A DNA stretch of 64,000 nucleotides, taken from Rhodothermales bacterium. GTDB taxonomy: Bacteria; Bacteroidota; Rhodothermia; Rhodothermales; JANQRZ01. The stretch lies in the NCBI GenBank assembly GCA_965215145.1, contig OZ244038.1, positions 956,579 to 1,020,578 on the forward strand. Direction: 5' to 3'. Below are positions 1 to 64,000 of the stretch, one piece after another. A program made the translations under genes and the position numbers. Below the pieces are notes generated by a model. That model searched no databases. It saw only the letters and a list, made by a program, of their open reading frames with translations, and was not told where the DNA came from. Numbering within the stretch: position 1 is the first letter of the stretch; every line of letters starts with the position of its first letter.

Positions 1-396
1 GCGGAGCTGGCCGCGAAGGGGCGTGCCGTGCCCGAGGAGTGGGCCGGCCGCCACGTCCTCCGCTACGAGCTCCGCCTCAAGCGGCAGCTCTCGCGGGAGT
101 TCGGCCGGACTGTGCGGGCCGCGGACCTCGCCGAGCCCGCCTTCCACAACGGCCTCGTCGAGCGCTGGCGGGACCGGTACGCCACGGTCCGCACCCGCCG
201 GCCGCTCCGGCTCCTCCGCGCCACGGGGACCCGCGAGCTCCGCGACGCCCTCGCCCTCCGCGGCGTCGAGGCCGAAGGCGGCCCGCACGCCGTGCGCGCG
301 GCCATCGACGCCGCGCGCGCCTCGGGCACGGTCGAGGCGGTCCCGGCCTCGCGGATGCGGTCGTGCTCCGGGGGCTCACGGCCTCGCCCGCGCTGA
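1..396 (+). CDS. 3' part of a mobile-element protein, possibly a replication-initiation (Rep)-type protein. The 5' end lies outside the window and the gene is probably frameshifted.
   Basis: Open from the window edge with strong third-position GC bias (..HVLRYELRLKRQLSREFG..). After about position 340 the coding-like signal moves to the frame of ORF 39..467 (..LTEESDLVAELGRAVEEAAARSMA*). The functional call rests only on weak motif resemblance. Confidence 0.35.
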   Translation, partial: AELAAKGRAVPEEWAGRHVLRYELRLKRQLSREFGRTVRAADLAEPAFHNGLVERWRDRYATVRTRRPLRLLRATGTRELRDALALRGVEAEGGPHAVRAAIDAARASGTVEAVPASRMRSCSGGSRPRPR

Positions 397-506
397 CGGA
401 GGAGTCCGACCTCGTCGCCGAGCTCGGGCGCGCCGTCGAGGAGGCCGCGGCCCGGTCGATGGCCTAGCTCGCTCATCCCACCACGCCCTACAAACACATC
501 CACGTC

Positions 507-782
507 ATGCCCAACTTCGACTACTACGCCGTTCACCGCGGCCGCAACCCCGGCGTCTACGCCACCTGGCCCGCCTGCAAGGAGCAGGTCGAGGGAATCG
601 ACGGCGCCGCTTGGCACGGCTTCCACGACCTCCAGGCCGCCCGCCGCTTCGCACGGACGGGGCGGTATTCCCCGGGCGACCTCGAGCGCACGGTCGAGAT
701 CCGCGTCGGCCACGAGGTCGCCCACCACGCGCTCACGCCCGAGGTCGAGCGTGCCCTCCGCGAGGGCGGCCTCCTCCCCTGA
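507..782 (+). CDS. Stand-alone RNase H1 N-terminal / caulimovirus viroplasmin (Cauli_VI-like) hybrid-binding domain protein, 91 aa
   Basis: The N-terminus YYAVHRGRNPGVYATWPACKEQVEGIDGAAWHGFHDLQAARRF matches the YYAV-x-GR-x-x-GIY-x-W-x-E-x-x-x-V-x-G...K-x-F...A-x-x-F pattern of this domain. No RNase H catalytic domain follows. Confidence 0.7.
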   Translation: MPNFDYYAVHRGRNPGVYATWPACKEQVEGIDGAAWHGFHDLQAARRFARTGRYSPGDLERTVEIRVGHEVAHHALTPEVERALREGGLLP

Positions 783-840
783 CCCCTCCGTGTACCGCGG
801 TACACACCACACCGAACCCAAACCACCAACACCCAGCGCC

Positions 841-2211
841 ATGAAGGACAAACTTAACCCGACCGAACAGAAGACGCTCAACCGCCACGAGCGCGCCATC
901 CGCGCCGCGCGTAAGGCGTGGCTCGCCATCGGCCTCGCCCTCGCCGCCATCCTCGACGGCCGCCTCTACCGCGCCTCCCACCGCAGCTTCGAGGCCTACG
1001 CCGAGGACCGGTGGGAGCTCTCCCGCCGCCGGGCCTACCAGTTCGTCGACGGCGCCCGCGTCGCCGAGCGCCTCACGGCCGCCGGCCTCCCCGCCCCGGA
1101 GTGCGAGCGCCACGCCCGCCCCCTCACGAAGCTCGATGCGGCCGACGCCGAGCGCGTCTGGCGCGCCGTTCTCGCTCCCTCAGGAGACGTGGGGCAGGTG
1201 ACGGCCGAGCGCGTGACGTACGCGGTCAAGGAAATCGAGGAGGGTCGCCGGTCCCAGGACACGGAGTCCGGCGGCCGCCTCTTCCTCTCCGCCGAGGCCG
1301 AGGCCGAGATCGCCGCCGCCCGCGAGGCCGCGACGACGGGCCGCCCCCGCGCGGCCGCCCCCCTCGTCGCCGTACCCCCACCGTCCTACGACGGGGCCCC
1401 GGACGGCTCCGGCCCTGTCCTCGTCCCGGCTCGCCACGTCGCGGGGGCGCTGGATCTCGAGACGATCCACGACCTCCGCGACGCCTTCGAGGCGCACTAC
1501 CGCGCGGCCGGGAAGCGGGGGCCCACGCTGAACCCGACGAACGAGCACGTCGGGTGGACGCTGTGGACGCTGAACCCGACGACGGGCTGCACGTGGGACT
1601 GCCCGTTCTGCTACGCCCGCGAGATCGCGGAGCTCCGCTACCCCCAGGGGTTCGCCCCCACCGTCCACCCCGAGCGGCTCCTCGCCCCGGCGAACACCCG
1701 CATCCCCGAGGCGCTCCGGGACGACCCCGCCGCGCGCCGGGTCTTCCTCGGCTCGCAGACGGACTGGATGGACCCCAGCTTCGGGGACGACGTGATCCAG
1801 GCTGAACTCGACATGTGCCGGGCGAACCCGGAGTGGGAGTTCCTGACGCTGACGAAGCAGCCCGCACGGCTGAAGGACTTCGAGTTCCCGCCGAACGTGT
1901 GGGTCGGGGTGACGGTGACGCGGCAGGGGCAGGTGCGGGCGATGGAGGAGGCCCTCGCCGAGGTCGAGGCCGCCGTGCGGTGGGTCTCGTTCGAGCCGCT
2001 CCACGGGTCCGTCGCGCTCTCGCGGCCGGAGCTCATCGACCTCTTCGTGATCGGGGCGGAGCGGAAGACGGCGCAGCGGAAGTCGGTGAAGGCGACGGAG
2101 GCAGCGTGGGTGGACGCGCTCCGGCTGCAGGCGCGGGCCGTGGGCGCGGCGGTGTGGGAGAAGGACAACCTCCGGGTCCACCTCCGGGAGATGCCCGAGC
2201 CGCGGCGGTGA
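841..2211 (+). CDS. Phage Gp37/Gp68 family (DUF5131) protein with an N-terminal extension of about 200 aa
   Basis: The C-terminal half reads WTLNPTTGCTWDCPFCYA (CX3CX2C) ...FLGSQTDWMDP...EWEFLTLTKQP...VWVGVTV...VSFEPL, typical of DUF5131. The N-terminal part (SFEAYAEDRWELSRRRAYQFVDGARVAERL) looks like an HTH/ParB-associated DNA-binding region. I chose the ATG at 841 over the ORF-track start at 751, which overlaps the previous gene. Confidence 0.8.
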   Translation: MKDKLNPTEQKTLNRHERAIRAARKAWLAIGLALAAILDGRLYRASHRSFEAYAEDRWELSRRRAYQFVDGARVAERLTAAGLPAPECERHARPLTKLDAADAERVWRAVLAPSGDVGQVTAERVTYAVKEIEEGRRSQDTESGGRLFLSAEAEAEIAAAREAATTGRPRAAAPLVAVPPPSYDGAPDGSGPVLVPARHVAGALDLETIHDLRDAFEAHYRAAGKRGPTLNPTNEHVGWTLWTLNPTTGCTWDCPFCYAREIAELRYPQGFAPTVHPERLLAPANTRIPEALRDDPAARRVFLGSQTDWMDPSFGDDVIQAELDMCRANPEWEFLTLTKQPARLKDFEFPPNVWVGVTVTRQGQVRAMEEALAEVEAAVRWVSFEPLHGSVALSRPELIDLFVIGAERKTAQRKSVKATEAAWVDALRLQARAVGAAVWEKDNLRVHLREMPEPRR

Positions 2212-2482
2212 GGGCACCCCGCCGGCCGGCCGGCGTCGGTGCACGGGGGGCGGGGCGCCGGGGGCGAAGGGAGCCCCGGCTCTCGCCTCCTCAGCGGCCC
2301 CAGGAGCCCCGATACAGCCTCCTCCGGGTCACACACACAAAGGGCAGCGGGCGGCGGCGGCCACAGGGCCGCTGAGGGCGCCGAGGTCGGAAGGCGAGGA
2401 GAGGCGAGGATCGCGCCGGTCGTCCTGATCGTCGCCCCTACCTGAGGCTGACGTACTGCAGGGGCGCGCCTCCTCAGCCCCC

Positions 2483-2823
2483 TCAGAGCTGCTTCCACGC
2501 CCACGCCGGCAGCGTGAGCGGGAGGGCGTCGTCCCCGTAGCACGGCCACTCGCCCGTCGCCTCGCACCGCGCGTACGTCCGCAGCGGCTCCTCGACCTGC
2601 CGCTACCCCGCCCGCAGCGCCTCGTCCTCCACGGCGTAGACGGCCACCCCGAACGGCGGCTCCTTCTCCGCCGCCACCACGAGGACCTCCCGCACCGCGA
2701 GCCCGAGGTGCTCCAGGGCGTGGGCGTAGAGGGCGAGCTGGCGGAAGTACCCGTAGTTCCACGCCGCGCGCTCGAAGGCGTCGGCCGAGGCGTCCCGGCT
2801 CGTCTTGAGGTCGACGAGGGCAC
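2483..2823 (-). pseudogene. Remnant of a PD-(D/E)XK (DUF3799 / RecE-like exonuclease) gene. It is 5'-truncated and has an in-frame TAG.
   Basis: My translation of the minus strand gives ..LVDLKTSRDASADAFERAAWNYGYFRQLALYAHALEHLGLAVREVLVVAAEKEPPFGVAVYAVEDEALRAG*RQVEEPLRTYARCEATGEWPCYGDDALPLTLPAWAWKQL*. It has the D-x-K and Y-x-x-Q-x-A-x-Y motifs, an in-frame stop at 2603..2605, and no N-terminal half or start codon. Confidence 0.6.
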
Positions 2824-2894
2824 CGCGACCAGGTGCGATAGTAGCCGTCTATAGTCTCAGGGTCGGCGAGGGCGTCAGAGGCGGCTGTCTGTTG

Positions 2895-2930
2895 CGGACA
2901 CGGATGTCCGGTATCGCTCGTCTACATCCG
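2895..2930. promoter_or_regulatory. Overlapping inverted repeats upstream of the WYL regulator gene (candidate operator)
   Basis: CGGACA(2895..2900)/TGTCCG(2905..2910) and CGGATGT(2901..2907)/ACATCCG(2924..2930) lie 14-50 bp upstream of the ATG at 2944. The operator function is inferred. Confidence 0.3.
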
Positions 2931-2943
2931 TAACCTCTGAGCT

Positions 2944-3927
2944 ATGACTGCGACCCGCCGCGCCCTTCTCGACCTCCTTGCTGCCCGCTCGGGACAGACA
3001 CAGACCGAGTTGGCCAAGCGGGCCAGGGTGTCAACCCGCACGGCCCGCCGTCACCTCAGGGCGCTGGTGAAGGAGGGAACGGTCCTCGTCGAGGCCGACG
3101 GTCCGGCCTGCCGCTACCACCTCGCTCCCCACGCTTCACCCGCCGCTCCGCTCCCGCCCCTCACGGAGGGGGAGGCCGAGGCGCTCTCCGTCGCCGCCCT
3201 CGCCGCGAGGCCCCTGCTGGCGCCGACGCCGCTCGCACCGGCCCTCGACGCCGCAGCGGCCAGGCTCCGCCGGGCCTGGCTCGCCGACGTCTTCTCGTTT
3301 GAGCCCGAGGCGGAGGCTGCCCTCTGGAGCTTCGACGGCGCCGCGGGCGGGGAGACGCCCCCGGCCGCGGCCACCCTCTTCCGCGACCTCCTCCGTGCCG
3401 TCCGCGACCAGAACCCCATCATCGCCGACTACTTCACGGCGAGCCGGGGCGTGCTCTCGCGGGGTCGGCGGCTCCACCCGCTCGGCTTCCTCGTCCGCAA
3501 TGGGGCGTGGATCGTCGCTGCGTACGACCCGGCGAAGGGGAGGCCGCTCGACTTCGCCCTCGCGGGCTTCCGCGCCGTCACGCGGCTGGAGGACGAGCAC
3601 GCGCCCCGCCCCGAGGGCTTCGACCTTCACGCCTACGCCCGCGACCGCTTCGGCGCCCTCGCCGGTGACGCCGTTCACGAGGTCCGCCTCCTCGTTGAGG
3701 TGGAGGCCGTCCCGTACTTCGAGCGGAAGACGTACAACCCCACGCAGCAGATCGAGGAGCGGCGCTTGGACGGTCGGGCGGTAGTGTCGTTCGAGGTGGA
3801 GGGGCTGGAGTCCGTGGCGTCGTGGTGCCTCTCGTGGGGGCCGAAGCTGCGGGTGCTGGCGCCGACGGAGCTGGCCGCGCGCGTGGCGGAGGCGCACCGG
3901 GAGGCCGCGGCCCGCTACGCCACCTAA
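2944..3927 (+). CDS. HTH + WYL domain transcriptional regulator (YafY-like), cas-associated
   Basis: The N-terminal winged-HTH reads LLDLLAARSGQTQTELAKRARVSTRTARRHLRALVKEG. The central WYL-like block reads RRLHPLGFLVRNGAWIVAAYDPAKGRPLDFALAGFRAV. The gene sits directly upstream of and co-directional with cas1. Confidence 0.8.
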   Translation: MTATRRALLDLLAARSGQTQTELAKRARVSTRTARRHLRALVKEGTVLVEADGPACRYHLAPHASPAAPLPPLTEGEAEALSVAALAARPLLAPTPLAPALDAAAARLRRAWLADVFSFEPEAEAALWSFDGAAGGETPPAAATLFRDLLRAVRDQNPIIADYFTASRGVLSRGRRLHPLGFLVRNGAWIVAAYDPAKGRPLDFALAGFRAVTRLEDEHAPRPEGFDLHAYARDRFGALAGDAVHEVRLLVEVEAVPYFERKTYNPTQQIEERRLDGRAVVSFEVEGLESVASWCLSWGPKLRVLAPTELAARVAEAHREAAARYAT

Positions 3928-3946
3928 CTTCAGACGCCAACGCCCG

Positions 3947-4975
3947 ATGAAGCCGAACAAGCCGCCCGTGATGCCGCTCCGCAACCGGATCTCCGTGTTC
4001 GCAGTGGAGCGGGGGAACGTCGAGGTGGACGGGCAGGCCCTCGTCGTCACGGACGTCCGCGGCGTGCGGGCACAGCTCCCCGTTGGGGCCTCGGCCGTGC
4101 TGATGCTGGAGCCGGGCACGACGATCACGCACGCCGCCGTCAAGCTCTGCGCCGAGAACCGGACGCTCATCATCTGGACGGGGGAGGCCGGCGTCCGCCT
4201 CTACAGCGCCGGGCAGGAGGGGGCGGCCCACTCGTATCGCCTCCTCCGGCAGGCCCGCCTCGCCCTCGACCCGAAGAGCCGGCTGGCCGTCGCCCGCGAG
4301 ATGTACCGGGTGCGGTTCTACGAGGAGCCCCCGCAGAAGCGCTCCATCGAGCAGCTCCGCGGGATGGAGGGCGCCCGCGTCCGCGCCACCTACCGCCGCC
4401 TCGCCGAGGAGTACGGCGTCGTGTGGGAGGGGCGTAACTACGACCGCTCGGACTGGGGGAGCCAGGACCCCGTGAACCGGGCCCTCTCCGCGGCGAACGC
4501 CTGCCTCTACGGGGTCTGCCACGCCGCCATCCTCATCGCGGGCTACAGCGCCGCGCTCGGGTTCATCCACACGGGCTACCCCCTCGCGTTCGTCCACGAC
4601 CTCGCCGACCTCTACAAGATGGAGCTCGCCGCGCCGACGGCGTTCCGCCTCGCGGCTGAGGACGAGGGCAACCTCGGCATGCGCGTCCGCCACGCCCTCC
4701 GCGACGGGTTCCGCCGCGTCAAGCTCCTGGAGGGGCTCATCCCCGGCATCGAGTCGCTCCTCGACGCAGGGGAGGGCGGGGCCGGGATGCCGGAGGAGCT
4801 GGGCGGGTGCCGGGTCGAGACGGCCGCGCCCGAGGACGCGCCGTGGCAGCGGAAGCCGCGCCTCCCGGACGCCCGCGCCGTCGCCGCCGAGCTCCACGGC
4901 GACCGCCCGCCCACGCCGCCGCGCCCGAAGCCGCCCTCGCCCCTCGACGACGCCGACGACGGCCTGCCCTTCTGA
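3947..4975 (+). CDS. cas1: CRISPR-associated endonuclease Cas1, type I-E, with a C-terminal Pro-rich extension
   Basis: PLRNRISVFAVERGNVEVDGQALVV...PVGASAVLMLEPGTTITHAAVKLCAENRTLIIWTGEAGVRLYSAG is collinear with E. coli Cas1e (YgbT). The product is 342 aa. Confidence 0.95.
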   Translation: MKPNKPPVMPLRNRISVFAVERGNVEVDGQALVVTDVRGVRAQLPVGASAVLMLEPGTTITHAAVKLCAENRTLIIWTGEAGVRLYSAGQEGAAHSYRLLRQARLALDPKSRLAVAREMYRVRFYEEPPQKRSIEQLRGMEGARVRATYRRLAEEYGVVWEGRNYDRSDWGSQDPVNRALSAANACLYGVCHAAILIAGYSAALGFIHTGYPLAFVHDLADLYKMELAAPTAFRLAAEDEGNLGMRVRHALRDGFRRVKLLEGLIPGIESLLDAGEGGAGMPEELGGCRVETAAPEDAPWQRKPRLPDARAVAAELHGDRPPTPPRPKPPSPLDDADDGLPF

Positions 4976-4978
4976 GCG

Positions 4979-5290
4979 ATGGTAGTCTACAGCCTCACGA
5001 ACGCACCGCAGCGCACGCGCGGCCTCCTCTCGCGGTACTGCCTGGAGGTACGGGCCGGCCTCTTCGTCGGCCGCCTCGACAAGCGGATGCGGCTGAAGCT
5101 GTGGGCGGCCGTCGTCGAAGGCGCCGGCGCAAAGACGACGGCGGTGATGGCGTGGAGCCGCCCGACGGCGCAGGGCTACGCCTTCAAGAGCTTCGGCCCC
5201 GCCGCCTGCGCGCCCGTCCGCTACGACGGCCTCTGGCTCGTCGCGGAGAAGACCACACCGAAGCAGCGCCCCGCCTCCGATGCCTCCTGA
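4979..5290 (+). CDS. cas2: CRISPR-associated endoribonuclease Cas2, type I-E
   Basis: MVVYSLTNAPQRTRGLLSRYCLEVRAGLFVGRLDKRMRLKLW...AVMAWSRPTAQGYAFKSFG...YDGLWLV is collinear with E. coli Cas2e (YgbF). The gene starts 3 nt after the cas1 stop. Confidence 0.9.
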   Translation: MVVYSLTNAPQRTRGLLSRYCLEVRAGLFVGRLDKRMRLKLWAAVVEGAGAKTTAVMAWSRPTAQGYAFKSFGPAACAPVRYDGLWLVAEKTTPKQRPASDAS

Positions 5291-8126
5291 GCACCTCCTC
5301 TACCGCCTCTGGGCTAAGACCAACGACTACGAGCGCCAGCAGGCCGAGCGCCGCGGTGAACCCGTGCCCGAGTGGACGCGCCACCCGCTCCCGCTCCACC
5401 TCCTCGATGTTGGCCTCGTCGCCGAGGCGTGGCTGGAGGCGGACCCGCACCTCCTCGACCGCTTCTGCGCCCTCTGGCCCGCGGCCGACCGCGAGGCCAT
5501 TCGCCGCGCCCTCGTCCTCACGGCCGCCGCGCACGACGTGGGGAAGGTGTACCCGGAGTTTCAGGTGAAGTCCGAGCCGGGATGGGCGCACGGCTACGGC
5601 GACGCCGGCCTCGTGCGAGTGGACGGCGCCGGTTTCGACCACGGGGCGGGGACCGCGCGGATCTTCGGGGCGCTCTTCGGGGGCCGCTACGGCGCGGCAG
5701 AGGGCGTGGACCCGAATTGGGAGCCGCTCCTCCCGCTCATTCGCGTCGGAGCCGGCCACCACGGCACGCTCTACGCCGACCTCCCGCCGGACCCCGACAC
5801 ACTCGCCGCGCGCCGCCTCGCGCTCATCCTGGCGCTGCTGGACGAGCTCGCCCACCACTGCGGGCCGCCGCTGCCGCTGCCGCCGGACCCGCCCGCGGCC
5901 TTCCTCCTCCTCACCGCCGGCTTCGTCTCCGTCGCCGACTGGTTCGGCTCGAACACGGACTCCTTCCCGCCCGGCCCCGAGGTCACGAGCCGGACCGAAG
6001 CCGACGCCTACCTCGCCCACCACCACGACGGCGAGACCGTGATAACGGCGCTCCGCAGCGCCGGCCTCCTCGCGGGGTTCGACGCGCCGGCCGGGTTCGC
6101 GGAGCTGCTGAGTCCGGAGGGTGAGCGGTGGGAGCCGCGCCCCGGCTTCCAGGCGGAGGCGTGCGCCGTCCCCTTCGGCGCCGAGGCCGGGCCGGAGATC
6201 GCCGTCATCGAGGCGCCGATGGGGCTGGGCAAGACGGAGATCGCCCTCTACCTCGCGGCGCAGGCGCTCGGCCGCGGCACGGCCTCGGGGCTCTACTTCG
6301 CCCTCCCGACGCAGGCGACCTCGAACGCCCTCTTCGAGCGGGTCGAGCGCTACGCCGAGCGCGTCAAGGGGGACGGCGACCTCGCCCTCGTCCTTGCCCA
6401 CGGCGCCAAGCGCTACTTCAAGGAGTACCGCCGCCTCCGTGCCCAAACCGGCCGGACCGTCTTCGACCGCGCCCGTCGCGCTGAGCACGACGACCCGAAT
6501 CCGCCCTCCGAGGTCGTCGCGCCGTCGTGGGTGCAGCCGTCGAAGCGGGCGCTGCTGGCTCCCGTCGGGCTCGGCACGATAGACCAGGCGCTGCTCGGGG
6601 CGATGGCCGTCAAGCACGGGTTCGTCCGGTTGTTCGGGCTGGCCCGGAAGGTCGTCGTCCTCGACGAGGTCCACGCCTACGACGCTTACATGGGCGTCCT
6701 GCTGGAGCACCTCCTCCGCTGGCTCGGCGCCCTCGGCGCGAAGGTCGTCCTTCTCTCAGCGACGCTCCCGAGCGGGCTCCGGCGGAAGCTCCTTGAGGCG
6801 TACGGCGTCGAGGACGTGCCCGAGGCCGATGGGTACCCGCAGCTCCTCCACGCGCCCCCGAGCGGCCCCGTCGCCGTCCTCACCGATCCAGCGCCGGAGA
6901 AGGCGGAGCAGAAGCCGGTGACGGTCGAGCCCGTCGAGGCCGCTGGCGACGCGGAGGCGCGGACGGCGGCGGGCGTGACGTGGGTTCGGGAGAAGGTGGG
7001 GGAGGGCGGGTGCGTCGCCTGGATTCGGAACACCGTCCGCGAGGCGCAGGCGGCCTACGAAGCCCTCCGCGCGGCCGGCGTCGAGGCCGACCTCCTCCAC
7101 GCCCGGTTCACCCGGCACGACCGGAACCAGAAGGAGGAGGAGCTGCTGGAGCGCTTAGGCAAGCCCGCGCCGGAGAACCCGAAGCGCCCGGCCGCCCGCG
7201 TCGTCGTCGCCACGCAGGTGATCGAGCAGAGCGTGGATGTGGACTTCGACGCGATGCTCTCGGACCTCGCCCCGGTGGACCTTCTCCTCCAGCGGGCCGG
7301 CCGCCTCTGGCGCCACGACCGCGGAGGCCGCCGCCACGGCCACACTAAACCCTTCCTCGGCGTGCTCATGCCCGACGCTGCCGGCCACGCCCGCCTCGAC
7401 TTTGGCACGAGCGTCTACGTCTACGACGCCGACACCCTCGCCCGCAGCGCCTGCCTCGTCCGCGAGCACCCGACGTGGACGCTGCCGGCCGCCTGCCGCA
7501 CCCTCGTCGCCGACCTCTACGACCGCGACGAGACGTACTGGACGCACGAGCGGATGGGCGTGGACGCCGACGCCCTCGCCCGCGCCCGCGAGCGCTTGGC
7601 CGAGCGAAGGCGGACGATGGAGAGCGTCGCCCGGCGAACGCTCCTCACCCCGCCCGACCAGATGCCCGTCACGCGGAAACCCCGCAATGACCGCAGCGAC
7701 GCCGGCGAGTACGTCGCCCTCACGACGCGCTACGGCGCCCACACCGCCGCCGCCGTCCTCTTCCGCCCGAGCCCGGCCGGGCCGGTGCCGCTCGGCCACG
7801 ACGGTGGGCCGCTCGCGGTCCCCTCGGAGGACAACTACCGCGCCCGCCTCGACGTGGAGGAGGCCGTCGCCCTCGCCTCGGTGAGCTTCCCGTGGTACGG
7901 CGAGCGGCCTGCTGAGTCCGTCCCGCCGCCGGGGCTCGACGCCCTCCACGGCTGGTGGCGCGAGACGCACCCCTACGACGACCGCCTCTTCCTCCTCCTC
8001 GGTTCCGACGGTTCCTTCGAGCACGAATGGGTAGAGGGGCGGTATGATTCCGAGACCGGCCTGACGGTCGCCCGCACCGCCGCCACGCCGCCTGCCCCCG
8101 AGCCCGTCCCCCTTGAGCACATCTAG
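5280..8126 (+). CDS. cas3: Cas3 HD nuclease / SF2 helicase, type I-E
   Basis: N-terminal HD motifs (HPLPLHLLDVG...AAHDVGKVYPEFQ...GAGHHG). Helicase motifs (APMGLGKTE, VVVLDEVHAYD, LLSATLP, VVVATQVIEQSVDVDFD). The ATG overlaps the cas2 stop by 11 nt. Confidence 0.9.
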   Translation: MPPEHLLYRLWAKTNDYERQQAERRGEPVPEWTRHPLPLHLLDVGLVAEAWLEADPHLLDRFCALWPAADREAIRRALVLTAAAHDVGKVYPEFQVKSEPGWAHGYGDAGLVRVDGAGFDHGAGTARIFGALFGGRYGAAEGVDPNWEPLLPLIRVGAGHHGTLYADLPPDPDTLAARRLALILALLDELAHHCGPPLPLPPDPPAAFLLLTAGFVSVADWFGSNTDSFPPGPEVTSRTEADAYLAHHHDGETVITALRSAGLLAGFDAPAGFAELLSPEGERWEPRPGFQAEACAVPFGAEAGPEIAVIEAPMGLGKTEIALYLAAQALGRGTASGLYFALPTQATSNALFERVERYAERVKGDGDLALVLAHGAKRYFKEYRRLRAQTGRTVFDRARRAEHDDPNPPSEVVAPSWVQPSKRALLAPVGLGTIDQALLGAMAVKHGFVRLFGLARKVVVLDEVHAYDAYMGVLLEHLLRWLGALGAKVVLLSATLPSGLRRKLLEAYGVEDVPEADGYPQLLHAPPSGPVAVLTDPAPEKAEQKPVTVEPVEAAGDAEARTAAGVTWVREKVGEGGCVAWIRNTVREAQAAYEALRAAGVEADLLHARFTRHDRNQKEEELLERLGKPAPENPKRPAARVVVATQVIEQSVDVDFDAMLSDLAPVDLLLQRAGRLWRHDRGGRRHGHTKPFLGVLMPDAAGHARLDFGTSVYVYDADTLARSACLVREHPTWTLPAACRTLVADLYDRDETYWTHERMGVDADALARARERLAERRRTMESVARRTLLTPPDQMPVTRKPRNDRSDAGEYVALTTRYGAHTAAAVLFRPSPAGPVPLGHDGGPLAVPSEDNYRARLDVEEAVALASVSFPWYGERPAESVPPPGLDALHGWWRETHPYDDRLFLLLGSDGSFEHEWVEGRYDSETGLTVARTAATPPAPEPVPLEHI

Positions 8127-8132
8127 CCGCCG

Positions 8133-9875
8133 ATGCCTGAACCCCTCAACGTCTTTGAGCACCAGCGCTTCCGGCTCCGCACACCGGAGGGGGAGCGCGT
8201 CGAGCGCTCGTTCCGCGAGCTCCTCACCGAAGGGGACGCGGCTTACGCCCTCGATTACGCGCAGCCGTTCTACGACGTCGCCGCGCTGAACCTCCTCGCC
8301 TTCCTGACCCAGCTCGCCTTCGAGCCGGAGACGCCCGCTGCGCTGGCCGAGCGGGTGGCCCGGCCGATGACGGAGGCCGAGTTCGAGGAGGGGGTGGCCC
8401 CGCTCCGCGCCCGCTGCTCCCTCACTGGCTCCGGCCCCCGGTTCATGCAGGGGCCGGAGCCGGAGGAGCCGAAGAAGGCCGAGTCCCTCGACGTGGCCGT
8501 CCCCATCGCCCCGAAGGGCGACCGCCAGTTCCTCCACCGCGCCGATGCCGACTGGGCCGTGCCGCCCGAGCAGGCCGGCCTCTTCCTCTTCGCCCGGAAC
8601 ACGTTCTACGAGGGCACCGGCGGGCGTGGCTACCAGAAGGGCACCAACGGCGACACCCCCGTCCGCGCCCTCGTCACGGTCCCGGCCGAGAACGAAACGA
8701 TCTGGCTCCGAAAGAGCCTCTGGCTCAACGTGCTCGCGCGCGAGCAGCAGCGGACCTATTCCGGCGACTACGCCGACCGTGATGCGCTCCGCCCCGGCGA
8801 CTACGACGGCCTCTTCTGGGCCGACCCGCCCGCGGACGACGTCCCCGTCGGCGGCATCACGCTCCGGGCCGGGCTCGGGTGGATGACGGCCTACCACTGG
8901 CTGTGGTTCGAAGAAGGGGAGGGGGTCTGCCCCCTCACGGGCGAGCGCGCCGCCGGCCTCGTCGCCCGCACAGCGACGAAGCGGAGCACGGGCGTCGCCT
9001 ACGGCACGAAGGGCGACCTCGAAGGGGGCACCCGTGCCGACCGCCTCTTCCGCCACCCGAACGTGCCCACGGAGAAGCTCCGGAAGAAGGGCGAGGTCGT
9101 CGGGGAGCGGCCATTCCTCGTGGACCGGACGAAGGGGCTTGTGGACGCCGTCGGCGCCGCCTTCTTCGGCGGGCTGACGGACGAGACGGCGGCGCCCTAC
9201 ACGCTCGCCCCCGTCGTGGCCCAGCTCAACGCCCCGGCCGTCGGCCGCCTCGGCCTCTCGACGCGGCTGCTCGTCTTCGGCTTCCACATGCTGACGAAGC
9301 ATAAGAGCGTCCACGGTGGCGTCGAGCAGGACACGTTCGCCTACGACCCCGTGGCCCCGGACGCGGCCGAGGCGCTGCGGGTGATGGACGCCGCAGCCAA
9401 GCTGATGAAGGAGGCCACCGCCTTCGCCTCCGACGCTGCCCGCGCACTCGGACAGGCCGTGCAGCGGACGGCCGGTGCCGGCGTCCGGGCGCAGGAGGAC
9501 CCCGAGACGGGCCGGATCACGCTGAAGAAGCTGGAGTCGGTCCCGTCCGTGGACGACCCCTTCGGGCGCGACACGCTCGCTGCGTTCTGGCGTGCCGTCC
9601 AGCGCGCGCACCTCCCCGCCCACGCCGCCGCCATCACGGAGACCGCCCGGCGCGGCCCCGACGCGCTCTCGGAGAGGCGCCAGGCGCTCCAGCGGGAGTG
9701 GGAGGACGCCGTCGCTCGCGAGGTGTGGCGGCAGTACGGCCCCGTCTTCGAGCACTACAGCACGCTCCCCCGCACCATGCCCTACGCCCACGCCGCTCAG
9801 CGCCTCCTCGGGGGCGCCCTGAAGAAGCTCCGCTCCACCGCGCCCGAGACGGCGCCCCAACCCGCCGACGCATGA
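8133..9875 (+). CDS. cas8e: Cascade large subunit Cas8e (Cse1/CasA)
   Basis: A 580-aa ORF in the canonical position between cas3 and cse2. Its size and context fit Cse1. Direct motif recognition is weak. Confidence 0.75.
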   Translation: MPEPLNVFEHQRFRLRTPEGERVERSFRELLTEGDAAYALDYAQPFYDVAALNLLAFLTQLAFEPETPAALAERVARPMTEAEFEEGVAPLRARCSLTGSGPRFMQGPEPEEPKKAESLDVAVPIAPKGDRQFLHRADADWAVPPEQAGLFLFARNTFYEGTGGRGYQKGTNGDTPVRALVTVPAENETIWLRKSLWLNVLAREQQRTYSGDYADRDALRPGDYDGLFWADPPADDVPVGGITLRAGLGWMTAYHWLWFEEGEGVCPLTGERAAGLVARTATKRSTGVAYGTKGDLEGGTRADRLFRHPNVPTEKLRKKGEVVGERPFLVDRTKGLVDAVGAAFFGGLTDETAAPYTLAPVVAQLNAPAVGRLGLSTRLLVFGFHMLTKHKSVHGGVEQDTFAYDPVAPDAAEALRVMDAAAKLMKEATAFASDAARALGQAVQRTAGAGVRAQEDPETGRITLKKLESVPSVDDPFGRDTLAAFWRAVQRAHLPAHAAAITETARRGPDALSERRQALQREWEDAVAREVWRQYGPVFEHYSTLPRTMPYAHAAQRLLGGALKKLRSTAPETAPQPADA

Positions 9876-10513
9876 CCGACCGCATCCCCTGGAGCGAGCT
9901 CGACGCCGAGCTCGCCCTCGTCCGCCACCTCGTCCACGTTCCGCCCTGGCTCCGCGACGACGACCGCGGCCTCCGCGCAGCCTTCCGCCGCTGGACCCCC
10001 GCCGACGAGGAGCCCAGCATCGAGATGCTCGCGGCGCTGTGGCCGCGCGTGCCCGCCGCCGGCTGGCGCGGCCTCGACCCGCCCGGCACGGAGCGGGCCG
10101 TCCGCCACGCCGCCCTCGTCCTCCACCTCCTCGCCCTCGGTCTCGGCCCCGACGAGCAGGGGCAGCCGGCGACGAACCTCGGCCGGGCCGCGCAGGCGGC
10201 CGGCGTCGCCGAGGGGCGGTTCGCCCGGCTCATGAACACGCCCGCGCCGGCCCGGCTCGAAGCCCTCGGGCGGCTCTTCCGGCGCTTCCGTGCGCAGCGC
10301 GTCTACCTCCGCCTCGCCGCGCCGCGGCCCGAGGACGGCGAGGACGACCGCCGCAGCACGCGCGCCACGCTCCGCGACACCCGCCGAGACGACCTCGCCG
10401 CGTTCCTCGCCTTCCTCTTCACCGACGACCCCAGGCCGGCCGTCTCCCGATGGGCCGCCGGCTACTACCGCACCGAGCAGGAGGCGCCCGCCTCCGAGCC
10501 GGCCTCCTCCTGA
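9872..10513 (+). CDS. cas11: Cascade small subunit Cas11 (Cse2/CasB)
   Basis: A 213-aa Arg/Ala-rich helical protein. The ATG at 9872 overlaps the cas8e stop (ATGA). Its position between cas8e and cas7 fits Cse2. The ORF-track start at 9698 is rejected. Confidence 0.7.
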   Translation: MTDRIPWSELDAELALVRHLVHVPPWLRDDDRGLRAAFRRWTPADEEPSIEMLAALWPRVPAAGWRGLDPPGTERAVRHAALVLHLLALGLGPDEQGQPATNLGRAAQAAGVAEGRFARLMNTPAPARLEALGRLFRRFRAQRVYLRLAAPRPEDGEDDRRSTRATLRDTRRDDLAAFLAFLFTDDPRPAVSRWAAGYYRTEQEAPASEPASS

Positions 10514-10530
10514 ACCCAACCCCGACCGCC

Positions 10531-11760
10531 ATGCTCGTCGAGCTCCACCTCCTCACCCCGCACGCCCCCTCCAACCTCAACCGCGACGACTTCGGCCGCC
10601 CCAAGACCGCCCACTTCGGCGGGACCGAGCGCGGGCGGATCTCCTCGCAGGCCCTCAAGCGCGCCATCCGCAAGTCTCCCTATGTCGCCGAGCGCCTCGG
10701 CGAGAAGATCTCGACGCGCTCGCTCCACATCCCGCTGCTCATCTACAACGACCTGAAGAACGACTACGAGGGGGACGACGACAAGCTCGAGCGCCTCGGC
10801 ATTGTGTGCGAGGCCGTCGGCAACGGGCTCGGGAAGACGGAGCAGGCGGACGGCGACGAGAGCGGATTCGAGCTCAAGAACAAGCAGATCGTCTTCCTCA
10901 CCTCCGACGAGATCGACCGCCTGAAGGAGTTCGTCCGCGAGATCGTCGAGTCGGACCAGAAGCTGGTCAAGAAGGCGTCGAAGAAGAGCGACGCACTCGA
11001 CGTAGCCAGCATCGGCAAGATCGTGGCGGAGAGGACCGGCATCAACGAGAGACCGAGCGACGGCGTGGACGTCGCCCTCTTCGGGCGGATGACGACGGAC
11101 GAGGCCAACGCCTTCGCCGCCGTGGACGCCTCGATGCAGGTGGCCCACCCCATCGCCACGCACACGACCGTGACGGAGACCGACTACTTCACGGCCGTAG
11201 ACGACTGGAAGCAGGACACGGCGGAGCGCGGGAGCGGCCACATCGGCGAGCTCGACTTCAACAGCGCTGTCTACTACAAGTACTTCTCCTGCGACCTCGA
11301 CCTCCTGACGGCGAACCTCGGTCGCGACCGAGAGGCCGCGCTCGAGGCGCTTGAGGTCGTCTTCGACGCGGCCTGCCGGGTGACGCCGACCGGGAAGCAG
11401 AACTCATTCGCGAGCCACAGCCCCGCCGAGGCCGCCCTCCTCGTCCTCCGCGAGCGGAAGACGCCGTGCTCGCTCGCCGCCGCCTTCGAGCGGCCCGTCT
11501 CGGCTTCGGAGGAGGGGTACACGGAGCGGAGCCTCCGCCGGATGGTCGAGCGCTACTGCCGCCTCGCGGTGAGGTACGAGCTCGACGACGCCGCGGCCCT
11601 CTTCACCGTCGAGGACTTCGCGCCCATCTTGGGCGGCGACGGCCTCCAGACGTGTGCCGACGGGATCGAGCGGGCCGAGAAGCTCTCCGACCTCTGGGCC
11701 TTCCTCCGCAGCCACACCGAGGCGGGTGCCTCGGGCCAGCCCGCCGTCGCCACCGCCTGA
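10531..11760 (+). CDS. cas7: Cascade backbone subunit Cas7 (Cse4/CasC)
   Basis: MLVELHLLTPHAPSNLNRDDFGRPKTAHFGGTERGRISSQALKRAIR is the characteristic Cas7e N-terminus. The ATG at 10531 is in frame within the longer ORF 10039..11760. Confidence 0.85.
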   Translation: MLVELHLLTPHAPSNLNRDDFGRPKTAHFGGTERGRISSQALKRAIRKSPYVAERLGEKISTRSLHIPLLIYNDLKNDYEGDDDKLERLGIVCEAVGNGLGKTEQADGDESGFELKNKQIVFLTSDEIDRLKEFVREIVESDQKLVKKASKKSDALDVASIGKIVAERTGINERPSDGVDVALFGRMTTDEANAFAAVDASMQVAHPIATHTTVTETDYFTAVDDWKQDTAERGSGHIGELDFNSAVYYKYFSCDLDLLTANLGRDREAALEALEVVFDAACRVTPTGKQNSFASHSPAEAALLVLRERKTPCSLAAAFERPVSASEEGYTERSLRRMVERYCRLAVRYELDDAAALFTVEDFAPILGGDGLQTCADGIERAEKLSDLWAFLRSHTEAGASGQPAVATA

Positions 11761-11764
11761 CGCC

Positions 11765-12514
11765 ATGCCCGGATTCCTCCTCCACCTCGTCGGGCCGATG
11801 CAGAGCTGGGCCGACACCGGCTTCGGCCAGCTCCGCGAGGCCGGTGAGTTCCCCAGCCGTGCCGCCGTCCTCGGCATCGTCGCCGCCGCCCTCGGCGTGC
11901 CCCGCGCCGATCCCCGGCTGCTCGACCTCCACGCGGCCCTGCGCGTCCATGCCGCGACGGTCCGGCCGGGTCGCGTCCTCCGGGACTTCCACACGGTCGA
12001 GACCCGCGAGGGCCGCCCCCGCACGCTCACCTCCCGCGACTACCACCACGACGCCCACTTCGTCGCGCTCGTCGAGGGCGACGACGCCGGGCTCATCGCC
12101 GAGGCCGAGGCGGCGCTGCGGCGGCCCGTCTTCGGGACGTTCCTCGGCCGGCGCTCCTGCCCTCCGGCCGAGCCGCTCCTGCCCGTCCCCGTGACGGGGG
12201 ACCCGTTCGAGGCGCTTTGCGACGCCACCCTTGCCACCGCCGAGGCGCTGCCCTGTCAGCCCTCGCGCTGGAGCGGCCGGTGGGGCCGCTCGTCCGACAT
12301 GCTGACGGTGTGGCTCGACGGGCACTACGCGAGCGACGAGGTGCCGACGGCGTTCGTAGGACCCGACACGTCGGTCTCCTATGGCAGTCGCCGCGCGCGC
12401 CTCGTCGGTCCCCGGCGGGCCTACGCCGCCACTCCCTTCACCCGCCTCCGCTTACCCCGCTCGGAGCCGGCGGGGGAGGACCCACACCAGACCTTCTTCG
12501 ATGCTGCACCTTAG
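11765..12514 (+). CDS. cas5: Cascade subunit Cas5e (CasD)
   Basis: MPGFLLHLVGPMQSWADTGFGQLREAGEFPSRAAVLGIVAAALG is the typical Cas5e N-terminus. The gene starts 4 nt after the cas7 stop. Confidence 0.85.
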   Translation: MPGFLLHLVGPMQSWADTGFGQLREAGEFPSRAAVLGIVAAALGVPRADPRLLDLHAALRVHAATVRPGRVLRDFHTVETREGRPRTLTSRDYHHDAHFVALVEGDDAGLIAEAEAALRRPVFGTFLGRRSCPPAEPLLPVPVTGDPFEALCDATLATAEALPCQPSRWSGRWGRSSDMLTVWLDGHYASDEVPTAFVGPDTSVSYGSRRARLVGPRRAYAATPFTRLRLPRSEPAGEDPHQTFFDAAP

Positions 12515-13193
12515 CCTCCTCCGCCTACCCCGACGTCACCGCCGCTGGCGCCACCTCGACCCGTACCAAGCCCACCAGCTCGCTTGGCAGGCGTTTCCCG
12601 GTGTGCCCCGCGGCGAGCGCCCGTTCCTCTTCAGCCTCGACGAGCGGGGGCCGCACCACAGCCTCCTCGTCCAGAGCACCCGCCCGCCGGACTGGGCCTT
12701 CCTCGACGGCGATGCCGACGTTCAGACGAAGGCGTTCGACCCGCACCAGATCCCTGCGGGCGAGCCGCTCCGGTTCTTCCTCCGGGCGAATCCGACCGTG
12801 GACCGGCGAGGCTTCGGCGACGGGAAAACGCGGCGGGTCGCCGTCGGTACGAACCCGGACCTCGCCTTCCGGCAGATGGGCCGCCCCGAGGACGCCCCCC
12901 GGACGCCCGCCGCGCGCGCCGAGTGGAGGGAGAGGGAGCTCCGGACGTGGATGCAGCGACAGGGCGAGCGTGGGGGGTTCGACGTCACCACCTGCGCGCC
13001 CGGCCCCATCGTGGGCCGCCGCGTGCAGCGCACGGAGGGGGGACGGCCCAAGGGCCGCCCGATGAAGTTCCACGAGGTGGAGTTCACCGGGACGCTGGAG
13101 GTGAGGGATCCAGAGGCGTTCGTGCGGTCCTATTCGGAGGGCGTAGGCAGGGGTCGTGCGTTCGGGTACGGCTTGCTGATGGTGCGCCCGTAG
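12501..13193 (+). CDS. cas6e: CRISPR RNA endoribonuclease Cas6e (CasE/Cse3)
   Basis: MLHLSLLRL...LDPYQAHQLAWQAFPG...FLFSLDE...HSLLVQS... and the C-terminal GVGRGRAFGYGLLMVRP are typical of Cas6e. The gene overlaps the cas5 end by 14 nt. Confidence 0.85.
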   Translation: MLHLSLLRLPRRHRRWRHLDPYQAHQLAWQAFPGVPRGERPFLFSLDERGPHHSLLVQSTRPPDWAFLDGDADVQTKAFDPHQIPAGEPLRFFLRANPTVDRRGFGDGKTRRVAVGTNPDLAFRQMGRPEDAPRTPAARAEWRERELRTWMQRQGERGGFDVTTCAPGPIVGRRVQRTEGGRPKGRPMKFHEVEFTGTLEVRDPEAFVRSYSEGVGRGRAFGYGLLMVRP

Positions 13194-13280
13194 TCAGAGG
13201 CCGCTTCGGCTCTTCGCAGTACCAACTCGAATTACCTGCTCTTTGACCGTTTGTATGCTCCTTGGTGCGTATTCTTTAGT
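13194..13280 (+). promoter_or_regulatory. CRISPR leader
   Basis: An 87-bp segment, locally AT-richer (..accaactcgaattacctgctctttgaccgtttgtatgctccttggtgcgtattctttagt), lies between the cas6e stop and the first repeat. Repeat degeneracy increases toward the opposite end of the array. Confidence 0.6.
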
Positions 13281-15208
13281 CTCCTCCCCGCGCAGGCGGG
13301 GATGACCCGCACTAGACCAACCCGAAACCGCTTGCTCCATACTCCTCCCCGCGCAGGCGGGGATGACCCCCTCTCGCACCTCTCTACTGAGATGGGCCTG
13401 AGCTCCTCCCCGCGCAGGCGGGGATGACCCTGCGGACTGGAACCGCTCGACGAAAGTTTCCGCCTCCTCCCCGCGCAGGCGGGGATGACCCCCCCATGCC
13501 CCGCATCCCCGAGCCCCCCCGCGCCTCCTCCCCGCGCAGGCGGGGATGACCCCCGGGTCGCTCATTCGTCCGTCACGAGGCATTGCTCCTCCCCGCGCAG
13601 GCGGGGATGACCCGCCCAGCGTCGGCCTGCAACCGCTGGTTCTACGCTCCTCCCCGCGCAGGCGGGGATGACCCCATCAGGCCGAGGGCGCGGCGCTGGT
13701 CGGCGTCCTCCTCCCCGCGCAGGCGGGGATGACCCCGAATACAACCGCCTCCGCGCCGACGCGGAGGACTCCTCCCCGCGCAGGCGGGGATGACCCCTAC
13801 AGCCGCGGCGACCTCACGCAGCCGCTCGTCTCCTCCCCGCGCAGGCGGGGATGACCCGCCTGAACCCCCACCCCCACTCCTATGGCCGACCTCCTCCCCG
13901 CGCAGGCGGGGATGACCCCGGTCCCGCATACGCGAAAAACCGCTACGACGCCTCCTCCCCGCGCAGGCGGGGATGACCCCGAACGAGATCGGCCCGGTGC
14001 CGTTGAGGTCGTCTCCTCCCCGCGCAGGCGGGGATGACCCCTCGCCGTCCGACAGCCACGCCGGGATGCTGTCCTCCTCCCCGCGCAGGCAGGGATGACC
14101 CCGTATACCGCTGCCCCAGGCGGTGGGGCCGACGCTCCTCCCCGCGCAGGCGGGGATGACCCCGGATCGAACATGGCCGCAATGTCCTCGCCGCGGCTCC
14201 TCCCCGCGCAGGCGGGGATGACCCCGCGGCGCAGAATGGCCGATTTCGGCCCCCTCGCTCCTCCCCGCGCAGGCGGGGATGACCCTGCTCCACCCTCAGT
14301 TATCGGTCAGCCTACGAGCTCCTCCCCGCGCAGGCGGGGATGACCCTCGCTGTCGCGGGCCGTCTGAACTACGCACTCCCTCCTCCCCGCGCAGGCGGGG
14401 ATGACCCCGGGGCCCAGACGCCGTTCGTGTGGCCCATTGACTCCTCCCCGCGCAGGCGGGGATGACCCCGGCCACTTCGACGCCGCGGCTGCGCTGCTGC
14501 CCTCCTCCCCGCGCAGGCGGGGATGACCCCCACGTCGGCCAGTCCCCACCGCCGTTGGCGAGCTCCTCCCCGCGCAGGCGGGGATGACCCGCCAAACTCA
14601 CGATCGAGTTGGCGGAACAGGTCCTCCTCCCCGCGCAGGCGGGGATGACCCCCCCTGCTAGGTTCCAAGCGTCCATAGCACCGGCTCCTCCCCGCGCAGG
14701 CGGGGATGACCCCGCCGCCCTCGACACCCTCCTCAGGTTGCTCCCCTCCTCCCCGCGCAGGCGGGGATGACCCGCGGCCGTCTCGAAGACGATCCGCCAG
14801 GGCATCCTCCTCCCCGCGCAGGCGGGGATGACCCCCTCTGATTGAGCGGAACTGCCACCCTTGGTCTCTCCTCCCCGCGCAGGCGGGGATGACCCGCGGT
14901 ATTCCCTCCGCCGCGACGGCCCCAGCTTCTCCTCCTCGCGCAGGCGGGGATGACCCTCACAAGGCGGGGTTCCCGAGCCTCGTTTTCATCTCCTCCCCGC
15001 GCAGGCGGGGATGACCCCTCGTCGGCGCGCTGCATCTCGCCGCCGGTGCCCTCCTCCCCGCGCAGGCGGGGATGACCCGTAAACCCACTACCCCCCTACC
15101 CCCCTACCCCCCTACGTTGCTCCTCCCCGCGCAGGCGGGGATGAACCTGAGCATCGTTTCCTAACGCTCCCGTTGGATGGCTCCTCTCCGTCTATGAGTG
15201 GAGGAGCC
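13281..15208 (+). CRISPR. Type I-E CRISPR array with 31 well-conserved repeats, one decayed terminal repeat and 31 spacers
   Basis: The 28-nt core CTCCTCCCCGCGCAGGCGGGGATGACCC (plus a variable 29th base) recurs with 61-bp phase from 13281 to 15120. Exceptions are spacings of 62 bp at 14135->14197 and 69 bp at 15051->15120. Variant repeats are at 14074 (G>A), 14929 (C>T) and 15120 (..GATGAACC). A 19/28-matching remnant lies at 15181..15208, exactly in phase. The ...GGGGATGACCC orientation parallels the E. coli I-E repeat. Confidence 0.97.
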
Positions 15209-15278
15209 TTCAGCAGCGCCGAGGGAGCAGTGGCCTTCGCCGAGCAGGTAGGAGGCCAATCCTACGGTGTCTGAACCG

Positions 15279-15737
15279 CTAGAGCCGGACGATGGCGTGG
15301 GTGACGACGCCGAACACCCGGAGGTCCTGCCCCTCACCCACGTAGACCGGCGCGTACGCCGCGTTCGCCGACTCCAGGAACGCCCGCCGACGCGGCCCCC
15401 GCCCCTCCAGGCGCAGCCGCTTCACGAGGTACTCCCCGTCCACCGCCGCCACGACGACGTCGCCGTCCTTCGGCTCCCGCGCCCGGTCCACCACCAAAAG
15501 GTCGCCCTCCCCGATCCGGACCCCCTCCATCGAGTCCCCCTCGACCTCGACGAAGAACGTCGCCGCCGCGTCGCGGACGAGGTGCTCGTTGAGGTCGAGC
15601 TTCCGGTCGACGAACGCCTCGGCCGGCGAGGCGAACCCGGCGGCGGGGCGGGGGCGCAGCAGCGGGAGGGCGAGCGAGGACGCCTCCGCGCAGGCGAGGA
15701 AGCGGGCAGCGCGGAGAGGGTAACGGGCGGGCTCCAT
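15279..15737 (-). CDS. umuD: UmuD-like S24 peptidase (translesion polymerase V accessory subunit)
   Basis: PAAGFASPAEAFVDRKLDLNEHLVRDAAATFFVEVEGDSMEGVRIGEGDLLVVDRAREPKDGDVVVAAVDGEYLVKRLRL is collinear with E. coli UmuD. It has the A-G cleavage site, the Ser in GDSM and the Lys in VKRL. Start taken at MEPARYPL. Confidence 0.85.
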   Translation of the reverse strand: MEPARYPLRAARFLACAEASSLALPLLRPRPAAGFASPAEAFVDRKLDLNEHLVRDAAATFFVEVEGDSMEGVRIGEGDLLVVDRAREPKDGDVVVAAVDGEYLVKRLRLEGRGPRRRAFLESANAAYAPVYVGEGQDLRVFGVVTHAIVRL

Positions 15738-15851
15738 AGGAAGGCACGTGATGCAGGACGCGAGGGGGCGAAGGTAAGGTCGGGGAGAGCACGGGCGTCC
15801 TCCTTGTAGACACCGCCTCCCGAACCGGACGGACTCTCCCAAAGCGAGCGC

Positions 15852-17252
15852 TCAGCCGAACCGGACGCGCGGGAGCTCCCCCCACCTAGTCGTATAAGCC
15901 GGGCTCTTCGACTCGCGCCGCATCGCCCACGCCTGCCCCGTCTCCGCCTCGGCCTCCTCCCCGCGCGTTCCACAGGCTGCGAAGAACGCCGCCGGACGCC
16001 CCCCACCGCCCCGACCGTACCGGGCGTTGACGCGGTCCACCGCCGCGAGCAGCGCGTCTGCCTGTGCCCCCTCCCGCGCCGCGGCGAAGAGCCGGCCCTG
16101 CTCCGGCCGCGCCCGCGTGACATCGAGGACGACGACCCCGCACTTCCGGTACGGGTACGGCCGCCCCCGTCCGTCCCGCCCCTGCCACACCGTGTCCGTG
16201 AGCCTCCGGCACACCGCGAGCACCTCCGGCGTCCGGTTCGTCGCGCCCGCGAGCTCGGCGGCCAGCGCGCCCGAGCGGTGGGGGCCGCGCGCGCCCTCGT
16301 GGCCCGTGTTCAGGAAGACCTGCACGGCCCGCGCGGCGAGCCCCTCACGGCGCAGCGTCTCGCAGGCGCGGGAGGCGTGCGTGGCGACGGCCTCCCGGAC
16401 CTCGGCGAGCGCCGTCACGGGGCGGCCGAACGAGCGGCTCCGGACCATGCTCTTCCGTGGCGGGGGCGCCTCCTCCAGTGGGATGCACGAGAGGCCGCGG
16501 AGCTCCAGCACGGTACGGAGGCCGGTGACCCGGAGGTGCTGGCGGACCCACGCGTCCGGCCGGTCCCGGAGGTCCTTCGCCGTGGTCACCCCGAGCCCCA
16601 GGAGGCGGCGCCCGTAGGCGCGGCCGACCCCCCACACGTCGCCGACGGGCGTCGCGGCGAGGACGGCGTCGAGGGCGTGCGGGGGGAGGCCGTGGAGGGC
16701 GACGGCCGGCTCCTCCCCCCGCCTCGCGAGCCGCTTCGCGTGCACGCTCCCCACCTTCGCGAGCGTCTTCGTCGGGGCGACCGAGACGCGGACGGGGATC
16801 CCGGTCGCGCGGAGGACGGCGCGGCGGACCTCGCGGGCGAGCGCCGTGAGCTCGGCGTGGGCGCGGTGGGGGTCCGGTGGCGTGGGGAAGACGAGGAAGG
16901 CCTCGTCGATGGAGTAGACCTCGGCGCGGGGCGTGAAGCGCCGGAGCACGGCCATGACGCGGGCGCTCAGGTCAGCGTAGAGCGCGTAGTTCGAGCTGAA
17001 GACGACGGTGCCAACTGCCTCCAGCCGCTCGCGGACGCGGAAGTAGGGCGCGCCCATCTTCACGCCGAGGGCCTTGACCTCCTCGCTCCGGGCGACGACG
17101 CAGCCGTCGTTGTTGGAGAGGACGGCGACGGGGCGGCCGTGGAGGTCGGGGCGGAAGAGGCGCTCACAGGCGCAGTAGAAGTTCTCGCCGTCGACGAGGG
17201 CGAAGAGGCGGCGGGGGGGACCTGCGGGTCGGCTGTAGAGGGCAGGAGGCAC
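15852..17252 (-). CDS. umuC: Y-family DNA polymerase, UmuC/RumB-like
   Basis: LFALVDGENFYCACERLFRPDLHGRPVAVLSNNDGCVVARSEEVKALGVKMGAPYFRV is nearly collinear with the E. coli UmuC N-terminus. Confidence 0.9.
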   Translation of the reverse strand: MPPALYSRPAGPPRRLFALVDGENFYCACERLFRPDLHGRPVAVLSNNDGCVVARSEEVKALGVKMGAPYFRVRERLEAVGTVVFSSNYALYADLSARVMAVLRRFTPRAEVYSIDEAFLVFPTPPDPHRAHAELTALAREVRRAVLRATGIPVRVSVAPTKTLAKVGSVHAKRLARRGEEPAVALHGLPPHALDAVLAATPVGDVWGVGRAYGRRLLGLGVTTAKDLRDRPDAWVRQHLRVTGLRTVLELRGLSCIPLEEAPPPRKSMVRSRSFGRPVTALAEVREAVATHASRACETLRREGLAARAVQVFLNTGHEGARGPHRSGALAAELAGATNRTPEVLAVCRRLTDTVWQGRDGRGRPYPYRKCGVVVLDVTRARPEQGRLFAAAREGAQADALLAAVDRVNARYGRGGGGRPAAFFAACGTRGEEAEAETGQAWAMRRESKSPAYTTRWGELPRVRFG

Positions 17253-17300
17253 GGGAGGCAGACGCGCTGAGGGGGAGGGGCGGCCGACGTAACGGCGGGG

Positions 17301-17325
17301 GGCGTGACAGGAGCCGTGTCACGCC
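17301..17325. promoter_or_regulatory. Palindrome upstream of umuC (candidate operator or hairpin)
   Basis: GGCGTGACA-ggagccg-TGTCACGCC has 9-bp perfect arms and starts 49 nt upstream of the umuC ATG. I do not recognise it as a known LexA box. Confidence 0.25.
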
Positions 17326-17957
17326 CTCATTCTGGGGACCGCAGAAGTCCGTCCGAGCGGATGAGTGCGAGCACTCCGTCTACTCTGGAACGGAAAGGGA
17401 GGCTGTGCAGCGGTGGCGCATGGCTCCCCCGTGGTTCATCGGCAACCACCGCGTACCGGGCGGGTGGTGCCACACGTCCTCCCCCTCTGTGCAGCCTCCG
17501 GCGCACTGCCTACTATAGCCGAGTATTCGCAGATAGGCCCCTCGAAAAGGCGTCGCGCCGGGGGAAGGGGCAGACGTATTTCCCGCTCTGATCGGGCGCC
17601 CGTTTCGAGGGTACCCCGGTTCGGATCAAAGGCGACACACCGGACGCCGTGCGTGCCCACCCACGACGGAGCCCTGCTTCCCCTCGGGAGGCGGGGCTCC
17701 GCGCTTCTACGGCCGGGGAGGTCCCGGCCCCGACGGTGCTCTGTGCACCGCGGTTCACATCCCCGCTAACCAAGAGGTCCCCCATGCCCACGCGCTCCCG
17801 CGGCCCGCCGCGACCACACCCGCAGGCGGCACGCCCGCCTAGACCTACTCCTACACAAACGAAGCCCGCTCCCCCTGCTGAGGGAGCGGGCTTCGCCGTT
17901 TCCGGCCGGTCGGTGATGACGCACCGACCGGCCTCACACGAAGACCAAGAGGTCACC

Positions 17958-18974
17958 ATGCAGTACGCGATCAAGCTACACGACGAACAAGCCCTCGTCC
18001 ACAGATCCACTCGCAGCCACCCCCTCAGCGTCCGCCTCGTCCGTGAGAGCGGCACGGCCTACCGGCTCCCCGCCGCCGACGCCTACGCGAAGCGCCTCGC
18101 CGAGGAGGCGGAGCGCTGGCTCGACCACGTCCGCGAGCGGAGCCGGATGAAGGAGGAGACCCTCGTTCGGAAGGCCCTCCACAGCGTCGCCTTCAGCCTC
18201 CGCCACCGCGCCCACGACCTCGCCGTCCCGACGAAGCTCGCCGGCACGGCGAAGCACCAGCGCCAGCTCTGGGAGGCCGTCCGCGCCCGCGTCCCCCTCG
18301 GTACCCCGCTCGACATCCACGAGGAGCGGGACGGCCAGGGTGACGGCGGACGCGTCCGCCTCGCTGTCTCCCACGACGGCGAGCGGCTCGGCGAGGTCCA
18401 ACCGAAGCACGTCGGCTGGTTCGCTCCGCTCGTCCCCTTCGGGGCCGGCGTCTTCCTCACCCGCGTGACCGGCCACGAGACGGAGGGGTACCGCCTCGGC
18501 ATGAACGTCTGCTTCGGCCGTGTAGGAGGCGCCGTTAGCGCGCTCCGGCACGCGCTCGGCACCGACCTCGGCGGCGACGGCAGCGGCCCGCAGAGCGGCG
18601 CTGAGGCGGCCGTAGCGCTCCGCCCGGTGCCCGCTCCGGCGCGGGTCCACGGCGGCGACGGGGCGGCCGGGTCCCCGCCCGCTCTGGCTTCCGAGGACGT
18701 TCGCCTCTGGCGTGACCGGGACGGCACGGCCCACGCCTCCGTCCCCCACGCCGTCCGGCACTCGCCGACGGGCGTCGAATGGGGCTACGGCGGCAGTGGC
18801 CCGGCCGACCTCGCTCGGAGCGTGCTCCTCCGCTTCGCCGACGAGGCCACGGCCGAGCGGCTCTACCAGCTCTACAAGGCCGAGGTCATCGCCCGTGTCC
18901 CCGAGGCTGGAGGCACGATCCGCGCCGCCGACGTGCGGGCGTGGCTCGCTGTCCACACCGACGGCCCCTGCTGA
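17958..18974 (+). CDS. Hypothetical protein with a C-terminal WGYGGSGP (DUF6166-like) domain
   Basis: A 338-aa ORF starting at MQYAIKL, preceded by AAGAGG. The C-terminus reads HSPTGVEWGYGGSGPADLARSVLLRF...LYQLYKAEVIARVP. The central block reads KHVGWFAPLVPFGAGVFLTRVTGHETEGYRLGMNVCF. It is co-directional with ardC and radC. Confidence 0.6.
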   Translation: MQYAIKLHDEQALVHRSTRSHPLSVRLVRESGTAYRLPAADAYAKRLAEEAERWLDHVRERSRMKEETLVRKALHSVAFSLRHRAHDLAVPTKLAGTAKHQRQLWEAVRARVPLGTPLDIHEERDGQGDGGRVRLAVSHDGERLGEVQPKHVGWFAPLVPFGAGVFLTRVTGHETEGYRLGMNVCFGRVGGAVSALRHALGTDLGGDGSGPQSGAEAAVALRPVPAPARVHGGDGAAGSPPALASEDVRLWRDRDGTAHASVPHAVRHSPTGVEWGYGGSGPADLARSVLLRFADEATAERLYQLYKAEVIARVPEAGGTIRAADVRAWLAVHTDGPC

Positions 18975-19014
18975 TCCCCCGTAGGAGAGCCTACATCCAC
19001 AACCACACCCGACC

Positions 19015-19054
19015 GAGAGGCCGGGCCCTGCCACATGGCGGGGTCCGGCCTCTC
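19015..19054 (+). terminator. Intergenic stem-loop (GAGGCCGGGC...GGGGTCCGGCCTC family)
   Basis: gagaggccgggccc-tgccacatggcg-gggtccggcctctc forms a stem of about 14 bp. It lies between the 17958 gene and ardC. There is no T-tract. Confidence 0.4.
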
Positions 19055-19069
19055 CCATTCGTACCGACC

Positions 19070-20068
19070 ATGACGATTAAGCACACCACGACCAACCACG
19101 CCGCCCCGAGCCAGCTCGCCCTCGGGCTCACGACCCCGCTGCTCTCCCGCGCCGAGCAGGCCGCCCGCCCCGACCGCCAGAGCCGCCTCGACGCTGCCAG
19201 CGCCGTCCTCGCCCGCGGCCTCTCCGGCGTCCGCGACGACCCCGCCGCGCTCGGGGCCTACCTCGCCTTCCGCGCCCACTTCCGCAGCTACTCCCCCCGC
19301 AACGCCCTGCTCATCTGGATGCAGCGCCCGACGGCCCGCTACTGCATGGGCCTCCGGGCGTGGACGAGGCACGGCCGCCGCGTCCGGCGCGGCGAGCGCG
19401 GGATCACGGTCCTCGCGCCCGTCCTCAGGAAGCCGACGGCGGAGGAAGTCGCGGCCGGCGAGGACCCCGAAGAGCGTGTGCCGGCGGGCTTCCGGACGGC
19501 GACGACGTTCGACTACGAGCAGACGGAGCCCGTGGACGACGACGCCCTCGTCTACAGCCCGCCCGTGCCCCGTCTGGGCACCGAGGGGCCGGAGGGGCTC
19601 CTCGGGCGGCTAGAGGCCGCGGCCGAGCGAGTGGGCTGTTCTGTCCACTACACGGCCCTCGGCTATGCCGACGGGTGGTACCGCGCCTCCGACCGGTCGA
19701 TCTGCATCCGAGCCGGCCTGAGCGGGGCCGACCGGGCGGCTGTGCTGTGCCACGAACTGGCGCACGCCGTCGCCCACTCTCGGGGTGAGCGCCCGGACGA
19801 CGACCCACAGGAGACGCCGGCATCCGAGGCCGCAGGCGTGCGGAGCCGGGCGTCTGAGGAGCTCCAAGCCGAGGGGGCGGCCTACGTCGCGCTCGCCGCG
19901 CTCGGGCTCGACACGGCGCGCGCCAGCCTGCCCTACTTGAAAGGCTGGGCCGAGGGAGACGACGACGCCCTCTCAGGAGAGCTCGCCGCCATCGACCGGA
20001 TCGCCGGCCGGCTGCTCGCACTCATCGACGGGCCAGCCGGAGAGGACGGCACGGAGGCCACCGCCTAG
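19070..20068 (+). CDS. ardC: ArdC-like antirestriction protein (N-terminal ssDNA-binding DUF1738 domain plus C-terminal HExxH metalloprotease-like domain)
   Basis: The N-terminal block reads FRSYSPRNALLIWMQRPTARYCMGLRAWTRHGRRVRRGERGITVLAP. The C-terminal block reads AAVLCHELAHAVAHS. Confidence 0.8.
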   Translation: MTIKHTTTNHAAPSQLALGLTTPLLSRAEQAARPDRQSRLDAASAVLARGLSGVRDDPAALGAYLAFRAHFRSYSPRNALLIWMQRPTARYCMGLRAWTRHGRRVRRGERGITVLAPVLRKPTAEEVAAGEDPEERVPAGFRTATTFDYEQTEPVDDDALVYSPPVPRLGTEGPEGLLGRLEAAAERVGCSVHYTALGYADGWYRASDRSICIRAGLSGADRAAVLCHELAHAVAHSRGERPDDDPQETPASEAAGVRSRASEELQAEGAAYVALAALGLDTARASLPYLKGWAEGDDDALSGELAAIDRIAGRLLALIDGPAGEDGTEATA

Positions 20069-20102
20069 CCGCACCCCCACTCAACACGTACCGACTCACC
20101 AG

Positions 20103-20140
20103 CCACGAGGCCGGGCTCCTTCTGGGGTCCGGCCTCGTGG
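20103..20140 (+). terminator. Intergenic stem-loop, second copy of the GAGGCCGGGC...GGGGTCCGGCCTC hairpin
   Basis: ccacgaggccgg-gctccttctggggt-ccggcctcgtgg is followed by cgtttcc. It lies between ardC and radC. Confidence 0.45.
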
Positions 20141-20156
20141 CGTTTCCGAACCAGCC

Positions 20157-20717
20157 ATGAACACGACCCACACAGCTCGCTCCCGCACCCGTCACCCCTA
20201 CCGCGACCGCCACACGCCCGACCTCTTCGCCTCTACACCGACGGGCCGCGCCGAGCCCGCCGCACCGCCCGCCCTGCAGGAGCGCTTGCGAGTGCCCGTC
20301 TTCTCGGTACGCCTCGTCCGCGAGCGCGACCACCTGACCGAGCAGATCACCTCCCCCGCCGACGCCGCTCGGTTGTGCTGCGAGCTCCTCGATGGCCTCG
20401 ACCGCGAGGTCTTCCTCGTCGTCGCACTGTCCACGGCGAGCCGCGTCATCGGCGCTCACGTCTGCCACGTCGGCAGCCTCGATGCCTCGATCGCGTGCGG
20501 GAGGGAGGTATTTCGGTTTGCTGTCCTAACTTGTGCGAAATCAACAATTGTCGCCCATAATCATCCCTCGGGCAACCTCGAACCGTCGCGGGCGGACGTG
20601 GAGGTGACTCAGCAACTGAAGGCGGCGGGGGAGGCGCTGGGGATTGGACTCCTTGACCACGTCATCGTCGGGTTCGAGGGGGCCTACACCTCGCTCGCCG
20701 AGCGGGGTCTACTCTAG
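20157..20717 (+). CDS. radC: RadC-like JAB/MPN domain protein
   Basis: The JAMM motif reads STIVAHNHPSGNLEPSRADVEVTQQL, followed by LLDHVIVG. Confidence 0.85.
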   Translation: MNTTHTARSRTRHPYRDRHTPDLFASTPTGRAEPAAPPALQERLRVPVFSVRLVRERDHLTEQITSPADAARLCCELLDGLDREVFLVVALSTASRVIGAHVCHVGSLDASIACGREVFRFAVLTCAKSTIVAHNHPSGNLEPSRADVEVTQQLKAAGEALGIGLLDHVIVGFEGAYTSLAERGLL

Positions 20718-20838
20718 GGCGTTAGGTTCATGCCAGAGCTTCACACGCCCCTGTAATCCTCGGTAGGCGCGCGGCCTATGTAACACGGAACACTCGCTAC
20801 GGCCCGGACGCCGGGTTGATCGCGGGAAGACGGGGGAT

Positions 20839-20860
20839 TGTTGTACCCATGTTGTACCCA
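20839..20860. repeat. Perfect tandem 11-mer TGTTGTACCCA x2
   Basis: Seen directly at 20839..20849 and 20850..20860, 46 bp from the tRNA-Val 3' end. Confidence 0.9.
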
Positions 20861-20905
20861 CATAACCGCAAGCCCCTCCTAGCAATGGCTTGCCAAGAGG
20901 GGTAG

Positions 20906-20979
20906 TGGGTCCGGCTGGATTCGAACCAGCGACCCCTCGCGTGTGAGGCGAGTGCTCTAAACCACTGAGCTACGGACCC
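20906..20979 (-). tRNA. tRNA-Val (anticodon CAC)
   Basis: The reverse complement folds as a cloverleaf: GGGTCCG-TA-GCTC-AGTGGTTTA-GAGC-A-CTCGC-CTCACAC-GCGAG-GGGTC-GCTGG-TTCGAAT-CCAGC-CGGACCC-A. CCA is not encoded. Confidence 0.9.
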
Positions 20980-21072
20980 GCAGCATCCACGAGGATGCAG
21001 GGGCGAGCAAGGTAGCGCGCGGCTTGCAGCACGCGCAAGCCGGGCGTGTGAGCAAGCGGTGATTTGGCCGGA

Positions 21073-21732
21073 TCAATCCGGCGATGGGGGGTACACGTCC
21101 CGCAGGAGGTGCTGGAGCTTCGTGCGGCCCCGGTTGATCCGGCTCTTCACCGTCCCCATCGGCAGCCCCGTGATCTCCGCGATCTCCTCGTAGGCCAGCT
21201 GCTGCACGTCGCGCAGCACGACGACCTCCCGGAACTCCTCCGGGATCTGCCGCAGCGCCTCCTGGATGTGCTCCCCCTGCAACGCCGCCTCGGCCTCGCG
21301 GTCGGAGGCGAACTGCTCGTCGGGGATCTCGACCTCGTACTCCTCGCCGTCGCGGCTCTCGGACTGGATGGAGTACGTCTGGCGCCGCTTCTGCTTCCGG
21401 TACTCCGAGCGGGCGAGGTTCCCGGCGATGGTGTAGAGCCACGTCGAGAACTTCGCGATGCGGCGGTAGGCGTGGCGGTTGCGGTAGACGCGGAGGAACG
21501 TCTCCTGCAGGAGGTCCTCGCTCTCCCGCCGGTCCCCGACGAACCGGTAGACGTAGTGCGAGAGCGGGTCGCGGTAGCGCTCGACGAGGAGGTCGAACGC
21601 CTCGACCGTCCCCATTTGGAACTGCTCCATGAGGTCCTCGTCGTTCATGGCCGCGAGGAGGGGGTAGTGCGGGCTGTGGGCCTTACGGCGGTTCACGCGC
21701 CGGGTGACGGTCACACGAGGCTTGGACTTCAT
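21073..21732 (-). CDS. RNA polymerase sigma-70 family (ECF-type) sigma factor
   Basis: The region 2 block reads FDLLVERYRDPLSHYVYRFVGDRRESEDLLQETFLRVY...FSTWLYTIAGNLARSEYRK. The region 4 block reads EFREVVVLRDVQQLAYEEIAEITGLPMGTVKSRINRGRTKL. The start is ambiguous (21732, 21774, or the internal MNDEDL). Confidence 0.85.
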   Translation of the reverse strand: MKSKPRVTVTRRVNRRKAHSPHYPLLAAMNDEDLMEQFQMGTVEAFDLLVERYRDPLSHYVYRFVGDRRESEDLLQETFLRVYRNRHAYRRIAKFSTWLYTIAGNLARSEYRKQKRRQTYSIQSESRDGEEYEVEIPDEQFASDREAEAALQGEHIQEALRQIPEEFREVVVLRDVQQLAYEEIAEITGLPMGTVKSRINRGRTKLQHLLRDVYPPSPD

Positions 21733-21748
21733 CGGGGGAGGGGCCGGG

Positions 21749-22813
21749 TCAGGAAGGGACGGCGACGGGGGCACCGCGCAGAGCGGGGGCGCGGCGGGAT
21801 GGGGCGGGGAGGATGCGGCGGAAGACGAGCTGGAGGATCAGTCGCTCGTCGCGGGACGAGCCCCCCTTCAGCTCGAAGTCGGCGGCGAGGAGGGCCTCGA
21901 AGGCGCGGCGCACGGCGGCTCCACCGAGCCGCCCGAGCGCGGCCTGGTACTCCTTCAGGAAGAACGGCGGCACGCCGACGTGACGGGCGAGGTCCTTCTG
22001 CGGGAGCCGCCCGGCGGCGGCCAGCTTCCGCAGCTTCTGAACGTAACGCGTCAGCATCGTCACGATCATCAGCGCCTCGCCGCGGCGGTTCGACGCCTGC
22101 GCGAGGAGGCGCTCGGCGATGACGGCGGCGCGCGTCCGGTCCCCCTCGCCGAGGGCCTTCTGGAGCTCGAACACGTTGAAGTCGCGGAGGTGGCCGCCGG
22201 CGGCGAGCACATCGCCCTCGGTGATCGTGGTGCGGTCGCCGGCGTAGGCGGCGAGCTTGTCGAGCTCGGCCGAGGCCGCACGGAGATCGGTCCCGACGGT
22301 CTGCGCGAGCATCTGTGCGGCGGCGGCTTCGAGCCGGAGGCCGTTGGCCTTGGCCTGCCCGTTCAGCCACCCCGGCATCTGCCGCTCGTAGAGCGGTTTG
22401 AACTCGGCGGCGACGGCGTGCTCGCGGAGTGCGCGGTAGGGGTGCGCCGAGAGGTTCGGCTTACCGTTGCAAAGGAGGAGCACCACGGCCGACGGGTTCG
22501 GCGCCTCGGCGTAGGCCCGGAATCGGCGGTTGTCGGCCAGCCGCTCGAAGGAGCGGACGACGACGACGCGGCGGGCGGCCATCATCGGGAACGCGGCGCA
22601 CGCGGCGATGACGGCCTTCACGTCGGCGTCGGGGCCGTGGAAGAGGTCGAGGTTGAAGTCGCGCTCGTGGGGCTCCAGGGCGTGCTCGATGAGGGTCTCC
22701 TGGAGGCGGTCCATGAAGAACCCCTCGTCGCCGTAGAGGAAGTACAGCGGCTGGAAGTTGCCGTGCCGGAAGGCGACGGCGAGGTCGTCGAACGAGGGGG
22801 CCTTTGCGGGCAT
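21749..22813 (-). CDS. holA: DNA polymerase III delta subunit
   Basis: FQPLYFLYGDEGFFMDRLQETLIEHAL...DFNLDLFHG...AFPMMAARRVVVVRSFERL is a typical HolA N-terminus. The product is 354 aa. Confidence 0.85.
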   Translation of the reverse strand: MPAKAPSFDDLAVAFRHGNFQPLYFLYGDEGFFMDRLQETLIEHALEPHERDFNLDLFHGPDADVKAVIAACAAFPMMAARRVVVVRSFERLADNRRFRAYAEAPNPSAVVLLLCNGKPNLSAHPYRALREHAVAAEFKPLYERQMPGWLNGQAKANGLRLEAAAAQMLAQTVGTDLRAASAELDKLAAYAGDRTTITEGDVLAAGGHLRDFNVFELQKALGEGDRTRAAVIAERLLAQASNRRGEALMIVTMLTRYVQKLRKLAAAGRLPQKDLARHVGVPPFFLKEYQAALGRLGGAAVRRAFEALLAADFELKGGSSRDERLILQLVFRRILPAPSRRAPALRGAPVAVPS

Positions 22814-23056
22814 GGACGCGGGGGGATCGGGGAGGGGCTGCGGCGGGATGGGCTCAGGATAACGAGCCGGGCGGAGCCGGGCGTACCCCTCCGGCCGACC
22901 AACATAGCCGCTCGACAGCCGGACACAAACCCGGCGGCTCGCCGAACCGGTTTCGTAACGGCAGGGGTGCAGGAGGCGCGGTTAATGAACGTCCCGGCCG
23001 CGGTCGCATCCATCGGCGGCGCGCGCATTCCTGCCTCGGGCACCCCCTCCTCTGCC

Positions 23057-23566
23057 CTACCGGCTTTCCCCGGCGGAGCTCGGGCGGAGGTCGGCGTCGT
23101 AGAGCCGGTACGCGAGCGCGCGCAGCGTCTCCGCGTCCTCGGCCGCGATGCGTCGGGCGAGGCCCTGGACAGAAACGGTGGCGCCGTCGGGGGAGACGCC
23201 CCGACGCTCCCAGCTCTCCTCCCCCACCGCCTCGAACGCCGCGACCAATTCTGTCCGCGCCGCGACGAGATCGGCCAGGACAGCCGGCAGGCTCAGCTCC
23301 GCCGGCTCGCTCGGCTCGGCGGCGTCGAGCGTCGGCGTGTCCTCTGCCAGCATCCGTCGGAGGTGGGGGCCGTGCACCCCCCGGTCGCGCGCGGCGAGCC
23401 CGGCCAGCGCCTCCAGCACCGACGGCTCCAGCCCGGTCAGGCCCGGCGGGCGGGCGGCGAGGAGGTCCGGCGGGAGCCGCTCCAGCAGCGGTCCCAGCGC
23501 CTCCGCCTCGACGAGGAGGTAGCGGAGCCCGTCGAGCAGGGCCTCACGCGATACATCGTTCGGCAT
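23057..23566 (-). CDS. Hypothetical protein (possibly a DinB-like helical bundle)
   Basis: A 169-aa ORF with good GC3 bias. The function is not recognisable with confidence. Confidence 0.45.
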   Translation of the reverse strand: MPNDVSREALLDGLRYLLVEAEALGPLLERLPPDLLAARPPGLTGLEPSVLEALAGLAARDRGVHGPHLRRMLAEDTPTLDAAEPSEPAELSLPAVLADLVAARTELVAAFEAVGEESWERRGVSPDGATVSVQGLARRIAAEDAETLRALAYRLYDADLRPSSAGESR

Positions 23567-23573
23567 CGCGGCG

Positions 23574-24230
23574 CTAGCCCGGAAGCTCGGTGGGGACCTC
23601 GGCGGGGTCGTGCTCGTCGGCCTCCATGATCGCCTCCGTCACGGCGTAGTCGAGGCGGTTGCGGAGGGTGTGGACGTTGTTCTCGCGCTTGAACTCCCAC
23701 GCCTCGCCGTACTGCCCGTTGCGGCGCTCTTGGAGGAAGCGGAGGCGGTCGCGGAGGTGCTCCTCCGGGACGAGGAGCCGGTCGAGGCCGAAGTGGGCCT
23801 CGTCGCGGTGCTGGAACGTGAGGTCGTACTCCTTCGACATCACGATGGCCTCCTCGGGGCAGACCTCCTCGCAGAACCCGCAGTAGATGCACCGGAGCAT
23901 GTTGATCTCGAACCACTCCGGCTCGCGCTCCTTCACGTCGTCGAAGACCTCGTGGGCCTGCATCGAGATGGCGAGGGGCGGGCAGCTCCGGGCGCAGAGG
24001 CCGCAGGCGACGCAGCGCGGGCGCCCCTCCTCCTCGACCAGCACGGGCCTCCCGCGGTATGAGTCCGGCGGGTACCACTGCTCGTCGGGGTAGCTGAACG
24101 TGTAGCGCGGCGCGCCGATCTTGCTGGCGGAGTACTTCATCCCCCGGAGGATCTCGGGGAGGTACAGCTTCTCCCAGAGGTTCAGCGTGCGCTCGTCGGG
24201 GGTCGCGTTGTTGACGGGGGTGCCGGCCAT
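23574..24230 (-). CDS. nuoI: NADH-quinone oxidoreductase subunit I-like 2x[4Fe-4S] ferredoxin
   Basis: Two CxxCxxCxxxCP motifs are present (CVACGLCARSCP and CIYCGFCEEVCP), with NuoI-like flanks (LYLPEILRGM...RYTFSYPDE). The start at MAGTPVNN (24230) is preferred over the ORF-track start at 24509. No other nuo genes are adjacent. Confidence 0.8.
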   Translation of the reverse strand: MAGTPVNNATPDERTLNLWEKLYLPEILRGMKYSASKIGAPRYTFSYPDEQWYPPDSYRGRPVLVEEEGRPRCVACGLCARSCPPLAISMQAHEVFDDVKEREPEWFEINMLRCIYCGFCEEVCPEEAIVMSKEYDLTFQHRDEAHFGLDRLLVPEEHLRDRLRFLQERRNGQYGEAWEFKRENNVHTLRNRLDYAVTEAIMEADEHDPAEVPTELPG

Positions 24231-24330
24231 GCGGGGTCGGGGGTCGGAAGGCGGGAGCGAGGCGAGTTTACGCCGGCGGCGGGCGGGGGATTCTGAAAAG
24301 CCGGTGGGCTCCGGCCGGCGGACCCGCCCC

Positions 24331-24558
24331 TCAGGCGAACGCCATCCACAGCACGACGACGAGCGAGCACGCACCGAGGCCGGCGCCGACGAGCCGCAGC
24401 GGCCGGCTCCCCCGCTGCTGCCCGACCGCGTAGAGCGCGTAGCCGAACGTGAACACCGCGTAGGCCGCGGCCTGCGGGATCTCCCCACGCACCGCGTAGG
24501 TCGCGGCAATGAAGAGGAAGAGGGCGGTAGGGAAAAGCCAGCCGAGGCGCTCGGTCAT
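24331..24558 (-). CDS. Small hypothetical membrane protein (75 aa)
   Basis: MTERLGWLFPTALFLFIAATYAVRG...LGACSLVVVLWMAFA has two or three hydrophobic segments. Confidence 0.4.
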   Translation of the reverse strand: MTERLGWLFPTALFLFIAATYAVRGEIPQAAAYAVFTFGYALYAVGQQRGSRPLRLVGAGLGACSLVVVLWMAFA

Positions 24559-24565
24559 GAAGCGG

Positions 24566-25453
24566 TCAGGGATGCGGACGGTGCGGGCGGACCTCGACGG
24601 CCAACGGGGTTTCCACAAGGGTGACGGCCTCCAGCCACGGGCGCCCGAACACGACGCGCCGGCGGAGCGCGGCCCGTGCGGCCTCGGCATCACGCGGGTC
24701 GGTGTTGGGGACCTTGTTGCTGATGTAGAGTCCGTGCGCGCCAAAATAGGCGCCGTCCATCATGCAGGCGTCGATGCGGGGCTCGGCCGCGTCGAGGTGG
24801 AACGGTTCGATGGTCGGCTCGAAGCCCTCGGCCTCGACTTCGTGGTGGAGGGTGATCGCGCCGGCGTCGCCGCTCCACGACTCCCACGTCACCGGGCCGT
24901 CCCGGAGCGGGTCCTGCCGGCCATCGACGCGCACGCCGCCGGGGTTGGCCTCGTTCCGGTACACCATCCCGACGGCTTCGGCGCTGAGGTCGAGGAAGCT
25001 CATCGCGCCGGGGATCGGGTGGACCCGCAGCACCGCCTCCGACTCGGCGTAGCCGGCGTAGAACACCCACCGCAGCTCCGTCAGCGGCCCGCTGTTGAAC
25101 CCGACGACGTGGCGGATCGCACGGACCGGCCCGCCGCGGTTGACGACGATGCCGCCCTGGCTCAGCGAGCCGGTGTAGGGCGAGCGCCAGCACACGCCCG
25201 GCTTGAACGCGATCATGTCCACGTCGAGCAGGTCCGGCCCCTCCGAGCCCGCCGAGCGGAGGTGGAGCCGGTTGAGGATCCAGCGGTCCGCGAACCCGAC
25301 GGTGTACGCCGCGGTCTCGACCGTCGTCCGCTCGGGGTTCGAGCCGAGGCGGCGGCCCGAGGGGAATCCCGCCGGCCACCCGACCCACGACGGTGCCGCC
25401 CCGCCTCGGTCGTAGGCGTCGAGGTACGGCCCCCGCTCAAATCCAGACTCGTA
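24566..25453 (-). pseudogene. Host ORF of unknown function, cut at or near its 5' end by the IS element
   Basis: The 296 codons show strong GC3 bias (..GWPAGFPSGRRLGSNPERTTVETAAYTVGFADRWILNRL...) and run directly out of the IS end. With the IS removed, the only possible upstream start is a TTG 17 nt before the insertion point, preceded by an in-frame TGA. Confidence 0.5.
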
Positions 25454-25915
25454 GGCCGTGTGAGACAATCCATGCTTGATCCAGTCCACCGCCGCCGCCA
25501 CGTGGAGCGCGCCGAGGTAGCTCTCGGCCGTCTTCTCGTAGCGCGTCGCCACCGCCCGCCACTCCTTGAGTCGGCCCCACAGTTGCTCTACCCGGTGCCG
25601 CTCGCGGTAGGCCCCCCGGTCGTAGGCCGCTCGGTCGTAGGCCGCTCGGTCGTAGGCCACGGCCGGGTGCGTCCGGTTGGCCGCGACGACGGGCTCGGCT
25701 CCGGCGATCCGGATCCCCGCCCGCCACGAGGCCGACGAGTACCCCCGGTCGCAGACGACCCGGCCCACGCGGCCGAGCCCGACCACGGCGACCAGGAGCG
25801 CGTCGGCCACGCGGAGCTCCGAGCGGTGCCCCGGCAGCAGCCGGAACGCGAGCGCCCGGCCCCGGCGGTCACAGGCGACGACGGCCTTCGTGCCGAAGCC
25901 GCCCCGGCTGCGCCC
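25454..25915 (-). CDS. IS transposase OrfB (DDE domain part), with no stop codon inside the IS
   Basis: GRSRGGFGTKAVVACDRRGRALAFRLLPGHRSE...VVCDRGYSS...YRERHRVEQLWGRLKEWRAVATRYEKTAESYLGALHVAAAVDWI is the typical IS5/IS427 C-terminal half. The frame runs through the IS end into the flanking ORF. Confidence 0.75.
25607..25664. repeat. 15-bp tandem repeat (GTAGGCCGCTCGGTC, about 3.9 copies) inside transposase OrfB
   Basis: Units start at 25607, 25622 and 25637, with a partial unit at 25652. They encode AYDRA-AYDRA-AYDRG in frame. Confidence 0.9.
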
Positions 25916-26143
25916 GAGCGCTACGTCTCGGAGCGCTACGTCTCGGAGCGCTACGTCTCGGAGCGCTACGTCTCGGAGCGCTACGTCTCGGAGCGCTACG
26001 TCTCGGAGCGCTACGTCTCGGAGCGCTACGTCTCGGAGCGCTACGTCTCGGAGCGCTACGTCTCGGAGCGCTACGTCTCGGAGCGCTACGTCTCGGAGCG
26101 CTACGTCTCGGAGCGCTACGTCTCGGAGCGCTACGTCTCGGAG
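25916..26143. repeat. 15-bp tandem repeat GAGCGCTACGTCTCG x15, plus a 3-nt partial unit
   Basis: There are fifteen perfect contiguous units in 25916..26140. Read on the minus strand they give (RDVAL)15 in the OrfB frame and contain the OrfA TAG stop in the OrfA frame. Confidence 0.97.
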
Positions 26144-26505
26144 GGGGCCGTAGCGTCGGGAGCCCCCTTCTTCGCCCCCGCCGCCTTGGGGTGGGCGCGC
26201 ACGACGGTCCCGTCGAGCATGACCGCGGCGAGGTCGGCGTGCCCGGTGTCGCGGAGGTGCTCGAAGGCCCGCTCCCAGACGCCCGAACGGGACCAGCGCT
26301 TGTGGAGTTGGGCGGCGCGCCACCAGGGCCCGAACTCGGCGGGGACGGCGCGCCAGGGTGGGCCGTTCTTGAGGCGCCAGACGACGCCCTCGACGGTGGC
26401 GCGCTCGTCGCGGACGGGGCGGCCTCGACCGGAGCGGGCGTGGTCGAGGGCGGCTTTGAGGGCGGCTTTGAGGGCGGCCCACTCGGGGTCAGTCAGCAAG
26501 GGCAT
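26131..26505 (-). CDS. IS transposase OrfA (DUF4096-like N-terminal HTH part)
   Basis: MPLLTDPEWAAL...RGRPVRDERATVEGVVWRLKNGPPWRAVPAEFGPWWRAAQLHKRWSRSGVWERAF...LDGTVVRAHPKAAGAKKG is the typical IS5/IS427 N-terminal half. Confidence 0.75.
   Translation of the reverse strand: MPLLTDPEWAALKAALKAALDHARSGRGRPVRDERATVEGVVWRLKNGPPWRAVPAEFGPWWRAAQLHKRWSRSGVWERAFEHLRDTGHADLAAVMLDGTVVRAHPKAAGAKKGAPDATAPSET
26446..26478. repeat. 12-bp tandem repeat (GAGGGCGGCTTT, about 2.75 copies) inside transposase OrfA
   Basis: Units lie at 26446..26457 and 26458..26469, with a partial unit to 26478. They encode AALKAALKAAL in frame. Confidence 0.85.
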
Positions 26506-26614
26506 GGCGTCCGTGGCGAGAGCCGGGTCAACGTCACGCCGAACCGATTTGTCTCACACGGCCTAGCGCCGCCAAGCCAAGATCGGGTGACCGAGAGTAG
26601 GGCAGGCACAAAGA

Positions 26615-26649
26615 GAGGGGGCCGGCGGGACAAGTCCGCCGACCCCCTC
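26615..26649 (-). terminator. Rho-independent-type terminator of the 26688 gene
   Basis: gagggggccggcggGAC-aa-GTCcgccgaccccctc. On the minus strand it is followed by CTCTTTGTG. Confidence 0.6.
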
Positions 26650-26687
26650 GGGCGACCGCCTGTAAAGGCGGCCTCAGCGCAGGGCCG

Positions 26688-28331
26688 CTACTTCACCAGC
26701 GAGAGCTGCCCCGTCTGCACCGCGCCGCCGACCCGGAGCCGGTAGAGGTACGTCCCGGTGGGCAGGCCCGCCGCGTCGAAGGCGGCGCTGTGGCTGCCGG
26801 CGTCGAGCTCGGCGTCGACGAGGACGGCGACCTCGCGGCCGAGCACGTCGTAGACGGCGAGGCGCACGTCGGCCGTGGCGTCGAGGGCGAAGGCGATCTG
26901 GGCCGAGCCCGCGAACGGGTTGGGGTAGACGCCGACGGCGTCCGTCGGAGCGTTCGTGACGGTGGTACCGGTGGCCTCCCACGGGCTCACGTCCGTCACG
27001 GCCCACACGAGGCCCTGGAAGGACTCGCGCCAGCGGTCGTACTCGAGCTCCGAAGCGGGATCGGTGAGGGCGACCCCGGCCTGAAGCACGGCCAACGCCG
27101 GGCGCGAACCGGTGACGACGACCGCGAAGCACTCCTGGTCCACCGACGACATCGCGCTGAAGCTGCCGATCTCGAGGCAGTACGTGTAGGTCCCCGCCGG
27201 CGCGCCGGCCGGCACCTGCTGCGTGAAGCTCGCGCCGATAGAATCGCCATCGTCGAGGCAGCCACCTCGGATTCGTCCCGAGGCCACCTGTCCCCCCTGG
27301 TCTGTATCTGCCGTGAAGTAGAGGTCGCCACAGACCTGCGCGCCGGACGTGTTCGTGACCGAGTAGTCGAAGCCGATCGAGCCGCCGGGGGCGACCGTCA
27401 GCGGGCTCGTCGCTGTGGCCGTCAGGTCAACGTCCGGAGTGGAAACGGCGTTGAGGTCTTCCACGAACCCGGTGAACACGCCGAAGTCGTCGTTGCCGTT
27501 GCCGGTGACGACGATGACGTACGTGGTGCCGGCCATGAGCATCACGCTCTCGATCCGCGAGCCGGTCTCGTCCGAGCCGGGGTAGTCGTCGTCGGAGGCG
27601 AGGAGGTTGAGGCAGGGCTCACTGGGGTCGAACGAGTCCTCGTAGAGGAAGAGGTACCCGTCGAAGTCGAAGTCGTAGTCGGCCTGGACGGCATACTCGC
27701 TGTCGCGGGGGGGCATGAACGTGAACGTCTCGTAGCGGACGGCCGTGGCGATGACCGAGGGGGAGCACGAGGTGCTCGAGACGAAGGCGCGCCGGAAGGT
27801 CGGGTCATCGGTGGTGTCCCCACCGAACGTAAAGACGGTCTGCGGGAGGTCCCCCGTCCGGGTCACGGTGCCGTTGTAGGCGACGTACTCGTCGTTGCGA
27901 TAGGAGCTCACGACGATGATGTAGTCCGTCCCCGCTCGGAACCGGAGATCAAAGAGCTCGCCGGGGCTGGACGTGGCGATGTCGTCTCCGATCAGGTTCT
28001 TACAAGGATCGTTGGGGTCGAACGACCCCTCGTAGACGTAGAGGTAGCCGTCGTCGCTGGTCCCCGGGGGGACGGGCGAGAACGCCACGAAGATGTTGTA
28101 GAAGCCGTCCTGCGAGGGCGTGAAGGTGTAGGCGTCGTAGGCGACGTTCGTACCGAAGCTGGAGGGGTTGCACGACCCCCCGAACACGAAGGCCCGGGCG
28201 AAGGTGGGGTCGGTGGGGTCGGTGGCGCCGCTGAAGGAGAACACGACCTGGGCAGAGGACGGGCTCGCACCGAGGGCCGAGACCATGGTGAGGAGCAGGA
28301 CGCTCTGCAGGAGGGGTAGGCGATATCGCAT
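26688..28331 (-). CDS. Secreted protein with duplicated N-terminal modules and a T9SS C-terminal sorting domain (paralog 1)
   Basis: Signal peptide MRYRLPLLQSVLLLTMVSALGASPSSAQ. Two internal repeats (VFSFSGATDPTDPTF..., VFTFGGDTTDDPTF...). The C-terminus reads GVYPNPFAGSAQIAFALDATADVRLAVYDVLGREVAVLVD...GTYLYRLRVGGAVQTGQLSLVK (Por/T9SS CTD pattern). Confidence 0.85.
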   Translation of the reverse strand: MRYRLPLLQSVLLLTMVSALGASPSSAQVVFSFSGATDPTDPTFARAFVFGGSCNPSSFGTNVAYDAYTFTPSQDGFYNIFVAFSPVPPGTSDDGYLYVYEGSFDPNDPCKNLIGDDIATSSPGELFDLRFRAGTDYIIVVSSYRNDEYVAYNGTVTRTGDLPQTVFTFGGDTTDDPTFRRAFVSSTSCSPSVIATAVRYETFTFMPPRDSEYAVQADYDFDFDGYLFLYEDSFDPSEPCLNLLASDDDYPGSDETGSRIESVMLMAGTTYVIVVTGNGNDDFGVFTGFVEDLNAVSTPDVDLTATATSPLTVAPGGSIGFDYSVTNTSGAQVCGDLYFTADTDQGGQVASGRIRGGCLDDGDSIGASFTQQVPAGAPAGTYTYCLEIGSFSAMSSVDQECFAVVVTGSRPALAVLQAGVALTDPASELEYDRWRESFQGLVWAVTDVSPWEATGTTVTNAPTDAVGVYPNPFAGSAQIAFALDATADVRLAVYDVLGREVAVLVDAELDAGSHSAAFDAAGLPTGTYLYRLRVGGAVQTGQLSLVK

Positions 28332-28482
28332 GGGAGGGGGGGGAGACAAAGGGGAACGCCGCAGTGGGGGCATCCCGGGCTAGGGGGATACGGCGTCAGG
28401 ACAGGTACAAGGTGCGACGGGCGCAGGTCTTTGTCAAGGGGGCGTGAAGAAAAAGGTTGGCGGCGGCCCCACCGGAAAAAGC

Positions 28483-28517
28483 GAGGGGGCCGGTGGAACA
28501 AGTCCACCGGCCCCCTC
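28483..28517 (-). terminator. Rho-independent terminator of the 28556 gene
   Basis: Perfect 15-bp stem gagggggccggtgga-acaag-tccaccggccccctc. On the minus strand it is followed by GCTTTTTCC. Confidence 0.7.
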
Positions 28518-28555
28518 GGGCGACCGCCCTTTCGAGCGGTCTCAGCGCAGGGCTG

Positions 28556-30199
28556 CTACTTCACCAGCGAGAGCTGGCCGGTCTGCACCTCGCCACCGAC
28601 CTGGAGCCGGTAGAGGTACGTCCCTGCCGACAGGCCCGCCGCGTCGAAGGCGACGCTGTGGCTGCCAGCGTCCATCTCCGCGTCAACGAGCACGGCGACC
28701 TGGCGGCCGAGCACGTCGTAGACGGCGAGGCTCACGTCAGCGGCCGTGTCGAGCGCGAACGCGATCTGCGTCCGGGCAGCGAACGGGTTCGGGTAGACGC
28801 CGATGGCCTCGGCCGGGACATCGCTCGTGATGCCGCCGACGACCTGCCACGCGCTCGCGTCCGTCACGGTCCAGTTGAGGCCAGCGAACTGCGCCTCGTA
28901 GGCCTCGCTGATCTGACCCTCACGGGCCTTCTCATCGAGCGCCGGCGTCGCAGCGGCGAGCGCCGGGCGCGTGCCGGTGATCACGAGTGTGAAGCACTCC
29001 GAGTCGACGGCGTTCATCGAGCCGAAGTTGCCGACCCGCAGGCAGTAATCGTAGGTGCCCGCCGGGGCGCCGGCCGGGATCCGCTGCCTGTACATCCCCA
29101 TGATGGTCTGCCCATCCGGGAGCGTGCCCGAGCGGATTAGGCCCGAGGCGACCTGGTTGCCGCCGTCGTTGTCGGCGGTGAAGTAGAGGTCGCCGGTGGC
29201 GTCGGAGCCGCTGTTGTTCGAGATCGTGTAGTCGAACGAGACGGAGCCACCGGGGGCCACCGTGAGCGACGAGGTCGCCGTCGCCATCAGGTCGATGTCG
29301 TCGCCGACGACCGGGGGCATGTTGTCCTGGACGAAGCCGGTGTACGGGCCGAAGTCGTCGTTGCTGAAGCCGCTCACGACGATGGTGTAGGTCGTGCCGC
29401 CCATCAGCATCACGTCCTCGATCCGCGAGCCGGCGCCGACGGAGCCGTCGTCGTCGTCGAGCGCGATCAGGTCCACGCACGGCATGGTCGGGTCGAACGT
29501 GCCCTCGTAGAGGAAGACGTACTCGTCGTAGTCCGGGGTGTCGTTGATGACGATGTCGTACTCGCTGTCGCGGTCGGGCGTGAACGTCGTCGTCTCATAC
29601 GGGACGGCGGTGCCTGCGCCCGAGAGCAAGCACGAGCCGGCCGTGCCATCACCCACGGTGAACGGGCGGTTGAACGTGGGGTCGCCCGTGGTGTCGCCGC
29701 CGAAGTTGAAGACGATGACCGGGTCGACCTCCTGGGTCACGACGCCGCTGTAGGTGACGAACTCGCCGGTGCGGTAGGAGCTCACCACGATGATGTAGTC
29801 GGTGCCGCCCATGAGCGAGAGCTCCTCGAGCTCCGAGACCCCGCTGAGCCCGCTGTCGAGGTCGATGAGGTTGGCGCAGGCGTCGTTCGGGTCGAACGAG
29901 CCGCCGTAGATGAAGGCGTACCCATCCTCATCGGCCCCGAACGTCACGGTGACGTTGTAGGTGCCGTCCTCGGTAGGCGTGAAGGTGTACGTGTCGAAGG
30001 CGACGTCGCTGCCGATGGAGGAGAGCGAGCAGGAGCCGCTCGTGCCGTCCCCGGCGGTGAAGGGCCGCTGGAAGGTGGGGTCGGTGGGCTCGGTGGCCCC
30101 GCTGAAGGAGAAGACCTGCGCCGCCGCTGGGGCCGCCGCGAAGGCGAAGGCGATGGCGAGGAGCGCAAGGCCCCTCAGGGATTGTAGGTGGTACAACAT
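28556..30199 (-). CDS. Secreted protein with a T9SS C-terminal sorting domain (paralog 2 of the 26688 gene)
   Basis: Signal peptide MLYHLQSLRGLALLAIAFAFAAAPAAAQ. The architecture matches paralog 1 (VFSFSGATEPTDPTF..., VFNFGGDTTGDPTF...). The C-terminus reads GVYPNPFAARTQIAFALDTAADVSLAVYDVLGRQVAVLVD...YLYRLQVGGEVQTGQLSLVK. Confidence 0.85.
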   Translation of the reverse strand: MLYHLQSLRGLALLAIAFAFAAAPAAAQVFSFSGATEPTDPTFQRPFTAGDGTSGSCSLSSIGSDVAFDTYTFTPTEDGTYNVTVTFGADEDGYAFIYGGSFDPNDACANLIDLDSGLSGVSELEELSLMGGTDYIIVVSSYRTGEFVTYSGVVTQEVDPVIVFNFGGDTTGDPTFNRPFTVGDGTAGSCLLSGAGTAVPYETTTFTPDRDSEYDIVINDTPDYDEYVFLYEGTFDPTMPCVDLIALDDDDGSVGAGSRIEDVMLMGGTTYTIVVSGFSNDDFGPYTGFVQDNMPPVVGDDIDLMATATSSLTVAPGGSVSFDYTISNNSGSDATGDLYFTADNDGGNQVASGLIRSGTLPDGQTIMGMYRQRIPAGAPAGTYDYCLRVGNFGSMNAVDSECFTLVITGTRPALAAATPALDEKAREGQISEAYEAQFAGLNWTVTDASAWQVVGGITSDVPAEAIGVYPNPFAARTQIAFALDTAADVSLAVYDVLGRQVAVLVDAEMDAGSHSVAFDAAGLSAGTYLYRLQVGGEVQTGQLSLVK

Positions 30200-30464
30200 G
30201 GATGTAGGGGAGTGGAGGTGAAGGAGATGCGGGACGGAAGAACCGAGGCCCGCTGAGATGTGGTGGGGGTGCTGACCTGCGCCGTGCTCTTCAAGCCGGA
30301 CACGGCGTGCAACCTGTATAATGTGGAGGCGGCTAATGAGAAATGCAATAGCCGGATAAAGAAAAGATGCAGCGCTTCGACCCGATCTCCATGCGCCTCT
30401 GACTCGCTGCACCGTAGCCTTAGACTCATCGTGGTAAACGGCTGACGCCTGGATGCGTCAACGC

Positions 30465-33400
30465 CTACGCCACCGCCTCTGGCTCCTCCTCATCCTCCCC
30501 CACCTCGTCCTCCTCCGCCTCGCCCTCCTCGCCCGTGAGCGCGTCGAGGTCCACGGACGAGGGGCACGCGCCGACCGTCTCCTCGGCGCTGCCGCGCTCC
30601 AGCTCCTCCCGGACGAACGGCGCCGTCGCGGTGTCGGCCGCGGCCAGCTCCTCCGGCGTCCCGGTGAACACGATCTCGCCGCCCGCGTCGCCGCCGCCGG
30701 GGCCGAGGTCCACGACGTAGTCGGCCACCTTGACCACGTCGGTGTTGTGCTCGATCACGAGGACCGTGTTCCCCTTCTCGACGAGGGCCTGGAGCACGTG
30801 CAGCAGGTGGCGGATGTCCTCGAAGTGGAGGCCCGTCGTGGGCTCGTCGAGGATGTAGAGCGTGGAGCCGGTGCCGGGCCGCGAGAGCTCCTTCGAGAGC
30901 TTGACCCGCTGCGCCTCGCCGCCGGAGAGGGTCGTGGCCTGCTGCCCAAGGCGGATGTAGCCGAGCCCGACGGCGTCGAGCGTGCGGAGCTTCCGCGCGA
31001 TCCGCGGGACGGCCTCGAAGAACGCCAGTGCCTCCGAGACCGGCATCTCCAGCACCTCGGCGATGGTCCGCCCCTTGTAGCGGACCTCCAGCGTCTCGGC
31101 GTTGTAGCGCCGCCCCTTGCACGTCTCGCAGGCGACGTACACGTCCGGGAGGAAGTTCATCTCCAGCTTCACGATGCCCGCGCCCTTGCACGCCTCGCAC
31201 CGCCCGCCCTTCGTGTTGAAAGAAAAACGGCCGGGCTTGTAGCCGCGGATCTGGGCCTCGGGCGTCCGCGCGAACAGCTCGCGGATGAGCGTGAACAGGC
31301 CGGTGTACGTCGCGGGGTTCGAGCGGGGCGTCCGCCCGATGGGGCTCTGGTCGATGGCGATCACCTTGTCGACGTGCTCCAGCCCCTCGACGTCGCGGTG
31401 GGGGAGCGGGACGCTCTGCGCGTTGTGGAAGTGCGCGGCCAGCAGCGGGTGGAGCGTCTGGTTGATGAGGCTCGACTTCCCGGAGCCCGAGACGCCGGTG
31501 ACGGCCGTGAGCGTCCCGAGCGGGAGCTCGAGGGTCACGTCGCGGAGGTTGTGCCCCCGCGCGCCGATCAGCCGGAGCGTGTGCCCGTTGCCCGCCCTCC
31601 GCTCGGCGGGGACCGGGATGCGGCGCTCGCCGGTGAGGTAGGCCACCGTGAGGCTGTCCGTAGGGGCGTGATTAATCACGCCCCTACCCGCCACGATCTC
31701 CTCCGGCGTGCCCGCGCCTAACACGTGGCCGCCGTACTCCCCCGCGCCCGGGCCGAGGTCCACCACGTAGTCCGCCGCCTCGATCATCTCCCGGTCGTGC
31801 TCGACGACGAGGACCGAGTTGCCGAGGTCGCGGAGCGCGTCGAGGCTGTCGATGAGCTTGCCGTTGTCGCGGGGGTGGAGGCCGATGCTCGGCTCGTCGA
31901 GGACGTACAGGACGCCGGTGAGCTGGGTCCCGATCTGGGTGGCGAGGCGGATCCGCTGGCTCTCGCCGCCGGAGAGCGTCCGCGCCGAGCGGTCGAGGGT
32001 GAGGTAGTCGAGGCCGACGTTGAGGAGGAAGTCGAGGCGCTCGGTGATCTCCTTCACGATGGGCTCGCCGATCACGGCCTGCCGGCCTTCGAGCTCGAGA
32101 TCCGCGAACCACCGGCGGAGCGTGCGGAGGTCCATCCCGACGAGGTCGGCGATGCGCTGGTCGCCGTCGTAGGTGCCGGTGTTGCCGACGCGGTAGCTCA
32201 GGCTCTCCGGCTTGAGGCGCCCGCCGCCGCACGTCCGGCACGCGCGGACCCGCATGAACGCCTCGGCCCACTTCCGCTGGACCGACGAGTTGGTGTTCTC
32301 GTAGGTGTGCCAGACGTGCTGGTAGACGCCGCCGAACCGGTGCTGGTACTTCACCTCCCGCCCCTTGTACTTGTAGACGATGTCGAACTGCTCGTCGCCG
32401 GCGCCGTCGAGGAGCACCTCCCGCTGCCGCTCCGTCAGCTTCTCGACCGGCGTGTCGAAGTCGAACCCGTATCGGTCGGCGACGGCGCGGAGCTGGGAGA
32501 AGACCCACACGTCGCGCGGCCTCCCGAGCGGGACGACGCCGCCCTGGGCGATGGTCTTCGACGGCTCGGGCACGACGAGGTCCGGGTCGATCTCCTTTTT
32601 GACGCCGAGGCCGTTGCAGGCCGGGCACGCGCCGTAGGGGCTGTTGAACGAGAACGTGTTCGGGGAGGGGTCGTCGTAGCTCAGCCCGCCGGCGGGGTCG
32701 GTGAGGTGGCGGCTCATGAGGTGGTCCCCCACCAGATCATCACCGTCGGGAGCCGACAGCACCTGCGCGATCAGCGTGCCCCCGCCCATCCCGAGGGCCA
32801 GCTCGGCGGCGCGGGCGATCCGGGGGCGGACGCCCTCCTTCACCACGAGCCGGTCCACCACCACCTCGATGTCGTGGACGCGGTAGCGGTCGACCTTCAT
32901 CCCCTTCGTGATCTCGCGGAGCTCGCCGTCGACGCGGACGCGCTCGAAGCCCTGCTTGGCGAGCTGCTCGAAGAGGTCGCGGTAGTGGCCCTTCCGGCCG
33001 CGCACCACCGGCGCGAGCACGATCACCCGCGTCCCCTCGGGGAAGGCGAGGACGGTGTCGATGATCTCGTCGTCACTCTGCCGCCGCATCGGCCGGCCGG
33101 ACTTGTACGAGTAGGCGTCGGCGGCGCGGGCGTAGAGGAGCCGGAGGAAGTCGTAGATCTCCGTCACCGTCCCGACCGTGCTCCGGGGGTTCCGGGAGAC
33201 CGTCTTCTGCTCGATGGCGATGACGGGGGAGAGCCCGTCGATGAAGTCCACGTCCGGCCGCTCCATCACCCCGAGGAACTGGCGGGCGTAGGCGGAGAGC
33301 GACTCCATGTAGCGCCGCTGCCCCTCGGCGTAGATGGTGTCGAAGGCGAGGCTCGACTTGCCGCTGCCGGAGAGCCCGGTGATGACGACGAGGCGGTTGC

Positions 33401-33470
33401 GGGGGATGTCGAGGTCGACGTCCTGGAGGTTGTGCTCGCGGGCGCCGCGGATGAGGATCCGGTCGTCCAT
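30465..33470 (-). CDS. uvrA: Excinuclease ABC subunit A
   Basis: MDDRILIRGAREHNLQDVDLDIPRNRLVVITGLSGSGKSSLAFDTIYAEGQRRYMESLSAYARQFLG is followed by the second ATPase module (VTGVSGSGKSSLINQTL...LYILDEPTTGLH). An acidic C-terminal tail is present. Confidence 0.97.
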   Translation of the reverse strand: MDDRILIRGAREHNLQDVDLDIPRNRLVVITGLSGSGKSSLAFDTIYAEGQRRYMESLSAYARQFLGVMERPDVDFIDGLSPVIAIEQKTVSRNPRSTVGTVTEIYDFLRLLYARAADAYSYKSGRPMRRQSDDEIIDTVLAFPEGTRVIVLAPVVRGRKGHYRDLFEQLAKQGFERVRVDGELREITKGMKVDRYRVHDIEVVVDRLVVKEGVRPRIARAAELALGMGGGTLIAQVLSAPDGDDLVGDHLMSRHLTDPAGGLSYDDPSPNTFSFNSPYGACPACNGLGVKKEIDPDLVVPEPSKTIAQGGVVPLGRPRDVWVFSQLRAVADRYGFDFDTPVEKLTERQREVLLDGAGDEQFDIVYKYKGREVKYQHRFGGVYQHVWHTYENTNSSVQRKWAEAFMRVRACRTCGGGRLKPESLSYRVGNTGTYDGDQRIADLVGMDLRTLRRWFADLELEGRQAVIGEPIVKEITERLDFLLNVGLDYLTLDRSARTLSGGESQRIRLATQIGTQLTGVLYVLDEPSIGLHPRDNGKLIDSLDALRDLGNSVLVVEHDREMIEAADYVVDLGPGAGEYGGHVLGAGTPEEIVAGRGVINHAPTDSLTVAYLTGERRIPVPAERRAGNGHTLRLIGARGHNLRDVTLELPLGTLTAVTGVSGSGKSSLINQTLHPLLAAHFHNAQSVPLPHRDVEGLEHVDKVIAIDQSPIGRTPRSNPATYTGLFTLIRELFARTPEAQIRGYKPGRFSFNTKGGRCEACKGAGIVKLEMNFLPDVYVACETCKGRRYNAETLEVRYKGRTIAEVLEMPVSEALAFFEAVPRIARKLRTLDAVGLGYIRLGQQATTLSGGEAQRVKLSKELSRPGTGSTLYILDEPTTGLHFEDIRHLLHVLQALVEKGNTVLVIEHNTDVVKVADYVVDLGPGGGDAGGEIVFTGTPEELAAADTATAPFVREELERGSAEETVGACPSSVDLDALTGEEGEAEEDEVGEDEEEPEAVA
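31660..31687. repeat. 28-bp perfect palindrome GTAGGGGCGTGATTAATCACGCCCCTAC inside the uvrA coding sequence
   Basis: Seen directly. It is translated as G-R-G-V-I-N-H-A-P-T in the uvrA frame. The AT-rich centre is conspicuous in a gene of about 70% GC. Confidence 0.95.
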
Positions 33471-33659
33471 CGGTCGGGGCCGGGGGGTGGGCGGGGGCTA
33501 TCCAGGCTCCAACAGGAGGCGGGCCGCCCCGTTCCGTCGGAGAGCGATCCGCGTGGTGAAGCACCGGGCAGGTTCCAGCCTCCGGCTGACGACGCCGTGT
33601 CAGCGCACGGCGGGGGCCGACGTGGGGGTCTGGCGCCTCCGACGCAGCGCCATAACGAC

Positions 33660-33695
33660 GGCGGGGCCGCCCGACTCATGCCGGACGGCCCCGCC
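33660..33695 (-). terminator. Stem-loop downstream of the giant beta-helix gene
   Basis: ggcggggccgcccg-actcatg-ccggacggccccgcc lies 24 nt past the stop at 33719. Confidence 0.5.
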
Positions 33696-33718
33696 GCGCT
33701 AGAAACCACGCCGAGGCG

Positions 33719-36700
33719 TCAGCGGACCACCGTGATCCGCCGCGTCACGACGTTGCCGTTGGCCTCGGCCCGGACGAGGTAAACCCCGGAAGCGAGGCCC
33801 GCCACGTCGAGCGGGAGGGCGTGGTGGCCGGCCTCCATCGCCCGGTCGGTGGCGACGGCGACGGCGCGGCCCTGCACATCGTAGACCGTCACGCGCACCG
33901 GCCCGTCGGCGGGGAGGGCGAGGTGGAACACGGTGCGGTGCGCGGCCGGGTTCGGCGCGGCCGTGAGGGCGAGGACCGCCGGACGGTCAGCGCGCGCCGC
34001 GGCCTCGGCCGGGGCGTCCTCCTCGACGGCGTCCTCCTCGGCGACGTCCTGCGCGGCCCCGCCCGTCACGAGCGGGCCGAGGGTCCACGTCGCGTCCTCC
34101 GTCGTCCACCCGTCGGCGAGCGCGGTGGCGCCAGCCAGGGCGTTGGCCGAGGCGGACGAACCGCTCTCGACCGTGATCACGAAGGCCTCCTCGTCGGCGA
34201 CGGTGCGGTTGGCGAAGTCGCCGATGCGGAGGAAGTAGTCGTAATCGTCCTCCGGCGCGCCGGCCGGGACGTTCTGGGTGTACGTGCCCGAGACGCTCTG
34301 CCCGGCCGGGAGCGTGCCCCCGACGATCTTGCCGCGGCGGACGACGTTCCCGTCCCGCTCCGCGACGAAGTACAGGTCGAGCGTCGCGTCGTTCGAGGTC
34401 GTGTTCGTCACGGTGTAGGAGAACTCGACCGAGCCACCGGGCTCGACCGTCGTAGCGTCGGCCGTCGCCGTGAGGTCCACGCCCTCGACGACGAAGGGCG
34501 TGAAGTCCACCTCGCCCGTGCCGTCGTTGACGATGAGGTCCTGGATCTCAGCCGCCGTGAACACGCCCCAGAAGTTGTTCTCGGCGTCGACGTCGGCGGC
34601 GAGGCAGGTGTAGAGCGCGACGTCGTTGCCGTCGAGCTCGTTGCCGCCGTCGAGGTCCACGGGGCTCTGGACGAGGCCGGAGTCGCCCTCGCAGAGGTAG
34701 ACGCCGGTGTCGAACCCGCCGATGTCGTTGTCCTCGACGCGGAGGTCGAGCATGGAGCTCGTCCCGTCCTGGTAGGCGTAGCCGAGGAGGCCGACGCCGC
34801 GGTTGTCATCACCACCGGTGATGGCGTTGCCGAGGATGTCGTAGGCGATGGTCCCGGCCCGTCCGTTCGCAGCCACGGTGGGGCCGTCGAGGAACGGCGA
34901 GGCGAGGTGCTGCTGCTCGGGCGTCCCGCCGCCGGCGTCCCCGTCGAGGACGAGGCCCGTGGCACGGGTCACGCCGCCAGCTACCCCGCGCGCGGCGGAC
35001 GTCCCGACGAAGCTGTAGGCGAAGACGCCGGTGTAGTCGTCGTCGTCCGACGCCGCCGTGGACGTCGTGATCGTGTTGTTCTGGATCAGCGACGGGGAGT
35101 CCGCCGCGAGGAGGCAGCCCTCGCAGGCCGAGATCGTGTTGCCCTCGACCGTCACCGAGGGGGCGTTGAACAGCAGGATGCCGCCGGCGTCGAAGAAGTC
35201 GCGGCTCTCGTCCACGGGGTCGAACGAGAGGGCCGAGACGTCGTTGCCGGTGACGGCGCCGAGGGTGCCACGGCTGACCTGGATCCCGTTCTGCGCGAGC
35301 TCGTCCACGCCGCCGGAGCCGACGACGGTGTTGCTGTCGACGACGACGGTGAGGTTCGCCCCGTCGACGGTGACGCCGTTCTTGCCGAAGTCCCGGACGG
35401 TGTTGTTCCGGAGCTCGACGGTAAACGGCCCGGCCGCGTCGAGGCTGGCGGCGAGGATGCCGACGGTGGTCTGGTTCCCGGTGAGCGGCGTCGCGCGGAC
35501 GCGCTCGACGACGGTGTTCCGGACGACCCCGCTGGACTCATACAGAGCAATCCCGTAGAACCGAGCATTCCCGGCGCGGCCGTCGCCGTCCACCGTGAGC
35601 TCCTCGATCACGAGGTCGGCGCCGTTGCGGGCGCAGACGACGGGCTTGTTCGGGCCGCTCGTCGTCGTGCAGGCCGCGAGGTTGGCCGCGTCGTCCGGCG
35701 CCACGACCGTCGTCTGGCTCACGCCGGCGCCGGTGATCGTGAGGGCGAGGCCGTCCACGATGACCTGCTCGACGAACGTCCCGGCCAGCGCGAGGATGGT
35801 GTCGCCGCTGTCGGCGTAGTCCACGGCCTCCTGGATGAACTGGTCGGTGTAGAACGTCTGCGGGTCGGTGTCCACGGGGAACTCCAGCCACGGCGAGAAG
35901 TCCACGTCGCCGACGACGTCGTCGCTCGGGTCGGTGTCGCCGTAGTAGTTCGCCGGGGCGTCCACGGTCTGGCTCCAGTTCGAGCGGATCGCGATGTCGT
36001 TGCCGTCGAGGTTGTTCTGGGCAACGAGGAGGCTCGAGAACGTCGTCGGCTGGCAGCCGGTCTGGCACTCGAAGATCTCGACGCCGACCCCGAAGCCGGT
36101 GACGTCGTTCTCGGTGATGGTGAGGTCGAGGTTGTCCACGCCGAAGCCGGCGTCGGCCTCGATCCCGAACGAGTTCGCGTTGCTGCCGGTCGTGAACGTG
36201 ACGGTGTTGCCGGTGACGACGACCGCGATGGTGTCGGCGGCGCCGCCACGCGCGGCAACGTCCTGCGGGTCGAAGGGGGAGGGGACGGCCCGCGGGGGGT
36301 CCGTGGCGACGATGCCGAAGGAGAAGTCCCCGGCCTCGATCACGTCCACGTCGTTGCCCGCGAGGGTGCCCTTGCCATCGAACCAGTACATCCCCGTCTG
36401 CGCGCCGTCGATGTCGTTGCTGCCAGCGTCGATGGCGGAGTTGAAGTTGAGGATCGAGGTGGCGACGAAGCCGGCGCCGGTGTAGGCGATGCCGGAGACG
36501 TCGTTGTCGTCTACGACGCCCGTGATGGCGTCGCCGAACGTCTGGATCCCGTTCTGCGCCGTCGTCGGGATCGGCCCGGCGCCGGTGACGGTGTTGCGCT
36601 GGACGTCGAGCGTGAGCGGCGCGCCGGTGCCAGCGTTGAGCGCCATCCCGTTTTTCTGGAAGTCCACGATCTCGTTGTCGAAGACCTCGATCGTCCGGTC

Positions 36701-38089
36701 GACGCCGTCGTCGTTGAAGGCGTAGAGGCCGATCCCGTGCTGGACGCCGCTGAGCGGGGAGTCCCGGACGCCGGTGATCGCCACGTCCTGGACGGCGCCG
36801 CCGGCGTTCCGGAAGGCGATGCCGTGGAAGCGGACGTTCGCGTTGCCGACGCCGCGGCCGTCGACCGTCAACGTCTCGATCTCGAGGTCGGCACCGTTGA
36901 TGGCGCAGACGACGGGCTTGTTGGCGGCGCTCGTCGTGAAGCAGACCGGGACGTCGTCCGGCGCCTGGATCACGACGCCCGCCCGGCTCTCACCCCGGAG
37001 CGTGAGGGCCTTGCCGTCCACGACGACCTGCTCGCGGTAGTCGCTCTCGAAGACGTGGACCGTGTCGCCCGACGGCGCGCCGGCCACGGCGGGGCTGATG
37101 CTCACCGTGACGGCGATGCCGTGCTCGGCGTAGGCGCCCTTGTCGAAGGCGTTGGACGCGGCGATGCCGGGGAGCGGCGTCCCATTGTTCTGGATGAAGA
37201 TGTGGCTCGTGATCGCCCCGAGGCCGTCCGACTCGAACGTGTTGCCGGTGATCGTGGCGCCGGGCCGGCGGATGCGGAGCTGGGACGCGAAGCGGGTCGT
37301 GGTCCCGGCGAAGAGGTTGCCGGTGATCGTCGCGTTCTCGGCGTCGAGGGTGGCGAGCGTGTTGCCCTGCTCGTCGCCGTCGGTGTTGGTCCCGCCGGCC
37401 GTGCCGATCACCTCGTTGTCGGTGAACACGAGGCCCGTCACGTTCGCCCCGGTCGTGCCGCCGCCGTTGCCGAGCGTGACGAGCTGGCGCGGCACGTTCG
37501 GCAGGGTGAACTGCTGGCTGAAGCCTGCGCCCGCCGGGTTCGGCCCGACGAAGGTCTGGCCCGTGAAGAGGTTGCCGTCGAGGACCGGGTCCGCCAGCGT
37601 CGCGCCGAACTCCGCGAGGAAGCCGGCGTCGCCGTCGGCCTGAACGTCGTTGGCGAGGACCATGAGGTCCGTGTGCGAGCCCCGGACGTAGACCGCCGCG
37701 TTTTCGAGGCCGGGTGACCCGTTGTCGATCCCGACCACGGTGAAGCCTTCGAGGGTGAAGCCCGCCGTGGTCCCCTGGACGACGAGGGTGCCGAGCGCGC
37801 CCGCGCCCGAGATGCCCTGGATCGTCGTGGTGCTCCGCCCGTTCTGCGAACGGATCGTGATGTCCTTGCTGTCGACGACGACGTTCTCGGTGTAGGTGCC
37901 GTCGCTGACGAGGACCACGTCCCCATCCATAGCGAAGTTGACGGCGTCCTGGATGGAGTCGCCGCCACACACGGGCGGGCCGGAGGGGCAGACGGTGTAG
38001 GTGGTCTGCGCCGCAGCCCAGGGGGCGGCGCAGAGCACGAGGGCGAGCACGAAGGCGAGCCGCCGCGCAGAGCAGGTGTAGCTATGCAT
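33719..38089 (-). CDS. Giant (1456 aa) secreted right-handed parallel beta-helix repeat protein with a T9SS C-terminal sorting domain
   Basis: Signal peptide MHSYTCSARRLAFVLALVLCAAPWAAAQ. Repeated N-x-I/V-x-G / NNT(I/V)xG-type beta-helix rungs occur throughout, and large segments are internally duplicated (..PVCFTTSAANKPVVCAINGADLEIETLTVDG.. versus ..LAACTTTSGPNKPVVCARNGADLVIEELTVDG..). The C-terminus reads PNPAAHRTVFHLALPADGPVRVTVYDVQGRAVAV...GVYLVRAEANGNVVTRRITVVR. Confidence 0.85.
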   Translation of the reverse strand: MHSYTCSARRLAFVLALVLCAAPWAAAQTTYTVCPSGPPVCGGDSIQDAVNFAMDGDVVLVSDGTYTENVVVDSKDITIRSQNGRSTTTIQGISGAGALGTLVVQGTTAGFTLEGFTVVGIDNGSPGLENAAVYVRGSHTDLMVLANDVQADGDAGFLAEFGATLADPVLDGNLFTGQTFVGPNPAGAGFSQQFTLPNVPRQLVTLGNGGGTTGANVTGLVFTDNEVIGTAGGTNTDGDEQGNTLATLDAENATITGNLFAGTTTRFASQLRIRRPGATITGNTFESDGLGAITSHIFIQNNGTPLPGIAASNAFDKGAYAEHGIAVTVSISPAVAGAPSGDTVHVFESDYREQVVVDGKALTLRGESRAGVVIQAPDDVPVCFTTSAANKPVVCAINGADLEIETLTVDGRGVGNANVRFHGIAFRNAGGAVQDVAITGVRDSPLSGVQHGIGLYAFNDDGVDRTIEVFDNEIVDFQKNGMALNAGTGAPLTLDVQRNTVTGAGPIPTTAQNGIQTFGDAITGVVDDNDVSGIAYTGAGFVATSILNFNSAIDAGSNDIDGAQTGMYWFDGKGTLAGNDVDVIEAGDFSFGIVATDPPRAVPSPFDPQDVAARGGAADTIAVVVTGNTVTFTTGSNANSFGIEADAGFGVDNLDLTITENDVTGFGVGVEIFECQTGCQPTTFSSLLVAQNNLDGNDIAIRSNWSQTVDAPANYYGDTDPSDDVVGDVDFSPWLEFPVDTDPQTFYTDQFIQEAVDYADSGDTILALAGTFVEQVIVDGLALTITGAGVSQTTVVAPDDAANLAACTTTSGPNKPVVCARNGADLVIEELTVDGDGRAGNARFYGIALYESSGVVRNTVVERVRATPLTGNQTTVGILAASLDAAGPFTVELRNNTVRDFGKNGVTVDGANLTVVVDSNTVVGSGGVDELAQNGIQVSRGTLGAVTGNDVSALSFDPVDESRDFFDAGGILLFNAPSVTVEGNTISACEGCLLAADSPSLIQNNTITTSTAASDDDDYTGVFAYSFVGTSAARGVAGGVTRATGLVLDGDAGGGTPEQQHLASPFLDGPTVAANGRAGTIAYDILGNAITGGDDNRGVGLLGYAYQDGTSSMLDLRVEDNDIGGFDTGVYLCEGDSGLVQSPVDLDGGNELDGNDVALYTCLAADVDAENNFWGVFTAAEIQDLIVNDGTGEVDFTPFVVEGVDLTATADATTVEPGGSVEFSYTVTNTTSNDATLDLYFVAERDGNVVRRGKIVGGTLPAGQSVSGTYTQNVPAGAPEDDYDYFLRIGDFANRTVADEEAFVITVESGSSASANALAGATALADGWTTEDATWTLGPLVTGGAAQDVAEEDAVEEDAPAEAAARADRPAVLALTAAPNPAAHRTVFHLALPADGPVRVTVYDVQGRAVAVATDRAMEAGHHALPLDVAGLASGVYLVRAEANGNVVTRRITVVR

Positions 38090-38411
38090 GGGGGTAAGGG
38101 AAGGGGTAGGGAAGGGGAAGGACTGGACCAAAAATGACCACCGTCGACGCTGCAAGAGATAGACGCTTCGAGTCGACAGTCCGCGACTCACCCACGTGAC
38201 GAGTTTGCGCTCATGCAGGGCACTTCGCGCTCACTCCACTCTAAACCCGCACACCGACAGCCGCAAGTCCCCGGCCAGTCATATGGGGTGAACATAATTC
38301 AGACGCTCTGTTAAAGGCAAGGGGTTAAGTCTTTAAAATCCTAACGCCACGTCTTCGGTCCGATCAGCGCGCCCGGCCGCAGGTAGCTCAGCGGAGGGCC
38401 ACAACGGTCTG

Positions 38412-39026
38412 TTAGCGGTGTTCGGGGCTGCGCGCGTATTCCCTCAGCCATCGGGGGTAGCTCATCGCTGGGTCCGACGGCAGGCCCGGCGGCTCTCGCT
38501 GGGCGTCGAACACGTGGGCAGCGACGGCGCGGAGCACGTCCGGCAGCGCCGCCTCGTCACTCCCGAAGGCTTCGAGGCAGACGCTCCACCACACCCCGTC
38601 CCCGACCCGGACCTCGGCCACCTCGACGCCGCAGCCCTGCGCGACGCGCTCTTCCCCCTCGACTGACCGCACGGCGTCGCCCTCGACGGCGAACGTCCGC
38701 ACCCGCCGCCGCTTCGCCACGGCGATCCACTCGGCGCCGTCGGGCTCGGCGGGCTCTGCCAGCGCGAAGCTCCACTTCCGCCACCGCTCCACCGCCCCGG
38801 CCACCCCCTCGCCGAACCGCTCCTCCCCGACGACGGCGACGCGGCGCTTCGCCTCGGCCCGCCCCCCGCGGAGCTTCACGCCGAGGCCGTCGGGCGTGGC
38901 GGGGAGGAGGTAGCGGTCGGTGCGCTCCTCCCAATCCGGCTCCCCGGCGACGGCGCGGAACCACTGGAGCACGGGATCAGGGAGCGGGCCGGGGAGGAAC
39001 CAGCGGACTTCGGCGGAGGGCTGCAT
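38412..39026 (-). CDS. Hypothetical protein (possibly a CYTH-like fold)
   Basis: A 204-aa ORF starting MQPSAEVRWFLPGPLP, with good GC3 bias. The family assignment is tentative. Confidence 0.5.
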   Translation of the reverse strand: MQPSAEVRWFLPGPLPDPVLQWFRAVAGEPDWEERTDRYLLPATPDGLGVKLRGGRAEAKRRVAVVGEERFGEGVAGAVERWRKWSFALAEPAEPDGAEWIAVAKRRRVRTFAVEGDAVRSVEGEERVAQGCGVEVAEVRVGDGVWWSVCLEAFGSDEAALPDVLRAVAAHVFDAQREPPGLPSDPAMSYPRWLREYARSPEHR

Positions 39027-39079
39027 CAGGAGGCGGGGCGGGGAGAGACGGGCGGCCGTGGAACGGGGCCGCCGGGGGC

Positions 39080-39565
39080 GTGTTCGGGCGGCCCCTTCTC
39101 GCCGAATCACTCTGCGCCCAAGGCCCCGTGCCCGACATCCCCGAGCTCTTCCAGGACCGCCTCGATGCCCTGCGGGCGCAGGGCCTCCAGGTCCCCCCGC
39201 CGGCCTACGTCGGGATGGCGCCGGAGATCGTGGACTACCGCGAGGGCGAGGCGCTGACGGTCCGGTTCCCCGTGCGGGAGGCGTACCAGAACCCGCTCGG
39301 CATGATGCAGGGCGGTTTCCTCGCCGTCGCCATCGACAACGTGTTCGGGCCGCTGAGCTTCCTCGTGGCGCCGCCGAGCGTGACGACGCACCTCAACGTG
39401 CAGTACCTCTGGCCCGTCGCGGCCGGCACCCCGTACGTCGAGGTCGAGGGGCGGCTCGCCGAGCGGGCCGGGCGGGCGCTGTTCTTCGAGGCCGCCGTCC
39501 GGGGCCCCGACGGCGAGACCGTCGCGCGGGCGCAGGCGACGGCGCGGATCGTCCGGCCCGGCTGA
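39080..39565 (+). CDS. PaaI-family hotdog-fold thioesterase
   Basis: EGEALTVRFPVREAYQNPLGMMQGGFLAVAIDNVFGPL...THLNVQYLWPV...VEVEGRLAERAGRALFFEAAVRGPDGETVARAQAT. The start is uncertain (ATG 39080 or a downstream GTG). Confidence 0.75.
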   Translation: MFGRPLLAESLCAQGPVPDIPELFQDRLDALRAQGLQVPPPAYVGMAPEIVDYREGEALTVRFPVREAYQNPLGMMQGGFLAVAIDNVFGPLSFLVAPPSVTTHLNVQYLWPVAAGTPYVEVEGRLAERAGRALFFEAAVRGPDGETVARAQATARIVRPG

Positions 39566-39578
39566 GCGGGCGCGCGGC

Positions 39579-40262
39579 TCAGGCGCCGAGCCCGGCGAGC
39601 ATCCCGACGACGCCCGTGCGGATCATCGCCACGGCGATGGCGGCGAGGAACAGGCTGGCGATCTTGGCGACGGCCTTCGAGAAGCTCGGCCCGAACCGCG
39701 CCAGCAGCGCCGGCCCGAAGGCGAACGCCACGTAGACGAGGGCCATGTTGAGCACGACCACGGCCAGCGTGATGAGGTAGCCGAACTGCCCCTGCGTGAC
39801 GAGGATCGTCGTGATCGCGGCCGGGCCGATGATGAGGGGGAGCCCGAGCGGCACGACGGCCAGCTCGCTCACCGACGCCTCGGGTGCCGCGGTCGCCCCC
39901 CTCGGATCCTCCCCGTTGCCGCTCCGGCGGTTCTTCAGGTCGCCGAAGACGAGGTCGGTGATCGAGAGCACCAGCAGGATCAGCCCGCCGCCGACGCGGA
40001 GGTCGTTGACGGAGATGCCGAGCGTGGCGAAGATGACGTCCCCGGCGAACAGCATCAGCAGCGCCACCGTCACCGCGACCGTCATGGCGCGGAGTAGGAG
40101 GTTCCGCCGGGCACGGCGCTCGACCCCCTCCGTCATCCCGATGTAGAGCGGGAGGATGCCGGGGATGTTGATGGCGACGAACAGCGGCAGGAACGCCGCG
40201 ATCAAGGCTTCGAGCGAGAACAAGGGCAGCGAGGGAGACCTTTGCAGGGAGGCAGCATGCAA
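39579..40262 (-). CDS. MarC family (UPF0056) integral membrane protein
   Basis: FLPLFVAINIPGILPLYIGMTEG...VVPLGLPLIIGPAAITTILV... follows the typical MarC/NAAT pattern with about 6 TM segments. Confidence 0.75.
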   Translation of the reverse strand: MHAASLQRSPSLPLFSLEALIAAFLPLFVAINIPGILPLYIGMTEGVERRARRNLLLRAMTVAVTVALLMLFAGDVIFATLGISVNDLRVGGGLILLVLSITDLVFGDLKNRRSGNGEDPRGATAAPEASVSELAVVPLGLPLIIGPAAITTILVTQGQFGYLITLAVVVLNMALVYVAFAFGPALLARFGPSFSKAVAKIASLFLAAIAVAMIRTGVVGMLAGLGA

Positions 40263-40351
40263 CCGGCGGAGCCGCTCGCGCGTGGCTCCGCCGTCGGCGC
40301 GCTTGTTCGCCGCGCCCGGCCGTCTGTTTCAGCCCCCACCGCCGCGGTGCC

Positions 40352-40870
40352 ATGATTGCGCAGAGTTCATCCCGCCTCCGCCGCGCCCTCAACGTTGCCG
40401 GCGTGTCCCTCCTCGCCGCGTGCTCGCAGCCGGAGCCCGCCGCACCCCCGCCGGACCGGACGCCCGAGCCGGGCACCACCGAGCCCGTCCCTTACGACGT
40501 GGTGGCCGGGGGGGCGATGTCGCCGCTCGGCGTCGTCGAGCGGGTGTTCGGGGAGGAGGCCGAATGGGCGCCCATCGCGGCTCAGCTCGGCGTGCGGCGG
40601 CGGGGCGATGTCACGGGGACGGCCCCCGTCCTCTTCGCCGCCGTCGAGGCGCCGACGGGCGGTCACCGCCTCCGCTTCGACCGGGTCTACGCCCGCACCA
40701 ACCGCGACGGGCAGGCGGAATTGGTCGCGGCCTACACCGTCGAGGAGCCGGGGCCGGGCTGCGGGGCGCGCCCGGTCCTGACCCGACCGTTCCAGGCCAT
40801 CCACATCCAGCGGCACGGCGACCTCCCGGTGCAGTTCGTCGGGCGGCGTCAGGCGGTGCCGTGCGAGTGA
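40352..40870 (+). CDS. Hypothetical lipoprotein
   Basis: The signal peptide with lipobox reads VSLLAAC-SQPEP. The product is 172 aa. Confidence 0.55.
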   Translation: MIAQSSSRLRRALNVAGVSLLAACSQPEPAAPPPDRTPEPGTTEPVPYDVVAGGAMSPLGVVERVFGEEAEWAPIAAQLGVRRRGDVTGTAPVLFAAVEAPTGGHRLRFDRVYARTNRDGQAELVAAYTVEEPGPGCGARPVLTRPFQAIHIQRHGDLPVQFVGRRQAVPCE

Positions 40871-40889
40871 CGGAGCAGACCCGCACGTG

Positions 40890-40954
40890 GTAGGGGCGGA
40901 CCCGCGTGTCCGCCCTGAACCGCCGAGGGGCCGGGCACGTGCGTCCGTCCCTAC
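40890..40954. repeat. REP-like inverted doublet (GTAGGGGCGGAC ... GTCCGTCCCTAC)
   Basis: The outer arms are at 40890..40901 and 40943..40954, with an inner partner GTCCGCCCT at 40907..40915. The 3' arm contains the TAG stop of the ABC ATPase gene (minus strand). Confidence 0.7.
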
Positions 40955-41694
40955 GCCACCTCCAGCGCCTCGACGCCCGCCTCTGCCAACACCGGCTGCT
41001 CGACGGGCGCGTCGTGCTCGATCTGGCCGTCGCGGAGGCGGACGATGCGGCGGGCGTGTGCGGCGATGTCCTCCTCGTGCGTGACCACGATGAGCGTGTT
41101 GCCGCGGCGGTAGAGGAGCTCGAAGAGCCGCATGATCTCGTCGCTCGTCGCCGTGTCGAGGTTGCCGGTGGGCTCGTCGGCGAGGAGGATCGAGGGGTCG
41201 TTGACGAGGGCGCGCGCCACGGCGACGCGCTGGCGCTGCCCGCCGGAGAGCTCGTTCGGCTTGTGCGTCATCCGGTCCCCGAGGCCGACCTGCGTGAGGG
41301 TCTCGGCCGCGCGGTCCCGGCGGTCCCGGCGGGGGACGCCGGCGTAGATCAGCGGGAGCTCGACGTTCTGGAGGCACGTCACGCGCGGGAGCAGGTTGAA
41401 CGTCTGGAAGACGAACCCGATCTCGCGGTTGCGGACCTCGGCGAGCTCGTCGTCCGAGAGCGTCGAGACATCGCGGCCGTTGAGGACGTAACGCCCGGCC
41501 GTCGGGGTGTCGAGGCAGCCGACGATGTTCATCAGCGTGCTCTTCCCCGAGCCCGACGGCCCCATCACGGCGACGTACTCGTTGGGGCGGATGTCCACCG
41601 AGAGCCCGCGGAGGGCCTGCACCTCCTCGACGCCCATCTGGTAGACCTTCCACGCCTCCTGGATGTGGATAATGGGCTGGGCAGAGGGTTGCAT
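40951..41694 (-). CDS. ABC transporter ATP-binding protein (MacB/LolD-type ATPase, no fused permease)
   Basis: Walker A is GPSGSGKST. The signature is [15 protein letters not shown]. Walker B is [12 protein letters not shown]. The H-loop is VVTHE. Confidence 0.9.
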
Positions 41695-41708
41695 AGCGAT
41701 AAGGCTTG

Positions 41709-41781
41709 GTAGGGGCGGGCCTTGTGCCCGCCCCCGTCGAGACAGCAGTCGGGAGCGGGCGACCACGAGGGTCGCCCCTAC
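41709..41781. repeat. REP-like inverted doublet (GTAGGGGCG ... CGCCCCTAC)
   Basis: GTAGGGGCG lies at 41709..41717 with a local hairpin GGGGCGGGC-cttgt-GCCCGCCCC. CGCCCCTAC lies at 41773..41781. The element sits between the adaptor and ATPase genes. Confidence 0.7.
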
Positions 41782-41798
41782 GGGGTTGCGACGGCGCG

Positions 41799-43223
41799 TC
41801 AGGACCGGGAAGGGCCGCGGCGGGCGGGCTCGGCCACCACGGCGTCGCCGTCGTCGAGCTCGGTGCGGAGCAGGCGGAACGGGCCGGCCACGACGGTCTC
41901 CCCGCCGGTCAGCCCGCGGACGACCTCGATGTGGGTGTCGTCCGCGATCCCGGTCTCGACCTCGACCATCTCGGCCACCCCCTCGCGCACGACGAACACG
42001 ACCCGCCGGAGGTCTTCCTCGGCGAAGGCGTCCACGGCGTCCGCCTCGTCGCCGTCCTCTTCTGCGTCGTCATCGTCCCGAGCCTGCCGGCGGCGGACCT
42101 CGTTGAAGTCGCGTACGGTGACGGCCTGGATGGGGACGACGACGGCGCGCGGGACGGTCTCGGTGAACACGTCCACGGTGCCGCTCATGCCGGGCCGGAG
42201 GACCGGCACGTCCGTCGCCGCGGACTCCGTGGCCTCGGCCGCCGTGAGGTCCCCGTCGGTGGAAGCCCGCCGGACGACGCCGAGGTTCTGGTTGTGCGCG
42301 CTCGTGATCTTGATCTTGACGGGGAAGCTCGTCGTCTGCTCGACGGTGCCGGCGCCCGCCACCCGCGCCGAGTTCGCGATCTGGGTGACGATCCCCCGGA
42401 AGGGCTGGTCCGGGAACGCGTCGATCTCGACCTCGGCCGAGTCCCCCACGGCGACGCGGACGACGTCGTTCTCGTTGACGTCGACCTCGAGCTCCATCTG
42501 GTCCAGCTCGGCGATCCGCATGATCTCGGTGCCGGCCATCTGCGCGGTGCCGAGCACGCGCTCGCCGGGCTCGACGTTGAGCACGGAGACGGTCCCGCTC
42601 ATCGGCGCGTAGATCGCCGTCCGGCGGAGCTGGTCGGCGGATTGGCTCAGGACGGCCTCGGCGCTGCGGACGCGGAAGCGCGCGGCCTCGTGGGCCGCGG
42701 CGGTCACCTCGGCGCGCGTCTCGGCCGCCTCCAACTCGGCGCGGGGGATCACGCCGCGCTCGAAGAGGCCCCGCTGCCGTTCGAGGTCGGCGCGGGCCTG
42801 GGTCAGCTCGGCCTCGGCGCGCGAGGCGTCGGCGCGCGCGCTGAGCACGCTGGCCTCGGACTGCTGGCGCCCGGCGGCGTACTGCTCCCCGCGGATCCGC
42901 ACGAGGAGCTGCCCGGCCTCGACGCGGTCCCCCTCCTCGACGGCGATGAAGACGACCTCCCCCGAGACCTCGCTCGCGAGCGGGACCTCGACCTCGGGGC
43001 GGACCTCGCCGGAGCCGGTCACCGTCTCGGTGATCGTGCGGACGGTCGCCTCGGCCGTCTCGACCTCGGTGGCGTCCTCGCCCCCGCGCCCGCCGAGCAC
43101 GAGGGCGACGACGAGGAGCAACGCGATCACGCCGAAGACGACGGCGAGCACGCGGCCGGTGCGCTTCGGCCGGGCGTTCGGAGCAGGGGCAGCAGGGGGG
43201 GTGCTCATGCAGAGGGAGGGCAT
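41799..43223 (-). CDS. Efflux transporter periplasmic adaptor subunit (HlyD/MacA family)
   Basis: An N-terminal TM anchor is followed by a lipoyl-like hairpin ([25 protein letters not shown]), a coiled coil ([33 protein letters not shown]) and beta-barrel segments. The start may instead be at 43208. Confidence 0.85.
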
Positions 43224-43224
43224 C

Positions 43225-43252
43225 GTAGGGGCGCAGCGCGCTGCGCCCCTAC
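43225..43252. repeat. 28-bp perfect palindrome GTAGGGGCGCAGCGCGCTGCGCCCCTAC (REP-like)
   Basis: Seen directly between the TolC-like stop (43268) and the adaptor start. Confidence 0.95.
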
Positions 43253-43267
43253 AACCTTAGAGGACAT

Positions 43268-44740
43268 TTATTCGAACGGTACCGTGTCCGCGTCGAGCGT
43301 GCCGACGGCGTAGTCGAGCAGCGTCCGCTGGAAGACGAATTGGGCCACGGCCTGCGCCCTGGCGCTCCGGGCTTCGACGAGGCGGGCCTGCGCCTGCGCC
43401 CGCTCCGTCAGCGTCGAGACGCCGAGGGCGTAGCGCTCCTGCTCGGCCGCGAGGGCGACCTCGGCGGCCTCGACCTGCCGGGCCGTCACGTCGAGGCGCT
43501 TCTCGGCGTTGCGGTAGTCGAGGTACGCCTGCCGGACCTCGAGGGCGACGTCCTGCTCCAGGTCCTCGAGCGCGATCCGCGCGTTCTCCCGCGCGAGCCG
43601 CGCCTGCCGCACCTGCGCCCGCGTGGCGAACCGGTCGAAGATCGGGATGTCGATCGAGAGGCCGACCGAGCCGCCGCGGTTGTCGGTGAAGAACTGGCTC
43701 CCGAAGGGGGCCTCCTCGAACTCCGGCGAGCCGGGGATCACGAACGGCTCGCCGCCGATGAAGACGGGGTCACCGGAGGCCGTGGTCACGGGGGTCACCG
43801 TACCGGTGCCGTCGATGGGGCGGGAGGCGAGGCTGGAGTAGCTGGAGCCGTACGAGGCGAAGAGGTCCACGCGCGGGTAGTACCCGCCCTTGGCCGCCTG
43901 CACCGAGGCGTCGGCCGCCGCGATGGCGCGCTCCTGCGCCGCGAGGTCCACTCGGCGGTCGTAGGCGGCGGTGAGGAGCGCTTCGAGGTCGTAGGCCGCC
44001 GGCGTCAGCGCGACGGCCTCGAGGTCCGGGGCCGTGAAGGCGTACGCCTCGAAGGGGTCGAGCTGGAGGGTGCCGACGAGCCGCGTCCGCGCCAGCTCGA
44101 GCTGGCTCTCCGCCTGGAGCAACGCGAGCTCGGCCTCGGCGACCAGCGCCGCCTGCTGGAACAGGTCGGCCCGCGCCCGCACCCCGCCCTCAACCAACTG
44201 CTCGACCTGGGCGAGCTGCTGCTCCTGCGCGCCGAGGGCCTCGCGGCGGATCGTCACGAGCTCGGCGTCGAGGAGCGTCTGCAGGAACTCGTTGCCGACG
44301 GTGAAGAGCACGTTCTGCTCGGCCCGCTCCAGGTCCAGCCGGCCGACCTCCCGTTCGAGCCGCCGCTGCCGCAGCGTCGCCACGTCGCTGAACCCGTTGA
44401 AGACGTTGATGCCGAGGGACGCCGAGGCGCTGAGGGCCTCGCTCGTCTCCTGCTCCAGCCGCCCCGTCGTCTGGTCGAAGGCGAGCCCGTAGCGCTGGGC
44501 CGGGGTGAGGGACGCCGAGAGGTTCGGGAGGAACGAGGCGCGGGCGAAGTCGACGGCCTCGCCGCGGGCCTGCACGGCGTTCTCGGCGCGGCGGAGGTCG
44601 GTGTTCTGGCGGAGCGCGATCTGCAGCGCCTCCTCGAAGGTGATCTCGCGGGCTGGCCCGTCCTGCAGAACGTCCTGGGCCGCCGCGGTGGGCTGGATCA
44701 GCAGAAGGGCGAGGAGTAGACCGTAGCCGAAACGGGGCAT
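43268..44740 (-). CDS. TolC-family outer membrane efflux protein
   Basis: Signal peptide MPRFGYGLLLALLLIQPTAAAQ. The two TolC repeats show the characteristic L-x-x-A-x-x-x-A-L-x-x-N-x-D-L and coiled-coil Ala/Leu/Glu/Arg-rich pattern. Confidence 0.85.
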   Translation of the reverse strand: MPRFGYGLLLALLLIQPTAAAQDVLQDGPAREITFEEALQIALRQNTDLRRAENAVQARGEAVDFARASFLPNLSASLTPAQRYGLAFDQTTGRLEQETSEALSASASLGINVFNGFSDVATLRQRRLEREVGRLDLERAEQNVLFTVGNEFLQTLLDAELVTIRREALGAQEQQLAQVEQLVEGGVRARADLFQQAALVAEAELALLQAESQLELARTRLVGTLQLDPFEAYAFTAPDLEAVALTPAAYDLEALLTAAYDRRVDLAAQERAIAAADASVQAAKGGYYPRVDLFASYGSSYSSLASRPIDGTGTVTPVTTASGDPVFIGGEPFVIPGSPEFEEAPFGSQFFTDNRGGSVGLSIDIPIFDRFATRAQVRQARLARENARIALEDLEQDVALEVRQAYLDYRNAEKRLDVTARQVEAAEVALAAEQERYALGVSTLTERAQAQARLVEARSARAQAVAQFVFQRTLLDYAVGTLDADTVPFE

Positions 44741-44843
44741 GGTGGGGGTCACGTCGGGGAGAGCAGACGGGAGCTTTGACGGCCCGCCCTGACCCTTTGT
44801 TACAGGGGGCGGGGCCGAGCGCACCCCGAAAACCGAGGCGAAG

Positions 44844-46718
44844 TTAGGCCGCCTCCCGTTCCGCTACTTGGGCCGCCGTCAGTAATTCGGCGAACGCCTC
44901 GTCGCTCTCGACCTGCTCCATCATCAGGAGGATGAGGCGGGCGTTGAGGCGGGCGCTCTCCTCGCCCGAGAGCCCGTCGTGCGCCTTAACGAGCCGGTTG
45001 TAGCGCGCATCGTGGGGGTAGTCCGGCCGGCGGTCCTCGATGGCGACGGGCTCGACCGGCGGCGCGTGCCCCGTGGCCCGCCGGAGCGCCGCGCGGATCA
45101 CCTCCTCATCGAGCGTCCGGCCCCGCGCCGCGACGTGCTGATCGGGCCGGATGAGATACCACGAGCCAGGAAGGGCGTCGTAGCGCTTGGCGAACAGCTC
45201 CTCCGCGTCCACGAGCACGCCCGGCACCGACGGGTCGGGTGTGACGGGGACGACCTCGACCAGGATCTCCCCACCGGTGAGCCCGCCGAGGTCGGGCGCC
45301 TGGCCGCCCTCGGTGAAGACGACGAGGCCGAACCGGTCGCCGAGGTGGCGGAGGAGCCACGTCGGCTCGCCGTCGCGGGTGAGGGGGGCGTCGGCGGCGG
45401 GGTAGCCGGGCTGGAGCGCGCCGCCGAACGCGTCCGTGTCGGGCGTCGTCAGCGGCGAGCGGAGGTAGCGGTGCGGCTTCGAGAGCCGGCCGCTGTTGAC
45501 GAGCCGCCGCATCGCCGGGCGCCCCTCGGCGAGGGCGAGGGCGGCGTTGCGGAAGACGAGGCTCGCCGGGTTCTTCGGCGAGATGAAGTCGGTGGCCTGC
45601 GAGGAGTGGCGGATGTTCTCGTCGGCGGCCGGCCCGCGCTCGGCGTCGTAGGTGTCGAGGAGGGACGCCGGGGCTGCGCCGCGGAGCACGAGGGCCAGCT
45701 TCCACGCGAGGTTGTCGGCGTCCTGGATGCCGCCGTTGGCGCCCCGCGCGCCGAACGGCGAGATCTGGTGCGCGCTGTCGCCGACGAAGACCACGCGGCC
45801 GTGGACGAACCGGTCGAGGCGGAGGCAGCGGAACCGGTAGATGCTCGTCCACTCCAGCTCGAAGTCCACCTCCGGCCCGAGCATTTCGCGGATGCGCGCC
45901 CGGATCCGCGCGGGGTCGAGCTCGGCCTCGCGGTCGATGTCGGGGCCGAGCTGGAGGTCGATCCGCCAGACCCCGTCGGGCTGCTTGTGCAGGAGCGCCG
46001 ACCCGCCGGGGTTGAACGGGGGGGCGAACCAGAACCACCGCTCGGTCGGGAAGTCCGCCCCCGCGCCCATCGTCACGTCGGCGATGAGGAAGTGCTCGTC
46101 GAAGTCCTCCCCCCGCAGCGGGAGATCCAGGAGCCGACGGACGGCGCTGCCGACGCCGTCGCAGGCGAGGAGGTAGTCGGCCTCGACGGTGTAATCCCCC
46201 TCCGGCGTCCGGGCCGTCACCGCCACCCCGTCCCCGCGTGGCTCGACGCCCACGACCTCGTTTTCCCAGCGGAGATCCACCAGTGGCTCCGCCTCGGCCC
46301 GGTCCACGAGGTACTCCTCGCCGTAGTACTGCTGGAGGTTGATGAACGCCGGCCGCTCGTGCCCCGCCTCCGGGAGCAGGTTGAACTCGTAGACGAGGCC
46401 GTCGCGGAAGAACACCTTCCCGAGGTTCCACGTCACCCCCTTCGCGACCATCCGGTCCCCGGCCCCGAGCCGGTCGCAGATCTCCAGCGTCCGCTTGGCG
46501 AAGCAGATCGCCCGCGAGCCGATGGAGACCGTGTCGTCCTCGTCGAGCACGACCGACGGGACGCCCTGCCGCGCGAGCGCGAGCGCCGCGGCGAGGCCGA
46601 CCGGCCCGGCCCCCACGATCACAGCGGGGTGCCGCGTGGGCCGCTCCGCGTCCTGGTCCGGCGAGCGGCGGTACGGGTACGTCGGGTTCTCGTAGGTCGA
46701 GGGGGTGATGCGGGGCAT
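44844..46718 (-). CDS. FAD-dependent aromatic-ring monooxygenase (MhpA/PheA-like) with a C-terminal extension
   Basis: The dinucleotide-binding motif reads AVIVGAGPVGLAAALALARQGVPSVVLD, followed later by GRVVFVGDSAHQISPFGARGANGGIQDADNLAWKL. Confidence 0.85.
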   Translation of the reverse strand: MPRITPSTYENPTYPYRRSPDQDAERPTRHPAVIVGAGPVGLAAALALARQGVPSVVLDEDDTVSIGSRAICFAKRTLEICDRLGAGDRMVAKGVTWNLGKVFFRDGLVYEFNLLPEAGHERPAFINLQQYYGEEYLVDRAEAEPLVDLRWENEVVGVEPRGDGVAVTARTPEGDYTVEADYLLACDGVGSAVRRLLDLPLRGEDFDEHFLIADVTMGAGADFPTERWFWFAPPFNPGGSALLHKQPDGVWRIDLQLGPDIDREAELDPARIRARIREMLGPEVDFELEWTSIYRFRCLRLDRFVHGRVVFVGDSAHQISPFGARGANGGIQDADNLAWKLALVLRGAAPASLLDTYDAERGPAADENIRHSSQATDFISPKNPASLVFRNAALALAEGRPAMRRLVNSGRLSKPHRYLRSPLTTPDTDAFGGALQPGYPAADAPLTRDGEPTWLLRHLGDRFGLVVFTEGGQAPDLGGLTGGEILVEVVPVTPDPSVPGVLVDAEELFAKRYDALPGSWYLIRPDQHVAARGRTLDEEVIRAALRRATGHAPPVEPVAIEDRRPDYPHDARYNRLVKAHDGLSGEESARLNARLILLMMEQVESDEAFAELLTAAQVAEREAA

Positions 46719-46763
46719 GGGGGTGACGGTGGAGCTAGCCGGGGGTGGTGAACCAGGGCGTGA

Positions 46764-46822
46764 TGCGTGGTGCGTATTGCGTGTTGAAGGTCGGCGTCAG
46801 GACACGCAACACGATACACGCA
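46764..46822. repeat. Imperfect inverted repeat built from TGCGT heptads
   Basis: The left arm TGCGTGG-TGCGTAT-TGCGTGT is at 46764..46784, followed by a 17-nt spacer. The right arm ACACGCA-ACACGAT-ACACGCA is at 46802..46822. 17 of 21 positions are complementary. Confidence 0.85.
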
Positions 46823-46850
46823 ACAGGGGCTTCACCCGGACGGACTTCCA

Positions 46851-47801
46851 CTATCCCTGAAGCGCCTCCCACATCTCGCGGTCGCGCTCGGCGGTCCAGA
46901 TCTGCGGGTGCTCGGTGCCCTGCGCCTCGTCGTAGGCGCGGGCGACGTTGAACGGCATGCAGTGCTCGAAGATGACCCAGTCACCGAAGCGCGGGCTCAT
47001 CGCCGCGTGGATCCGGTCGTAGCACGCCTTCAGATCCTCGCCTTTCGCTGCCGCCTTCTGCGCCTCCTCGAACAGCATCGTGACGTACTCGCGCGTGCCG
47101 GAGATCGCCTCCCGGCAGGTTTCGGGCGAGGTGAGGGCGTCGCCGCGGCCGGGGACGAGGGCCTCCGGCTCCAGCGCCTCGAGCCGGCGCAGCGTCTCGG
47201 GCCAGCGGGCGAGCTGGGCGTCGCCGCAGTACGGCGTCGCGCCGTACTCGACCTGGTCGCCGGCGAAGAGGACGCGCTCCTCCGGGAGCCACACCACGGC
47301 GTCCCCGCGCGTGTGCCCCTCGCCGACGTGGACGATGCGGACCTCGCGCTCGCCGAGCCACAGCGTCATCGCCGTGTCGAACGTCAGCGTGGGCCACGTC
47401 AGGCCGGGGATGCTCTCGTGCCCGCGGAAGAGACGGGGGAACCGCTCGAACTCGCTCTGCCAGTCCTGCTCCCCGCGCTCGACCACCATCTCGCGCGCCT
47501 TGGCCGACATGATGACCTCGCGGGCGCCGTAGGCGCTGGCGCCGAGGACGCGGACGGCGTGGTAGTGCGTGAGGACGAGGTGCTCGATGGGCTTGTCGGT
47601 CACCTCGCGGATGCGGGCGACGACGTCGCTCGCCATGCGCGGGGTCGCCTGGGCCTCGATGACCAGCACGCTCTCGTCGCCGACGACGACGCCGCTGTTG
47701 GGGTCGCCCTCGGTGGTGTAGGCGTAGGCGCCGGGGGCGATCTCCTCGAACGTGACCTGCTTCTCTTCGAGGTCGCCCTGGGAGGCGAAGGGGGTAGCCA
47801 T
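46851..47801 (-). CDS. MBL-fold metallo-hydrolase
   Basis: LVLTHYHAVRVLG (HxHxxR variant of the HxHxDH motif), ...IVHVGEGHTRGDAVVWLPEERVLFAGD... The start at MATPF is preferred over the ORF-track start at 47900. Confidence 0.8.
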   Translation of the reverse strand: MATPFASQGDLEEKQVTFEEIAPGAYAYTTEGDPNSGVVVGDESVLVIEAQATPRMASDVVARIREVTDKPIEHLVLTHYHAVRVLGASAYGAREVIMSAKAREMVVERGEQDWQSEFERFPRLFRGHESIPGLTWPTLTFDTAMTLWLGEREVRIVHVGEGHTRGDAVVWLPEERVLFAGDQVEYGATPYCGDAQLARWPETLRRLEALEPEALVPGRGDALTSPETCREAISGTREYVTMLFEEAQKAAAKGEDLKACYDRIHAAMSPRFGDWVIFEHCMPFNVARAYDEAQGTEHPQIWTAERDREMWEALQG

Positions 47802-47856
47802 GACGAGCGGGGTTGATGGGCGGGGGGGGAGGGATGGCCTCCGGCGAGGCTTCGCG

Positions 47857-47880
47857 TTCGAACCCCCGGTGCCTTGCGGC
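47857..47880. repeat. 24-bp duplicate of an internal tRNA-Ser segment
   Basis: TTCGAACCCCCGGTGCCTTGCGGC at 47857..47880 is identical to 47916..47939 inside tRNA-Ser. It lies 22 nt beyond the tRNA 3' end. Confidence 0.9.
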
Positions 47881-47901
47881 GCGGGGGCATCCAGCTCCAA
47901 G

Positions 47902-47986
47902 CGGAGGGGGAGGGATTCGAACCCCCGGTGCCTTGCGGCACAACGGTTTTCAAGACCGCCGCATTCGACCGCTCTGCCACCCCTCC
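47902..47986 (-). tRNA. tRNA-Ser (anticodon TGA)
   Basis: The reverse complement is GGAGGGG-TG-GCAGAGCGGTCGAATGC-..-CTTGAAA anticodon loop-long variable arm GTGCCGCAAGGCAC-GGGGG-TTCGAAT-CCCTC-CCCCTCC-G. It is 85 nt and CCA is not encoded. Confidence 0.85.
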
Positions 47987-48175
47987 GGGGAAGGGATTAA
48001 GGTACGCCGACCGCCGCGTCCTCAGCCCTGCCCAGATAGGCCGGGGGTCTATTTGCATGGGGGGCTTGCTTTAGGGGATATGTGAGGCGATATTGCTCCC
48101 TCGCCGCACGGTCCCTCCGCCCCGCCTGCTCCCATGTGCGGCCTAATGCAGGCTTTCCCGACTCTCCCCCTACCC

Positions 48176-50080
48176 ATGCCCCTCCGTTTCCTCCTTGCGC
48201 TGGTGCTGCTCGCGCCCGCCTTCGCACATGCCCAGCCCCGGCTCTTCGCCCCGGTCGACGGCGCCCGCACCACGCTCGACGCCCGCCAGGCAGAGCTTCT
48301 CGGCCACGCCGAGGCCGGCGCGGCCGTCGAGGTCCAGCTCGCCGAGGTCGACTTCGACGCCCTCAGCGCCCCCGTCGTCTCCTTCAACGTCGCCGACGGC
48401 ACCACCGTGGAGCTCGTCCGCGACCGCAGCGAGCGCCAGTACGCTGGCGTCACCCACTACTTCCGCAGCGGCGACGCCGAGACCCACGCCATCGTCGTCG
48501 AGCGCGAGGGGATGGTCACGGCCACGGTCCGCGTGGAGGGCCAGCTTTACAGCGTCCGCCCGCTGACGGGCGGCCTCCACGCCGTGACCCGGATCGACGA
48601 GAGCCGGTTCGTGGACCACGCCCCCGAGTGGGCTGAGGTTGAGGCCGCCGCCACCGAGCATGACGCCCTCCACGGCATGGCCGCCGGGCCGGACGTCGCC
48701 GCGCCGCAGCAGAGTGTCCCCGTGGTTCAGGACATCCTCGTGCCCTACACCGCGAACGCCGCCTCTCAGGTCGGCGACATCCTCGCGCTCGTCCAACTCG
48801 CCGTCTCGGAGACCAACCAGGGCTACGCGGCGAGCGACATCAACCTCGAGCTCAACCTGGTGCATACCTACCAGACGCCGCAGAACGAGTCGAGCAGCTT
48901 CTCGACGACGCTGACCCGGATGCAGAACAAGAACGACGGCTACCACGACGAGATCGACGGGCTCCGGACGCAGTACGGCGCCGACATGGTCGGCATGATC
49001 ATCGGGTCCGGGTTCTACTGCGGCCAGGCCCGCACGATCCGCGCCTACAACGCCGGCGACGCCTTCCAGGTGACCTCGCAGAACTGCGCGACGGGGTACT
49101 ACACGTTCGGCCACGAGTTCGGCCACCTCCAGGGCGCCCGCCACAACGTCGAGATCGACAACTCCTCGTTCCCCTACTCCTTCGGCCACGGGAAGTGCTA
49201 CTCCCCCGGGAACTGGCGCACGGTGATGTCCTACGGCTGCCCCGGCTTCACCAACCGCGTGCTCCGGTGGTCGAACCCGGACGTGAACTACTTCGGCACC
49301 CCGCTCGGCGACACCTCGCTGCGCGACAACGCCCGCGTCCTCGACCTCACGGCGAACGACATCGCCGGCTTCTACGCCAGCAGCGGCTCGGGCACGGCGA
49401 CCGTCACGGGCGCCGTCACGTCCGGCAGCCCCGTCCCCTCGAACGGCGGCCGGATCTTCTTCGACGTCACGGTCGAGAACGCGAGCGGCGCCTCCTTCTC
49501 GGGCGTCTACTGGGTGGACGCCTTCCTCCCCGACGGCTCGGCCTACAACCGCAACCCCGTCGTCGCGGCCCGGAACGTCTCGCTCTCGGACGGTCAGAGC
49601 TCGACGTTCTCCTTCAGCGGGAACGTCCCGCGCGGCGGCCCGGCCGGCATCTACACCCTGCGTGCCTACGTCGGCGCCTCGTACCCCTCGGGCATCGACG
49701 ACACGGGCGACTTCACGTTCTCGAAGGTCGGGTCGCGGCCGGCCGGTGGGGCGCTCGTGCTGGCGTTCGAGGCTGACGCGGCCGACGGCGCGGACGCTGC
49801 GGCGGCTCGCGTGACGCTCAGCGGCGCCGAGGTCGGTGCCTACCCGAACCCGTTCCGGGCGAGCACGACGCTCCGCTACGCCGTTGCGGAGGCGGGCGAG
49901 GTCTCGCTCGCCGTCTACGACGTGCTCGGGCGCGAGGTCGCCGTGCTGGCCGAGGGGGCGGTCGAGGCCGGCGTCTATGAGGCCACCTTCGACGCCTCGG
50001 CGCTGCCGAGCGGGGTCTACGTGTGGCGCCTCGCCGCGGGCGCCGAGGTCCAGACGGGCCGGTTCCTCCTCGCCCGCTAG
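48176..50080 (+). CDS. Secreted zinc metalloprotease (reprolysin/M12B-like HExxHxxGxxH) with a T9SS C-terminal sorting domain
   Basis: Signal peptide MPLRFLLALVLLAPAFAHAQ. The catalytic motif is FGHEFGHLQGARH. The C-terminus reads GAYPNPFRASTTLRYAVAEAGEVSLAVYDVLGREVAVLAEG...GVYVWRLAAGAEVQTGRFLLAR. Confidence 0.85.
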   Translation: MPLRFLLALVLLAPAFAHAQPRLFAPVDGARTTLDARQAELLGHAEAGAAVEVQLAEVDFDALSAPVVSFNVADGTTVELVRDRSERQYAGVTHYFRSGDAETHAIVVEREGMVTATVRVEGQLYSVRPLTGGLHAVTRIDESRFVDHAPEWAEVEAAATEHDALHGMAAGPDVAAPQQSVPVVQDILVPYTANAASQVGDILALVQLAVSETNQGYAASDINLELNLVHTYQTPQNESSSFSTTLTRMQNKNDGYHDEIDGLRTQYGADMVGMIIGSGFYCGQARTIRAYNAGDAFQVTSQNCATGYYTFGHEFGHLQGARHNVEIDNSSFPYSFGHGKCYSPGNWRTVMSYGCPGFTNRVLRWSNPDVNYFGTPLGDTSLRDNARVLDLTANDIAGFYASSGSGTATVTGAVTSGSPVPSNGGRIFFDVTVENASGASFSGVYWVDAFLPDGSAYNRNPVVAARNVSLSDGQSSTFSFSGNVPRGGPAGIYTLRAYVGASYPSGIDDTGDFTFSKVGSRPAGGALVLAFEADAADGADAAAARVTLSGAEVGAYPNPFRASTTLRYAVAEAGEVSLAVYDVLGREVAVLAEGAVEAGVYEATFDASALPSGVYVWRLAAGAEVQTGRFLLAR

Positions 50081-50108
50081 CCTGGGGACCCAGTCCCAAT
50101 AGAACGAC

Positions 50109-50140
50109 GGGGGCGTCGCACGTAACGGTGCGGCGCCCCC
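50109..50140 (+). terminator. Stem-loop downstream of the metalloprotease gene
   Basis: gggggcg-tc-gcac-gtaacg-gtgc-gg-cgccccc starts 29 nt after the stop. There is no clear T-tract. Confidence 0.4.
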
Positions 50141-50740
50141 GCTGTCTAGAGGGCGTCAGCCCCCGGCAGACGCTGGCTAAGAGTAGCCCGCACACGCACC
50201 CCGTAGGTATCAAGCGCCCGGTGTGCGACGAGCCCTGTGGATCGACGGCGGCGACCCCCGAGCGGCTGAACCATCTTCCATCCGGATGGCGAACAGCGCC
50301 CCGCCTGAACCTGCGTGTTCCGGGCGCCTCCGACAGGCCGCTCTCTGGCTAGCGGGGAGCCGGGGCCCCCGTGGCCCGCTCTGCCGGGACTTAACTGACC
50401 CGCTCGGGTCGGCCGCTTCGGAGCGAACGCCTAAGCGCGTCCATCACCCGCTGCGTCCGGCAGCCCTCCTCGAAGTCGCAGAGGAACCCGCGCCCGGGGT
50501 CGGCGACGGCGGCGAGGAACGCCTCGGTCTCGACGTCGAAGACGGCGTAGCGCTCCGGCCCGGCGACGGCGGGCCGGGGGCCTCGCCCGCGCCGACGAGG
50601 TGGAAGTCCCACCCGGCGAGGTTCGAAGCAAACACGGCGGCCTCGCGACGTCTCGGGTGGGCTGACCCTCAGACGTAGTCCGCCCTCGTAATGCCGATGC
50701 GGAGGCTTCCACCGGCCTCCGTGGATGGCCTCCCGGGCCG

Positions 50741-51868
50741 TCACAGCTCCGCCGGCTGGGGCGACGGATGCTCCCCGCACAGCTGCCTGTAGAGCTCGAT
50801 CGTCCGCCCCACGTTCGTGTCCCGGTCGAACCGCTCCAGGGCCGAGAGGCGTCCGACGCGTGCGAGCGCCCCGGCTACGGCAGGGTCGCCCAGGACGTCC
50901 ATCAGGCAGTGCCCGTACTCGTCGTCCTCCCCAGACACCAGGTAGCCGCCGCCGCCGTCCGCGAGGACGGCCCGGTTCCCTTCGATGTCGGAGCACACGA
51001 TCGGCAGGCCCACCGCGAGGGCCTCGATCAGGAACATCGGGAGCACCTCGGGATGGCTGGACGGGAAGAGGGCGGCGTCGGAGAGCGCGAGGTAGGGGAC
51101 GACGTCGGGCTGGTAGCCGGGGAAGTGGAACCGTGCCGTCCCCCTGGAGTCGGTGGCCTGCCGGCGGACCTCGGCCAGGGAGGGGCCGTCCCCCAGTATG
51201 ACCCCGTGCAGCGCCACGTCCAGCCAGGAAGCCACGCGGTCCACGATCTCGATGAAGCGGTCCACTCCCTTCGCCGGGACGATGCGCCCGGCGATCACCG
51301 CGACGTAGTCCTCAGCCCCGATCCCGAGGCGCTCGCGCTCCGCCGTCGCGTCGGCGGCAGCCGCGCGGGCAGCGACCCCGCTGACGTCGATGAAGTTGGG
51401 GATCAGGGAGATGCGCTCCGGCTCGATGCCGAGGGCGGCCAGATGGCGGACCTTCGGCGAACTGATAGCTACGTAGTGGTGGGAAGCGCGGCCGAACAGG
51501 TGCGCTGCCAGCCGCCTCGGTCTCAGGGCGAAACCCCTCGAATGGTGCGTGACGACACGGACGGGGGCGGTCCCGCTCAGGTGAGTTGCGAGCGGGACGA
51601 GCACGCTGGCAAGCGCTCCCTGGGCATGGACGACGGACGGGCGCCACCGCCTGAGCTGCCGCGCCAGGTGAAGCACGTAGCGGGGCATACGCCTCGGGCT
51701 TGGGCCGGGGCAGCACACCACGCGCGGGTCCACGTTGTCCTGGAGCGGCCCCGGTTCTGCAAAGAGGCAGACCTCCGCGCCACTCCTGGCGAGGGCGTTG
51801 CACAACTCAACCGTCATCGTCTGGGCTCCGCCCAGTCTCAGGTTGTCGGTAGTCACAAGGATGCGCAC
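50741..51868 (-). CDS. Glycosyltransferase family 4 (GT-B, GT1/GT4-type)
   Basis: MRILVTTDNLRLGGAQTMTVELCNALARSG... with a C-terminal EVLPMFLIEALAVGLPIVCSDIEGNRAVL (E-x7-E-like region). Confidence 0.85.
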   Translation of the reverse strand: MRILVTTDNLRLGGAQTMTVELCNALARSGAEVCLFAEPGPLQDNVDPRVVCCPGPSPRRMPRYVLHLARQLRRWRPSVVHAQGALASVLVPLATHLSGTAPVRVVTHHSRGFALRPRRLAAHLFGRASHHYVAISSPKVRHLAALGIEPERISLIPNFIDVSGVAARAAAADATAERERLGIGAEDYVAVIAGRIVPAKGVDRFIEIVDRVASWLDVALHGVILGDGPSLAEVRRQATDSRGTARFHFPGYQPDVVPYLALSDAALFPSSHPEVLPMFLIEALAVGLPIVCSDIEGNRAVLADGGGGYLVSGEDDEYGHCLMDVLGDPAVAGALARVGRLSALERFDRDTNVGRTIELYRQLCGEHPSPQPAEL

Positions 51869-52019
51869 GGAGCCACTTGGGGAGGGGGGCTAAGGAGGAC
51901 GACCTCCGCCAATCTACGCCCTCGTTGAACTTGCAGGCTCGGATCAGGCACCACCGTTCGCCGAGTCAAGGGGCCCAATCGGAGAATCCGGCGAGGTGCG
52001 CCAAAGGCGACGTAGGTTT

Positions 52020-52090
52020 GCGCCTCGACGGCCTGCGCCTCGACGGCCTGCGCCTCGACGGCCTGCGCCTCGACGGCCTGCGCCTCGACC
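52020..52090. repeat. 15-bp tandem repeat GCGCCTCGACGGCCT, about 4.7 copies
   Basis: Perfect units start at 52020, 52035, 52050 and 52065, with a partial unit from 52080. The array ends about 32 nt upstream of the ppk1 ATG. Confidence 0.95.
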
Positions 52091-52121
52091 TGCCGCCGCC
52101 TTCCCGAACCGCCCCGCCCCG

Positions 52122-54275
52122 ATGGAGCCCGCCCCCCCGCCCCCCGCCGCTACACCGCTGTTCGACCGCGAGCTGAGCTGGGTCGCCTTCAACGGCCGCG
52201 TCCTCCAGGAGGCCGCCGACGAGCGCGTCCCGCTGGCCGAGCGGCTCCACTTCCTCGCCATCTTCTCGACCAACCTCGACGAGTTCTTCCGCGTCCGCGT
52301 CGCGGCGCTGCGCGCGCTCGGGCGGCTGAAGAAGCGGGACCGCCGGGCGCTCGGGTTCAGCCCGCGGAAGCTGCTCCGCGAGATCCACCGGCGCGTGGGG
52401 CGCCAGCAGGAGGCCTTCGGCGCACTCTTCGCCCACCGTCTCGTCCCCGCCCTCGCCGAGCGCGGCGTCGCCCTCCGCGACGAGCGCGACCCCACCGAGG
52501 CCGAGGCCGCCTTCCTCCGGGAGGCCTTCCGGGAGCGCGTCGCCGAGCACGTCCGGCCCGTCCCGCTCGGCCCCGATGACGAGGCGCCGTTCCTCGGCAA
52601 CGGCGCGCTCTACCTCGCCGTCGAGCTGTGGCCGCGCGAGGGGCCGGGCCGCCCGGCCTTCGCCGACGAGCCGCAGCACGCCCTCGTCCAGATCCCGAGC
52701 GGCGCCGTCCCACGCTTCCTCACGATGGACGCCGAGGGGCCGGACGGCACCCCCCGGCGGACGGTGTTCTTCCTCGACGACGTCGTCCGGTTCAACCTCC
52801 CCGAGCTCTTCCCGGGCCGCGAGGTCGGCGGGGGCTACGCCGTCAAGCTCACCCGCGACGCCGACCTCCGGGTCGAGGACGAGTTCGCGGGCGATCTCGT
52901 CGAGCAGATCCGGGCCGGGCTCGAACGGCGTGCCAGTGGCGTCCCGAGCCGGTTCCTCTACGACCCCCGCATCCCCCATACCCTCCTCGTCCTCCTCAAG
53001 GACCGCCTCGGCCTCGCCGATGACGACCTCTTCGCGGGCGGGCGCTACCACAACTTCGGCGACCTCTGGGGCTTCCCAGCCCCTGAGGCCCCCGCGCTCC
53101 ACGCCGAGCCGCTACCGCCGCTGCCCCACCCCGAACTCGCCGCGGCGCCCTCGGTCCGCGCCGCCGTGGCCGGGCGCGACCGGCTCCTCCACACGCCCTA
53201 CCAGCGGTTCGACCCGGTGATCCGGTTTCTGGAGGAGGCCGCCGCCGACCCCGCCGTGGAAGACGTCCATGCCACGCTGTACCGCGTCGCGCGGGGCTCC
53301 CGCGTGGTGCGGGCGCTCGCGGCGGCGGCCGAGGCGGGCAAGCGCGTCACGGCCTTCGTCGAGGTGAAGGCCCGGTTCGACGAGGCGAACAACCTCGCGC
53401 AGGCGGCCGAGATGGAGGCGGCCGGCGTCCGCGTCCGCTACAGCATGCCCGGCCTGAAGGTCCACGCCAAGCTGCTCCTCGTCGGCCGCCGCGAAGGAGA
53501 GGGCCTGCGCGACTACGCCATCCTCTCGACCGGCAACTTCAACGAGCAGACGGCCCGCGTCTACGGGGACTACAGCCTCTTCACGGCGGACTCCCGGCTC
53601 ACGGCCGAGGTCCGCCGCGTCGTCGAGATCCTGACCGAGGGGGACCCCCTGGCGATGCAGGAGGCCGGTGAGGTGCCCGGCTTCGAGCACCTCCTCGTGG
53701 CGCCGTTCGCGCTCCGCTCCGGGTTCGAGGCCCTCGTCGCGCGGGAGGTCGCCCACGCCGAGGCGGGCCGGGCGGCGGGGCTGCTGCTGAAGATGAACGC
53801 GCTCGAGGACGAGGGGATGATCCGCCGGCTCTACGCGGCGTCCGAAGCCGGCGTCCCGGTCCGGCTCCTCGTCCGGGGCATCTGCTGCCTCGTGCCCGAC
53901 GTGCCCGGCTGGAGCAAGAACGTCCTGGCCCGCTCCATCGTGGACCGGTTCCTCGAGCACGCCCGCGCCTACCGCTTCGAGAACGACGGTGAGCCCGCGC
54001 TCTACCTCGCCTCGGCGGACTGGATGAAGCGCAACCTCGACCGCCGCATCGAGGTCGCCTTCCCCATCTACGACGCCGACCTCCGCGCCCAGATCGAGGC
54101 CGACCTCGGGCGGCAGTGGGCTGACGACACGAAGGCCCGCGTGCTCGACGCCCGGCAGCAGAACGCCTACCACCGCCCGCCCCGCCCGCAGCACGTCCGC
54201 GCGCAGGTCGCCACGTACCGGGCGCTGGAGGAGCGGGCTGCCGCAGCCAGCGAAGAGCAGACCCAGGCGGCCTGA
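52122..54275 (+). CDS. ppk1: Polyphosphate kinase 1
   Basis: LFDRELSWVAFNGRVLQEAADERVPLAERLHFLAIFSTNLDEFFRVRVAAL is the canonical PPK1 N-terminus. Two PLD-like HKD regions follow (VHAKLLLV...). The start at MEPAPP is preferred over the ORF-track start at 51996. Confidence 0.95.
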   Translation: MEPAPPPPAATPLFDRELSWVAFNGRVLQEAADERVPLAERLHFLAIFSTNLDEFFRVRVAALRALGRLKKRDRRALGFSPRKLLREIHRRVGRQQEAFGALFAHRLVPALAERGVALRDERDPTEAEAAFLREAFRERVAEHVRPVPLGPDDEAPFLGNGALYLAVELWPREGPGRPAFADEPQHALVQIPSGAVPRFLTMDAEGPDGTPRRTVFFLDDVVRFNLPELFPGREVGGGYAVKLTRDADLRVEDEFAGDLVEQIRAGLERRASGVPSRFLYDPRIPHTLLVLLKDRLGLADDDLFAGGRYHNFGDLWGFPAPEAPALHAEPLPPLPHPELAAAPSVRAAVAGRDRLLHTPYQRFDPVIRFLEEAAADPAVEDVHATLYRVARGSRVVRALAAAAEAGKRVTAFVEVKARFDEANNLAQAAEMEAAGVRVRYSMPGLKVHAKLLLVGRREGEGLRDYAILSTGNFNEQTARVYGDYSLFTADSRLTAEVRRVVEILTEGDPLAMQEAGEVPGFEHLLVAPFALRSGFEALVAREVAHAEAGRAAGLLLKMNALEDEGMIRRLYAASEAGVPVRLLVRGICCLVPDVPGWSKNVLARSIVDRFLEHARAYRFENDGEPALYLASADWMKRNLDRRIEVAFPIYDADLRAQIEADLGRQWADDTKARVLDARQQNAYHRPPRPQHVRAQVATYRALEERAAAASEEQTQAA

Positions 54276-54295
54276 CTGGCGCCCGGCCCGCCGCT

Positions 54296-55630
54296 TCAGC
54301 GCACGAGCGTCACCGTCCGGCTCACCGTGGCAGCCTCGCCCCGCACCCGCAGGAGGTAGACCCCGGCCGGCAGCCCCGACGCGTCGAGCCCGACATCGAG
54401 CGGCTGCCCGATCGCGACGGGGCCGTCGTAGAGCACGGCGACCGAGCGCCCGAGCACGTCGAACAGCGCGGCCTGCACGCGCTGCGCCTGCCCGACGGTG
54501 AGCGCCGCCCGGAGCCGGTCCGCGAACGGGTTCGGCCAGACCGCCAGCGCCGCGGCCGTCTCCGGCCCGCTCGCCGCCGAGGTCGGGAGGAGGTCCGTGG
54601 CCCGGAGGATCTCGTCGGCCCCGCCGAACCGGTCGGAGTTGAGGAGGAAGAGGTCCTGCTCGATCGTGTCGAGGATGATGTTGTTCGGGCTGCCGGGGAC
54701 GGTGTAGCCGGGGGAGCTCACGTCGGGGTCGGCCGCGATCTCGGCCTCCGTGGCGAAGAGGTCGCCCTCGCCGTCGAGGGTGTAGCGGGCGATCTGCTCG
54801 CCCTCGGGCTCGTTGAACGAGTTGTTCAGGACGAACATCAGCTGCTGCCCCCCCACCGGCCCGACCTCGATGTCGGTGAGGTTCTGCTGCTCCCCGACGA
54901 AGACCTCGGAGGGGTCGGCGAAGACGCCGAGCGTGGGGCTGCCGGCGGGGTCGGTGATCTCGACGACCACGTTCTGGTAGTCCTCCTCCCCGAACCCGTC
55001 CGAGAGCGAGTAGAGGTTGCCCGCGAGGTCGGCGGCGAGGTCGCGGAGGCTGAGGTCGGGGTCGGTCAGGACCGGCTCGACGGCGGCCGCCTTGCCGGAC
55101 TCGTCGAGGACGTAGACCCCGTCCTCGGGCGCGCCGAAAAACTCCTTCCTCGCGAGGTAGATCCGCCCGTCGGCGGGGGAGATCACCAGCCCGGTAGTGC
55201 CGTCGGCCTCGCCGGTCACGGGGCTCGTCAGGAGCTCGAGACCCTTGTCGCCGAGGAGGACGAGGAAGTCCACGTTGGCGTCGCCGTTGGCGAAGGCGAA
55301 GACCGAGGAGCGCGCGCCGACAGGCTCGGTGGTGGCGGCGCGGCAGCGGTCCACGTCCACGCCCGCGAGCGAGTCCAGCTCGGCGGCCGTCGCGGCGACG
55401 ACGACCTGCTCGCCGGGGGGCAGCTCGTCGTTGTAGACCAGCAGCTCCTCGGTCGGGAAGTTGAACCAGATGAAGGCGCCGTCGGCCCCGGTGGCGCAGC
55501 CGAAGTCCACCTCGATGGCGCCGTCGGCGGTGAGCACGTCCGTGGGGACGTAGGTCGTGAAGTCCTGGGCCTGGGCTCCGGTGGCGGCCAGGAGCGCGAG
55601 GAGGGCGGCGATGCGTAGCGAGGGGCGCAT
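54296..55630 (-). CDS. Secreted hypothetical protein with a T9SS C-terminal sorting domain
   Basis: Signal peptide MRPSLRIAALLALLAATGAQAQ. The C-terminus reads AVWPNPFADRLRAALTVGQAQRVQAALFDVLGRSVAVLYDG...GVYLLRVRGEAATVSRTVTLVR. Confidence 0.8.
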   Translation of the reverse strand: MRPSLRIAALLALLAATGAQAQDFTTYVPTDVLTADGAIEVDFGCATGADGAFIWFNFPTEELLVYNDELPPGEQVVVAATAAELDSLAGVDVDRCRAATTEPVGARSSVFAFANGDANVDFLVLLGDKGLELLTSPVTGEADGTTGLVISPADGRIYLARKEFFGAPEDGVYVLDESGKAAAVEPVLTDPDLSLRDLAADLAGNLYSLSDGFGEEDYQNVVVEITDPAGSPTLGVFADPSEVFVGEQQNLTDIEVGPVGGQQLMFVLNNSFNEPEGEQIARYTLDGEGDLFATEAEIAADPDVSSPGYTVPGSPNNIILDTIEQDLFLLNSDRFGGADEILRATDLLPTSAASGPETAAALAVWPNPFADRLRAALTVGQAQRVQAALFDVLGRSVAVLYDGPVAIGQPLDVGLDASGLPAGVYLLRVRGEAATVSRTVTLVR

Positions 55631-55756
55631 GGGCGAAGGGGGATAGAGGAGAGGGGGACAGACAGGGGTTAGAAGGTACCACAGTATCCGCGCTCTGCCA
55701 GCCACCATAACCGCAGCACGGATAGCGCTGCGCCGTTGGTCCCCAGTCGAGCACTC

Positions 55757-55777
55757 TTACGCAATACGCACCACGCA
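55757..55777. repeat. Third copy of the ACGCA/TGCGT heptad element
   Basis: TTACGCA-ATACGCA-CCACGCA matches the reverse complement of 46764..46784 at 19 of 21 positions. It lies 8 nt beyond the gdhA stop. Confidence 0.85.
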
Positions 55778-55784
55778 ATAGACC

Positions 55785-57155
55785 TCACATCACCCCGTAG
55801 GCGAGCATCGCGTCGGCCACCTTCACGAACCCGCCGACGTTGGCGCCCCGGACGTAGTTGACGGCGCCGTTCCCCGAGCCGTCCTCGGTGCCGTAGCGGA
55901 CGCAGGTGGCGTGGATGTCGGCCATGATCCTCTGGAGCCGCTCGTCCACCTCGTCGCGGGTCCACGAGAGCCGGAGCGCGTTCTGGCTCATCTCCAGGCC
56001 GCTCGTCGCCACGCCGCCGGCGTTGGCGGCCTTGCCGGGGCCGTAGAGGATGCCGGCCTGCTCGAACCGGTGCGCGGCGTCCGCCGTGCTCGGCATATTG
56101 GCGCCCTCGCTGACGACGGTGCAGCCGTTCTCCAGAAGCGTCTTCGCGTCGGCGTCGTCGAGCTCGTTCTGCGTGGCCGAGGGGAAGGCCGCGTCGCAGG
56201 GGACGCCCCACGGCGCCGCGCCCGCACGGAAGTCGAGCCCCTGCTGCTCGGCGAAGTCGGCGAGCGCGCCGCGGACCTCGTTCTTGTGATGCATAACGGC
56301 TTGCAGCTGCTCCTCGGAGAGACCGTCGGGGAAGTGGGCCGTGCCGCTGCGGTCGGAGAGGGTGAGGACCGCGGCGCCGAGGGCGAGCAGCTTCTCGGCC
56401 GTGTACTGCGCGACGTTCCCCGCGCCGGAGACGACGCAGCGCTTGCTCTTCAGGCCGTCGCCGCGGTGGGCGAGCATGGCCTCGGCGAAGTAGACGCTGC
56501 CGTAGCCCGTGGCCTCGGGGCGGATGAGGCTGCCGCCCCAGCCGATGCCCTTCCCGGTGATGGCGCCGGTGAACGCGTTGCGCAGCCGCTTGTACTGCCC
56601 GAACAGGTACCCGATCTCGCGGGCGCCGACGCCGATGTCGCCGGCCGGCACGTCGGTGTCCTCGCCGATGTGGCGCTCGAGCTCGGTCATGAACGCCTGG
56701 CAGAACCGCATCACCTCGGCGTCCGTCTTCCCCTTCGGGTCGAAGTCGGAGCCGCCCTTGCCGCCGCCCATGGGGAGCGTCGTGAGGCTGTTCTTGAAGA
56801 CCTGCTCGAAGGCGAGGAACTTGAGGACCGAGAGCGTCACCGAGGGGTCGAACCGGAGGCCGCCCTTGTACGGCCCGAGCGCGTTGTTCTGCTGGATCCG
56901 GTAGCCGCGGTTGACCCGGACGCTCCCGGCGTCGTCCTCCCACGTCACCCGGAACGTCAGCACCCGGTCCGGCTCGGCGATCCGCTCGAGGATGCGGGCC
57001 TCCTCGTACTCGGGGTAGGCGTTGATGAAGGGGACGACCTTTTCGGCGACCTCGCGGACGGCCTGGAGGTACTCCGGCTCGTGCGGGTTCCGCCGCTCGA
57101 CGGTCTCCATAAACGACGACAGCTCCATCGGGGGTTGGGGTTGGGTGAGGGGCAC
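55785..57155 (-). CDS. gdhA: NADP-specific glutamate dehydrogenase
   Basis: GYRIQQNNALGPYKGGLRFDPSVTLSVLKFLAFEQVFKNSLTTLPMGGGKGGSDFDPKGK is the canonical GDH active-site region. The start may instead be the internal MELSSF. Confidence 0.95.
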   Translation of the reverse strand: MPLTQPQPPMELSSFMETVERRNPHEPEYLQAVREVAEKVVPFINAYPEYEEARILERIAEPDRVLTFRVTWEDDAGSVRVNRGYRIQQNNALGPYKGGLRFDPSVTLSVLKFLAFEQVFKNSLTTLPMGGGKGGSDFDPKGKTDAEVMRFCQAFMTELERHIGEDTDVPAGDIGVGAREIGYLFGQYKRLRNAFTGAITGKGIGWGGSLIRPEATGYGSVYFAEAMLAHRGDGLKSKRCVVSGAGNVAQYTAEKLLALGAAVLTLSDRSGTAHFPDGLSEEQLQAVMHHKNEVRGALADFAEQQGLDFRAGAAPWGVPCDAAFPSATQNELDDADAKTLLENGCTVVSEGANMPSTADAAHRFEQAGILYGPGKAANAGGVATSGLEMSQNALRLSWTRDEVDERLQRIMADIHATCVRYGTEDGSGNGAVNYVRGANVGGFVKVADAMLAYGVM

Positions 57156-57205
57156 CTCAGCATTCCGCTCTGGCGCCGTCGGGGGGAAGGGGGAGCCCGT
57201 GGCGG

Positions 57206-57397
57206 TCAGGGCGTGAGCTCGGGGTAGGCGACGTAGCCGACGACGAGTAGCAGCGCGAACAGCACGACGAACGAGACGACGATGAACACGAGGTAGATCG
57301 CGGTCATCCGGTCGTCCGGCGGGTCGTGCGGGTGGATGCTGTAGTGCTCCGCGCCGGAGTGGGGCGGGCGGTGCGAGGGAGGCGTCGGGGTGGCCAT
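57206..57397 (-). CDS. Small hypothetical membrane protein (63 aa)
   Basis: The C-terminal TM segment reads AIYLVFIVVSFVVLFALLLVVGYVA. The gene lies immediately upstream of gdhA on the same strand. Confidence 0.4.
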   Translation of the reverse strand: MATPTPPSHRPPHSGAEHYSIHPHDPPDDRMTAIYLVFIVVSFVVLFALLLVVGYVAYPELTP

Positions 57398-57479
57398 CGG
57401 GGTCGGGGAGGCTGGGGGGCGGCGGGGAAGATCGGCAGCGGCGGGGAATGCGGCGGGCCCTGCGCGGGTTCTTCAGCGT

Positions 57480-58136
57480 TCAGTCGGCCGCGGCCCCCGC
57501 GGGCGGGTGCCGCTCGCCGGCGCGGACGGGCACGGGGACCCGGTTCTCCGGCGGCGGCACGGGGCAGGAGTAGCGCGGGTCGTAGGCGCAGTACGGGCTG
57601 AAGGCGTAGTTGAAGTCGAGCACGTAGGCGCCGTCGGGGGAGCTCGCGCTCAGGGGGATCTCGAAGTAGCGCCCTCCGCCGTAGGTCGCCCGCCCGTTCG
57701 TGGGGTCGGTGAAGGGGATGAACAGGACGCGCTCGCCGGGGTCCACCGAGAGGAACACCGTCAGCCGCCGCGGCGCCCCGCCGACGGGGACGGTGAAGTG
57801 CCCGAGCCGGAGGTAGCCGCGGACCTCGCCCGTCGTCGTCGTCAGCCGGAGGGTGTCGGCGGCGAGGACGGGCTCGAGCGCGACGGGGAACGCGAGCGCC
57901 GGGTCGTAGGGGAAGTAGCCGAGCCCGTCGAAGCCGGCGCGTTGGTCCGGGAGGAGGGGGGAGGCCGGCGAGCGGAACAGGCTGTCGCGGCCGGCCCGCC
58001 ACGCCTCCCACGCCGCCGCGCGCTCGGCCGCCGGGGCGAGGGCGTCCGCCGGCGCCGCGCCGCCGCACCCCCCGGCGGTCAGCAGGACGGCTCCGGCGCC
58101 GACGAGGAGGGCGAAAAAGCTGCGGGATGCGAGCAT
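57480..58136 (-). CDS. DUF1684 domain lipoprotein
   Basis: Lipobox LLTAGGC. The motif reads IPFTDPTNGRATYGGGRYFEI...LDFNYAFSPYCAYDPRYSCPVPPPENRVPVPVRAGE. Confidence 0.8.
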   Translation of the reverse strand: MLASRSFFALLVGAGAVLLTAGGCGGAAPADALAPAAERAAAWEAWRAGRDSLFRSPASPLLPDQRAGFDGLGYFPYDPALAFPVALEPVLAADTLRLTTTTGEVRGYLRLGHFTVPVGGAPRRLTVFLSVDPGERVLFIPFTDPTNGRATYGGGRYFEIPLSASSPDGAYVLDFNYAFSPYCAYDPRYSCPVPPPENRVPVPVRAGERHPPAGAAAD

Positions 58137-58260
58137 CGTGTAAAGACGGCTGCGGGAAGATAGGGGCGCCCCCGATGCACCCGGATCGGGGTTGGATTCG
58201 GCCTGCGTACGGACTTATATACCGGGCTCGCTGCACGGCCCTCCCCGCCACCCCGCCCCC

Positions 58261-59754
58261 ATGCGCGCCTCCCGCATCCTACTCGCCCTCGTCCTCTGCC
58301 TGATCCCAGCGTTGACGCTGGGATGGGCCGCCCCCGCCGCGGCGCAGACGGGGGTCTTCCTCGAAGACGCCTTCCCCAACCTCACCTTCGACCAGCCCGT
58401 CGACCTCGAGTACGCGCCCGACGGCTCCGAGTGGTTCTTCGTCGTCGAGCAGCCCGGCCTGATCCGCGTCTTCGAGCGCGACGCCGACGTGACGAGCGCC
58501 CCCACGTTCCTCGACATCGAGGACCGCGTCAGCTCCGGCGGCGAGCGCGGCCTGCTCGGGCTGGCCTTCCACCCGGACTACGAGACGAACGGCTACCTCT
58601 ACGTCAACTACACCGCCTCGGAGGACGGGCTCCGCACGCGGATCTCGCGGTTCACCAGCGACCTCGCCACCGGCGGCCCGCCCGCGGCCGACCCCGCGAG
58701 CGAGTCCATCCTGATGGAGTACACCCAGCCCTTCGGCAACCACAACGGCGGCGACGTCGCCTTCGGGCCCGACGGCACCCTCTACATCGCCAGCGGCGAC
58801 GGCGGCTCCGCCAACGACCCCGGCGACCGCGGCCAGGACGAGGGGACCCTCCTCGGCAAGATCCTCCGCATCGACGTGGGCGACGGCGGCACCGCCCCGG
58901 ACTGCGGCCTCGTCGGGAACTACACCGTCCCGGACAACGCCTTCGCCGACGGCGCCGGCGGCGCCTGCGACGAGATCTTCGCCATCGGCCTCCGCAACCC
59001 CTGGCGGTTCTCGTTCGACCGCGCGGCCGGCGCCCTCTGGGCCGGCGACGTCGGCCAGAACGAGTTCGAGGAGGTCGATATCATCGCCAACGGCGACAAC
59101 ATGGGCTGGGACGTGAAGGAGGGGTTCTCCTGCTTCGACCCCGACCCCGACGAGCCCGCCTGCTCGGACCCGGTCCTCGTCGAGCCCGTCGTCGTCTACG
59201 ACCATTCCGGCGGCAACTGCTCCATCACCGGCGGCTTCGTCTACCGCGGCGAGCGCGTCGAGGACCTCGCCGGGCGGTACGTTTACGCCGATTACTGCTC
59301 GGGCCGCATCTGGTCGCTCGACGCGGAGGACCCCGACGAGCCGGACGACGAGCTCGTCCTCGACACGGACTTCCTCATCGTCGGCTTCGGGGAGGACCCC
59401 GCGGGCGAGCTCTACGTGCTCAGCTCCGACGGCAAGGTCCGCCGCTTCGCCGACACCACCTCCGGCACCGAGCCCCCGGCGCCGGGCGCCCCCGCGCTGC
59501 TGGCAACCGACGGCCCCAACCCGTTCCGTGCGCGGACCGCCTTCCGCATCGGCGCCGATGCGGGCGTCCCCGTCCGCCTCGCCGCCTACGACGTGCTCGG
59601 GCGCGAGGTGGCCGTGCTCCTCGACGGCCCCGCGCCGGGCGTGTCGGCGTCCGTGCCCTTCGAGGGCGCGGTGTTGGCCGCAGGCGTCTACGTCGTCCGC
59701 CTCACCCTGGACGGCGAGCCTGCGGGGGAAGTTCGGGTGGTGAGGGTGCGGTGA
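58261..59754 (+). CDS. PQQ-dependent sugar (glucose/sorbosone) dehydrogenase-like beta-propeller with a T9SS C-terminal sorting domain
   Basis: ERGLLGLAFHPDY...NGYLYVNYT...HNGGDVAFGPDGTLYIASGDGG...GLRNPWRFSFD... The C-terminus reads GPNPFRARTAFRIGADAGVPVRLAAYDVLGREVAVLLDG...GVYVVRLTLDGEPAGEVRVVRVR. Confidence 0.85.
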   Translation: MRASRILLALVLCLIPALTLGWAAPAAAQTGVFLEDAFPNLTFDQPVDLEYAPDGSEWFFVVEQPGLIRVFERDADVTSAPTFLDIEDRVSSGGERGLLGLAFHPDYETNGYLYVNYTASEDGLRTRISRFTSDLATGGPPAADPASESILMEYTQPFGNHNGGDVAFGPDGTLYIASGDGGSANDPGDRGQDEGTLLGKILRIDVGDGGTAPDCGLVGNYTVPDNAFADGAGGACDEIFAIGLRNPWRFSFDRAAGALWAGDVGQNEFEEVDIIANGDNMGWDVKEGFSCFDPDPDEPACSDPVLVEPVVVYDHSGGNCSITGGFVYRGERVEDLAGRYVYADYCSGRIWSLDAEDPDEPDDELVLDTDFLIVGFGEDPAGELYVLSSDGKVRRFADTTSGTEPPAPGAPALLATDGPNPFRARTAFRIGADAGVPVRLAAYDVLGREVAVLLDGPAPGVSASVPFEGAVLAAGVYVVRLTLDGEPAGEVRVVRVR

Positions 59755-59816
59755 ATCCACGAGCCTGCCGGGATGTGTAGAGTATATTCGAGCCCCTCTG
59801 ACGCCCCCACCGCCCT

Positions 59817-61298
59817 ATGCGCATTATGCCTCTCCAGCCCCCGCTTCTCCTCGCCCTCGCCCTTCTGCTCCCCCTCGCGCCCGCCGTGGCGCAGGAGACG
59901 GAGGTCGTGCTGGAGGAGGCGTTCCCGAGTCTACCAACCCTCGTCAGGCCCGTCGCGCTGGAGGCCGCGCCCGACGGCTCCGGCCGGCTCTTCGTGGTCG
60001 AGCAGGACGGCCGCATCCGCTCCTTCGCTAACGCCGCCGCCGAGGAGGCGCCCGTCTTCCTCGACCTCACCGAGCGCGTCAACACGGAGCCGAGTTGGGA
60101 GGAGGGGCTGCTGGGGCTGGCGTTCCACCCGGACTACGCCGAGAACGGTCACGTCTTCGTGCACTACACGGCGTTCCCGCGGGAGGGGGAGCAGGCGCAC
60201 CGGACGATCATCGCACGGTTCACCCGATCCGGCGACGACCCCCTCACGGCGGACCCCGACAGCGAGCTCGTCCTCCTCGACATCGAGCAGCCCGCCGCCA
60301 CCCACAACGGGGGGCAGCTCGCCTTCGGCGCCGACGGGATGCTCTACCTCTCGCTCGGCGACGGCGGCGGCGGCGGGCTGGACGTCTTCGAGAACGGACA
60401 GGATCGGACGACGCTGCTGGGCTCGATCCTCCGGCTCGACGTGGACAGCCCGGCCGGCGGCCGGAACTACAGCATCCCGGCGGGCAACCCCTTTGTGGGC
60501 AACGCGGAGGGGTGGCGCGAGGAGATCTGGGCCTACGGCCTGCGCAACCCCTGGCGCTTCTCGATCGACCCGGCGACGGGCTGGCTCTGGATCGGCGACG
60601 TGGGGGCGGGTACCCAGGAGGAGGTGAGCGTAGCGCAGGAGGGGGGCGTCAACTTCGGCTGGGACGTGAAGGAGGGGAACCACTGCTGGGGACCCGACCC
60701 CGAGACGGAGCCGGACTGCGACAGCCCCGTGCTCACAGACCCCGTCTGGGACTATTGGCAGTCTGGCGGCAACGCGATCACGGGCGGCTACGTCTACCGC
60801 GGCTCCGCCGTCCCCAGCCTCGTCGGGAAGTACGTCTACGGCGACTTCATCAGCGGCCGGGTCTGGGCGCTCACCTACGAGGAGGGGGAGGAGACCGAAA
60901 ACGAGGAGCTGCTCCAGCAGGCGCTCGTCGCGGCCTTCGGCGTGGACGCCGACGAGGAGCTCCACGTGCTCTCCTTCGACGGCCGGATCTACCGGCTCGC
61001 CGAGCGCGTCGTGAGTGATGAGGATGTCGCGCCGCCCGCCCCCACCGCGCTCCGCCTCGCCGGCCCGAACCCGTTCCGTAGTGGGACGCGCCTCGCGCTC
61101 GACGCCCCAGCCGGGGCGGAAGTCGAGCTCATGGTGTTTGACACGCTCGGCCGCGAGGTCGCCGTGCTCTACGAGGGGACGGGGGCTCCTGCGACCGTCG
61201 CGCTCGACGGCTCGGCGCTGGCGCCGGGGCTCTACGTCGTCCGCCTCCTCCTCGACGGCGAGCCGGCCGGCACGCGCCGCGTCGTCCGCCTGCGCTGA
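59817..61298 (+). CDS. PQQ-dependent sugar dehydrogenase-like protein with a T9SS C-terminal sorting domain (tandem paralog)
   Basis: EEGLLGLAFHPDYAENGHVFVHYT...HNGGQLAFGADGMLYLSLGDGG...GLRNPWRFSID... The C-terminus reads GPNPFRSGTRLALDAPAGAEVELMVFDTLGREVAVLYEG...GLYVVRLLLDGEPAGTRRVVRLR. Confidence 0.85.
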   Translation: MRIMPLQPPLLLALALLLPLAPAVAQETEVVLEEAFPSLPTLVRPVALEAAPDGSGRLFVVEQDGRIRSFANAAAEEAPVFLDLTERVNTEPSWEEGLLGLAFHPDYAENGHVFVHYTAFPREGEQAHRTIIARFTRSGDDPLTADPDSELVLLDIEQPAATHNGGQLAFGADGMLYLSLGDGGGGGLDVFENGQDRTTLLGSILRLDVDSPAGGRNYSIPAGNPFVGNAEGWREEIWAYGLRNPWRFSIDPATGWLWIGDVGAGTQEEVSVAQEGGVNFGWDVKEGNHCWGPDPETEPDCDSPVLTDPVWDYWQSGGNAITGGYVYRGSAVPSLVGKYVYGDFISGRVWALTYEEGEETENEELLQQALVAAFGVDADEELHVLSFDGRIYRLAERVVSDEDVAPPAPTALRLAGPNPFRSGTRLALDAPAGAEVELMVFDTLGREVAVLYEGTGAPATVALDGSALAPGLYVVRLLLDGEPAGTRRVVRLR

Positions 61299-61309
61299 AC
61301 CGCTCCCCC

Positions 61310-61690
61310 GTGAATCCCGTGTCGGCAGCCCCCCCACGCTACAGCAAGCCCGACGTGCCCGGCGTCGCGATGAACTTCGACAACACCGTCTCGGTGTACC
61401 ACCTCGTCGGGCCGGAGGACACGTTCGAGCGGGCGGCGGCCGACGTCGTGGCGCTCCTCGGCGAGGCCGAGCGGCGCTTCCCCGGCTGGCCCCGCACGTT
61501 CTACCTCGACCTCGCCGGGCACACCGACGCCGAGGGGCGGCTGGACGAGGACTTCGTCGAGTTCCAGCAGGAGTTCCTGTTCTCCGTCGTCGGCCCGTTC
61601 GTGACGGCGATGGAGACGCCGCTGACGGGCGGCGTCGTCAACCCCGACCCCCAGCGCAACGACGTGCCCGACGCCCTCCGCATCGGGTAG
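61310..61690 (+). CDS. Hypothetical protein
   Basis: An ORF with good GC3 bias. The start is either the GTG at 61310 or the ATG at 61370 (MNFDNTVSVYHLVG..). No recognisable domain. Confidence 0.45.
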   Translation: MNPVSAAPPRYSKPDVPGVAMNFDNTVSVYHLVGPEDTFERAAADVVALLGEAERRFPGWPRTFYLDLAGHTDAEGRLDEDFVEFQQEFLFSVVGPFVTAMETPLTGGVVNPDPQRNDVPDALRIG

Positions 61691-61769
61691 TCCCAATCGG
61701 GTAGCGGGGGAGATGGAGTGGCGCTGCGGGGTCGGGTATTTTGCGCCGCCACTAGCTGCGCTGCCGCCC

Positions 61770-64000
61770 ATGCTCCGCCGTTTCGCCCCCCTCGCCGTCC
61801 TCCTGCCCACCCTCGCCGTCGCCCAGCCGGCCGAGAGGCTGACGGTGGACCTCATCGCGCAGGACCCGGAGACGTGGATCGGGGACTGGCCGGAGGACGT
61901 GTTCTGGACCGACGCGGGCGACTACGTCTACTTCACCTGGAACCCGCGCGGCGCCTTCCCCTCGGACTCCCTGTTCCGCGCGCCCCGCGCTGGCGGTGAG
62001 CCGGAGGTCGTCCCCGCCGCCGACCGCCGGAGGCTCCCGCCCCGCTTCGACGGCTGGCACGCCGACCGGCTCGCCTACGACCGCGGGTTCCGCCACCACG
62101 TCTTTGCCCGCGACGGCGATCTCTGGCTCTACGAGATCCCCGCCGGCCGCCTCCGCCGGCTGACGGCCACATCCGAGAGCGAGGCCGACCCCCGGTTCGC
62201 CCCCGGCGACCCGCAGCGCGTCGTGTTCGTCCGCGACGACAACCTCTTCGCCCTCGACCTCAGCGGCGGCGGGGCGCTGGTGGAGCAGCTCACCGACATC
62301 CGCAGCGGCGGCCCGGACTCCGACGCCACCGCCGACGCGCAGGACGGCTTCCTGGAGCGCCAGCAGCTCGAGCTCTTCGACGTGCTCCGCGAGCGGGCGA
62401 GGCTCGACTCGCTCCGCGAGGCGGCCGAGGAGCAAGAGGAGGCCGCGCGCGACGTCCCGCCTACGCTCTACACCGGGCAGAAGCGCGTGCAGGGCCTGAG
62501 CCTCAGCCCCGACGAGCGGTTCGTCACCCTCGTCCTCGCCGAGGTCGTCCCCCCGAAGCCGACGAGCATGACGGACTACGTCACCCGCACCGGCTACGCC
62601 GAGGAGCTCTCGGCCCGCCCGAAGGTCGGCGCCGCGGGCTCGTCCTACGAGCTCGTCCTGCAGGACCTGGAGCGCGACACGAGCTACACCGTGGACCTCC
62701 GCGCGCTCCCCGGCGCCACCGCCGCCGCGGACTTCCAGCGCGAGCGCGGGCAGGAGGCCGACTCCGCCCGCACGCTCGTCCCCGTCGGGCCGTACTGGAG
62801 CCCCAAGCCTGCCCCCGCGGAAGCGGGGGGGCGCTACGCTGTCGTGGACGTGCGGACCCGCGACAACAAGGACCGCTGGATCGTCCGGCTCGACGCGGAG
62901 GCCGGCACCGTCACCGCCCTCCACCACGACCGCGACGAGGCGTGGATCGCCGGGCCGGGGATCTCGTGGTGGGTCGGGCAGAGCGACGTCGGCTGGATGC
63001 CCGATGGGGAGACGTTCTGGTTCCACAGCGAGGCCGACGGGTACTCCCACCTCTACGCCGTGGACGTCCCGACCGGGGAGGTCCGGCAGCTCACCTCGGG
63101 CGCCTTCGAGGTCTCGGACGCCCGGCTCTCGAAGGACGGCGCCTGGTGGGTTTTTCAAAGCAGCGAGGGCTCGCCCTTCGAGCGGCACTACTACCGGATG
63201 GCAGCGGAGGGAGGGGAGCGCGACCGGATCACCCGCCTCCCCGGCCGCAACGACGCCGCGCTCTCGCCCGACGACGAGCTGCTGGCGATCCTGAACTCGC
63301 GCAGCAACCGCCCGCCCGAGGTGTTCATCGAGCCGCTGTTCGTCGGGGAGAGCGGAGCGCAGGTCGCTCCGCTGAGCGGCCGGCAGGCCCCGATCCGGCA
63401 GGTGACGAACTCGACCACCGACGCGTGGCGGGCCCACGGGTGGATCGAGCCGGAGATCGTCACCCTCCCCGCGAGCGACGGGGCGGCGGTGCCCGCGCGG
63501 ATCTACCGCCCGGAGGACTTCGGCGCCGAGCCCAACGGGGCCGCCGTCTTCTTCGTCCACGGCGCCGGCTACCTCCAGAACGTCCACAACTGGTGGAGCT
63601 CGTACTTCCGCGAGTACCAGTTCCACCACCTCCTCGCGCAGCGCGGCTACCTCGTCCTCGACCTCGACTACCGCGCGAGCGCCGGCTACGGCCGCGACTG
63701 GCGGACGGCCGTCTACCGCCACATGGGCGGGCGCGACCTCCAGGACTACGTCGACGCGAGCCGGTGGGTGGGCTCGGAGTTCGGGATCCCGCCCGAGCGC
63801 GTGGCGATCTACGGCGGCTCCTACGGCGGCTTCCTCACGCTGATGGCCCTCTTCACCGAACCGGAGCACTTCGGCTCCGGCGCCGCCCTCCGCTCCGTCA
63901 CCGACTGGGCGCACTACAACGACGTCTACACCTCGAACATCCTGAACTACCCCGCCGAGGACTCCCTCGCCTTCGCCCGAAGCTCCCCGATCAACTTCGC
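61770..64000 (+). CDS. S9-family serine peptidase (prolyl oligopeptidase / DPP-IV type). The 3' end lies outside the window.
   Basis: This gene is not in the supplied ORF track because there is no stop before the window end. My translation from the ATG at 61770 gives MLRRFAPLAVLLPTLAVAQP (signal peptide), then beta-propeller-like repeats, then VFFVHGAGY...ERVAIYGGSYGGFLTLMAL (GxSxGG nucleophile elbow). The frame stays open with high GC3 to 64000. Confidence 0.85.
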   Translation, partial: MLRRFAPLAVLLPTLAVAQPAERLTVDLIAQDPETWIGDWPEDVFWTDAGDYVYFTWNPRGAFPSDSLFRAPRAGGEPEVVPAADRRRLPPRFDGWHADRLAYDRGFRHHVFARDGDLWLYEIPAGRLRRLTATSESEADPRFAPGDPQRVVFVRDDNLFALDLSGGGALVEQLTDIRSGGPDSDATADAQDGFLERQQLELFDVLRERARLDSLREAAEEQEEAARDVPPTLYTGQKRVQGLSLSPDERFVTLVLAEVVPPKPTSMTDYVTRTGYAEELSARPKVGAAGSSYELVLQDLERDTSYTVDLRALPGATAAADFQRERGQEADSARTLVPVGPYWSPKPAPAEAGGRYAVVDVRTRDNKDRWIVRLDAEAGTVTALHHDRDEAWIAGPGISWWVGQSDVGWMPDGETFWFHSEADGYSHLYAVDVPTGEVRQLTSGAFEVSDARLSKDGAWWVFQSSEGSPFERHYYRMAAEGGERDRITRLPGRNDAALSPDDELLAILNSRSNRPPEVFIEPLFVGESGAQVAPLSGRQAPIRQVTNSTTDAWRAHGWIEPEIVTLPASDGAAVPARIYRPEDFGAEPNGAAVFFVHGAGYLQNVHNWWSSYFREYQFHHLLAQRGYLVLDLDYRASAGYGRDWRTAVYRHMGGRDLQDYVDASRWVGSEFGIPPERVAIYGGSYGGFLTLMALFTEPEHFGSGAALRSVTDWAHYNDVYTSNILNYPAEDSLAFARSSPINF

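Follow-up and report, generated by a model that had tools for sequence, protein, structure and literature searches.

Insertion sequences (ISs) of the IS427 group from Paracoccus are 832-865 bp in length, with 13-21 bp inverted repeats and 2-bp direct repeats (PMC3281130). Members of the group have two overlapping ORFs with a conserved frameshift motif, and the full DDE motif is present only in the fusion protein (PMC3281130). In the IS1 and IS3 families, the fusion protein is made by programmed -1 frameshifting, and the low efficiency of the shift limits the supply of transposase (PMC5009743). Here, we analysed an element of the IS427 type that lies within a 64-kb stretch of DNA (the window) and whose transposase reading frames contain three tandem repeat arrays, the largest of which is a minisatellite located in the predicted catalytic core.

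Identification of the element and its closest relatives

The closest relative found, designated L005, is located on the chromosome of Rubrivirga sp. IMCC43871 (NZ_CP177355.1). It is 852 bp in length and is 86.6% identical to the element at the nucleotide level and 89% at the amino acid level. Further copies of the same type were found in a Rubrivirga MAG (L008) and on metagenome contigs (L033 and L055). The element and its coding regions are listed below.

25454..26563, minus strand: IS427-group (IS5-family) insertion sequence, assigned from its inverted repeats, Pfam, NCBIfam NF033580, collapsed length and identity to L005
26549..26563, minus strand: left inverted repeat (IS orientation), GGCCGTGTGAGACAA; GCGC-TA is directly before it and L005 has the same upstream flank
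25454..25468, minus strand: right inverted repeat, TTGTCTCACACGGCC; the OrfB frame passes through it with no stop codon
26131..26505, minus strand: OrfA, 124 aa, DUF4096 (HTH-like N-terminal part); its stop is the TAG of the first unit of the large array
25454..26170, minus strand: OrfB-frame (-1) part of the transposase, with ALGRSRGG, the second Asp (25748-25750) and the Glu (25586-25588); dN/dS 0.15 against L005

Pfam searches detected DUF4096 in OrfA (1e-19), and both DDE_Tnp_1_2 (6e-12) and DDE_Tnp_1 (6e-10) in the OrfB frame. The NCBIfam model NF033580 (transpos_IS5_3) matched the collapsed conceptual OrfA-OrfB fusion at 230 bits, against a cut-off of 110, and covered positions 3-258 of 258. 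The inverted repeats GGCCGTGTGAGACAA and TTGTCTCACACGGCC are perfect over 15 bp, or over 17 bp with the flanking TA, and are the single such pair in the window, where the inverted-repeat search found only one copy of the element. The element is 1110 bp in length as found and 858 bp after removal of 252 bp of extra repeat units. These results agree with a preliminary description of the locus, which had recognised an IS5/IS427-like element with an OrfA, a -1-frame OrfB and perfect 15-bp inverted repeats, and had attributed about 250 bp of its 1110 bp to internal duplication. These features place the element in the IS427 group (IS5 family), of which it is a new member.

OrfA also holds the start of the DDE domain together with the first catalytic Asp (codon 26212-26214). 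In an alignment of 57 sequences, D98 (in DGT), D253 (in CDRGY), Y300, R303, E307 and K314 were found in nearly invariant columns. Outside the repeats the element looks intact, as the inverted repeats are perfect and the DDE and YREK residues are kept, and no stops or frameshifts were found in OrfA or in the OrfB frame. L005 has the same inverted repeats, the same left GCGC-TA target, the same 62-nt junction class and the same position of the OrfA TAG. In contrast to the element, it has a single unit at all three repeat sites, an intact A_AAG_GGG heptamer and a TAG stop codon made together with the target.

The recoding site

The two reading frames are joined at a purine run.

26161..26175, minus strand: recoding site, purine run GCGAAGAAGGGGGCT, with the in-phase heptamer G_AAG_GGG at 26170-26164

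In the element and about 50 related loci, the DGTxxRAH and LGRSRGG motifs were always in a -1 relation, either 41 or 62 nt apart, and a purine run of the form A(2-6)G(5-7) between the two motifs was common to about 50 related loci. L005 reads GCG AAA AAG GGG GCT, giving A_AAG_GGG, whereas the element reads GCG AAG AAG GGG GCT, giving G_AAG_GGG. Compared to L005, one synonymous A-to-G change (AAAAAG to AAGAAG) has therefore cost the first slippery position, and the element has no in-phase slippery heptamer of the form X_XXY_YYZ. An in-phase A_AAG_GGG or A_AAA_AAG is present in L005 and many other relatives. Since some relatives have only an out-of-phase purine run, transcriptional slippage instead of a ribosomal shift is also possible.

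The junction peptide in the -1 frame is conserved between the element (GSRRYGPLRDVALGRS) and L005 (GSRRHGPVVDVALGRS), and the dN/dS values relative to L005 were 0.10 for OrfA and 0.15 for OrfB. It follows that the two-frame organisation works in this lineage, and that the lineage remained functional until recently. A local hairpin was predicted downstream of the shift site, with z-scores of +1.0 and +0.9. No conserved or covarying stimulatory RNA structure was detected in the 13 junctions of the 62-nt class, for which the consensus was -4.9 kcal/mol. When single sequences of the junction and of the array were folded as RNA or DNA, only the plus-strand ssDNA of the array (z = -3.3) did better than shuffled sequences, and an Rfam search over positions 24000-28000 returned nothing except one sub-threshold chance match.

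Three tandem arrays within the transposase frames

Tandem Repeats Finder (TRF) was used to delimit the arrays.

26446..26478, minus strand: 12-bp repeat x2.8 (AALKAALKAAL), 100% matches, in the first predicted helix; relatives have one unit fewer
25916..26140, minus strand: 15-bp repeat x15, unit CGAGACGTAGCGCTC, 15 identical units; relatives have one unit
25607..25658, minus strand: 15-bp repeat x3.5 (AYDRA), AYDRAAYDRAAYDRGAY, 94% matches; relatives have two units fewer

TRF reported the large array as 15 bp x15.2 at 25916-26143 with 100% matches. Its unit, CGAGACGTAGCGCTC, matched 15 times head-to-tail on the minus strand and nowhere else in the window, with 0.6 matches expected by chance. 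As had been described, the array starts where OrfA ends and has no stop codon in the frame of OrfB: it reads E-T-stop-R-S in the OrfA frame and (RDVAL)x15 in the OrfB frame, and the -1 frame over the junction is GPL(RDVAL)x15 GRSRGG. The array encodes 75 residues in all and adds 70 residues to the ancestral single unit. The AYDRA array directly precedes the Y(2)R(3)E(6)K block (25565-25609), which is where the preliminary description had placed it, although the count given there, about 3.9 units, was higher than the 3.5 reported by TRF. Two of its units are identical and the third is off by 2 nt, which implies at least two expansion steps. All three arrays were borne out as real by TRF, and all three are expansions compared to every relative examined.

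Four perfect tandem repeats with a period of at least 12 are present in the window, and three of them are inside the 1.1-kb element, a clustering far beyond chance. Such clustering is consistent with relaxed constraint on the IS. Elsewhere, the window consists mostly of coding sequence under constraint. The fourth array in the window is a perfect 15 bp x4.7 repeat at 52019-52089. Exact tandem duplications of period 7-11 were considered as a measure of background and were found to be uninformative, since triplet shuffles yield about as many. Candidate seeds could be recognised for all three arrays: two copies of GCCGCCCTC at a distance of 12 bp, two of GCCTAC at a distance of 15 bp and, for the large array, two of CTC at a distance of 15 bp around CGAGACGTAGCG.

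In protein and DNA alignments, AALKAAL, (A/S)YDRAAY and ...DVAL were all single in L005, L008, L006/L007, L033 and the full-length homologs P0001-P0036, and L005 contained no tandem repeats. Scans of genomes and metagenomes returned no other carrier of the array. Repeat-number variation was not seen among the nearest relatives, which have at most 89% amino acid identity and are all single-unit. A two-unit DNA pattern had no match in viral contigs, and a plasmid collection contained distant relatives only (<60% identity). Two loci that had been considered as relatives with ~300-bp inserts (L046 and L057) were rejected, as they proved to be adjacent duplicated OrfA or IS copies. Since L005 has one unit per site, all three expansions are young and confined to this copy. 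Not one base differs among the 15 units, against a divergence of 13% between the element and L005, so the large expansion is young.

Frame preservation

All three expansions keep the reading frame, which the preliminary description had interpreted as a sign either of selection on the product or of contingency-like control of transposase expression through repeat number. The window is 72% GC, with a GC3 of 0.92-0.94 in the genes examined. To quantify the spacing of microhomologies, exact repeats were counted in the window minus the IS and the CRISPR array. Of the exact 5-, 6-, 7- and 8-mers recurring 9-30 nt apart, 66%, 72%, 77% and 81%, respectively, were at a spacing of 3n; multiples of 3 account for only 8 of the 22 distances in that range. 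In the collapsed IS alone, the corresponding values were 65% for 5-mers and 80% for 6-mers. A mutational bias of ~0.7 predicts that all of three events will fall in frame roughly a third of the time.

Duplications were also found in related elements. L001 has a 14-bp frame-breaking duplication (TAGCCCACGCGCTG x2) that ends at the homologous position of the large array, L006 and L007, which are two copies in one Rubricoccaceae MAG, have a common 20-bp frame-breaking duplication in OrfA, and L002 has nested 15-bp duplications elsewhere in OrfB. Across the clade, five of seven expansions are in frame (three of three in the element), for which a flat null of 1/3 gives about 0.05, and some filtering by function may lie behind this excess. 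Given the 3n spacing of microhomologies and the frame-breaking duplications of 14 bp and 20 bp in sister elements, frame preservation was rejected as a signal of selection. The large array also does not provide a frame or on/off switch, because its unit is 15 bp, OrfA ends in the first unit and OrfB is open at any count. The proposal of contingency-like control was abandoned for the same reasons, as the unit cannot toggle the frame and the end of OrfA is independent of the count.

Position of the repeats in the transposase

In the collapsed fusion, the DDE_Tnp_1 domain extends over residues 91-254 across the junction, beginning in OrfA. In the expanded fusion, the domain is split by the array and the match resumes only after it. 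An AlphaFold model built with 57 sequences had a mean pLDDT of 77 with a confident core, which was predicted to be RNase-H-like and whose fold matched the catalytic domains of integrase, Mos1 and ISCth4. The array was modelled as a low-confidence helical excursion (residues 120-193, pLDDT about 50-70) between the strands at 94-102 and 206-212. Since DDE_Tnp_1 is split and strands flank the array, the array is located inside the catalytic core and does not form an inter-domain linker. The model thus places it as a 70-residue insertion within the RNase-H-like core, between the first and second catalytic Asp. A 75-residue linker had been proposed earlier; the array does encode 75 residues, but these are inside the DDE_Tnp_1 domain, and the gain is 70. 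The AYDRA repeat adds 10 residues just before Y(2)R(3)E(6)K, and the AALK repeat makes the first helix one turn longer.

Flanks of the element

The right end of the element abuts a truncated gene.

24566..25453, minus strand: conserved hypothetical gene with a 5' truncation, directly next to the right inverted repeat and in the same frame as OrfB; GC3 0.93

The bases that come after the right inverted repeat are TAG(CGC) in L005, L033 and L055, where the stop codon of OrfB is formed by the element end plus the target. In the element, the flank has TAC in place of TAG and the OrfB frame runs on for 295 codons to 24566. The truncated gene aligns to residues 200-484 of P0121 and residues 173-461 of P0124, beginning exactly at the IS boundary, and corresponds to the region from about residue 173/200 to the end of homologs of 460-500 aa. 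Its N-terminal ~170-200 residues are not encoded anywhere in the window. On the downstream side, synteny with L062 is retained (a Fer4 gene and a 189-aa protein), while the upstream neighbours differ. Because the start of the gene is missing and the upstream neighbours differ from those of L062, the right end must border a deletion or rearrangement. Such a break is consistent with intramolecular or replicative transposition, as reported for the IS427-group element IS1248 (PMC3281130), or with recombination between two IS copies.

In L005, the palindromic target GCGC-TA-GCGC shows a clean duplication of TA, unlike the flanks of the element. TA is present on both sides of the element, as had been described, but the flanks are not contiguous DNA. 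The duplication claimed earlier is not demonstrated, since the right flank starts partway into a gene and there is no single interrupted site, and a simple insertion with TA duplication was rejected as unproven on these grounds. The flanking TA reflects target preference.

Discussion

Collectively, these results point with good confidence to slippage seeded by microhomology and then to runaway expansion, in an IS copy on which selection probably no longer acts. According to this explanation, an IS427-group element in a Rubrivirga/Rubricoccaceae-type genome, with its transposase produced by -1 recoding at the purine run, would have gained one extra 12-bp unit by slippage between the two copies of GCCGCCCTC 12 bp apart, and two extra 15-bp units by slippage between the GCCTAC motifs 15 bp apart. 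The 15-bp segment flanked by CTC...CTC, which falls after the OrfA stop codon and before the conserved codons for G-R-S-R-G-G, would have undergone runaway growth to 15 units once several units existed. The expansions would be in frame because microhomologies are mostly at 3n in a 93% GC3 genome, and selection on the product would be unnecessary. The copy is probably impaired in transposition, since it has 70 residues inserted between beta-strand 1 (with the first Asp) and beta-strand 2 and 10 residues by YREK, as well as a weakened slippery heptamer and a C-terminus that reads into the truncated neighbour gene. The slippage mechanism, the loss of activity and the neutrality are what we infer; the analysis itself showed the anatomy and family of the element, the single units of its relatives, the periodicity bias, the duplications that break the frame in sister elements and the truncation of the neighbouring gene. 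Slippage in a decaying copy had been mentioned in the preliminary description as a fallback, and it is the reading that the evidence favours.

A different explanation would be that the segment from the OrfA stop to G-R-S-R-G-G is an intrinsic slippage hot spot of the IS lineage, regardless of selection, which is compatible with the slippage explanation given above but which we consider unlikely. The element and L001 have independent duplications at the homologous position, and the fact that the same ~15 nt were duplicated in both hints at a local hot spot or a special tolerance of the site; more than 40 related loci, comprising most relatives, nevertheless lack a duplication there. Such a hot spot might arise, for example, through an inverted repeat (GACGCTACG / CGTAGCG(C)TC) that forms a hairpin in ssDNA: in the centroid fold, the single-unit RNA forms a 12-bp hairpin with the repeat unit as its 3' arm, and the plus-strand ssDNA of the array is more stably folded than shuffled versions, but the hairpin is not conserved in L005 or the 62-nt class and the single-unit fold z-scores are not significant. 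It is less likely still that the unit count, or the whole 15-unit array, is an artefact of a shorter repeat being expanded or looped in a short-read assembly. Fifteen identical units over 225 bp do exceed typical 150-bp reads, and an independent copy of the array was not found in any collection searched. Against this, the array is inside a contiguous 64-kb stretch, the two other expansions of the element and the array at 52019-52089 are well within read length, and similar perfect arrays are present in the flanks of related loci (18 bp x5.1 in L007 and 18 bp x4.2 in L003).

We regard as very improbable the idea that the array is a variable-number tandem repeat (VNTR) in a tolerant surface loop, with the copy number tuning the transposase or the OrfA/OrfAB output and the frame kept by selection. 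The three in-frame expansions would be expected under it, but codon periodicity explains the in-frame bias, and the 14-bp and 20-bp duplications of L001 and L006/L007 break the frame. The loop from DGTxxRAH to LGRSRGG is naturally variable, with its 41-nt and 62-nt classes, and duplication recurs at the same site in L001, yet no relative has more than one unit and none was matched in viral contigs. The element is otherwise intact, and its dN/dS values are 0.10-0.15; however, OrfA is unchanged at any unit count, the slippery heptamer is degraded, and no conserved RNA structure ties the array to the shift site (fold z-scores of -1.0 to +1.0). A combined form, in which the junction is a hot spot and the array is a copy-number-variable insert in the beta1-beta2 loop that tunes the transposase as a minisatellite rheostat, has a very slight probability, which it keeps because the L001 duplication is independent and the element is otherwise intact.

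Nothing in these results points to a new mechanism, and the slippage explanation leaves two curiosities, the minisatellite in the transposase core and the stop codon supplied by the target. The element is a clean natural case of minisatellite growth within the catalytic domain of a transposase, and belongs to an IS427-group lineage that obtains its stop codon from a CTAG-like target. It also provides a caution for very GC-rich genomes, in which codon periodicity alone makes most slippage duplications in-frame, and in which in-frame preservation is weak evidence for selection. If the array were variable and the element active, it would be a natural system for studying the tolerance of a DDE transposase to insertions in the beta1-beta2 loop.

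Compared to known systems, the element is most like the IS427-group members IS1248, ISPaes1 and ISPpa2/6 of Paracoccus, with which it shares a collapsed size of ~850 bp, 15-bp terminal repeats, TA flanks, overlapping ORFs with conserved -1 recoding, and a DDE triad that is complete only in the fusion. Its protein identity to alphaproteobacterial members of the group is only about 45-50%. Unlike them, it has 252 bp of internal tandem expansion, the OrfB stop of its lineage comes from the target (TAG) and is outside the element, and the shift motif, which in its lineage is A_AAG_GGG or a purine run, has decayed to G_AAG_GGG in this copy. As in IS1 and IS3, an upstream DNA-binding ORF is fused to a -1 catalytic ORF at a slippery run; in contrast to these families, the first catalytic Asp is in OrfA and no conserved downstream stimulator was detected. 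The large array resembles bacterial VNTR and contingency loci in its perfect head-to-tail units, its probable microhomology-seeded origin and an instability that is expected to rise with copy number, but its unit is a multiple of 3, and it is located downstream of the OrfA stop and inside the catalytic domain of a transposase.

Duplications in and around related IS copies

Internal duplications were also found in IS copies related to the element in the window. In the L001 copy, a 14-bp duplication (TAGCCCACGCGCTG x2, 3039-3066) extends from the OrfA stop to just ahead of the G-R-S-R-G-G codons and occupies the same homologous site as the 15x array of the window. This duplication turns the -1 relation between the OrfA and OrfB frames into +1, and the purine run of L001 is degraded too. 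Nested 15-bp duplications in L002 (438-486) give rise to WRAVATRAVATRYVATRYEK within the conserved RAVATRYEK block of P0030, the closest OrfB homolog. The IS copies of L006 and L007, located at distant sites on a single Rubricoccaceae MAG contig, carry an identical frame-breaking 20-bp duplication in OrfA (2601-2641 in both loci). That two distant copies have this duplication in common implies that it was spread by mobilisation in trans or by gene conversion. Near-perfect arrays were also detected in the DNA flanking two IS copies:

L007 2360-2451: 18 bp x5.1, adjoining the left inverted repeat
L003 1320-1588: two arrays, 18 bp x4.2 and 75 bp x2.4

In these high-GC genomes, short arrays of this kind may occur frequently.

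Other features of the window

The gene adjoining the right inverted repeat and two further repeat arrays were located as follows:

24566-25453, minus strand: 5'-truncated gene, joined in phase to the OrfB frame of the IS
52019-52089: perfect 15-bp x4.7 tandem repeat of TGCGCCTCGACGGCC, apparently intergenic, with an ATG directly downstream
13585-14835: CRISPR-like array, 61-bp period, ~20 repeat copies of CTCCTCCCCGCGCAGGCGGGGATGACCCC

The truncated gene belongs to a family of 460-500 aa proteins without a Pfam match (P0121-P0136), some of which have lipoprotein-like N-termini. Downstream of it, a Fer4 gene (23646-24230) and a gene for a 189-aa protein (23075-23590) are syntenic with locus L062. 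Besides the repeats of the IS, the array at 52019-52089 is the sole perfect repeat with a period of at least 12 in the 64-kb window. A blastn search of the IS against the window returned no significant match to the CRISPR-like array.

Transposase termination and recoding

No transposase stop codon is present within the IS of L005 (2443-3294; Rubrivirga sp. IMCC43871, the nearest relative) or of the metagenome contigs L033 and L055. The stop is instead made of the last bases of the IS together with the target (GCC|TAG), and the target of this IS type looks palindromic (GCGC-TA-GCGC). Among the related loci, the recoding run ranges from A2G7 to A6G5, while its spacing is constant at 41 or 62 nt. 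Several of the elements compared at this site are without any in-phase X_XXY_YYZ heptamer, and this feature of their sequences raises transcriptional slippage as a possible alternative to ribosomal frameshifting for recoding in the IS group.

Follow-up and report, generated by a model that had tools for sequence, protein, structure and literature searches.

How does a perfect DNA palindrome come to be translated as part of a repair protein? The question is raised by a 28-bp sequence, GTAGGGGCGTGATTAATCACGCCCCTAC, that lies inside the uvrA gene of a Rubricoccaceae genome (Rhodothermales), within the 64-kb stretch of DNA that we analysed (hereafter the window). The two features concerned are as follows.

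30465..33470, minus strand: uvrA, the host gene of the element, a full-length and intact ORF of 1001 aa (ORF and translation)
31660..31687, no strand assigned: double-foot REP in uvrA, consisting of a GTAG foot, a GGGCGTGAT-TA-ATCACGCCC hairpin and a CTAC foot (pattern search and translation)

The 1001-aa minus-strand product is UvrA (E = 0 against solved UvrA structures, with 8000 homologues) and is 83-85% identical to its closest relatives (84-85% to the UvrA of Rubricoccaceae) in protein comparison. The palindrome at 31660-31687 is perfect (sequence and pattern search) and is translated in frame as G-R-G-V-I-N-H-A-P-T, corresponding to UvrA residues 595-604, just as the initial annotation of this DNA had read it. 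That annotation also placed the palindrome between the first ATPase module and the linker to the second; in our analysis it sits within the linker that follows ATPase module I. It further observed that a single frame through the 28-mer is free of stops and that uvrA uses it; this is correct, as G-TAG and GTA-GGG-GCG-TGA close the other two frames on both strands. Since 28 is not divisible by three, a bare 28-bp insertion could not have kept the reading frame. The palindrome is, moreover, flanked by GG on either side, and deleting 28+2 nt leaves an in-frame GTG GCG GAC AGC.

Structure and class of the element

The palindrome has 12 paired positions and a 4-nt loop, within the range (stem of 5-13 bp, short loop) that characterizes the GTAG-tagged REP superfamily. 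As single-stranded DNA the hairpin has a predicted energy of -13.9 kcal/mol, compared to -2.3 +/- 1.5 kcal/mol in shuffled sequences (z = -7.9), and the same hairpin is present in the predicted RNA fold of its uvrA context (-44.5 kcal/mol, z = -3.15). Members of the superfamily carry a terminal GTAG (or GTRG) that abuts a stem-loop with a stem of 5-13 bp (PMC3733652). In uvrA, GTAG directly abuts the stem GGGCGTGAT/ATCACGCCC, and the same arrangement is found in the copies at 40890, 41709, 41781 (minus strand) and 43225 described below. Double-foot REPs of subclass 2.4 are distinguished by GT[AG]G and C[TC]AC feet and by a stem bottom of three consecutive G-C pairs (PMC6006769). The uvrA element has both feet (5' GTAG, 3' CTAC), and three G-C pairs (GGG...CCC) form the stem base just inside the feet in every window copy; they do so too in all of the at least 126 sites of our genome scan, where this is a consequence of the search pattern used. 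We consider it highly probable that the 28-bp palindrome is a double-foot REP (repetitive extragenic palindrome) of the type tied to TnpA_REP subclass 2.4 (RAYT group 4), one that likely arrived in uvrA through an HUH/Y1 enzyme.

Nothing pointed to an intrinsic terminator or a known structured RNA: no terminator-like or promoter-like site was found in 31300-32000, and Rfam at the gathering threshold returned two tRNAs only for the window, with no match to the uvrA hairpin.

Relatives of the element in the window and in other genomes

The initial annotation had noticed a palindrome of equal length and with the same 9-nt termini at 43225..43252, as well as related doublets at 40890 and 41709. 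All three sites are real, and a fourth, weaker candidate can be added.

43225..43252, no strand assigned: another double-foot REP, its 9-nt arms those of the uvrA copy and its centre CAGCGCGCTG (pattern search, hairpin scan)
41709..41781, no strand assigned: inverted REP dimer whose GTAG feet point outward, GTAG-GGGCGGGC-CTTGT-GCCCGCCC ... GGGCGACC-ACGAG-GGTCGCCC-CTAC (sequence, hairpin scan)
40890..40954, no strand assigned: inverted REP dimer between convergent ORFs (sequence, 9-mer search, hairpin scan, gene map)
2433..2466, no strand assigned: possible decayed pair, a weak member, CGCCCCTAC, 16 nt, GCAGGGGCG, located between genes (stems unconvincing)

The second double-foot copy is a perfect palindrome. 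Both of the genes around it are on the minus strand, and the spacer that separates them, 58 nt long, has a stop codon (43268-43270) on one side and the next ATG (43209) on the other. The 73-bp dimer at 41709 also occupies a spacer between two minus-strand genes and has perfect 8-bp stems in both of its units, while the 65-bp dimer at 40890 combines one clean unit with a degenerate one (GTAGGGACG head, poor stem); in the latter, the CTAC foot shares bases with the TAG stop codon of a gene on the minus strand that ends at 40951. The window, then, contains two double-foot copies and two inverted dimers, and the three sites outside uvrA are intergenic, between unidirectional or convergent genes. 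GTAG-tagged REPs are known to recur as singles and inverted dimers, chiefly between ORFs of these orientations (PMC3733652).

The family pattern, GTAGGGGCG-N10-CGCCCCTAC, matches the window twice against 0.02 expected, and GTAGGGGCG occurs 8 times against roughly 2 expected from composition (four-fold), with only 2 occurrences, the chance level, in 135 kb of DNA from relatives. A looser scan for GT[AG]G plus a hairpin gave 106 window matches against 66 +/- 7 in shuffles and was too noisy for counting; we therefore accepted a copy only if it had the GTAGGGGCG head.

The same pattern was found at 126 or more sites on at least 119 stretches from other species spanning many phyla. The N10 centre was itself a perfect palindrome in 90 of the 126 sampled sites, where the chance of this is 1 in 1024, indicating that the hairpin is conserved rather than a peptide. 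Both open frames are in use across the family (giving xRGxxxxAPT and VGAxxxxPL), and elements of this type lie in frame in genes for a PKS, an AcrB-type pump, glutamate synthase, TonB and oxoprolinase in other genomes. For annotation, this means that the two peptides are driven by DNA rather than by protein and should not be taken as conserved motifs. The uvrA 28-mer itself recurs letter for letter in metagenomes: 58 unrelated contigs, with GC contents of 29-67%, contain it, and its flanks in them are unrelated.

When the 3410 ORFs at the 119 loci were clustered all against all, no conserved neighbour gene emerged; the sole recurrent gene link was the occurrence of the palindrome within RAYT genes. 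At four loci (L015, L072, L116 and L148) a Y1/HUH transposase gene contains it in frame; of these, L015 matches NCBIfam REP_Tyr_transpos (E 4.6e-16), L015 and L072 have weak matches to Pfam Y1_Tnp, L116 is without a Pfam match and L148 was identified through tblastn only. The L148 gene carries the exact 28-mer, and its protein (...MPNHMHGIIEICSEMLGRGVINHAPT...) contains the same GRGVINHAPT as UvrA, 14 residues after MPNHMH. The L015 transposase has more than 3700 homologues; of the best 120, 69 contain one of the two palindrome-encoded peptides, mostly 11-100 residues downstream of the HUH motif. Subclass 2.4 is marked by the motifs NH[IFV]H, WQ and YIxNNP (PMC6006769); in these same best 120 homologues, NHxH was found in 120, WQ in 119 and Y[IVL]xxNP in 115. 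This type of REP is associated in other genomes with subclass 2.4 RAYT genes, including in-frame copies within them, and both double-foot REPs and in-frame REP insertions within tnpA_REP genes have been reported previously (PMC6006769).

The UvrA linker and the origin of its ten residues

HMMER alignments of the product to 2R6F and other solved UvrAs leave an 8-residue gap exactly under GRGVINHA, in agreement with the earlier estimate that this segment is longer by about 8-9 residues. Compared to its closest relatives (the 83-85% identical proteins), the loop is just 6 residues longer, a net difference of 18 nt and not 28 or 30, with five other codons (K-G-S/A-A-E/D) in place of the ten element codons. 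Simple cut-and-paste of the element into the ancestral sequence is, for this reason, not demonstrated. The linker is hypervariable in Rubricoccaceae, and in the closest homologues listed its length varies between about 4 and over 65 residues. The precise insertion of about 27 nt that the initial annotation expected from alignment with orthologues was likewise not demonstrable: the nearest sequenced relative is 85% identical, and the uvrA loci of seven relatives included no base-precise empty site, the loop being too divergent in them. A surface-loop location, the subject of a further proposed check, agrees with the AlphaFold model of UvrA (mean pLDDT 80.8), in which residues 594-606 form a flexible, low-confidence coil linker (pLDDT below 50 at 600-603) flanked by helices at 589-593 and 607-612.

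The element is foreign to uvrA. The gene has a GC3 of 0.98, and its sole ATT (1 of 46 Ile codons), AAT (1 of 23 Asn codons) and CCT (1 of 48 Pro codons) all fall inside the ten element codons, which also hold one of its two GGT codons, one of its three AGG codons and 4 of its 21 A/T-ending codons. The element's signature was absent from all 119 other closest UvrA homologues listed, contrary to the possibility, raised in advance, that all relatives would share these residues; no further uvrA gene with the same element was found either among the sampled loci or among the 120 closest UvrA proteins listed. The codons, the 58 contigs, the spread over phyla, the residence in RAYT genes and the absence from relatives all support the initial view of the 28-mer as a copy of a dispersed REP-like element rather than native uvrA sequence.

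They leave little room for a native loop that evolved in place, its palindromy and its likeness to the intergenic repeats being due to coincidence or local convergence. Such an origin could draw on the hypervariability of the linker, where new sequence arises often, and on the lack of an empty site, yet it is effectively refuted by two pattern matches in a window where 0.02 are expected, by the exact 28-mer in 58 unrelated contigs, by the clustering of five unique or near-unique codon types within ten codons and by a RAYT gene that encodes the same ten-residue peptide.

In UvrAs of the Rubrivirga type, the corresponding position reads G-D-G-A-P-P (GGC GAC GGC GCC CCG CCC), which loosely resembles G-R-G...A-P-T minus the centre, so that an older event is conceivable: the element's entry into uvrA could date back to a family ancestor, and it could have stayed perfect in this lineage because it serves a function (an mRNA hairpin acting on translation or decay, or a site for RAYT or another protein), while relatives lost or eroded it. 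Consistent with this are the GDGAT found at the same position in one relative (P0010), a short inverted repeat in the relatives' DNA (GGGCG-ACGG-CGCCC) that recalls the inner stem of the element, the CGT AGG of another loop (L003; rare codons that contain GTAGG), the fold of the RNA context reported above and the published speculation that REPs in repair genes are non-fortuitous (PMC3733652). We nevertheless regard an ancient, functional insertion as improbable. Perfect palindromy and A/T-ending codons in a gene of such high GC3 point to youth and not to long residence, and the identical 28-mer occurs elsewhere in unrelated contexts. The closest relatives (P0002-P0009) are without APT- or GRG-like residues, three substitutions separate AGG from GAC, DNA of 72% GC commonly contains 5-bp G+C inverted repeats, and the search for terminator-like, promoter-like and Rfam features returned nothing at the element. 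As a decayed REP, the GDGAPP of Rubrivirga is suggestive but not demonstrable, and we retain it only within this alternative.

Routes into uvrA and precedents in other bacteria

Our preferred explanation is a more recent arrival. The element most likely reached uvrA in the form of a single-stranded DNA hairpin that a RAYT-type HUH/Y1 enzyme had moved or copied, probably later than the split from the nearest sequenced relatives. Its persistence may be ascribed to three circumstances: the total insertion (28 bp plus a GG) would be a multiple of three, uvrA uses the one stop-free frame, and the ten residues fall in a flexible, length-variable surface linker between ATP-binding domain I and ATPase module II. 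For UvrA the element is most likely a neutral passenger, and at the nucleic-acid level it adds a strong hairpin to uvrA mRNA and ssDNA. The chemistry of insertion stays inferred, since the flanks of the 126 sites have no target consensus beyond a mild pyrimidine preference at -1/-2 and target duplication is weak at most (16 of the 126 sites have 2-nt direct repeats, where 7.9 would be expected). To our knowledge, direct mobilization of REPs by RAYTs in vivo has not been shown for any system.

A REP could also have been made or moved without a RAYT, for instance if an inverted dimer inserted into uvrA and then lost its centre, or if gene conversion or template switching from another copy was at work, and the genome may now lack a RAYT. 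Double-foot REPs can derive from inverted dimers by central deletion, and some genomes hold REPs without tnpA_REP (PMC6006769). Dimers of 65 and 73 bp occur in the window alongside double-foot forms, tblastn with a RAYT query found no RAYT gene in its 64 kb, and the loop differs from that of relatives by replacement and not by pure insertion. Against this, the exact 28-mer with the centre TGATTAATCA exists as a unit in many genomes and in a RAYT gene, so the element was probably acquired whole and not built locally. We judge a RAYT-free route very unlikely; it departs from transfer by a RAYT-type enzyme at the last mechanistic step only.

The presence of an in-frame REP in uvrA is a kind of event already described in other bacteria. 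The initial annotation held in-frame palindromic elements within proteins to be known from Rickettsia and rare. They are, however, not confined to Rickettsia: intragenic GTAG REPs (PMC3733652) and in-frame double-foot REPs in tnpA_REP genes (PMC6006769) are on record, so the uvrA case is less unusual than was assumed. GTAG REPs have been found in frame in uvrA, uvrB, dnaE2, recBCD and other genes, with examples in uvrA from Opitutus terrae (Oter_3168, residues 224-239 and 440-462; Oter_2709) and also from Thioalkalivibrio (PMC3733652). Like the elements described here, the GTAG REPs of Di Nocera, De Gregorio & Rocco (2013) are found both singly and as inverted dimers, in most cases following ORFs; a minority sit within genes in frame, where they specify 7-30 residues in which G, A, P, V and R are frequent (PMC3733652). 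They differ from ours in REP family, in phylum and in the UvrA site (the linker at 595-604 here, not the O. terrae sites), and they carry one GTAG tag where the uvrA element has both feet. The subclass 2.4 double-foot REPs of Quentin et al. (2018), which are spread over Cyanobacteria, Bacteroidetes and various other phyla, share with the related loci seen here the feet and the stem base of three G-C pairs (PMC6006769); our case differs from theirs in that the element is hosted by uvrA in a member of the Rubricoccaceae (Rhodothermales) and that the cognate RAYT is not in the 64-kb window.

Two better-known systems are less similar. Rickettsia RPEs are also palindromic repeats that lie in frame in coding genes and are tolerated in surface-exposed segments. 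They measure about 100-150 bp and are not known outside Rickettsia, and we know of no RAYT associated with them. An RPE was ruled out for the uvrA element, which is 28 bp long, GTAG-tagged and located in a Rubricoccaceae genome; RPE-4 and RPE-6, the short rickettsial elements, are classed with the CGTC-tagged superfamily rather than the GTAG-tagged one (PMC3733652). The REP, BIME and REPIN sequences of E. coli and Pseudomonas resemble our elements in their GTAG head and imperfect palindrome, their inverted dimers and their intergenic position after ORFs, and their REP ssDNA is bound and cleaved by an HUH/Y1 enzyme (PMC2817692, PMC3479197, PMC8266576). In contrast to the perfect, two-footed, 28-bp element studied here, with arms identical across phyla, they have a single foot, bulged stems, species-specific sequences and RAYTs of subclass 2.2 or 2.5. 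A literature search with sequence strings of the element itself returned only unrelated primer and promoter matches.

This locus extends the short list of REP-decorated repair genes to the Rhodothermales/Rubricoccaceae and to a new site in UvrA, the linker from NBD-I to NBD-II. It is also a well-documented case of a 28-bp mobile hairpin absorbed into a protein of an essential pathway without breaking it. A more far-reaching, and in our estimation unlikely, reading is that the uvrA copy was left by a single RAYT-REP system that spans the bacteria, is active today, prefers flexible protein linkers and might hit nucleotide-excision-repair genes above chance. Its master hairpin would travel in the transposase ORF, which would account for identical 9-nt arms and whole 28-mers in many phyla and from 29% to 72% GC; if this were true, REP insertion could tune repair capacity or mutation rate. 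An identical 28-mer in very different genomes, resident in RAYT genes, makes a good system for questions of REP mobility and of non-random hits in repair genes. A preference for repair genes was suspected by Di Nocera et al., and the uvrA insertion reported here is an independent hit, at a new site and in a new phylum.

A double-foot palindrome within uvrA

The 1001-codon ORF at 30465-33470 encodes UvrA, matching solved UvrA structures over its full length (E=0), and is 84–85% identical to the UvrA of uncultured relatives and 75–80% identical to those of Rubrivirga and Rubricoccus. These identities place the source organism in the Rubricoccaceae (Rhodothermales). Within this gene lies a perfect 28-bp palindrome, GTAGGGGCGTGATTAATCACGCCCCTAC, read on the coding strand as G-GT AGG GGC GTG ATT AAT CAC GCC CCT AC-G (hyphens mark the element's ends), or G-R-G-V-I-N-H-A-P-T, residues 595–604. 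Since the element is palindromic, the remaining two frames are closed by TAG and TGA on both strands alike, and sequence and translation agree with the initial annotation that uvrA uses the single stop-free frame. The pattern GTAGGGGCG-N10-CGCCCCTAC occurs twice in the window, compared to 0.02 times in dinucleotide-preserving shuffles.

Host gene and family members in the window
30465-33470, minus strand: uvrA, 1001-codon ORF that hosts the element
31660-31687: the element within uvrA
43225-43252: double-foot copy with the same 9-nt arms and another centre, CAGCGCGCTG, again self-complementary
41709-41781: inverted dimer of GTAG-hairpin units with perfect 8-bp stems
40890-40954: similar dimer, one unit decayed

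The recurrence of termini and length at 43225, and the related doublets at 41709 and 40890, had been described from sequence alone and hold here: the palindrome family is present elsewhere in the window. According to a GC3-based gene map and the sequences, these three copies occupy spacers between unidirectional or convergent genes, the classical location of repetitive extragenic palindromes (REPs). Eight GTAGGGGCG 9-mers were counted in the window against ~2 expected, while 135 kb around uvrA of seven relatives held two, the chance level; the family would therefore be enriched in the source genome and not in its relatives' sampled regions.

The ten codons spanning the element are atypical for uvrA, which has a GC3 of 0.98 in a window of 72% G+C. 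Only 21 of 1001 codons end in A or T, four of them here; the element supplies the gene's only ATT (vs 45 ATC), only AAT (vs 22 AAC) and only CCT, along with one of the gene's two GGT codons and one of its three AGG codons. The encoded signature was found in none of the 119 other closest UvrA proteins, contrary to an ancestral loop with the same residues in all relatives. The element is thus foreign to uvrA, and these codons, the family copies and identical 28-mers elsewhere support its reading as a copy of a dispersed element rather than native sequence.

Other repeats were seen in the window. At 40951-40954, the GTAG foot of the adjoining REP unit provides the TAG stop of a minus-strand gene ending at 40951 (…GTG GCG TAG, then GGACGG…); this unit of the 40890 dimer, whose CTAC foot overlies that stop, abuts the gene's 3' end and may have redefined it. 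An 8-bp tandem repeat, CCCCCTAC x4 (15084-15115, in the gene-map gap 13193-15279), was recovered in a 1-mismatch search for the REP head because its reverse complement contains GTAGGGGG. Inside the long minus-strand ORF 24566-26488, the 15-bp unit GAGCGCTACGTCTCG is perfectly repeated in tandem (25916-26143; 15.2 copies, 100% identical) and would specify a repeat of five residues; 3.5 copies of a related 15-bp unit occupy 25607-25658.

The palindrome family and RAYT transposases

One genome per species was scanned for GTAGGGGCG-N10-CGCCCCTAC, yielding at least 119 stretches with at least 126 sites. The matches listed span Chloroflexota, Cyanobacteria, Planctomycetota, Desulfobacterota, Acidobacteriota, Gemmatimonadota, Bacteroidota, Salinibacteraceae, candidate phyla and others, at local G+C of 32–71%. 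N10 was itself a perfect palindrome in 90 of the 126 sites listed (chance, 1/1024), with a few recurring centres (TATTGCAATA, CACGGCCGTG, CAGCATGCTG, GTTCGCGAAC). These varied but palindromic centres show that what is conserved is the hairpin: fixed feet and stem base, with a free but self-complementary top. The exact uvrA 28-mer was found in 58 metagenome contigs (29–67% G+C) with unrelated flanks. Genes of other genomes that contain this element type in frame encode a polyketide synthase, an AcrB-type pump, an oxoprolinase, an FGE-sulfatase protein, glutamate synthase (between two domains) and TonB (before the C-terminal domain).

Clustering of all ORFs from the 119 loci listed revealed no gene regularly adjoining the palindrome, and three loci (L015, L072 and L116) with the palindrome inside homologous ORFs. 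The L015 product matched NCBIfam REP_Tyr_transpos (E 4.6e-16), and both L015 and L072 weakly matched Pfam Y1_Tnp, with scores that stay under the curated cut-offs because the domain is split by the insertion. When the L015 protein was searched against a database, 3710 relatives were found, many source-named 'REP element-mobilizing transposase RayT' (REP-associated tyrosine transposase, RAYT). Among the best 120, NHxH was present in 120, WQ in 119 and Y[IVL]xxNP in 115; the palindrome's two stop-free translations, xRGxxxxAPT and VGAxxxxPL, occurred in 60 and 10 (69 proteins, one with both), mostly 11–100 residues past the HUH motif. The metagenome contig L148 carries the exact uvrA 28-mer inside a RAYT-type gene (protein …MPNHMHGIIEICSEMLGRGVINHAPT…). 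No RAYT gene was found within the 64-kb window.

These features match exactly those of the double-foot REPs (5' GT[AG]G, 3' C[TC]AC, three G-C pairs at the stem base) that accompany TnpA_REP subclass 2.4, Bertels' RAYT group 4, which has the motifs NH[IFV]H, WQ and YIxNNP and is known from Cyanobacteria, Bacteroidetes and various phyla (Quentin et al. 2018, PMC6006769). The same study described in-frame REP insertions within tnpA_REP genes, between HuH and Y, and noted that loss of the centre of an inverted dimer could give rise to a double-foot REP. In-frame GTAG REPs have been catalogued in many genes, with emphasis on replication and repair, among them uvrA in Opitutus terrae (several sites in two genes) and in Thioalkalivibrio, as well as R. 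conorii uvrB (Di Nocera et al. 2013, PMC3733652). From these two studies, the element type, its RAYT link, its occurrence inside ORFs and uvrA as host are all already documented; our data add the verbatim recurrence of one 28-mer in genomes that differ widely and a further independent hit in a nucleotide-excision-repair gene.

Several arrangements of related palindromes were also observed. At L015:2659-3169 and L148:2-547, two inverted copies of one double-foot REP flank the N-terminal half of the transposase gene, which contains the HUH motif; the first copy lies shortly before the start codon, the second within the ORF (L015 arms: 38 nt, 97% complementary, 435 nt apart). In 11 of 187 sampled sites (~0.7 expected by chance), a longer perfect palindrome is centred exactly on the 28-bp element (L167:1243-1286, L168:265-310, L174:2254-2301, L081:1362-1401, L123:1815-1854 and six more), with 4–10 extra paired bases per side and differing outer sequences. 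Either insertion into the loops of hairpins already present or an inverted duplication of the target could account for these, and L175, whose 28-bp extension runs to the end of its contig, is possibly an artefact of assembly. Relatives have distinct families of short perfect palindromes near uvrA (L001, xxCTGGTGGCCACCAGxx x3 at 5017-5036, 6470-6489 and 15180-15197; L126, CCCCGCTGGCGCCAGCGGGG x2 at 5748-5767 and 16158-16177), and Rubrivirga (L124:16499-16522) has AGGGGCACGGCGCGCCGTGCCCCT followed by AC, a near double-foot REP without the 5' GT.

Insertion site and origin

HMMER alignment to Geobacillus stearothermophilus UvrA (2R6F) and other solved UvrAs showed a gap of 8 residues precisely at the element (EEIVAGRGVINHAPTDSLT vs EEVM------ND--PNSLT), bearing out the initial annotation's estimate that this segment is about 8–9 residues longer than in E. 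coli UvrA. No other part shown varied as much in length across the 120 closest homologues: more distant Rhodothermales have ~4 residues here, the nearest relatives 6 (AKGSAE) and Rubrivirga 10 (ATFEGDGAPP), and the longest exceed 65. An AlphaFold2 model (52-sequence alignment; mean pLDDT 80.8, pTM 0.77) showed residues 594–606 as coil between helices 589–593 and 607–612, with pLDDT <50 at 600–603. The site is a permissive surface loop in the linker from ATP-binding domain I to the second ATPase module, consistent with the position after the first module given in the initial annotation.

The initial annotation anticipated a precise insertion of ~27 nt relative to orthologues. Instead, no clean empty site was found among the nearest relatives (83–85% identity), which have five unrelated codons opposite the element's ten, a net difference of 18 nt. 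Twenty-eight is not a multiple of 3, but the element has GG on either side and removing 28+2 nt leaves an in-frame GTG GCG GAC AGC, compatible with a 2-nt duplication. Two-nucleotide direct repeats flank 16 of the 126 other copies listed (7.9 expected), a weak excess, and their flanks contained no target consensus.

We consider it highly probable that the element originated as a mobile double-foot REP, and somewhat favour direct RAYT involvement in its placement. A subclass 2.4 RAYT, or replication/repair machinery acting on its hairpin substrate, most likely put the element into single-stranded uvrA DNA, with selection on an important repair gene sparing insertions only where they are in frame, free of stops and in a tolerant loop. 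The unameliorated codons and perfect stem suggest that this event was recent. The element is most likely neutral for UvrA. Its hairpin is stable as ssDNA (-13.9 kcal/mol, z = -7.9) and in RNA context (-44.5 kcal/mol, z = -3.15), and since it had no terminator-like tail, promoter-like site or Rfam match, a regulatory role is possible but unsupported.

Other, unrelated long insertions occur in the UvrA linker (equivalent to 31630-31700) of relatives (P0057, P0046, P0050, P0053, P0089 and P0106). In P0057 (L125:3940-4180), short repeats of the CACGTCA type and GAT runs encode ~55 extra residues, with SHVTRHTS twice; in Rubricoccaceae, this linker seems to be a general hotspot of expansion driven by repeats. 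UvrA ends in an acidic stretch of ~40 residues (962–1001, at 30465-30590; …EEGEAEEDEVGEDEEEPEAVA) that the aligned solved UvrAs lack and that is modelled with pLDDT <50; variable acidic tails occur in relatives too.

Follow-up and report, generated by a model that had tools for sequence, protein, structure and literature searches.

GTAG-tagged REP elements at the gene ends of an efflux operon and within uvrA in a Rubricoccaceae genome

In the 64-kb stretch of DNA analyzed here (hereafter, the window), palindromic sequences are located at the gene ends of an operon encoding a TolC-like outer-membrane factor, a periplasmic adaptor, and an ABC ATPase. The palindromes are true copies of GTAG-tagged REPs, the partners of RayT/TnpA-REP, and thus add one more case to a family that has already been described. 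Table 1 summarizes the corresponding features. An earlier note on this DNA had described three elements, the coordinates of which were all confirmed, and had assigned them to every junction of the operon. Two of these (A and C) occupy true intra-operon junctions, whereas the third (D) lies at a convergent 3' end, between the ATPase gene and an oppositely oriented PrcB_C-like gene. Moreover, a fourth element (B), a perfect palindrome in uvrA, had been overlooked.

Table 1. Coordinates of the REP elements and of the genes around them in the window.
Feature	Coordinates	Strand	Remark
TolC-like outer-membrane factor gene	43268..44824	-	Pfam OEP
Element A, double-foot REP GTAGGGGCG-CAGCGCGCTG-CGCCCCTAC	43225..43252	.	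perfect 28-bp palindrome
Periplasmic adaptor gene, HlyD family	41799..43208	-	
Element C, promoter-proximal unit on mRNA, canonical-long REP GTAG-GGGCGACC-ctcgt-GGTCGCCC	41757..41781	-	
Element C, second unit, canonical-long REP GTAG-GGGCGGGC-cttgt-GCCCGCCC	41709..41734	+	
ABC ATPase gene, last in operon	40951..41697	-	
Element D, decayed unit GTAGGGACGGACGCACGTGCCCGGCC	40929..40954	-	81% identical to left unit
Element D, intact unit GTAG-GGGCGGAC-ccgcgt-GTCCGCCC	40890..40915	+	good hairpin
PrcB_C-like gene, convergent, bounds element D	40352..40870	+	GC3 frame plot; sub-threshold Pfam match
uvrA, intact, 1001 aa, hosts element B	30465..33470	-	product identical to database protein P0001
Element B, double-foot REP, centre TGATTAATCA	31660..31687	.	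perfect 28-bp palindrome, z = -5.0
Lone GTAGGGGCG 9-mer	2433..2441	-	without hairpin

In the case of element A, which is the compact palindrome reported earlier between the tolC-like and adaptor genes, the repeat is positioned 15 nt past the tolC-like stop codon and 16 nt ahead of the adaptor ATG (43208), and its RNA fold was calculated to be -29.0 kcal/mol (z = -4.4). Element C (41709-41781) is a head-to-head, REPIN-like dimer with outward tags and a spacer of 22 nt, as its earlier description as an inverted doublet implied, and the fold of the whole dimer was -47.8 kcal/mol (z = -3.05). Its promoter-proximal unit begins 17 nt past the adaptor stop codon, and its second unit stops 11 nt short of the ATPase ATG at 41697. 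Element D has the same layout of inverted tags as element C, but one arm is decayed. The intact unit begins 19 nt past the TGA of the convergent PrcB_C-like gene, a neighbor also present in loci L123 and L126. The right unit (GTAGGGACG…) has kept its tag and lost its self-complementarity, forming no stable hairpin, and the fold of the whole region was not significant (z = +0.35). Because the right unit agrees with the left one at 13 of the 17 positions outside the 9-mer (P ~2e-4), it was regarded as a decayed arm and not as a chance match. As stated in the earlier note, the doublet overlaps the end of the ATPase gene, the stop codon of which is the TAG of this right unit (40951-40953).

The elements share a common design. 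A 5' GTAG followed by a stem of 8-10 bp was found in A, B, both units of C, and the left unit of D, and the hairpin units vary by paired changes that preserve the stem, such as GGC/GCC, ACC/GGT, and GAC/GTC. The palindromes A and B have their outer 9 nt in common, while their 10-nt centres are different and each self-complementary. Within a dimer, the arms are 77% (C) and 81% (D) identical, compared with 46-62% between dimers.

The frequency of the motif was determined for both strands of the window. The exact 9-mer GTAGGGGCG occurred 8 times against a mean of 1.11 expected from dinucleotide shuffles, a 7-fold enrichment; the shuffles gave 5 copies at most, and none of the 100 reached 8. When one mismatch was allowed, little enrichment was observed (47 versus 35.5 expected), and one of the 100 shuffles reached 47. 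A loose scan of the window for any hairpin with a GTAG or GTGG foot yielded 47 hits for GTAG versus 46 for CTAC and 39 for GATG, which corresponds to the GC-rich background, and a hairpin definition with a GGGCG stem was adopted in its place. Searching the whole window against Rfam at the gathering score returned two tRNAs only and no match at the REP elements. The GTAG elements form four loci (seven tags) in 64 kb, of which three fall in one 2.4-kb operon and one is the uvrA copy 9 kb away. As this clustering in one operon is tighter than uniform scattering, it could reflect selection. The earlier note had also listed a lone half-site near the start of the window. The exact 9-mer is present at this site, but it has no hairpin and its similarity outside the 9-mer is 2/17. 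Since approximately one copy is expected by chance and neither a hairpin nor wider similarity accompanies it, the site is compatible with chance and is probably a chance match or a relic.

Element B is inserted in frame in an intact uvrA gene, the product of which is 100% identical to a database protein and contains the UvrA Pfam domains. The peptide specified by the element, G-RGVINHAPT, falls in a loop whose length varies greatly. Removing the 28-mer from uvrA did not restore the sequence of the relatives; in a codon-by-codon alignment, the net difference was +18 nt. Because of this net difference and the variable length of the loop, no target duplication was called.

The family to which these elements belong was determined by comparison with published REP systems. 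The reading of the motif as a GTAG-tagged REP family recognized by RayT, together with the REPIN-like interpretation of the doublets, agrees with the text and Table S1 of Quentin, Siguier, Chandler & Fichant 2018 (PMC6006769) and with PMC3733652. In PMC6006769, the REPs of subclass 2.4, which corresponds to RAYT Group 4 of Bertels et al. 2017 (PMC5581495), are either canonical long, having a stem that begins with three G-C pairs, or double foot (GT[AG]G…C[TC]AC), and in-frame REP insertions are described within the tnpA gene itself. Elements A and B consist of GTAG, a stem, and CTAC, the double-foot form, whereas the units of C and D combine GTAG with a stem starting in GGG, the canonical-long form. 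Accordingly, A and B are most probably double-foot REPs, and C and D head-to-head dimers of canonical-long REPs, all being cognates of subclass 2.4/Group 4. The 9-mer GTAGGGGCG appears 68 times in Table S1 of PMC6006769, and among these entries is one 28-mer of the GTAGGGGCG-N10-CGCCCCTAC type given verbatim (GTAGGGGCGAAAAATTTTTCGCCCCTAC). Further likenesses to the subclass 2.4 REPs are the 5' GTAG and a stem base of three G-C pairs, the tolerance of in-frame copies in proteins, probably the low to moderate copy number, and the scattering over many phyla, including Bacteroidetes-type lineages. In contrast, the copies described here are located at operon junctions and in uvrA and not around tnpA. 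Literature matches to the exact 9-mer string or to the REP-encoded peptides were confined to unrelated papers.

The placement of the elements also fits the GTAG superfamily, which includes the SMAG elements of S. maltophilia (Di Nocera, De Gregorio & Rocco 2013, PMC3733652). Its members are short stem-loops (20-40 bp) with GTAG at one end, where the tag adjoins a stem of 6-13 bp, as it does here. According to PMC3733652, they provide TAG stop codons, lie mainly between co-directional or convergent ORFs, and are also present as in-frame copies in repair genes, uvrA and uvrB among them. In the window, A and C are found between co-directional genes, 15-17 nt past the stop codons, and D between convergent genes; the supply of a TAG stop, the in-frame uvrA copy, the position near 3' ends, and the head-to-head dimers (20-100 bp apart in their elements) are shared as well. 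Unlike the present case, the GTAG repeats of that survey came from Proteobacteria, Cyanobacteria, Chloroflexi, and the PVC group and not from Bacteroidetes-type phyla. The double-foot form as such was not described in PMC3733652, and the text-form supplementary files of that paper contained no GTAGGGGC-type sequence. Rubricoccaceae (Rhodothermales) were not found in a full-text term search of PMC3733652 or in the main text of PMC6006769, and with the present elements the known range of the subclass 2.4 (Group 4) REP/RayT system now includes a genome of this family.

Two other groups of repeats are comparable in part. The REPINs and BIMEs of Pseudomonas and E. coli (Bertels & Rainey 2011, PMC3116915; E. 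coli RayT) likewise consist of an inverted REP pair with a short spacer forming one long hairpin, have arms that are closer within one dimer than across dimers, and are presumed to be non-autonomous and moved by a single-copy Y1 transposase. They differ in that their transposases belong to subclasses 2.2 and 2.5 (Groups 2 and 3) and that they are lineage-specific with hundreds of copies, whereas here identical 28-mers occur across phyla and many are single double-foot units. The Rickettsia palindromic elements, as far as PMC3733652 treats them, resemble element B in being short palindromic repeats in intact ORFs that lengthen a surface loop by a peptide; they differ in having no known dedicated transposase, another sequence, and another host range.

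A RayT gene was also searched for. None was detected in the 64-kb window using phmmer and the family HMM. In a related locus of a Salinibacteraceae MAG (L015), a 28-mer of the same design was found 25 nt upstream of a RayT ORF. PMC6006769 gives as traits of subclass 2.4 RayTs the motifs NH[IFV]H, WQ, and YIxNNP, flanking REPs, and an in-frame REP copy. The L015 ORF contains the HUH motif as MPNHIHG, WQ as VWQR, and Y..NP as RRYVDRNP, and a second 28-mer lies in frame within it and encodes RRGVLQYAPT. This set of subclass 2.4 REPtron traits (motifs, REP flank, in-frame copy) was found in the related locus L015 only. Against Pfam Y1_Tnp, the ORF scored 18.8 bits, which is below the cut-off of 23 bits, and it had 3710 homologues, several of which carry the JGI name RayT. 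Among the best 120 of the 3710 homologues, 90 contained a REP-encoded peptide between the HUH and WQ motifs, in two reading frames. In the REP/RayT literature covered, no biochemical demonstration that a subclass 2.4 enzyme transposes REPs of this type was described, and nuclease activity is cited there for the E. coli subclass 2.2 enzyme only.

A scan of public genomes revealed the same 28-mer design at more than 119 loci in approximately 20 phyla, in some cases without a single base difference, and the GC content of the genomes lay between 32% and 72%; 81 of 124 matches were exactly 28 bp long. L121 and the close relative L124 also contained related REP copies. The family could have lacked further copies, a case considered in the earlier note, but copies exist in uvrA, in L124, and at the loci in other genomes. 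A RayT was located within 8 kb of 2 of 119 motif loci (family HMM), and in an all-against-all ORF clustering around these loci no neighbor family occurred in more than 9 of them. Therefore, the 28-mer copies were considered to be dispersed and not the ends of insertion sequences. The range of phyla and GC contents is far wider than that of the lineage-specific REPs of enterobacteria and pseudomonads, and is consistent with the horizontal transfer of a transposase gene bearing a copy of its own substrate inside the ORF.

The operon was further compared among relatives. In L124, the adaptor of which is 92% identical, the tolC|adaptor junction carries a different double-foot REP, while the adaptor|ATPase junction carries the orthologous C dimer and an extra 29-mer, with an eroded foot in the orthologue of the promoter-proximal C unit. 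Among the more distant relatives, the same operon in L125 has no hairpin repeats at either junction, and in L126 the junctions hold an unrelated palindrome family, CTGGCGG…CCGCCAG, with 6 copies in 5.8 kb, some of them off the operon. Judged from these sequences, the junction differences point to mobile elements that turn over, and they offer a modest example of how REPs at orthologous sites turn over between close relatives. Moreover, as the junction elements vary even at 92% identity, conserved, sequence-specific regulation is argued against.

Nevertheless, the junction hairpins might be selected post-transcriptional regulators that owe only their origin to REPs and, as RNA, determine the relative levels of TolC, adaptor, and ATPase through a block to 3' exonucleases or occlusion of the following start codon. 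This reading would account for the hairpins at the 3' ends of all three operon genes, for their spacing (15-17 nt past the tolC-like and adaptor stops, over the ATPase stop, and 11-16 nt before the next ATG), for the very stable folds of -29 and -48 kcal/mol, and for the concentration of three of the four window loci in the operon; the same junctions also carry other REP variants in L124 and unrelated palindromes in L126. However, the L125 operon is without repeats at both junctions, the L126 palindromes reflect density rather than operon-specific occupancy, the tolC|adaptor sequence is swapped and not conserved between the 92%-identical relatives, and placement after ORFs is a genome-wide habit of REPs (PMC3733652). 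Thus, selected regulation of this type is considered unlikely. It is likewise rather improbable that junction occupancy itself was selected, with separate palindrome families recruited independently to the orthologous operons (here, in the 92%-identical relative, and in L126) and tuning pump stoichiometry as RNA hairpins.

As perfect 28-bp dyad symmetries close to gene starts, the palindromes could be taken for operators of a dimeric transcription factor controlling the efflux operon. This is highly improbable, since the same design lies within the uvrA coding sequence and in unrelated contexts in approximately 20 phyla, the central 10 nt vary among copies, no element precedes the first operon gene, and no regulator gene is adjacent. 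Equally remote is the view of the elements as intrinsic terminators of the usual GC-rich kind or as hairpins arising by chance in a 72% GC genome. The loose hairpin scan, in which the GTAG/GTGG foot was about as frequent as the control tetranucleotides, would be in its favor, but the enrichment of the exact 9-mer, the common ends of the perfect palindromes, and the identical designs in genomes of widely differing GC content contradict it. A terminator scan of 40300-45000 gave 0 sites, and on the mRNA strand none of A, C, and D is followed by a T/U tract.

For REPs of the RayT family, the preferred reading, the knowledge of related systems suggests the following origin. RayT would bind, cut, and rejoin the GTAG hairpin in single-stranded DNA, and copies would thereby spread. 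They would persist where harm is low, just past genes and in the gaps separating co-directional or convergent genes, and in occasional cases as in-frame copies within a tolerant protein loop, here that of uvrA. Junction copies that are transcribed would form very stable RNA hairpins, which could shield the upstream mRNA from 3' exonucleases or impede initiation at the next gene. A role of the junction elements in mRNA stability would be plausible and consistent with their placement, and such effects may possibly be a side effect of the hairpins and not the cause of their presence. For the efflux operon itself, only a hypothesis of mRNA-level modulation follows. In terms of annotation, such REP copies account for many spurious small ORFs as well as for odd peptides in otherwise conserved proteins, RGVINHAPT of UvrA being one instance.

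The 9-mer shared by the units of the repetitive extragenic palindromes (REPs), GTAGGGGCG, occurred as an exact match 8 times in the window against 1.11 expected, and none of 100 shuffles reached 8. When one mismatch was permitted, the excess was nearly gone; thus, the signal resides in the exact copies. The palindromic elements that the earlier note had placed in the efflux operon were found (elements A, C, and D), and a fourth, element B, which it had missed, was located inside uvrA. The lone half-site at 2433 that it had added to them showed neither a hairpin nor further similarity, and chance alone predicts one copy of this kind. The coordinates are summarized in the table.

Coordinates of the REP elements, genes, and related palindromes (window positions unless a contig is named)
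Feature	Position	Strand	Structure or gene call	RNA fold
Element A	43225-43252		perfect 28-bp palindrome	-29.0 kcal/mol, z = -4.4
Element B	31660-31687		perfect 28-bp palindrome	-28.5 kcal/mol, z = -5.0
Element C	41709-41781		two inverted units	-47.8 kcal/mol, z = -3.05
Element D	40890-40954		one sound unit and one no longer folding	-41.2 kcal/mol, z = +0.35
FAD monooxygenase	44844-46718	-	GC3 + Pfam	
TolC-like OEP gene	43268-44824	-	GC3 + Pfam	
HlyD-type adaptor	41799-43208	-	GC3 + Pfam; start codon set by comparison with relatives	
ABC ATPase	40951-41697	-	GC3 + Pfam	
PrcB_C-like ORF	40352-40870	+	convergent with ATPase	
uvrA, host of element B	30465-33470	-	intact, 1001 aa	
CTGGCGG-N5-7-CCGCCAG copies, contig L126	201, 1835, 2602, 2787, 4084, 5246		several at orthologous efflux-operon junctions	

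The hairpin units had GTAG and GGGCG in common and beyond these differed by paired changes that preserved the stem (GGC/GCC, ACC/GGT, GAC/GTC, CAGCG/CGCTG, and TGATT/AATCA). The outer 9 nt of element B were identical to those of element A, with a different, self-complementary centre, and both units of element C consisted of GTAG and an 8-bp stem beginning GGGCG. The decayed and the sound unit of element D were still 81% identical and agreed at 13 of 17 positions outside the 9-mer (P about 2e-4); element D is therefore a true dimer in which one arm has eroded, and the stop codon of the ATPase is the TAG in the foot of this arm. Three of the four loci lie within one operon, a clustering above the uniform-scatter prediction that may reflect local hopping, tolerance, or selection. 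No Rfam family matched the REP elements. At 15084-15115, CCCCCTAC was repeated four times in tandem (GTAGGGGG on the opposite strand); despite the GTAGGGG shared with the REP foot, these copies form no hairpin and are thus probably unrelated to it.

The GC content of the window was 72%. Its UvrA was 100% identical to a database protein, the nearest named relatives being Rubricoccaceae and Rubrivirga (order Rhodothermales), and a type IX secretion sorting domain in a neighbouring protein was consistent with a Rhodothermales lineage. Frame analysis of third-codon-position GC (GC3) together with Pfam gave four minus-strand genes. A minus-strand tRNA (47902-47986) overlapped the 5' part of a long ORF with a metallo-beta-lactamase fold (46851-47996), and the true start of that gene must therefore be further downstream.

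The hairpin units are exactly of the published GTAG-tagged, subclass 2.4 types. The GTAG-tagged superfamily was defined by Di Nocera et al. (2013, PMC3733652): head-to-head dimers are the commonest dimer type in most families, copies occur mainly near 3' ends between co-directional or convergent ORFs, and the tags supply TAG stop codons. TnpA-REP subclass 2.4 was tied to two REP types, the "canonical long" type, whose stem base has three G-C pairs, and the "double foot" type with 5' GT[AG]G and 3' C[TC]AC (Quentin et al. 2018, PMC6006769); Table S1 of that study contains GTAGGGGCG 68 times and gives the double-foot 28-mer GTAGGGGCGAAAAATTTTTCGCCCCTAC for Caldilinea. The same clade is RAYT Group 4 of Bertels et al. 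(2017, PMC5581495), which covers 17 bacterial classes and whose associated 16-mer has only about 14 copies per replicon. Accordingly, the earlier reading of RAYT-type GTAG REPs with REPIN-like inverted dimers was essentially right, in agreement with PMC3733652 and PMC6006769, and the window elements are a new example, in Rubricoccaceae, of an already described REP type. Three further points stand out: one copy is in frame in uvrA, the REPs turn over at orthologous junctions, and the 28-mer is spread very widely across phyla.

In the case of element B, only one of the three reading frames of the 28-mer is stop-free, and this frame is used in uvrA, where it encodes G-RGVINHAPT between …GTPEEI… and …DSLTVAYLTG…. 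The length of this stretch was highly variable among 120 homologues, the closest of which had only K/R-G-S-A-E/D. The net difference from relatives was +18 nt; thus, a clean insertion event is not reconstructible. In-frame copies in uvrA, uvrB, and further repair genes are a tendency already published for GTAG REPs (PMC3733652), and element B agrees with it. Long, odd insertions were also observed in this loop in other Rubricoccaceae/Rhodothermales UvrA proteins (P0046, P0052, P0055, P0057, P0058, P0089, and P0106). For example, P0057 carries repeated …SHVTRHTS…, and P0052, P0055, and P0058 carry …VPTDNG…; the loop may be a hotspot at which further repeats have inserted in frame.

The junction hairpins begin 15-17 nt past the stop codons of the tolC-like and adaptor genes and end 11-16 nt short of the next ATG. 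They lack a U tract, and a terminator scan returned 0 sites in 40300-45000; hence, they are not intrinsic terminators. When transcribed, they may stabilise the upstream mRNA or hinder initiation. Relatives differed at these junctions. In L124, a metagenomic contig with the gene order of the window and a 92% identical adaptor, the tolC-adaptor junction carried a double-foot element of another sequence (GTAGGGGCGGGTTT and AAACCCGCCCTTAC separated by 21 nt). Its adaptor-ATPase junction had dimer C in orthologous form, one of the feet being eroded, together with an additional 29-mer, GCAGGGGCGGGTTTCAAACCCGCCCCTAC, absent from the window. In L125 (59% identical), neither junction had a REP, and about six tandem copies of CCCCGACT occupied the adaptor-ATPase spacer instead (5490-5540, equal to 370-415 of contig L122). 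The Rubricoccaceae-like contig L126 (68% identical) carried another palindrome at its junctions, CTGGCGG-N5-7-CCGCCAG, with 6 copies in 5.8 kb, some away from the operon, and frequently flanked by cta…/…tag. Other relatives had one REP or none in about 20 kb. With repeats gained, lost, and replaced at sites that tolerate them, this pattern is better explained by mobile elements than by conserved regulatory sequence.

Scanning one genome from each species with the pattern GTAGGGGCG-N4-34-CGCCCCTAC gave at least 119 loci in about 20 phyla, including Chloroflexota, Cyanobacteriota, Bacillota, Bacteroidota/Rhodothermota, Desulfobacterota, Planctomycetota, and Acidobacteriota, a 28-mer spread far broader than that reported for RAYT Group 4. 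Among the matches listed, 81 of 124 were exactly 28 bp, the GC of the host loci ranged from 32% to 71%, and no neighbouring gene family was common to the 119 loci. Identical 28-mers recurred in unrelated phyla among these matches, for example with centres CACGGCCGTG, TATTGCAATA, and GTTCGCGAAC; centre TATTGCAATA was found in Salinibacteraceae, Planctomycetales, Atribacterota, and a cyanobacterium. Doublets of 46-52 bp were also present in Clostridia. Copies at L026 (6254-6282), L071 (6014-6036), and L073/L087 were flanked by short inverted repeats, e.g., gaaaacag…ctgttttc, and look as if the REP sits within the loop of an older hairpin; similar cases are described for some GTAG families (Di Nocera et al., PMC3733652).

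In a related lineage, the family shows a physical link to a RayT gene. Locus L015, from a Salinibacteraceae MAG, has 28-mers at 2668-2695 and 3133-3160, one of them 25 nt upstream of an ORF bearing MPNHIHG, WQR, and Y..NP motifs and the second in frame inside it, encoding RRGVLQYAPT. The ORF scored 18.8 bits against Pfam Y1_Tnp, below the 23-bit cut-off; its protein had 3710 homologues, and JGI annotates several of them as "REP element-mobilizing transposase RayT". Among the best 120 of these 3710, 90 had a peptide encoded by a REP in the same position, with the HUH motif on one side and WQ on the other, read as RGVLQYAPT 42 times and as VGA....PL 8 times. Since two reading frames are used, the conserved feature is the DNA hairpin and not the peptide. 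With the family HMM, just 2 of the 119 loci among the matches listed had a RayT, and the 64-kb window had none. We infer that a transposase gene with a copy of its substrate inside it would introduce REPs into a new host when transferred horizontally. By analogy with its family, RayT would bind a single-stranded hairpin with 5' GTAG and would cut and join DNA, spreading REP copies, which would persist past the ends of genes and within protein loops that tolerate them.

Other repeats were also present in the window. An array at 13585-14835, in which the 29-nt repeat CTCCTCCCCGCGCAGGCGGGGATGACCCC recurs about 20 times at intervals of about 61 nt, looks like a CRISPR array, and the large ORFs upstream of it (5148-9875) might be cas genes. 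Perfect 15-bp tandem repeats were located at 25916-26143, 52019-52089, and 25607-25658, including GAGCGCTACGTCTCG (15.2 copies) and TGCGCCTCGACGGCC (4.7 copies), both at 100% identity; the 15-bp, five-codon unit suggests recent expansion within coding sequence.
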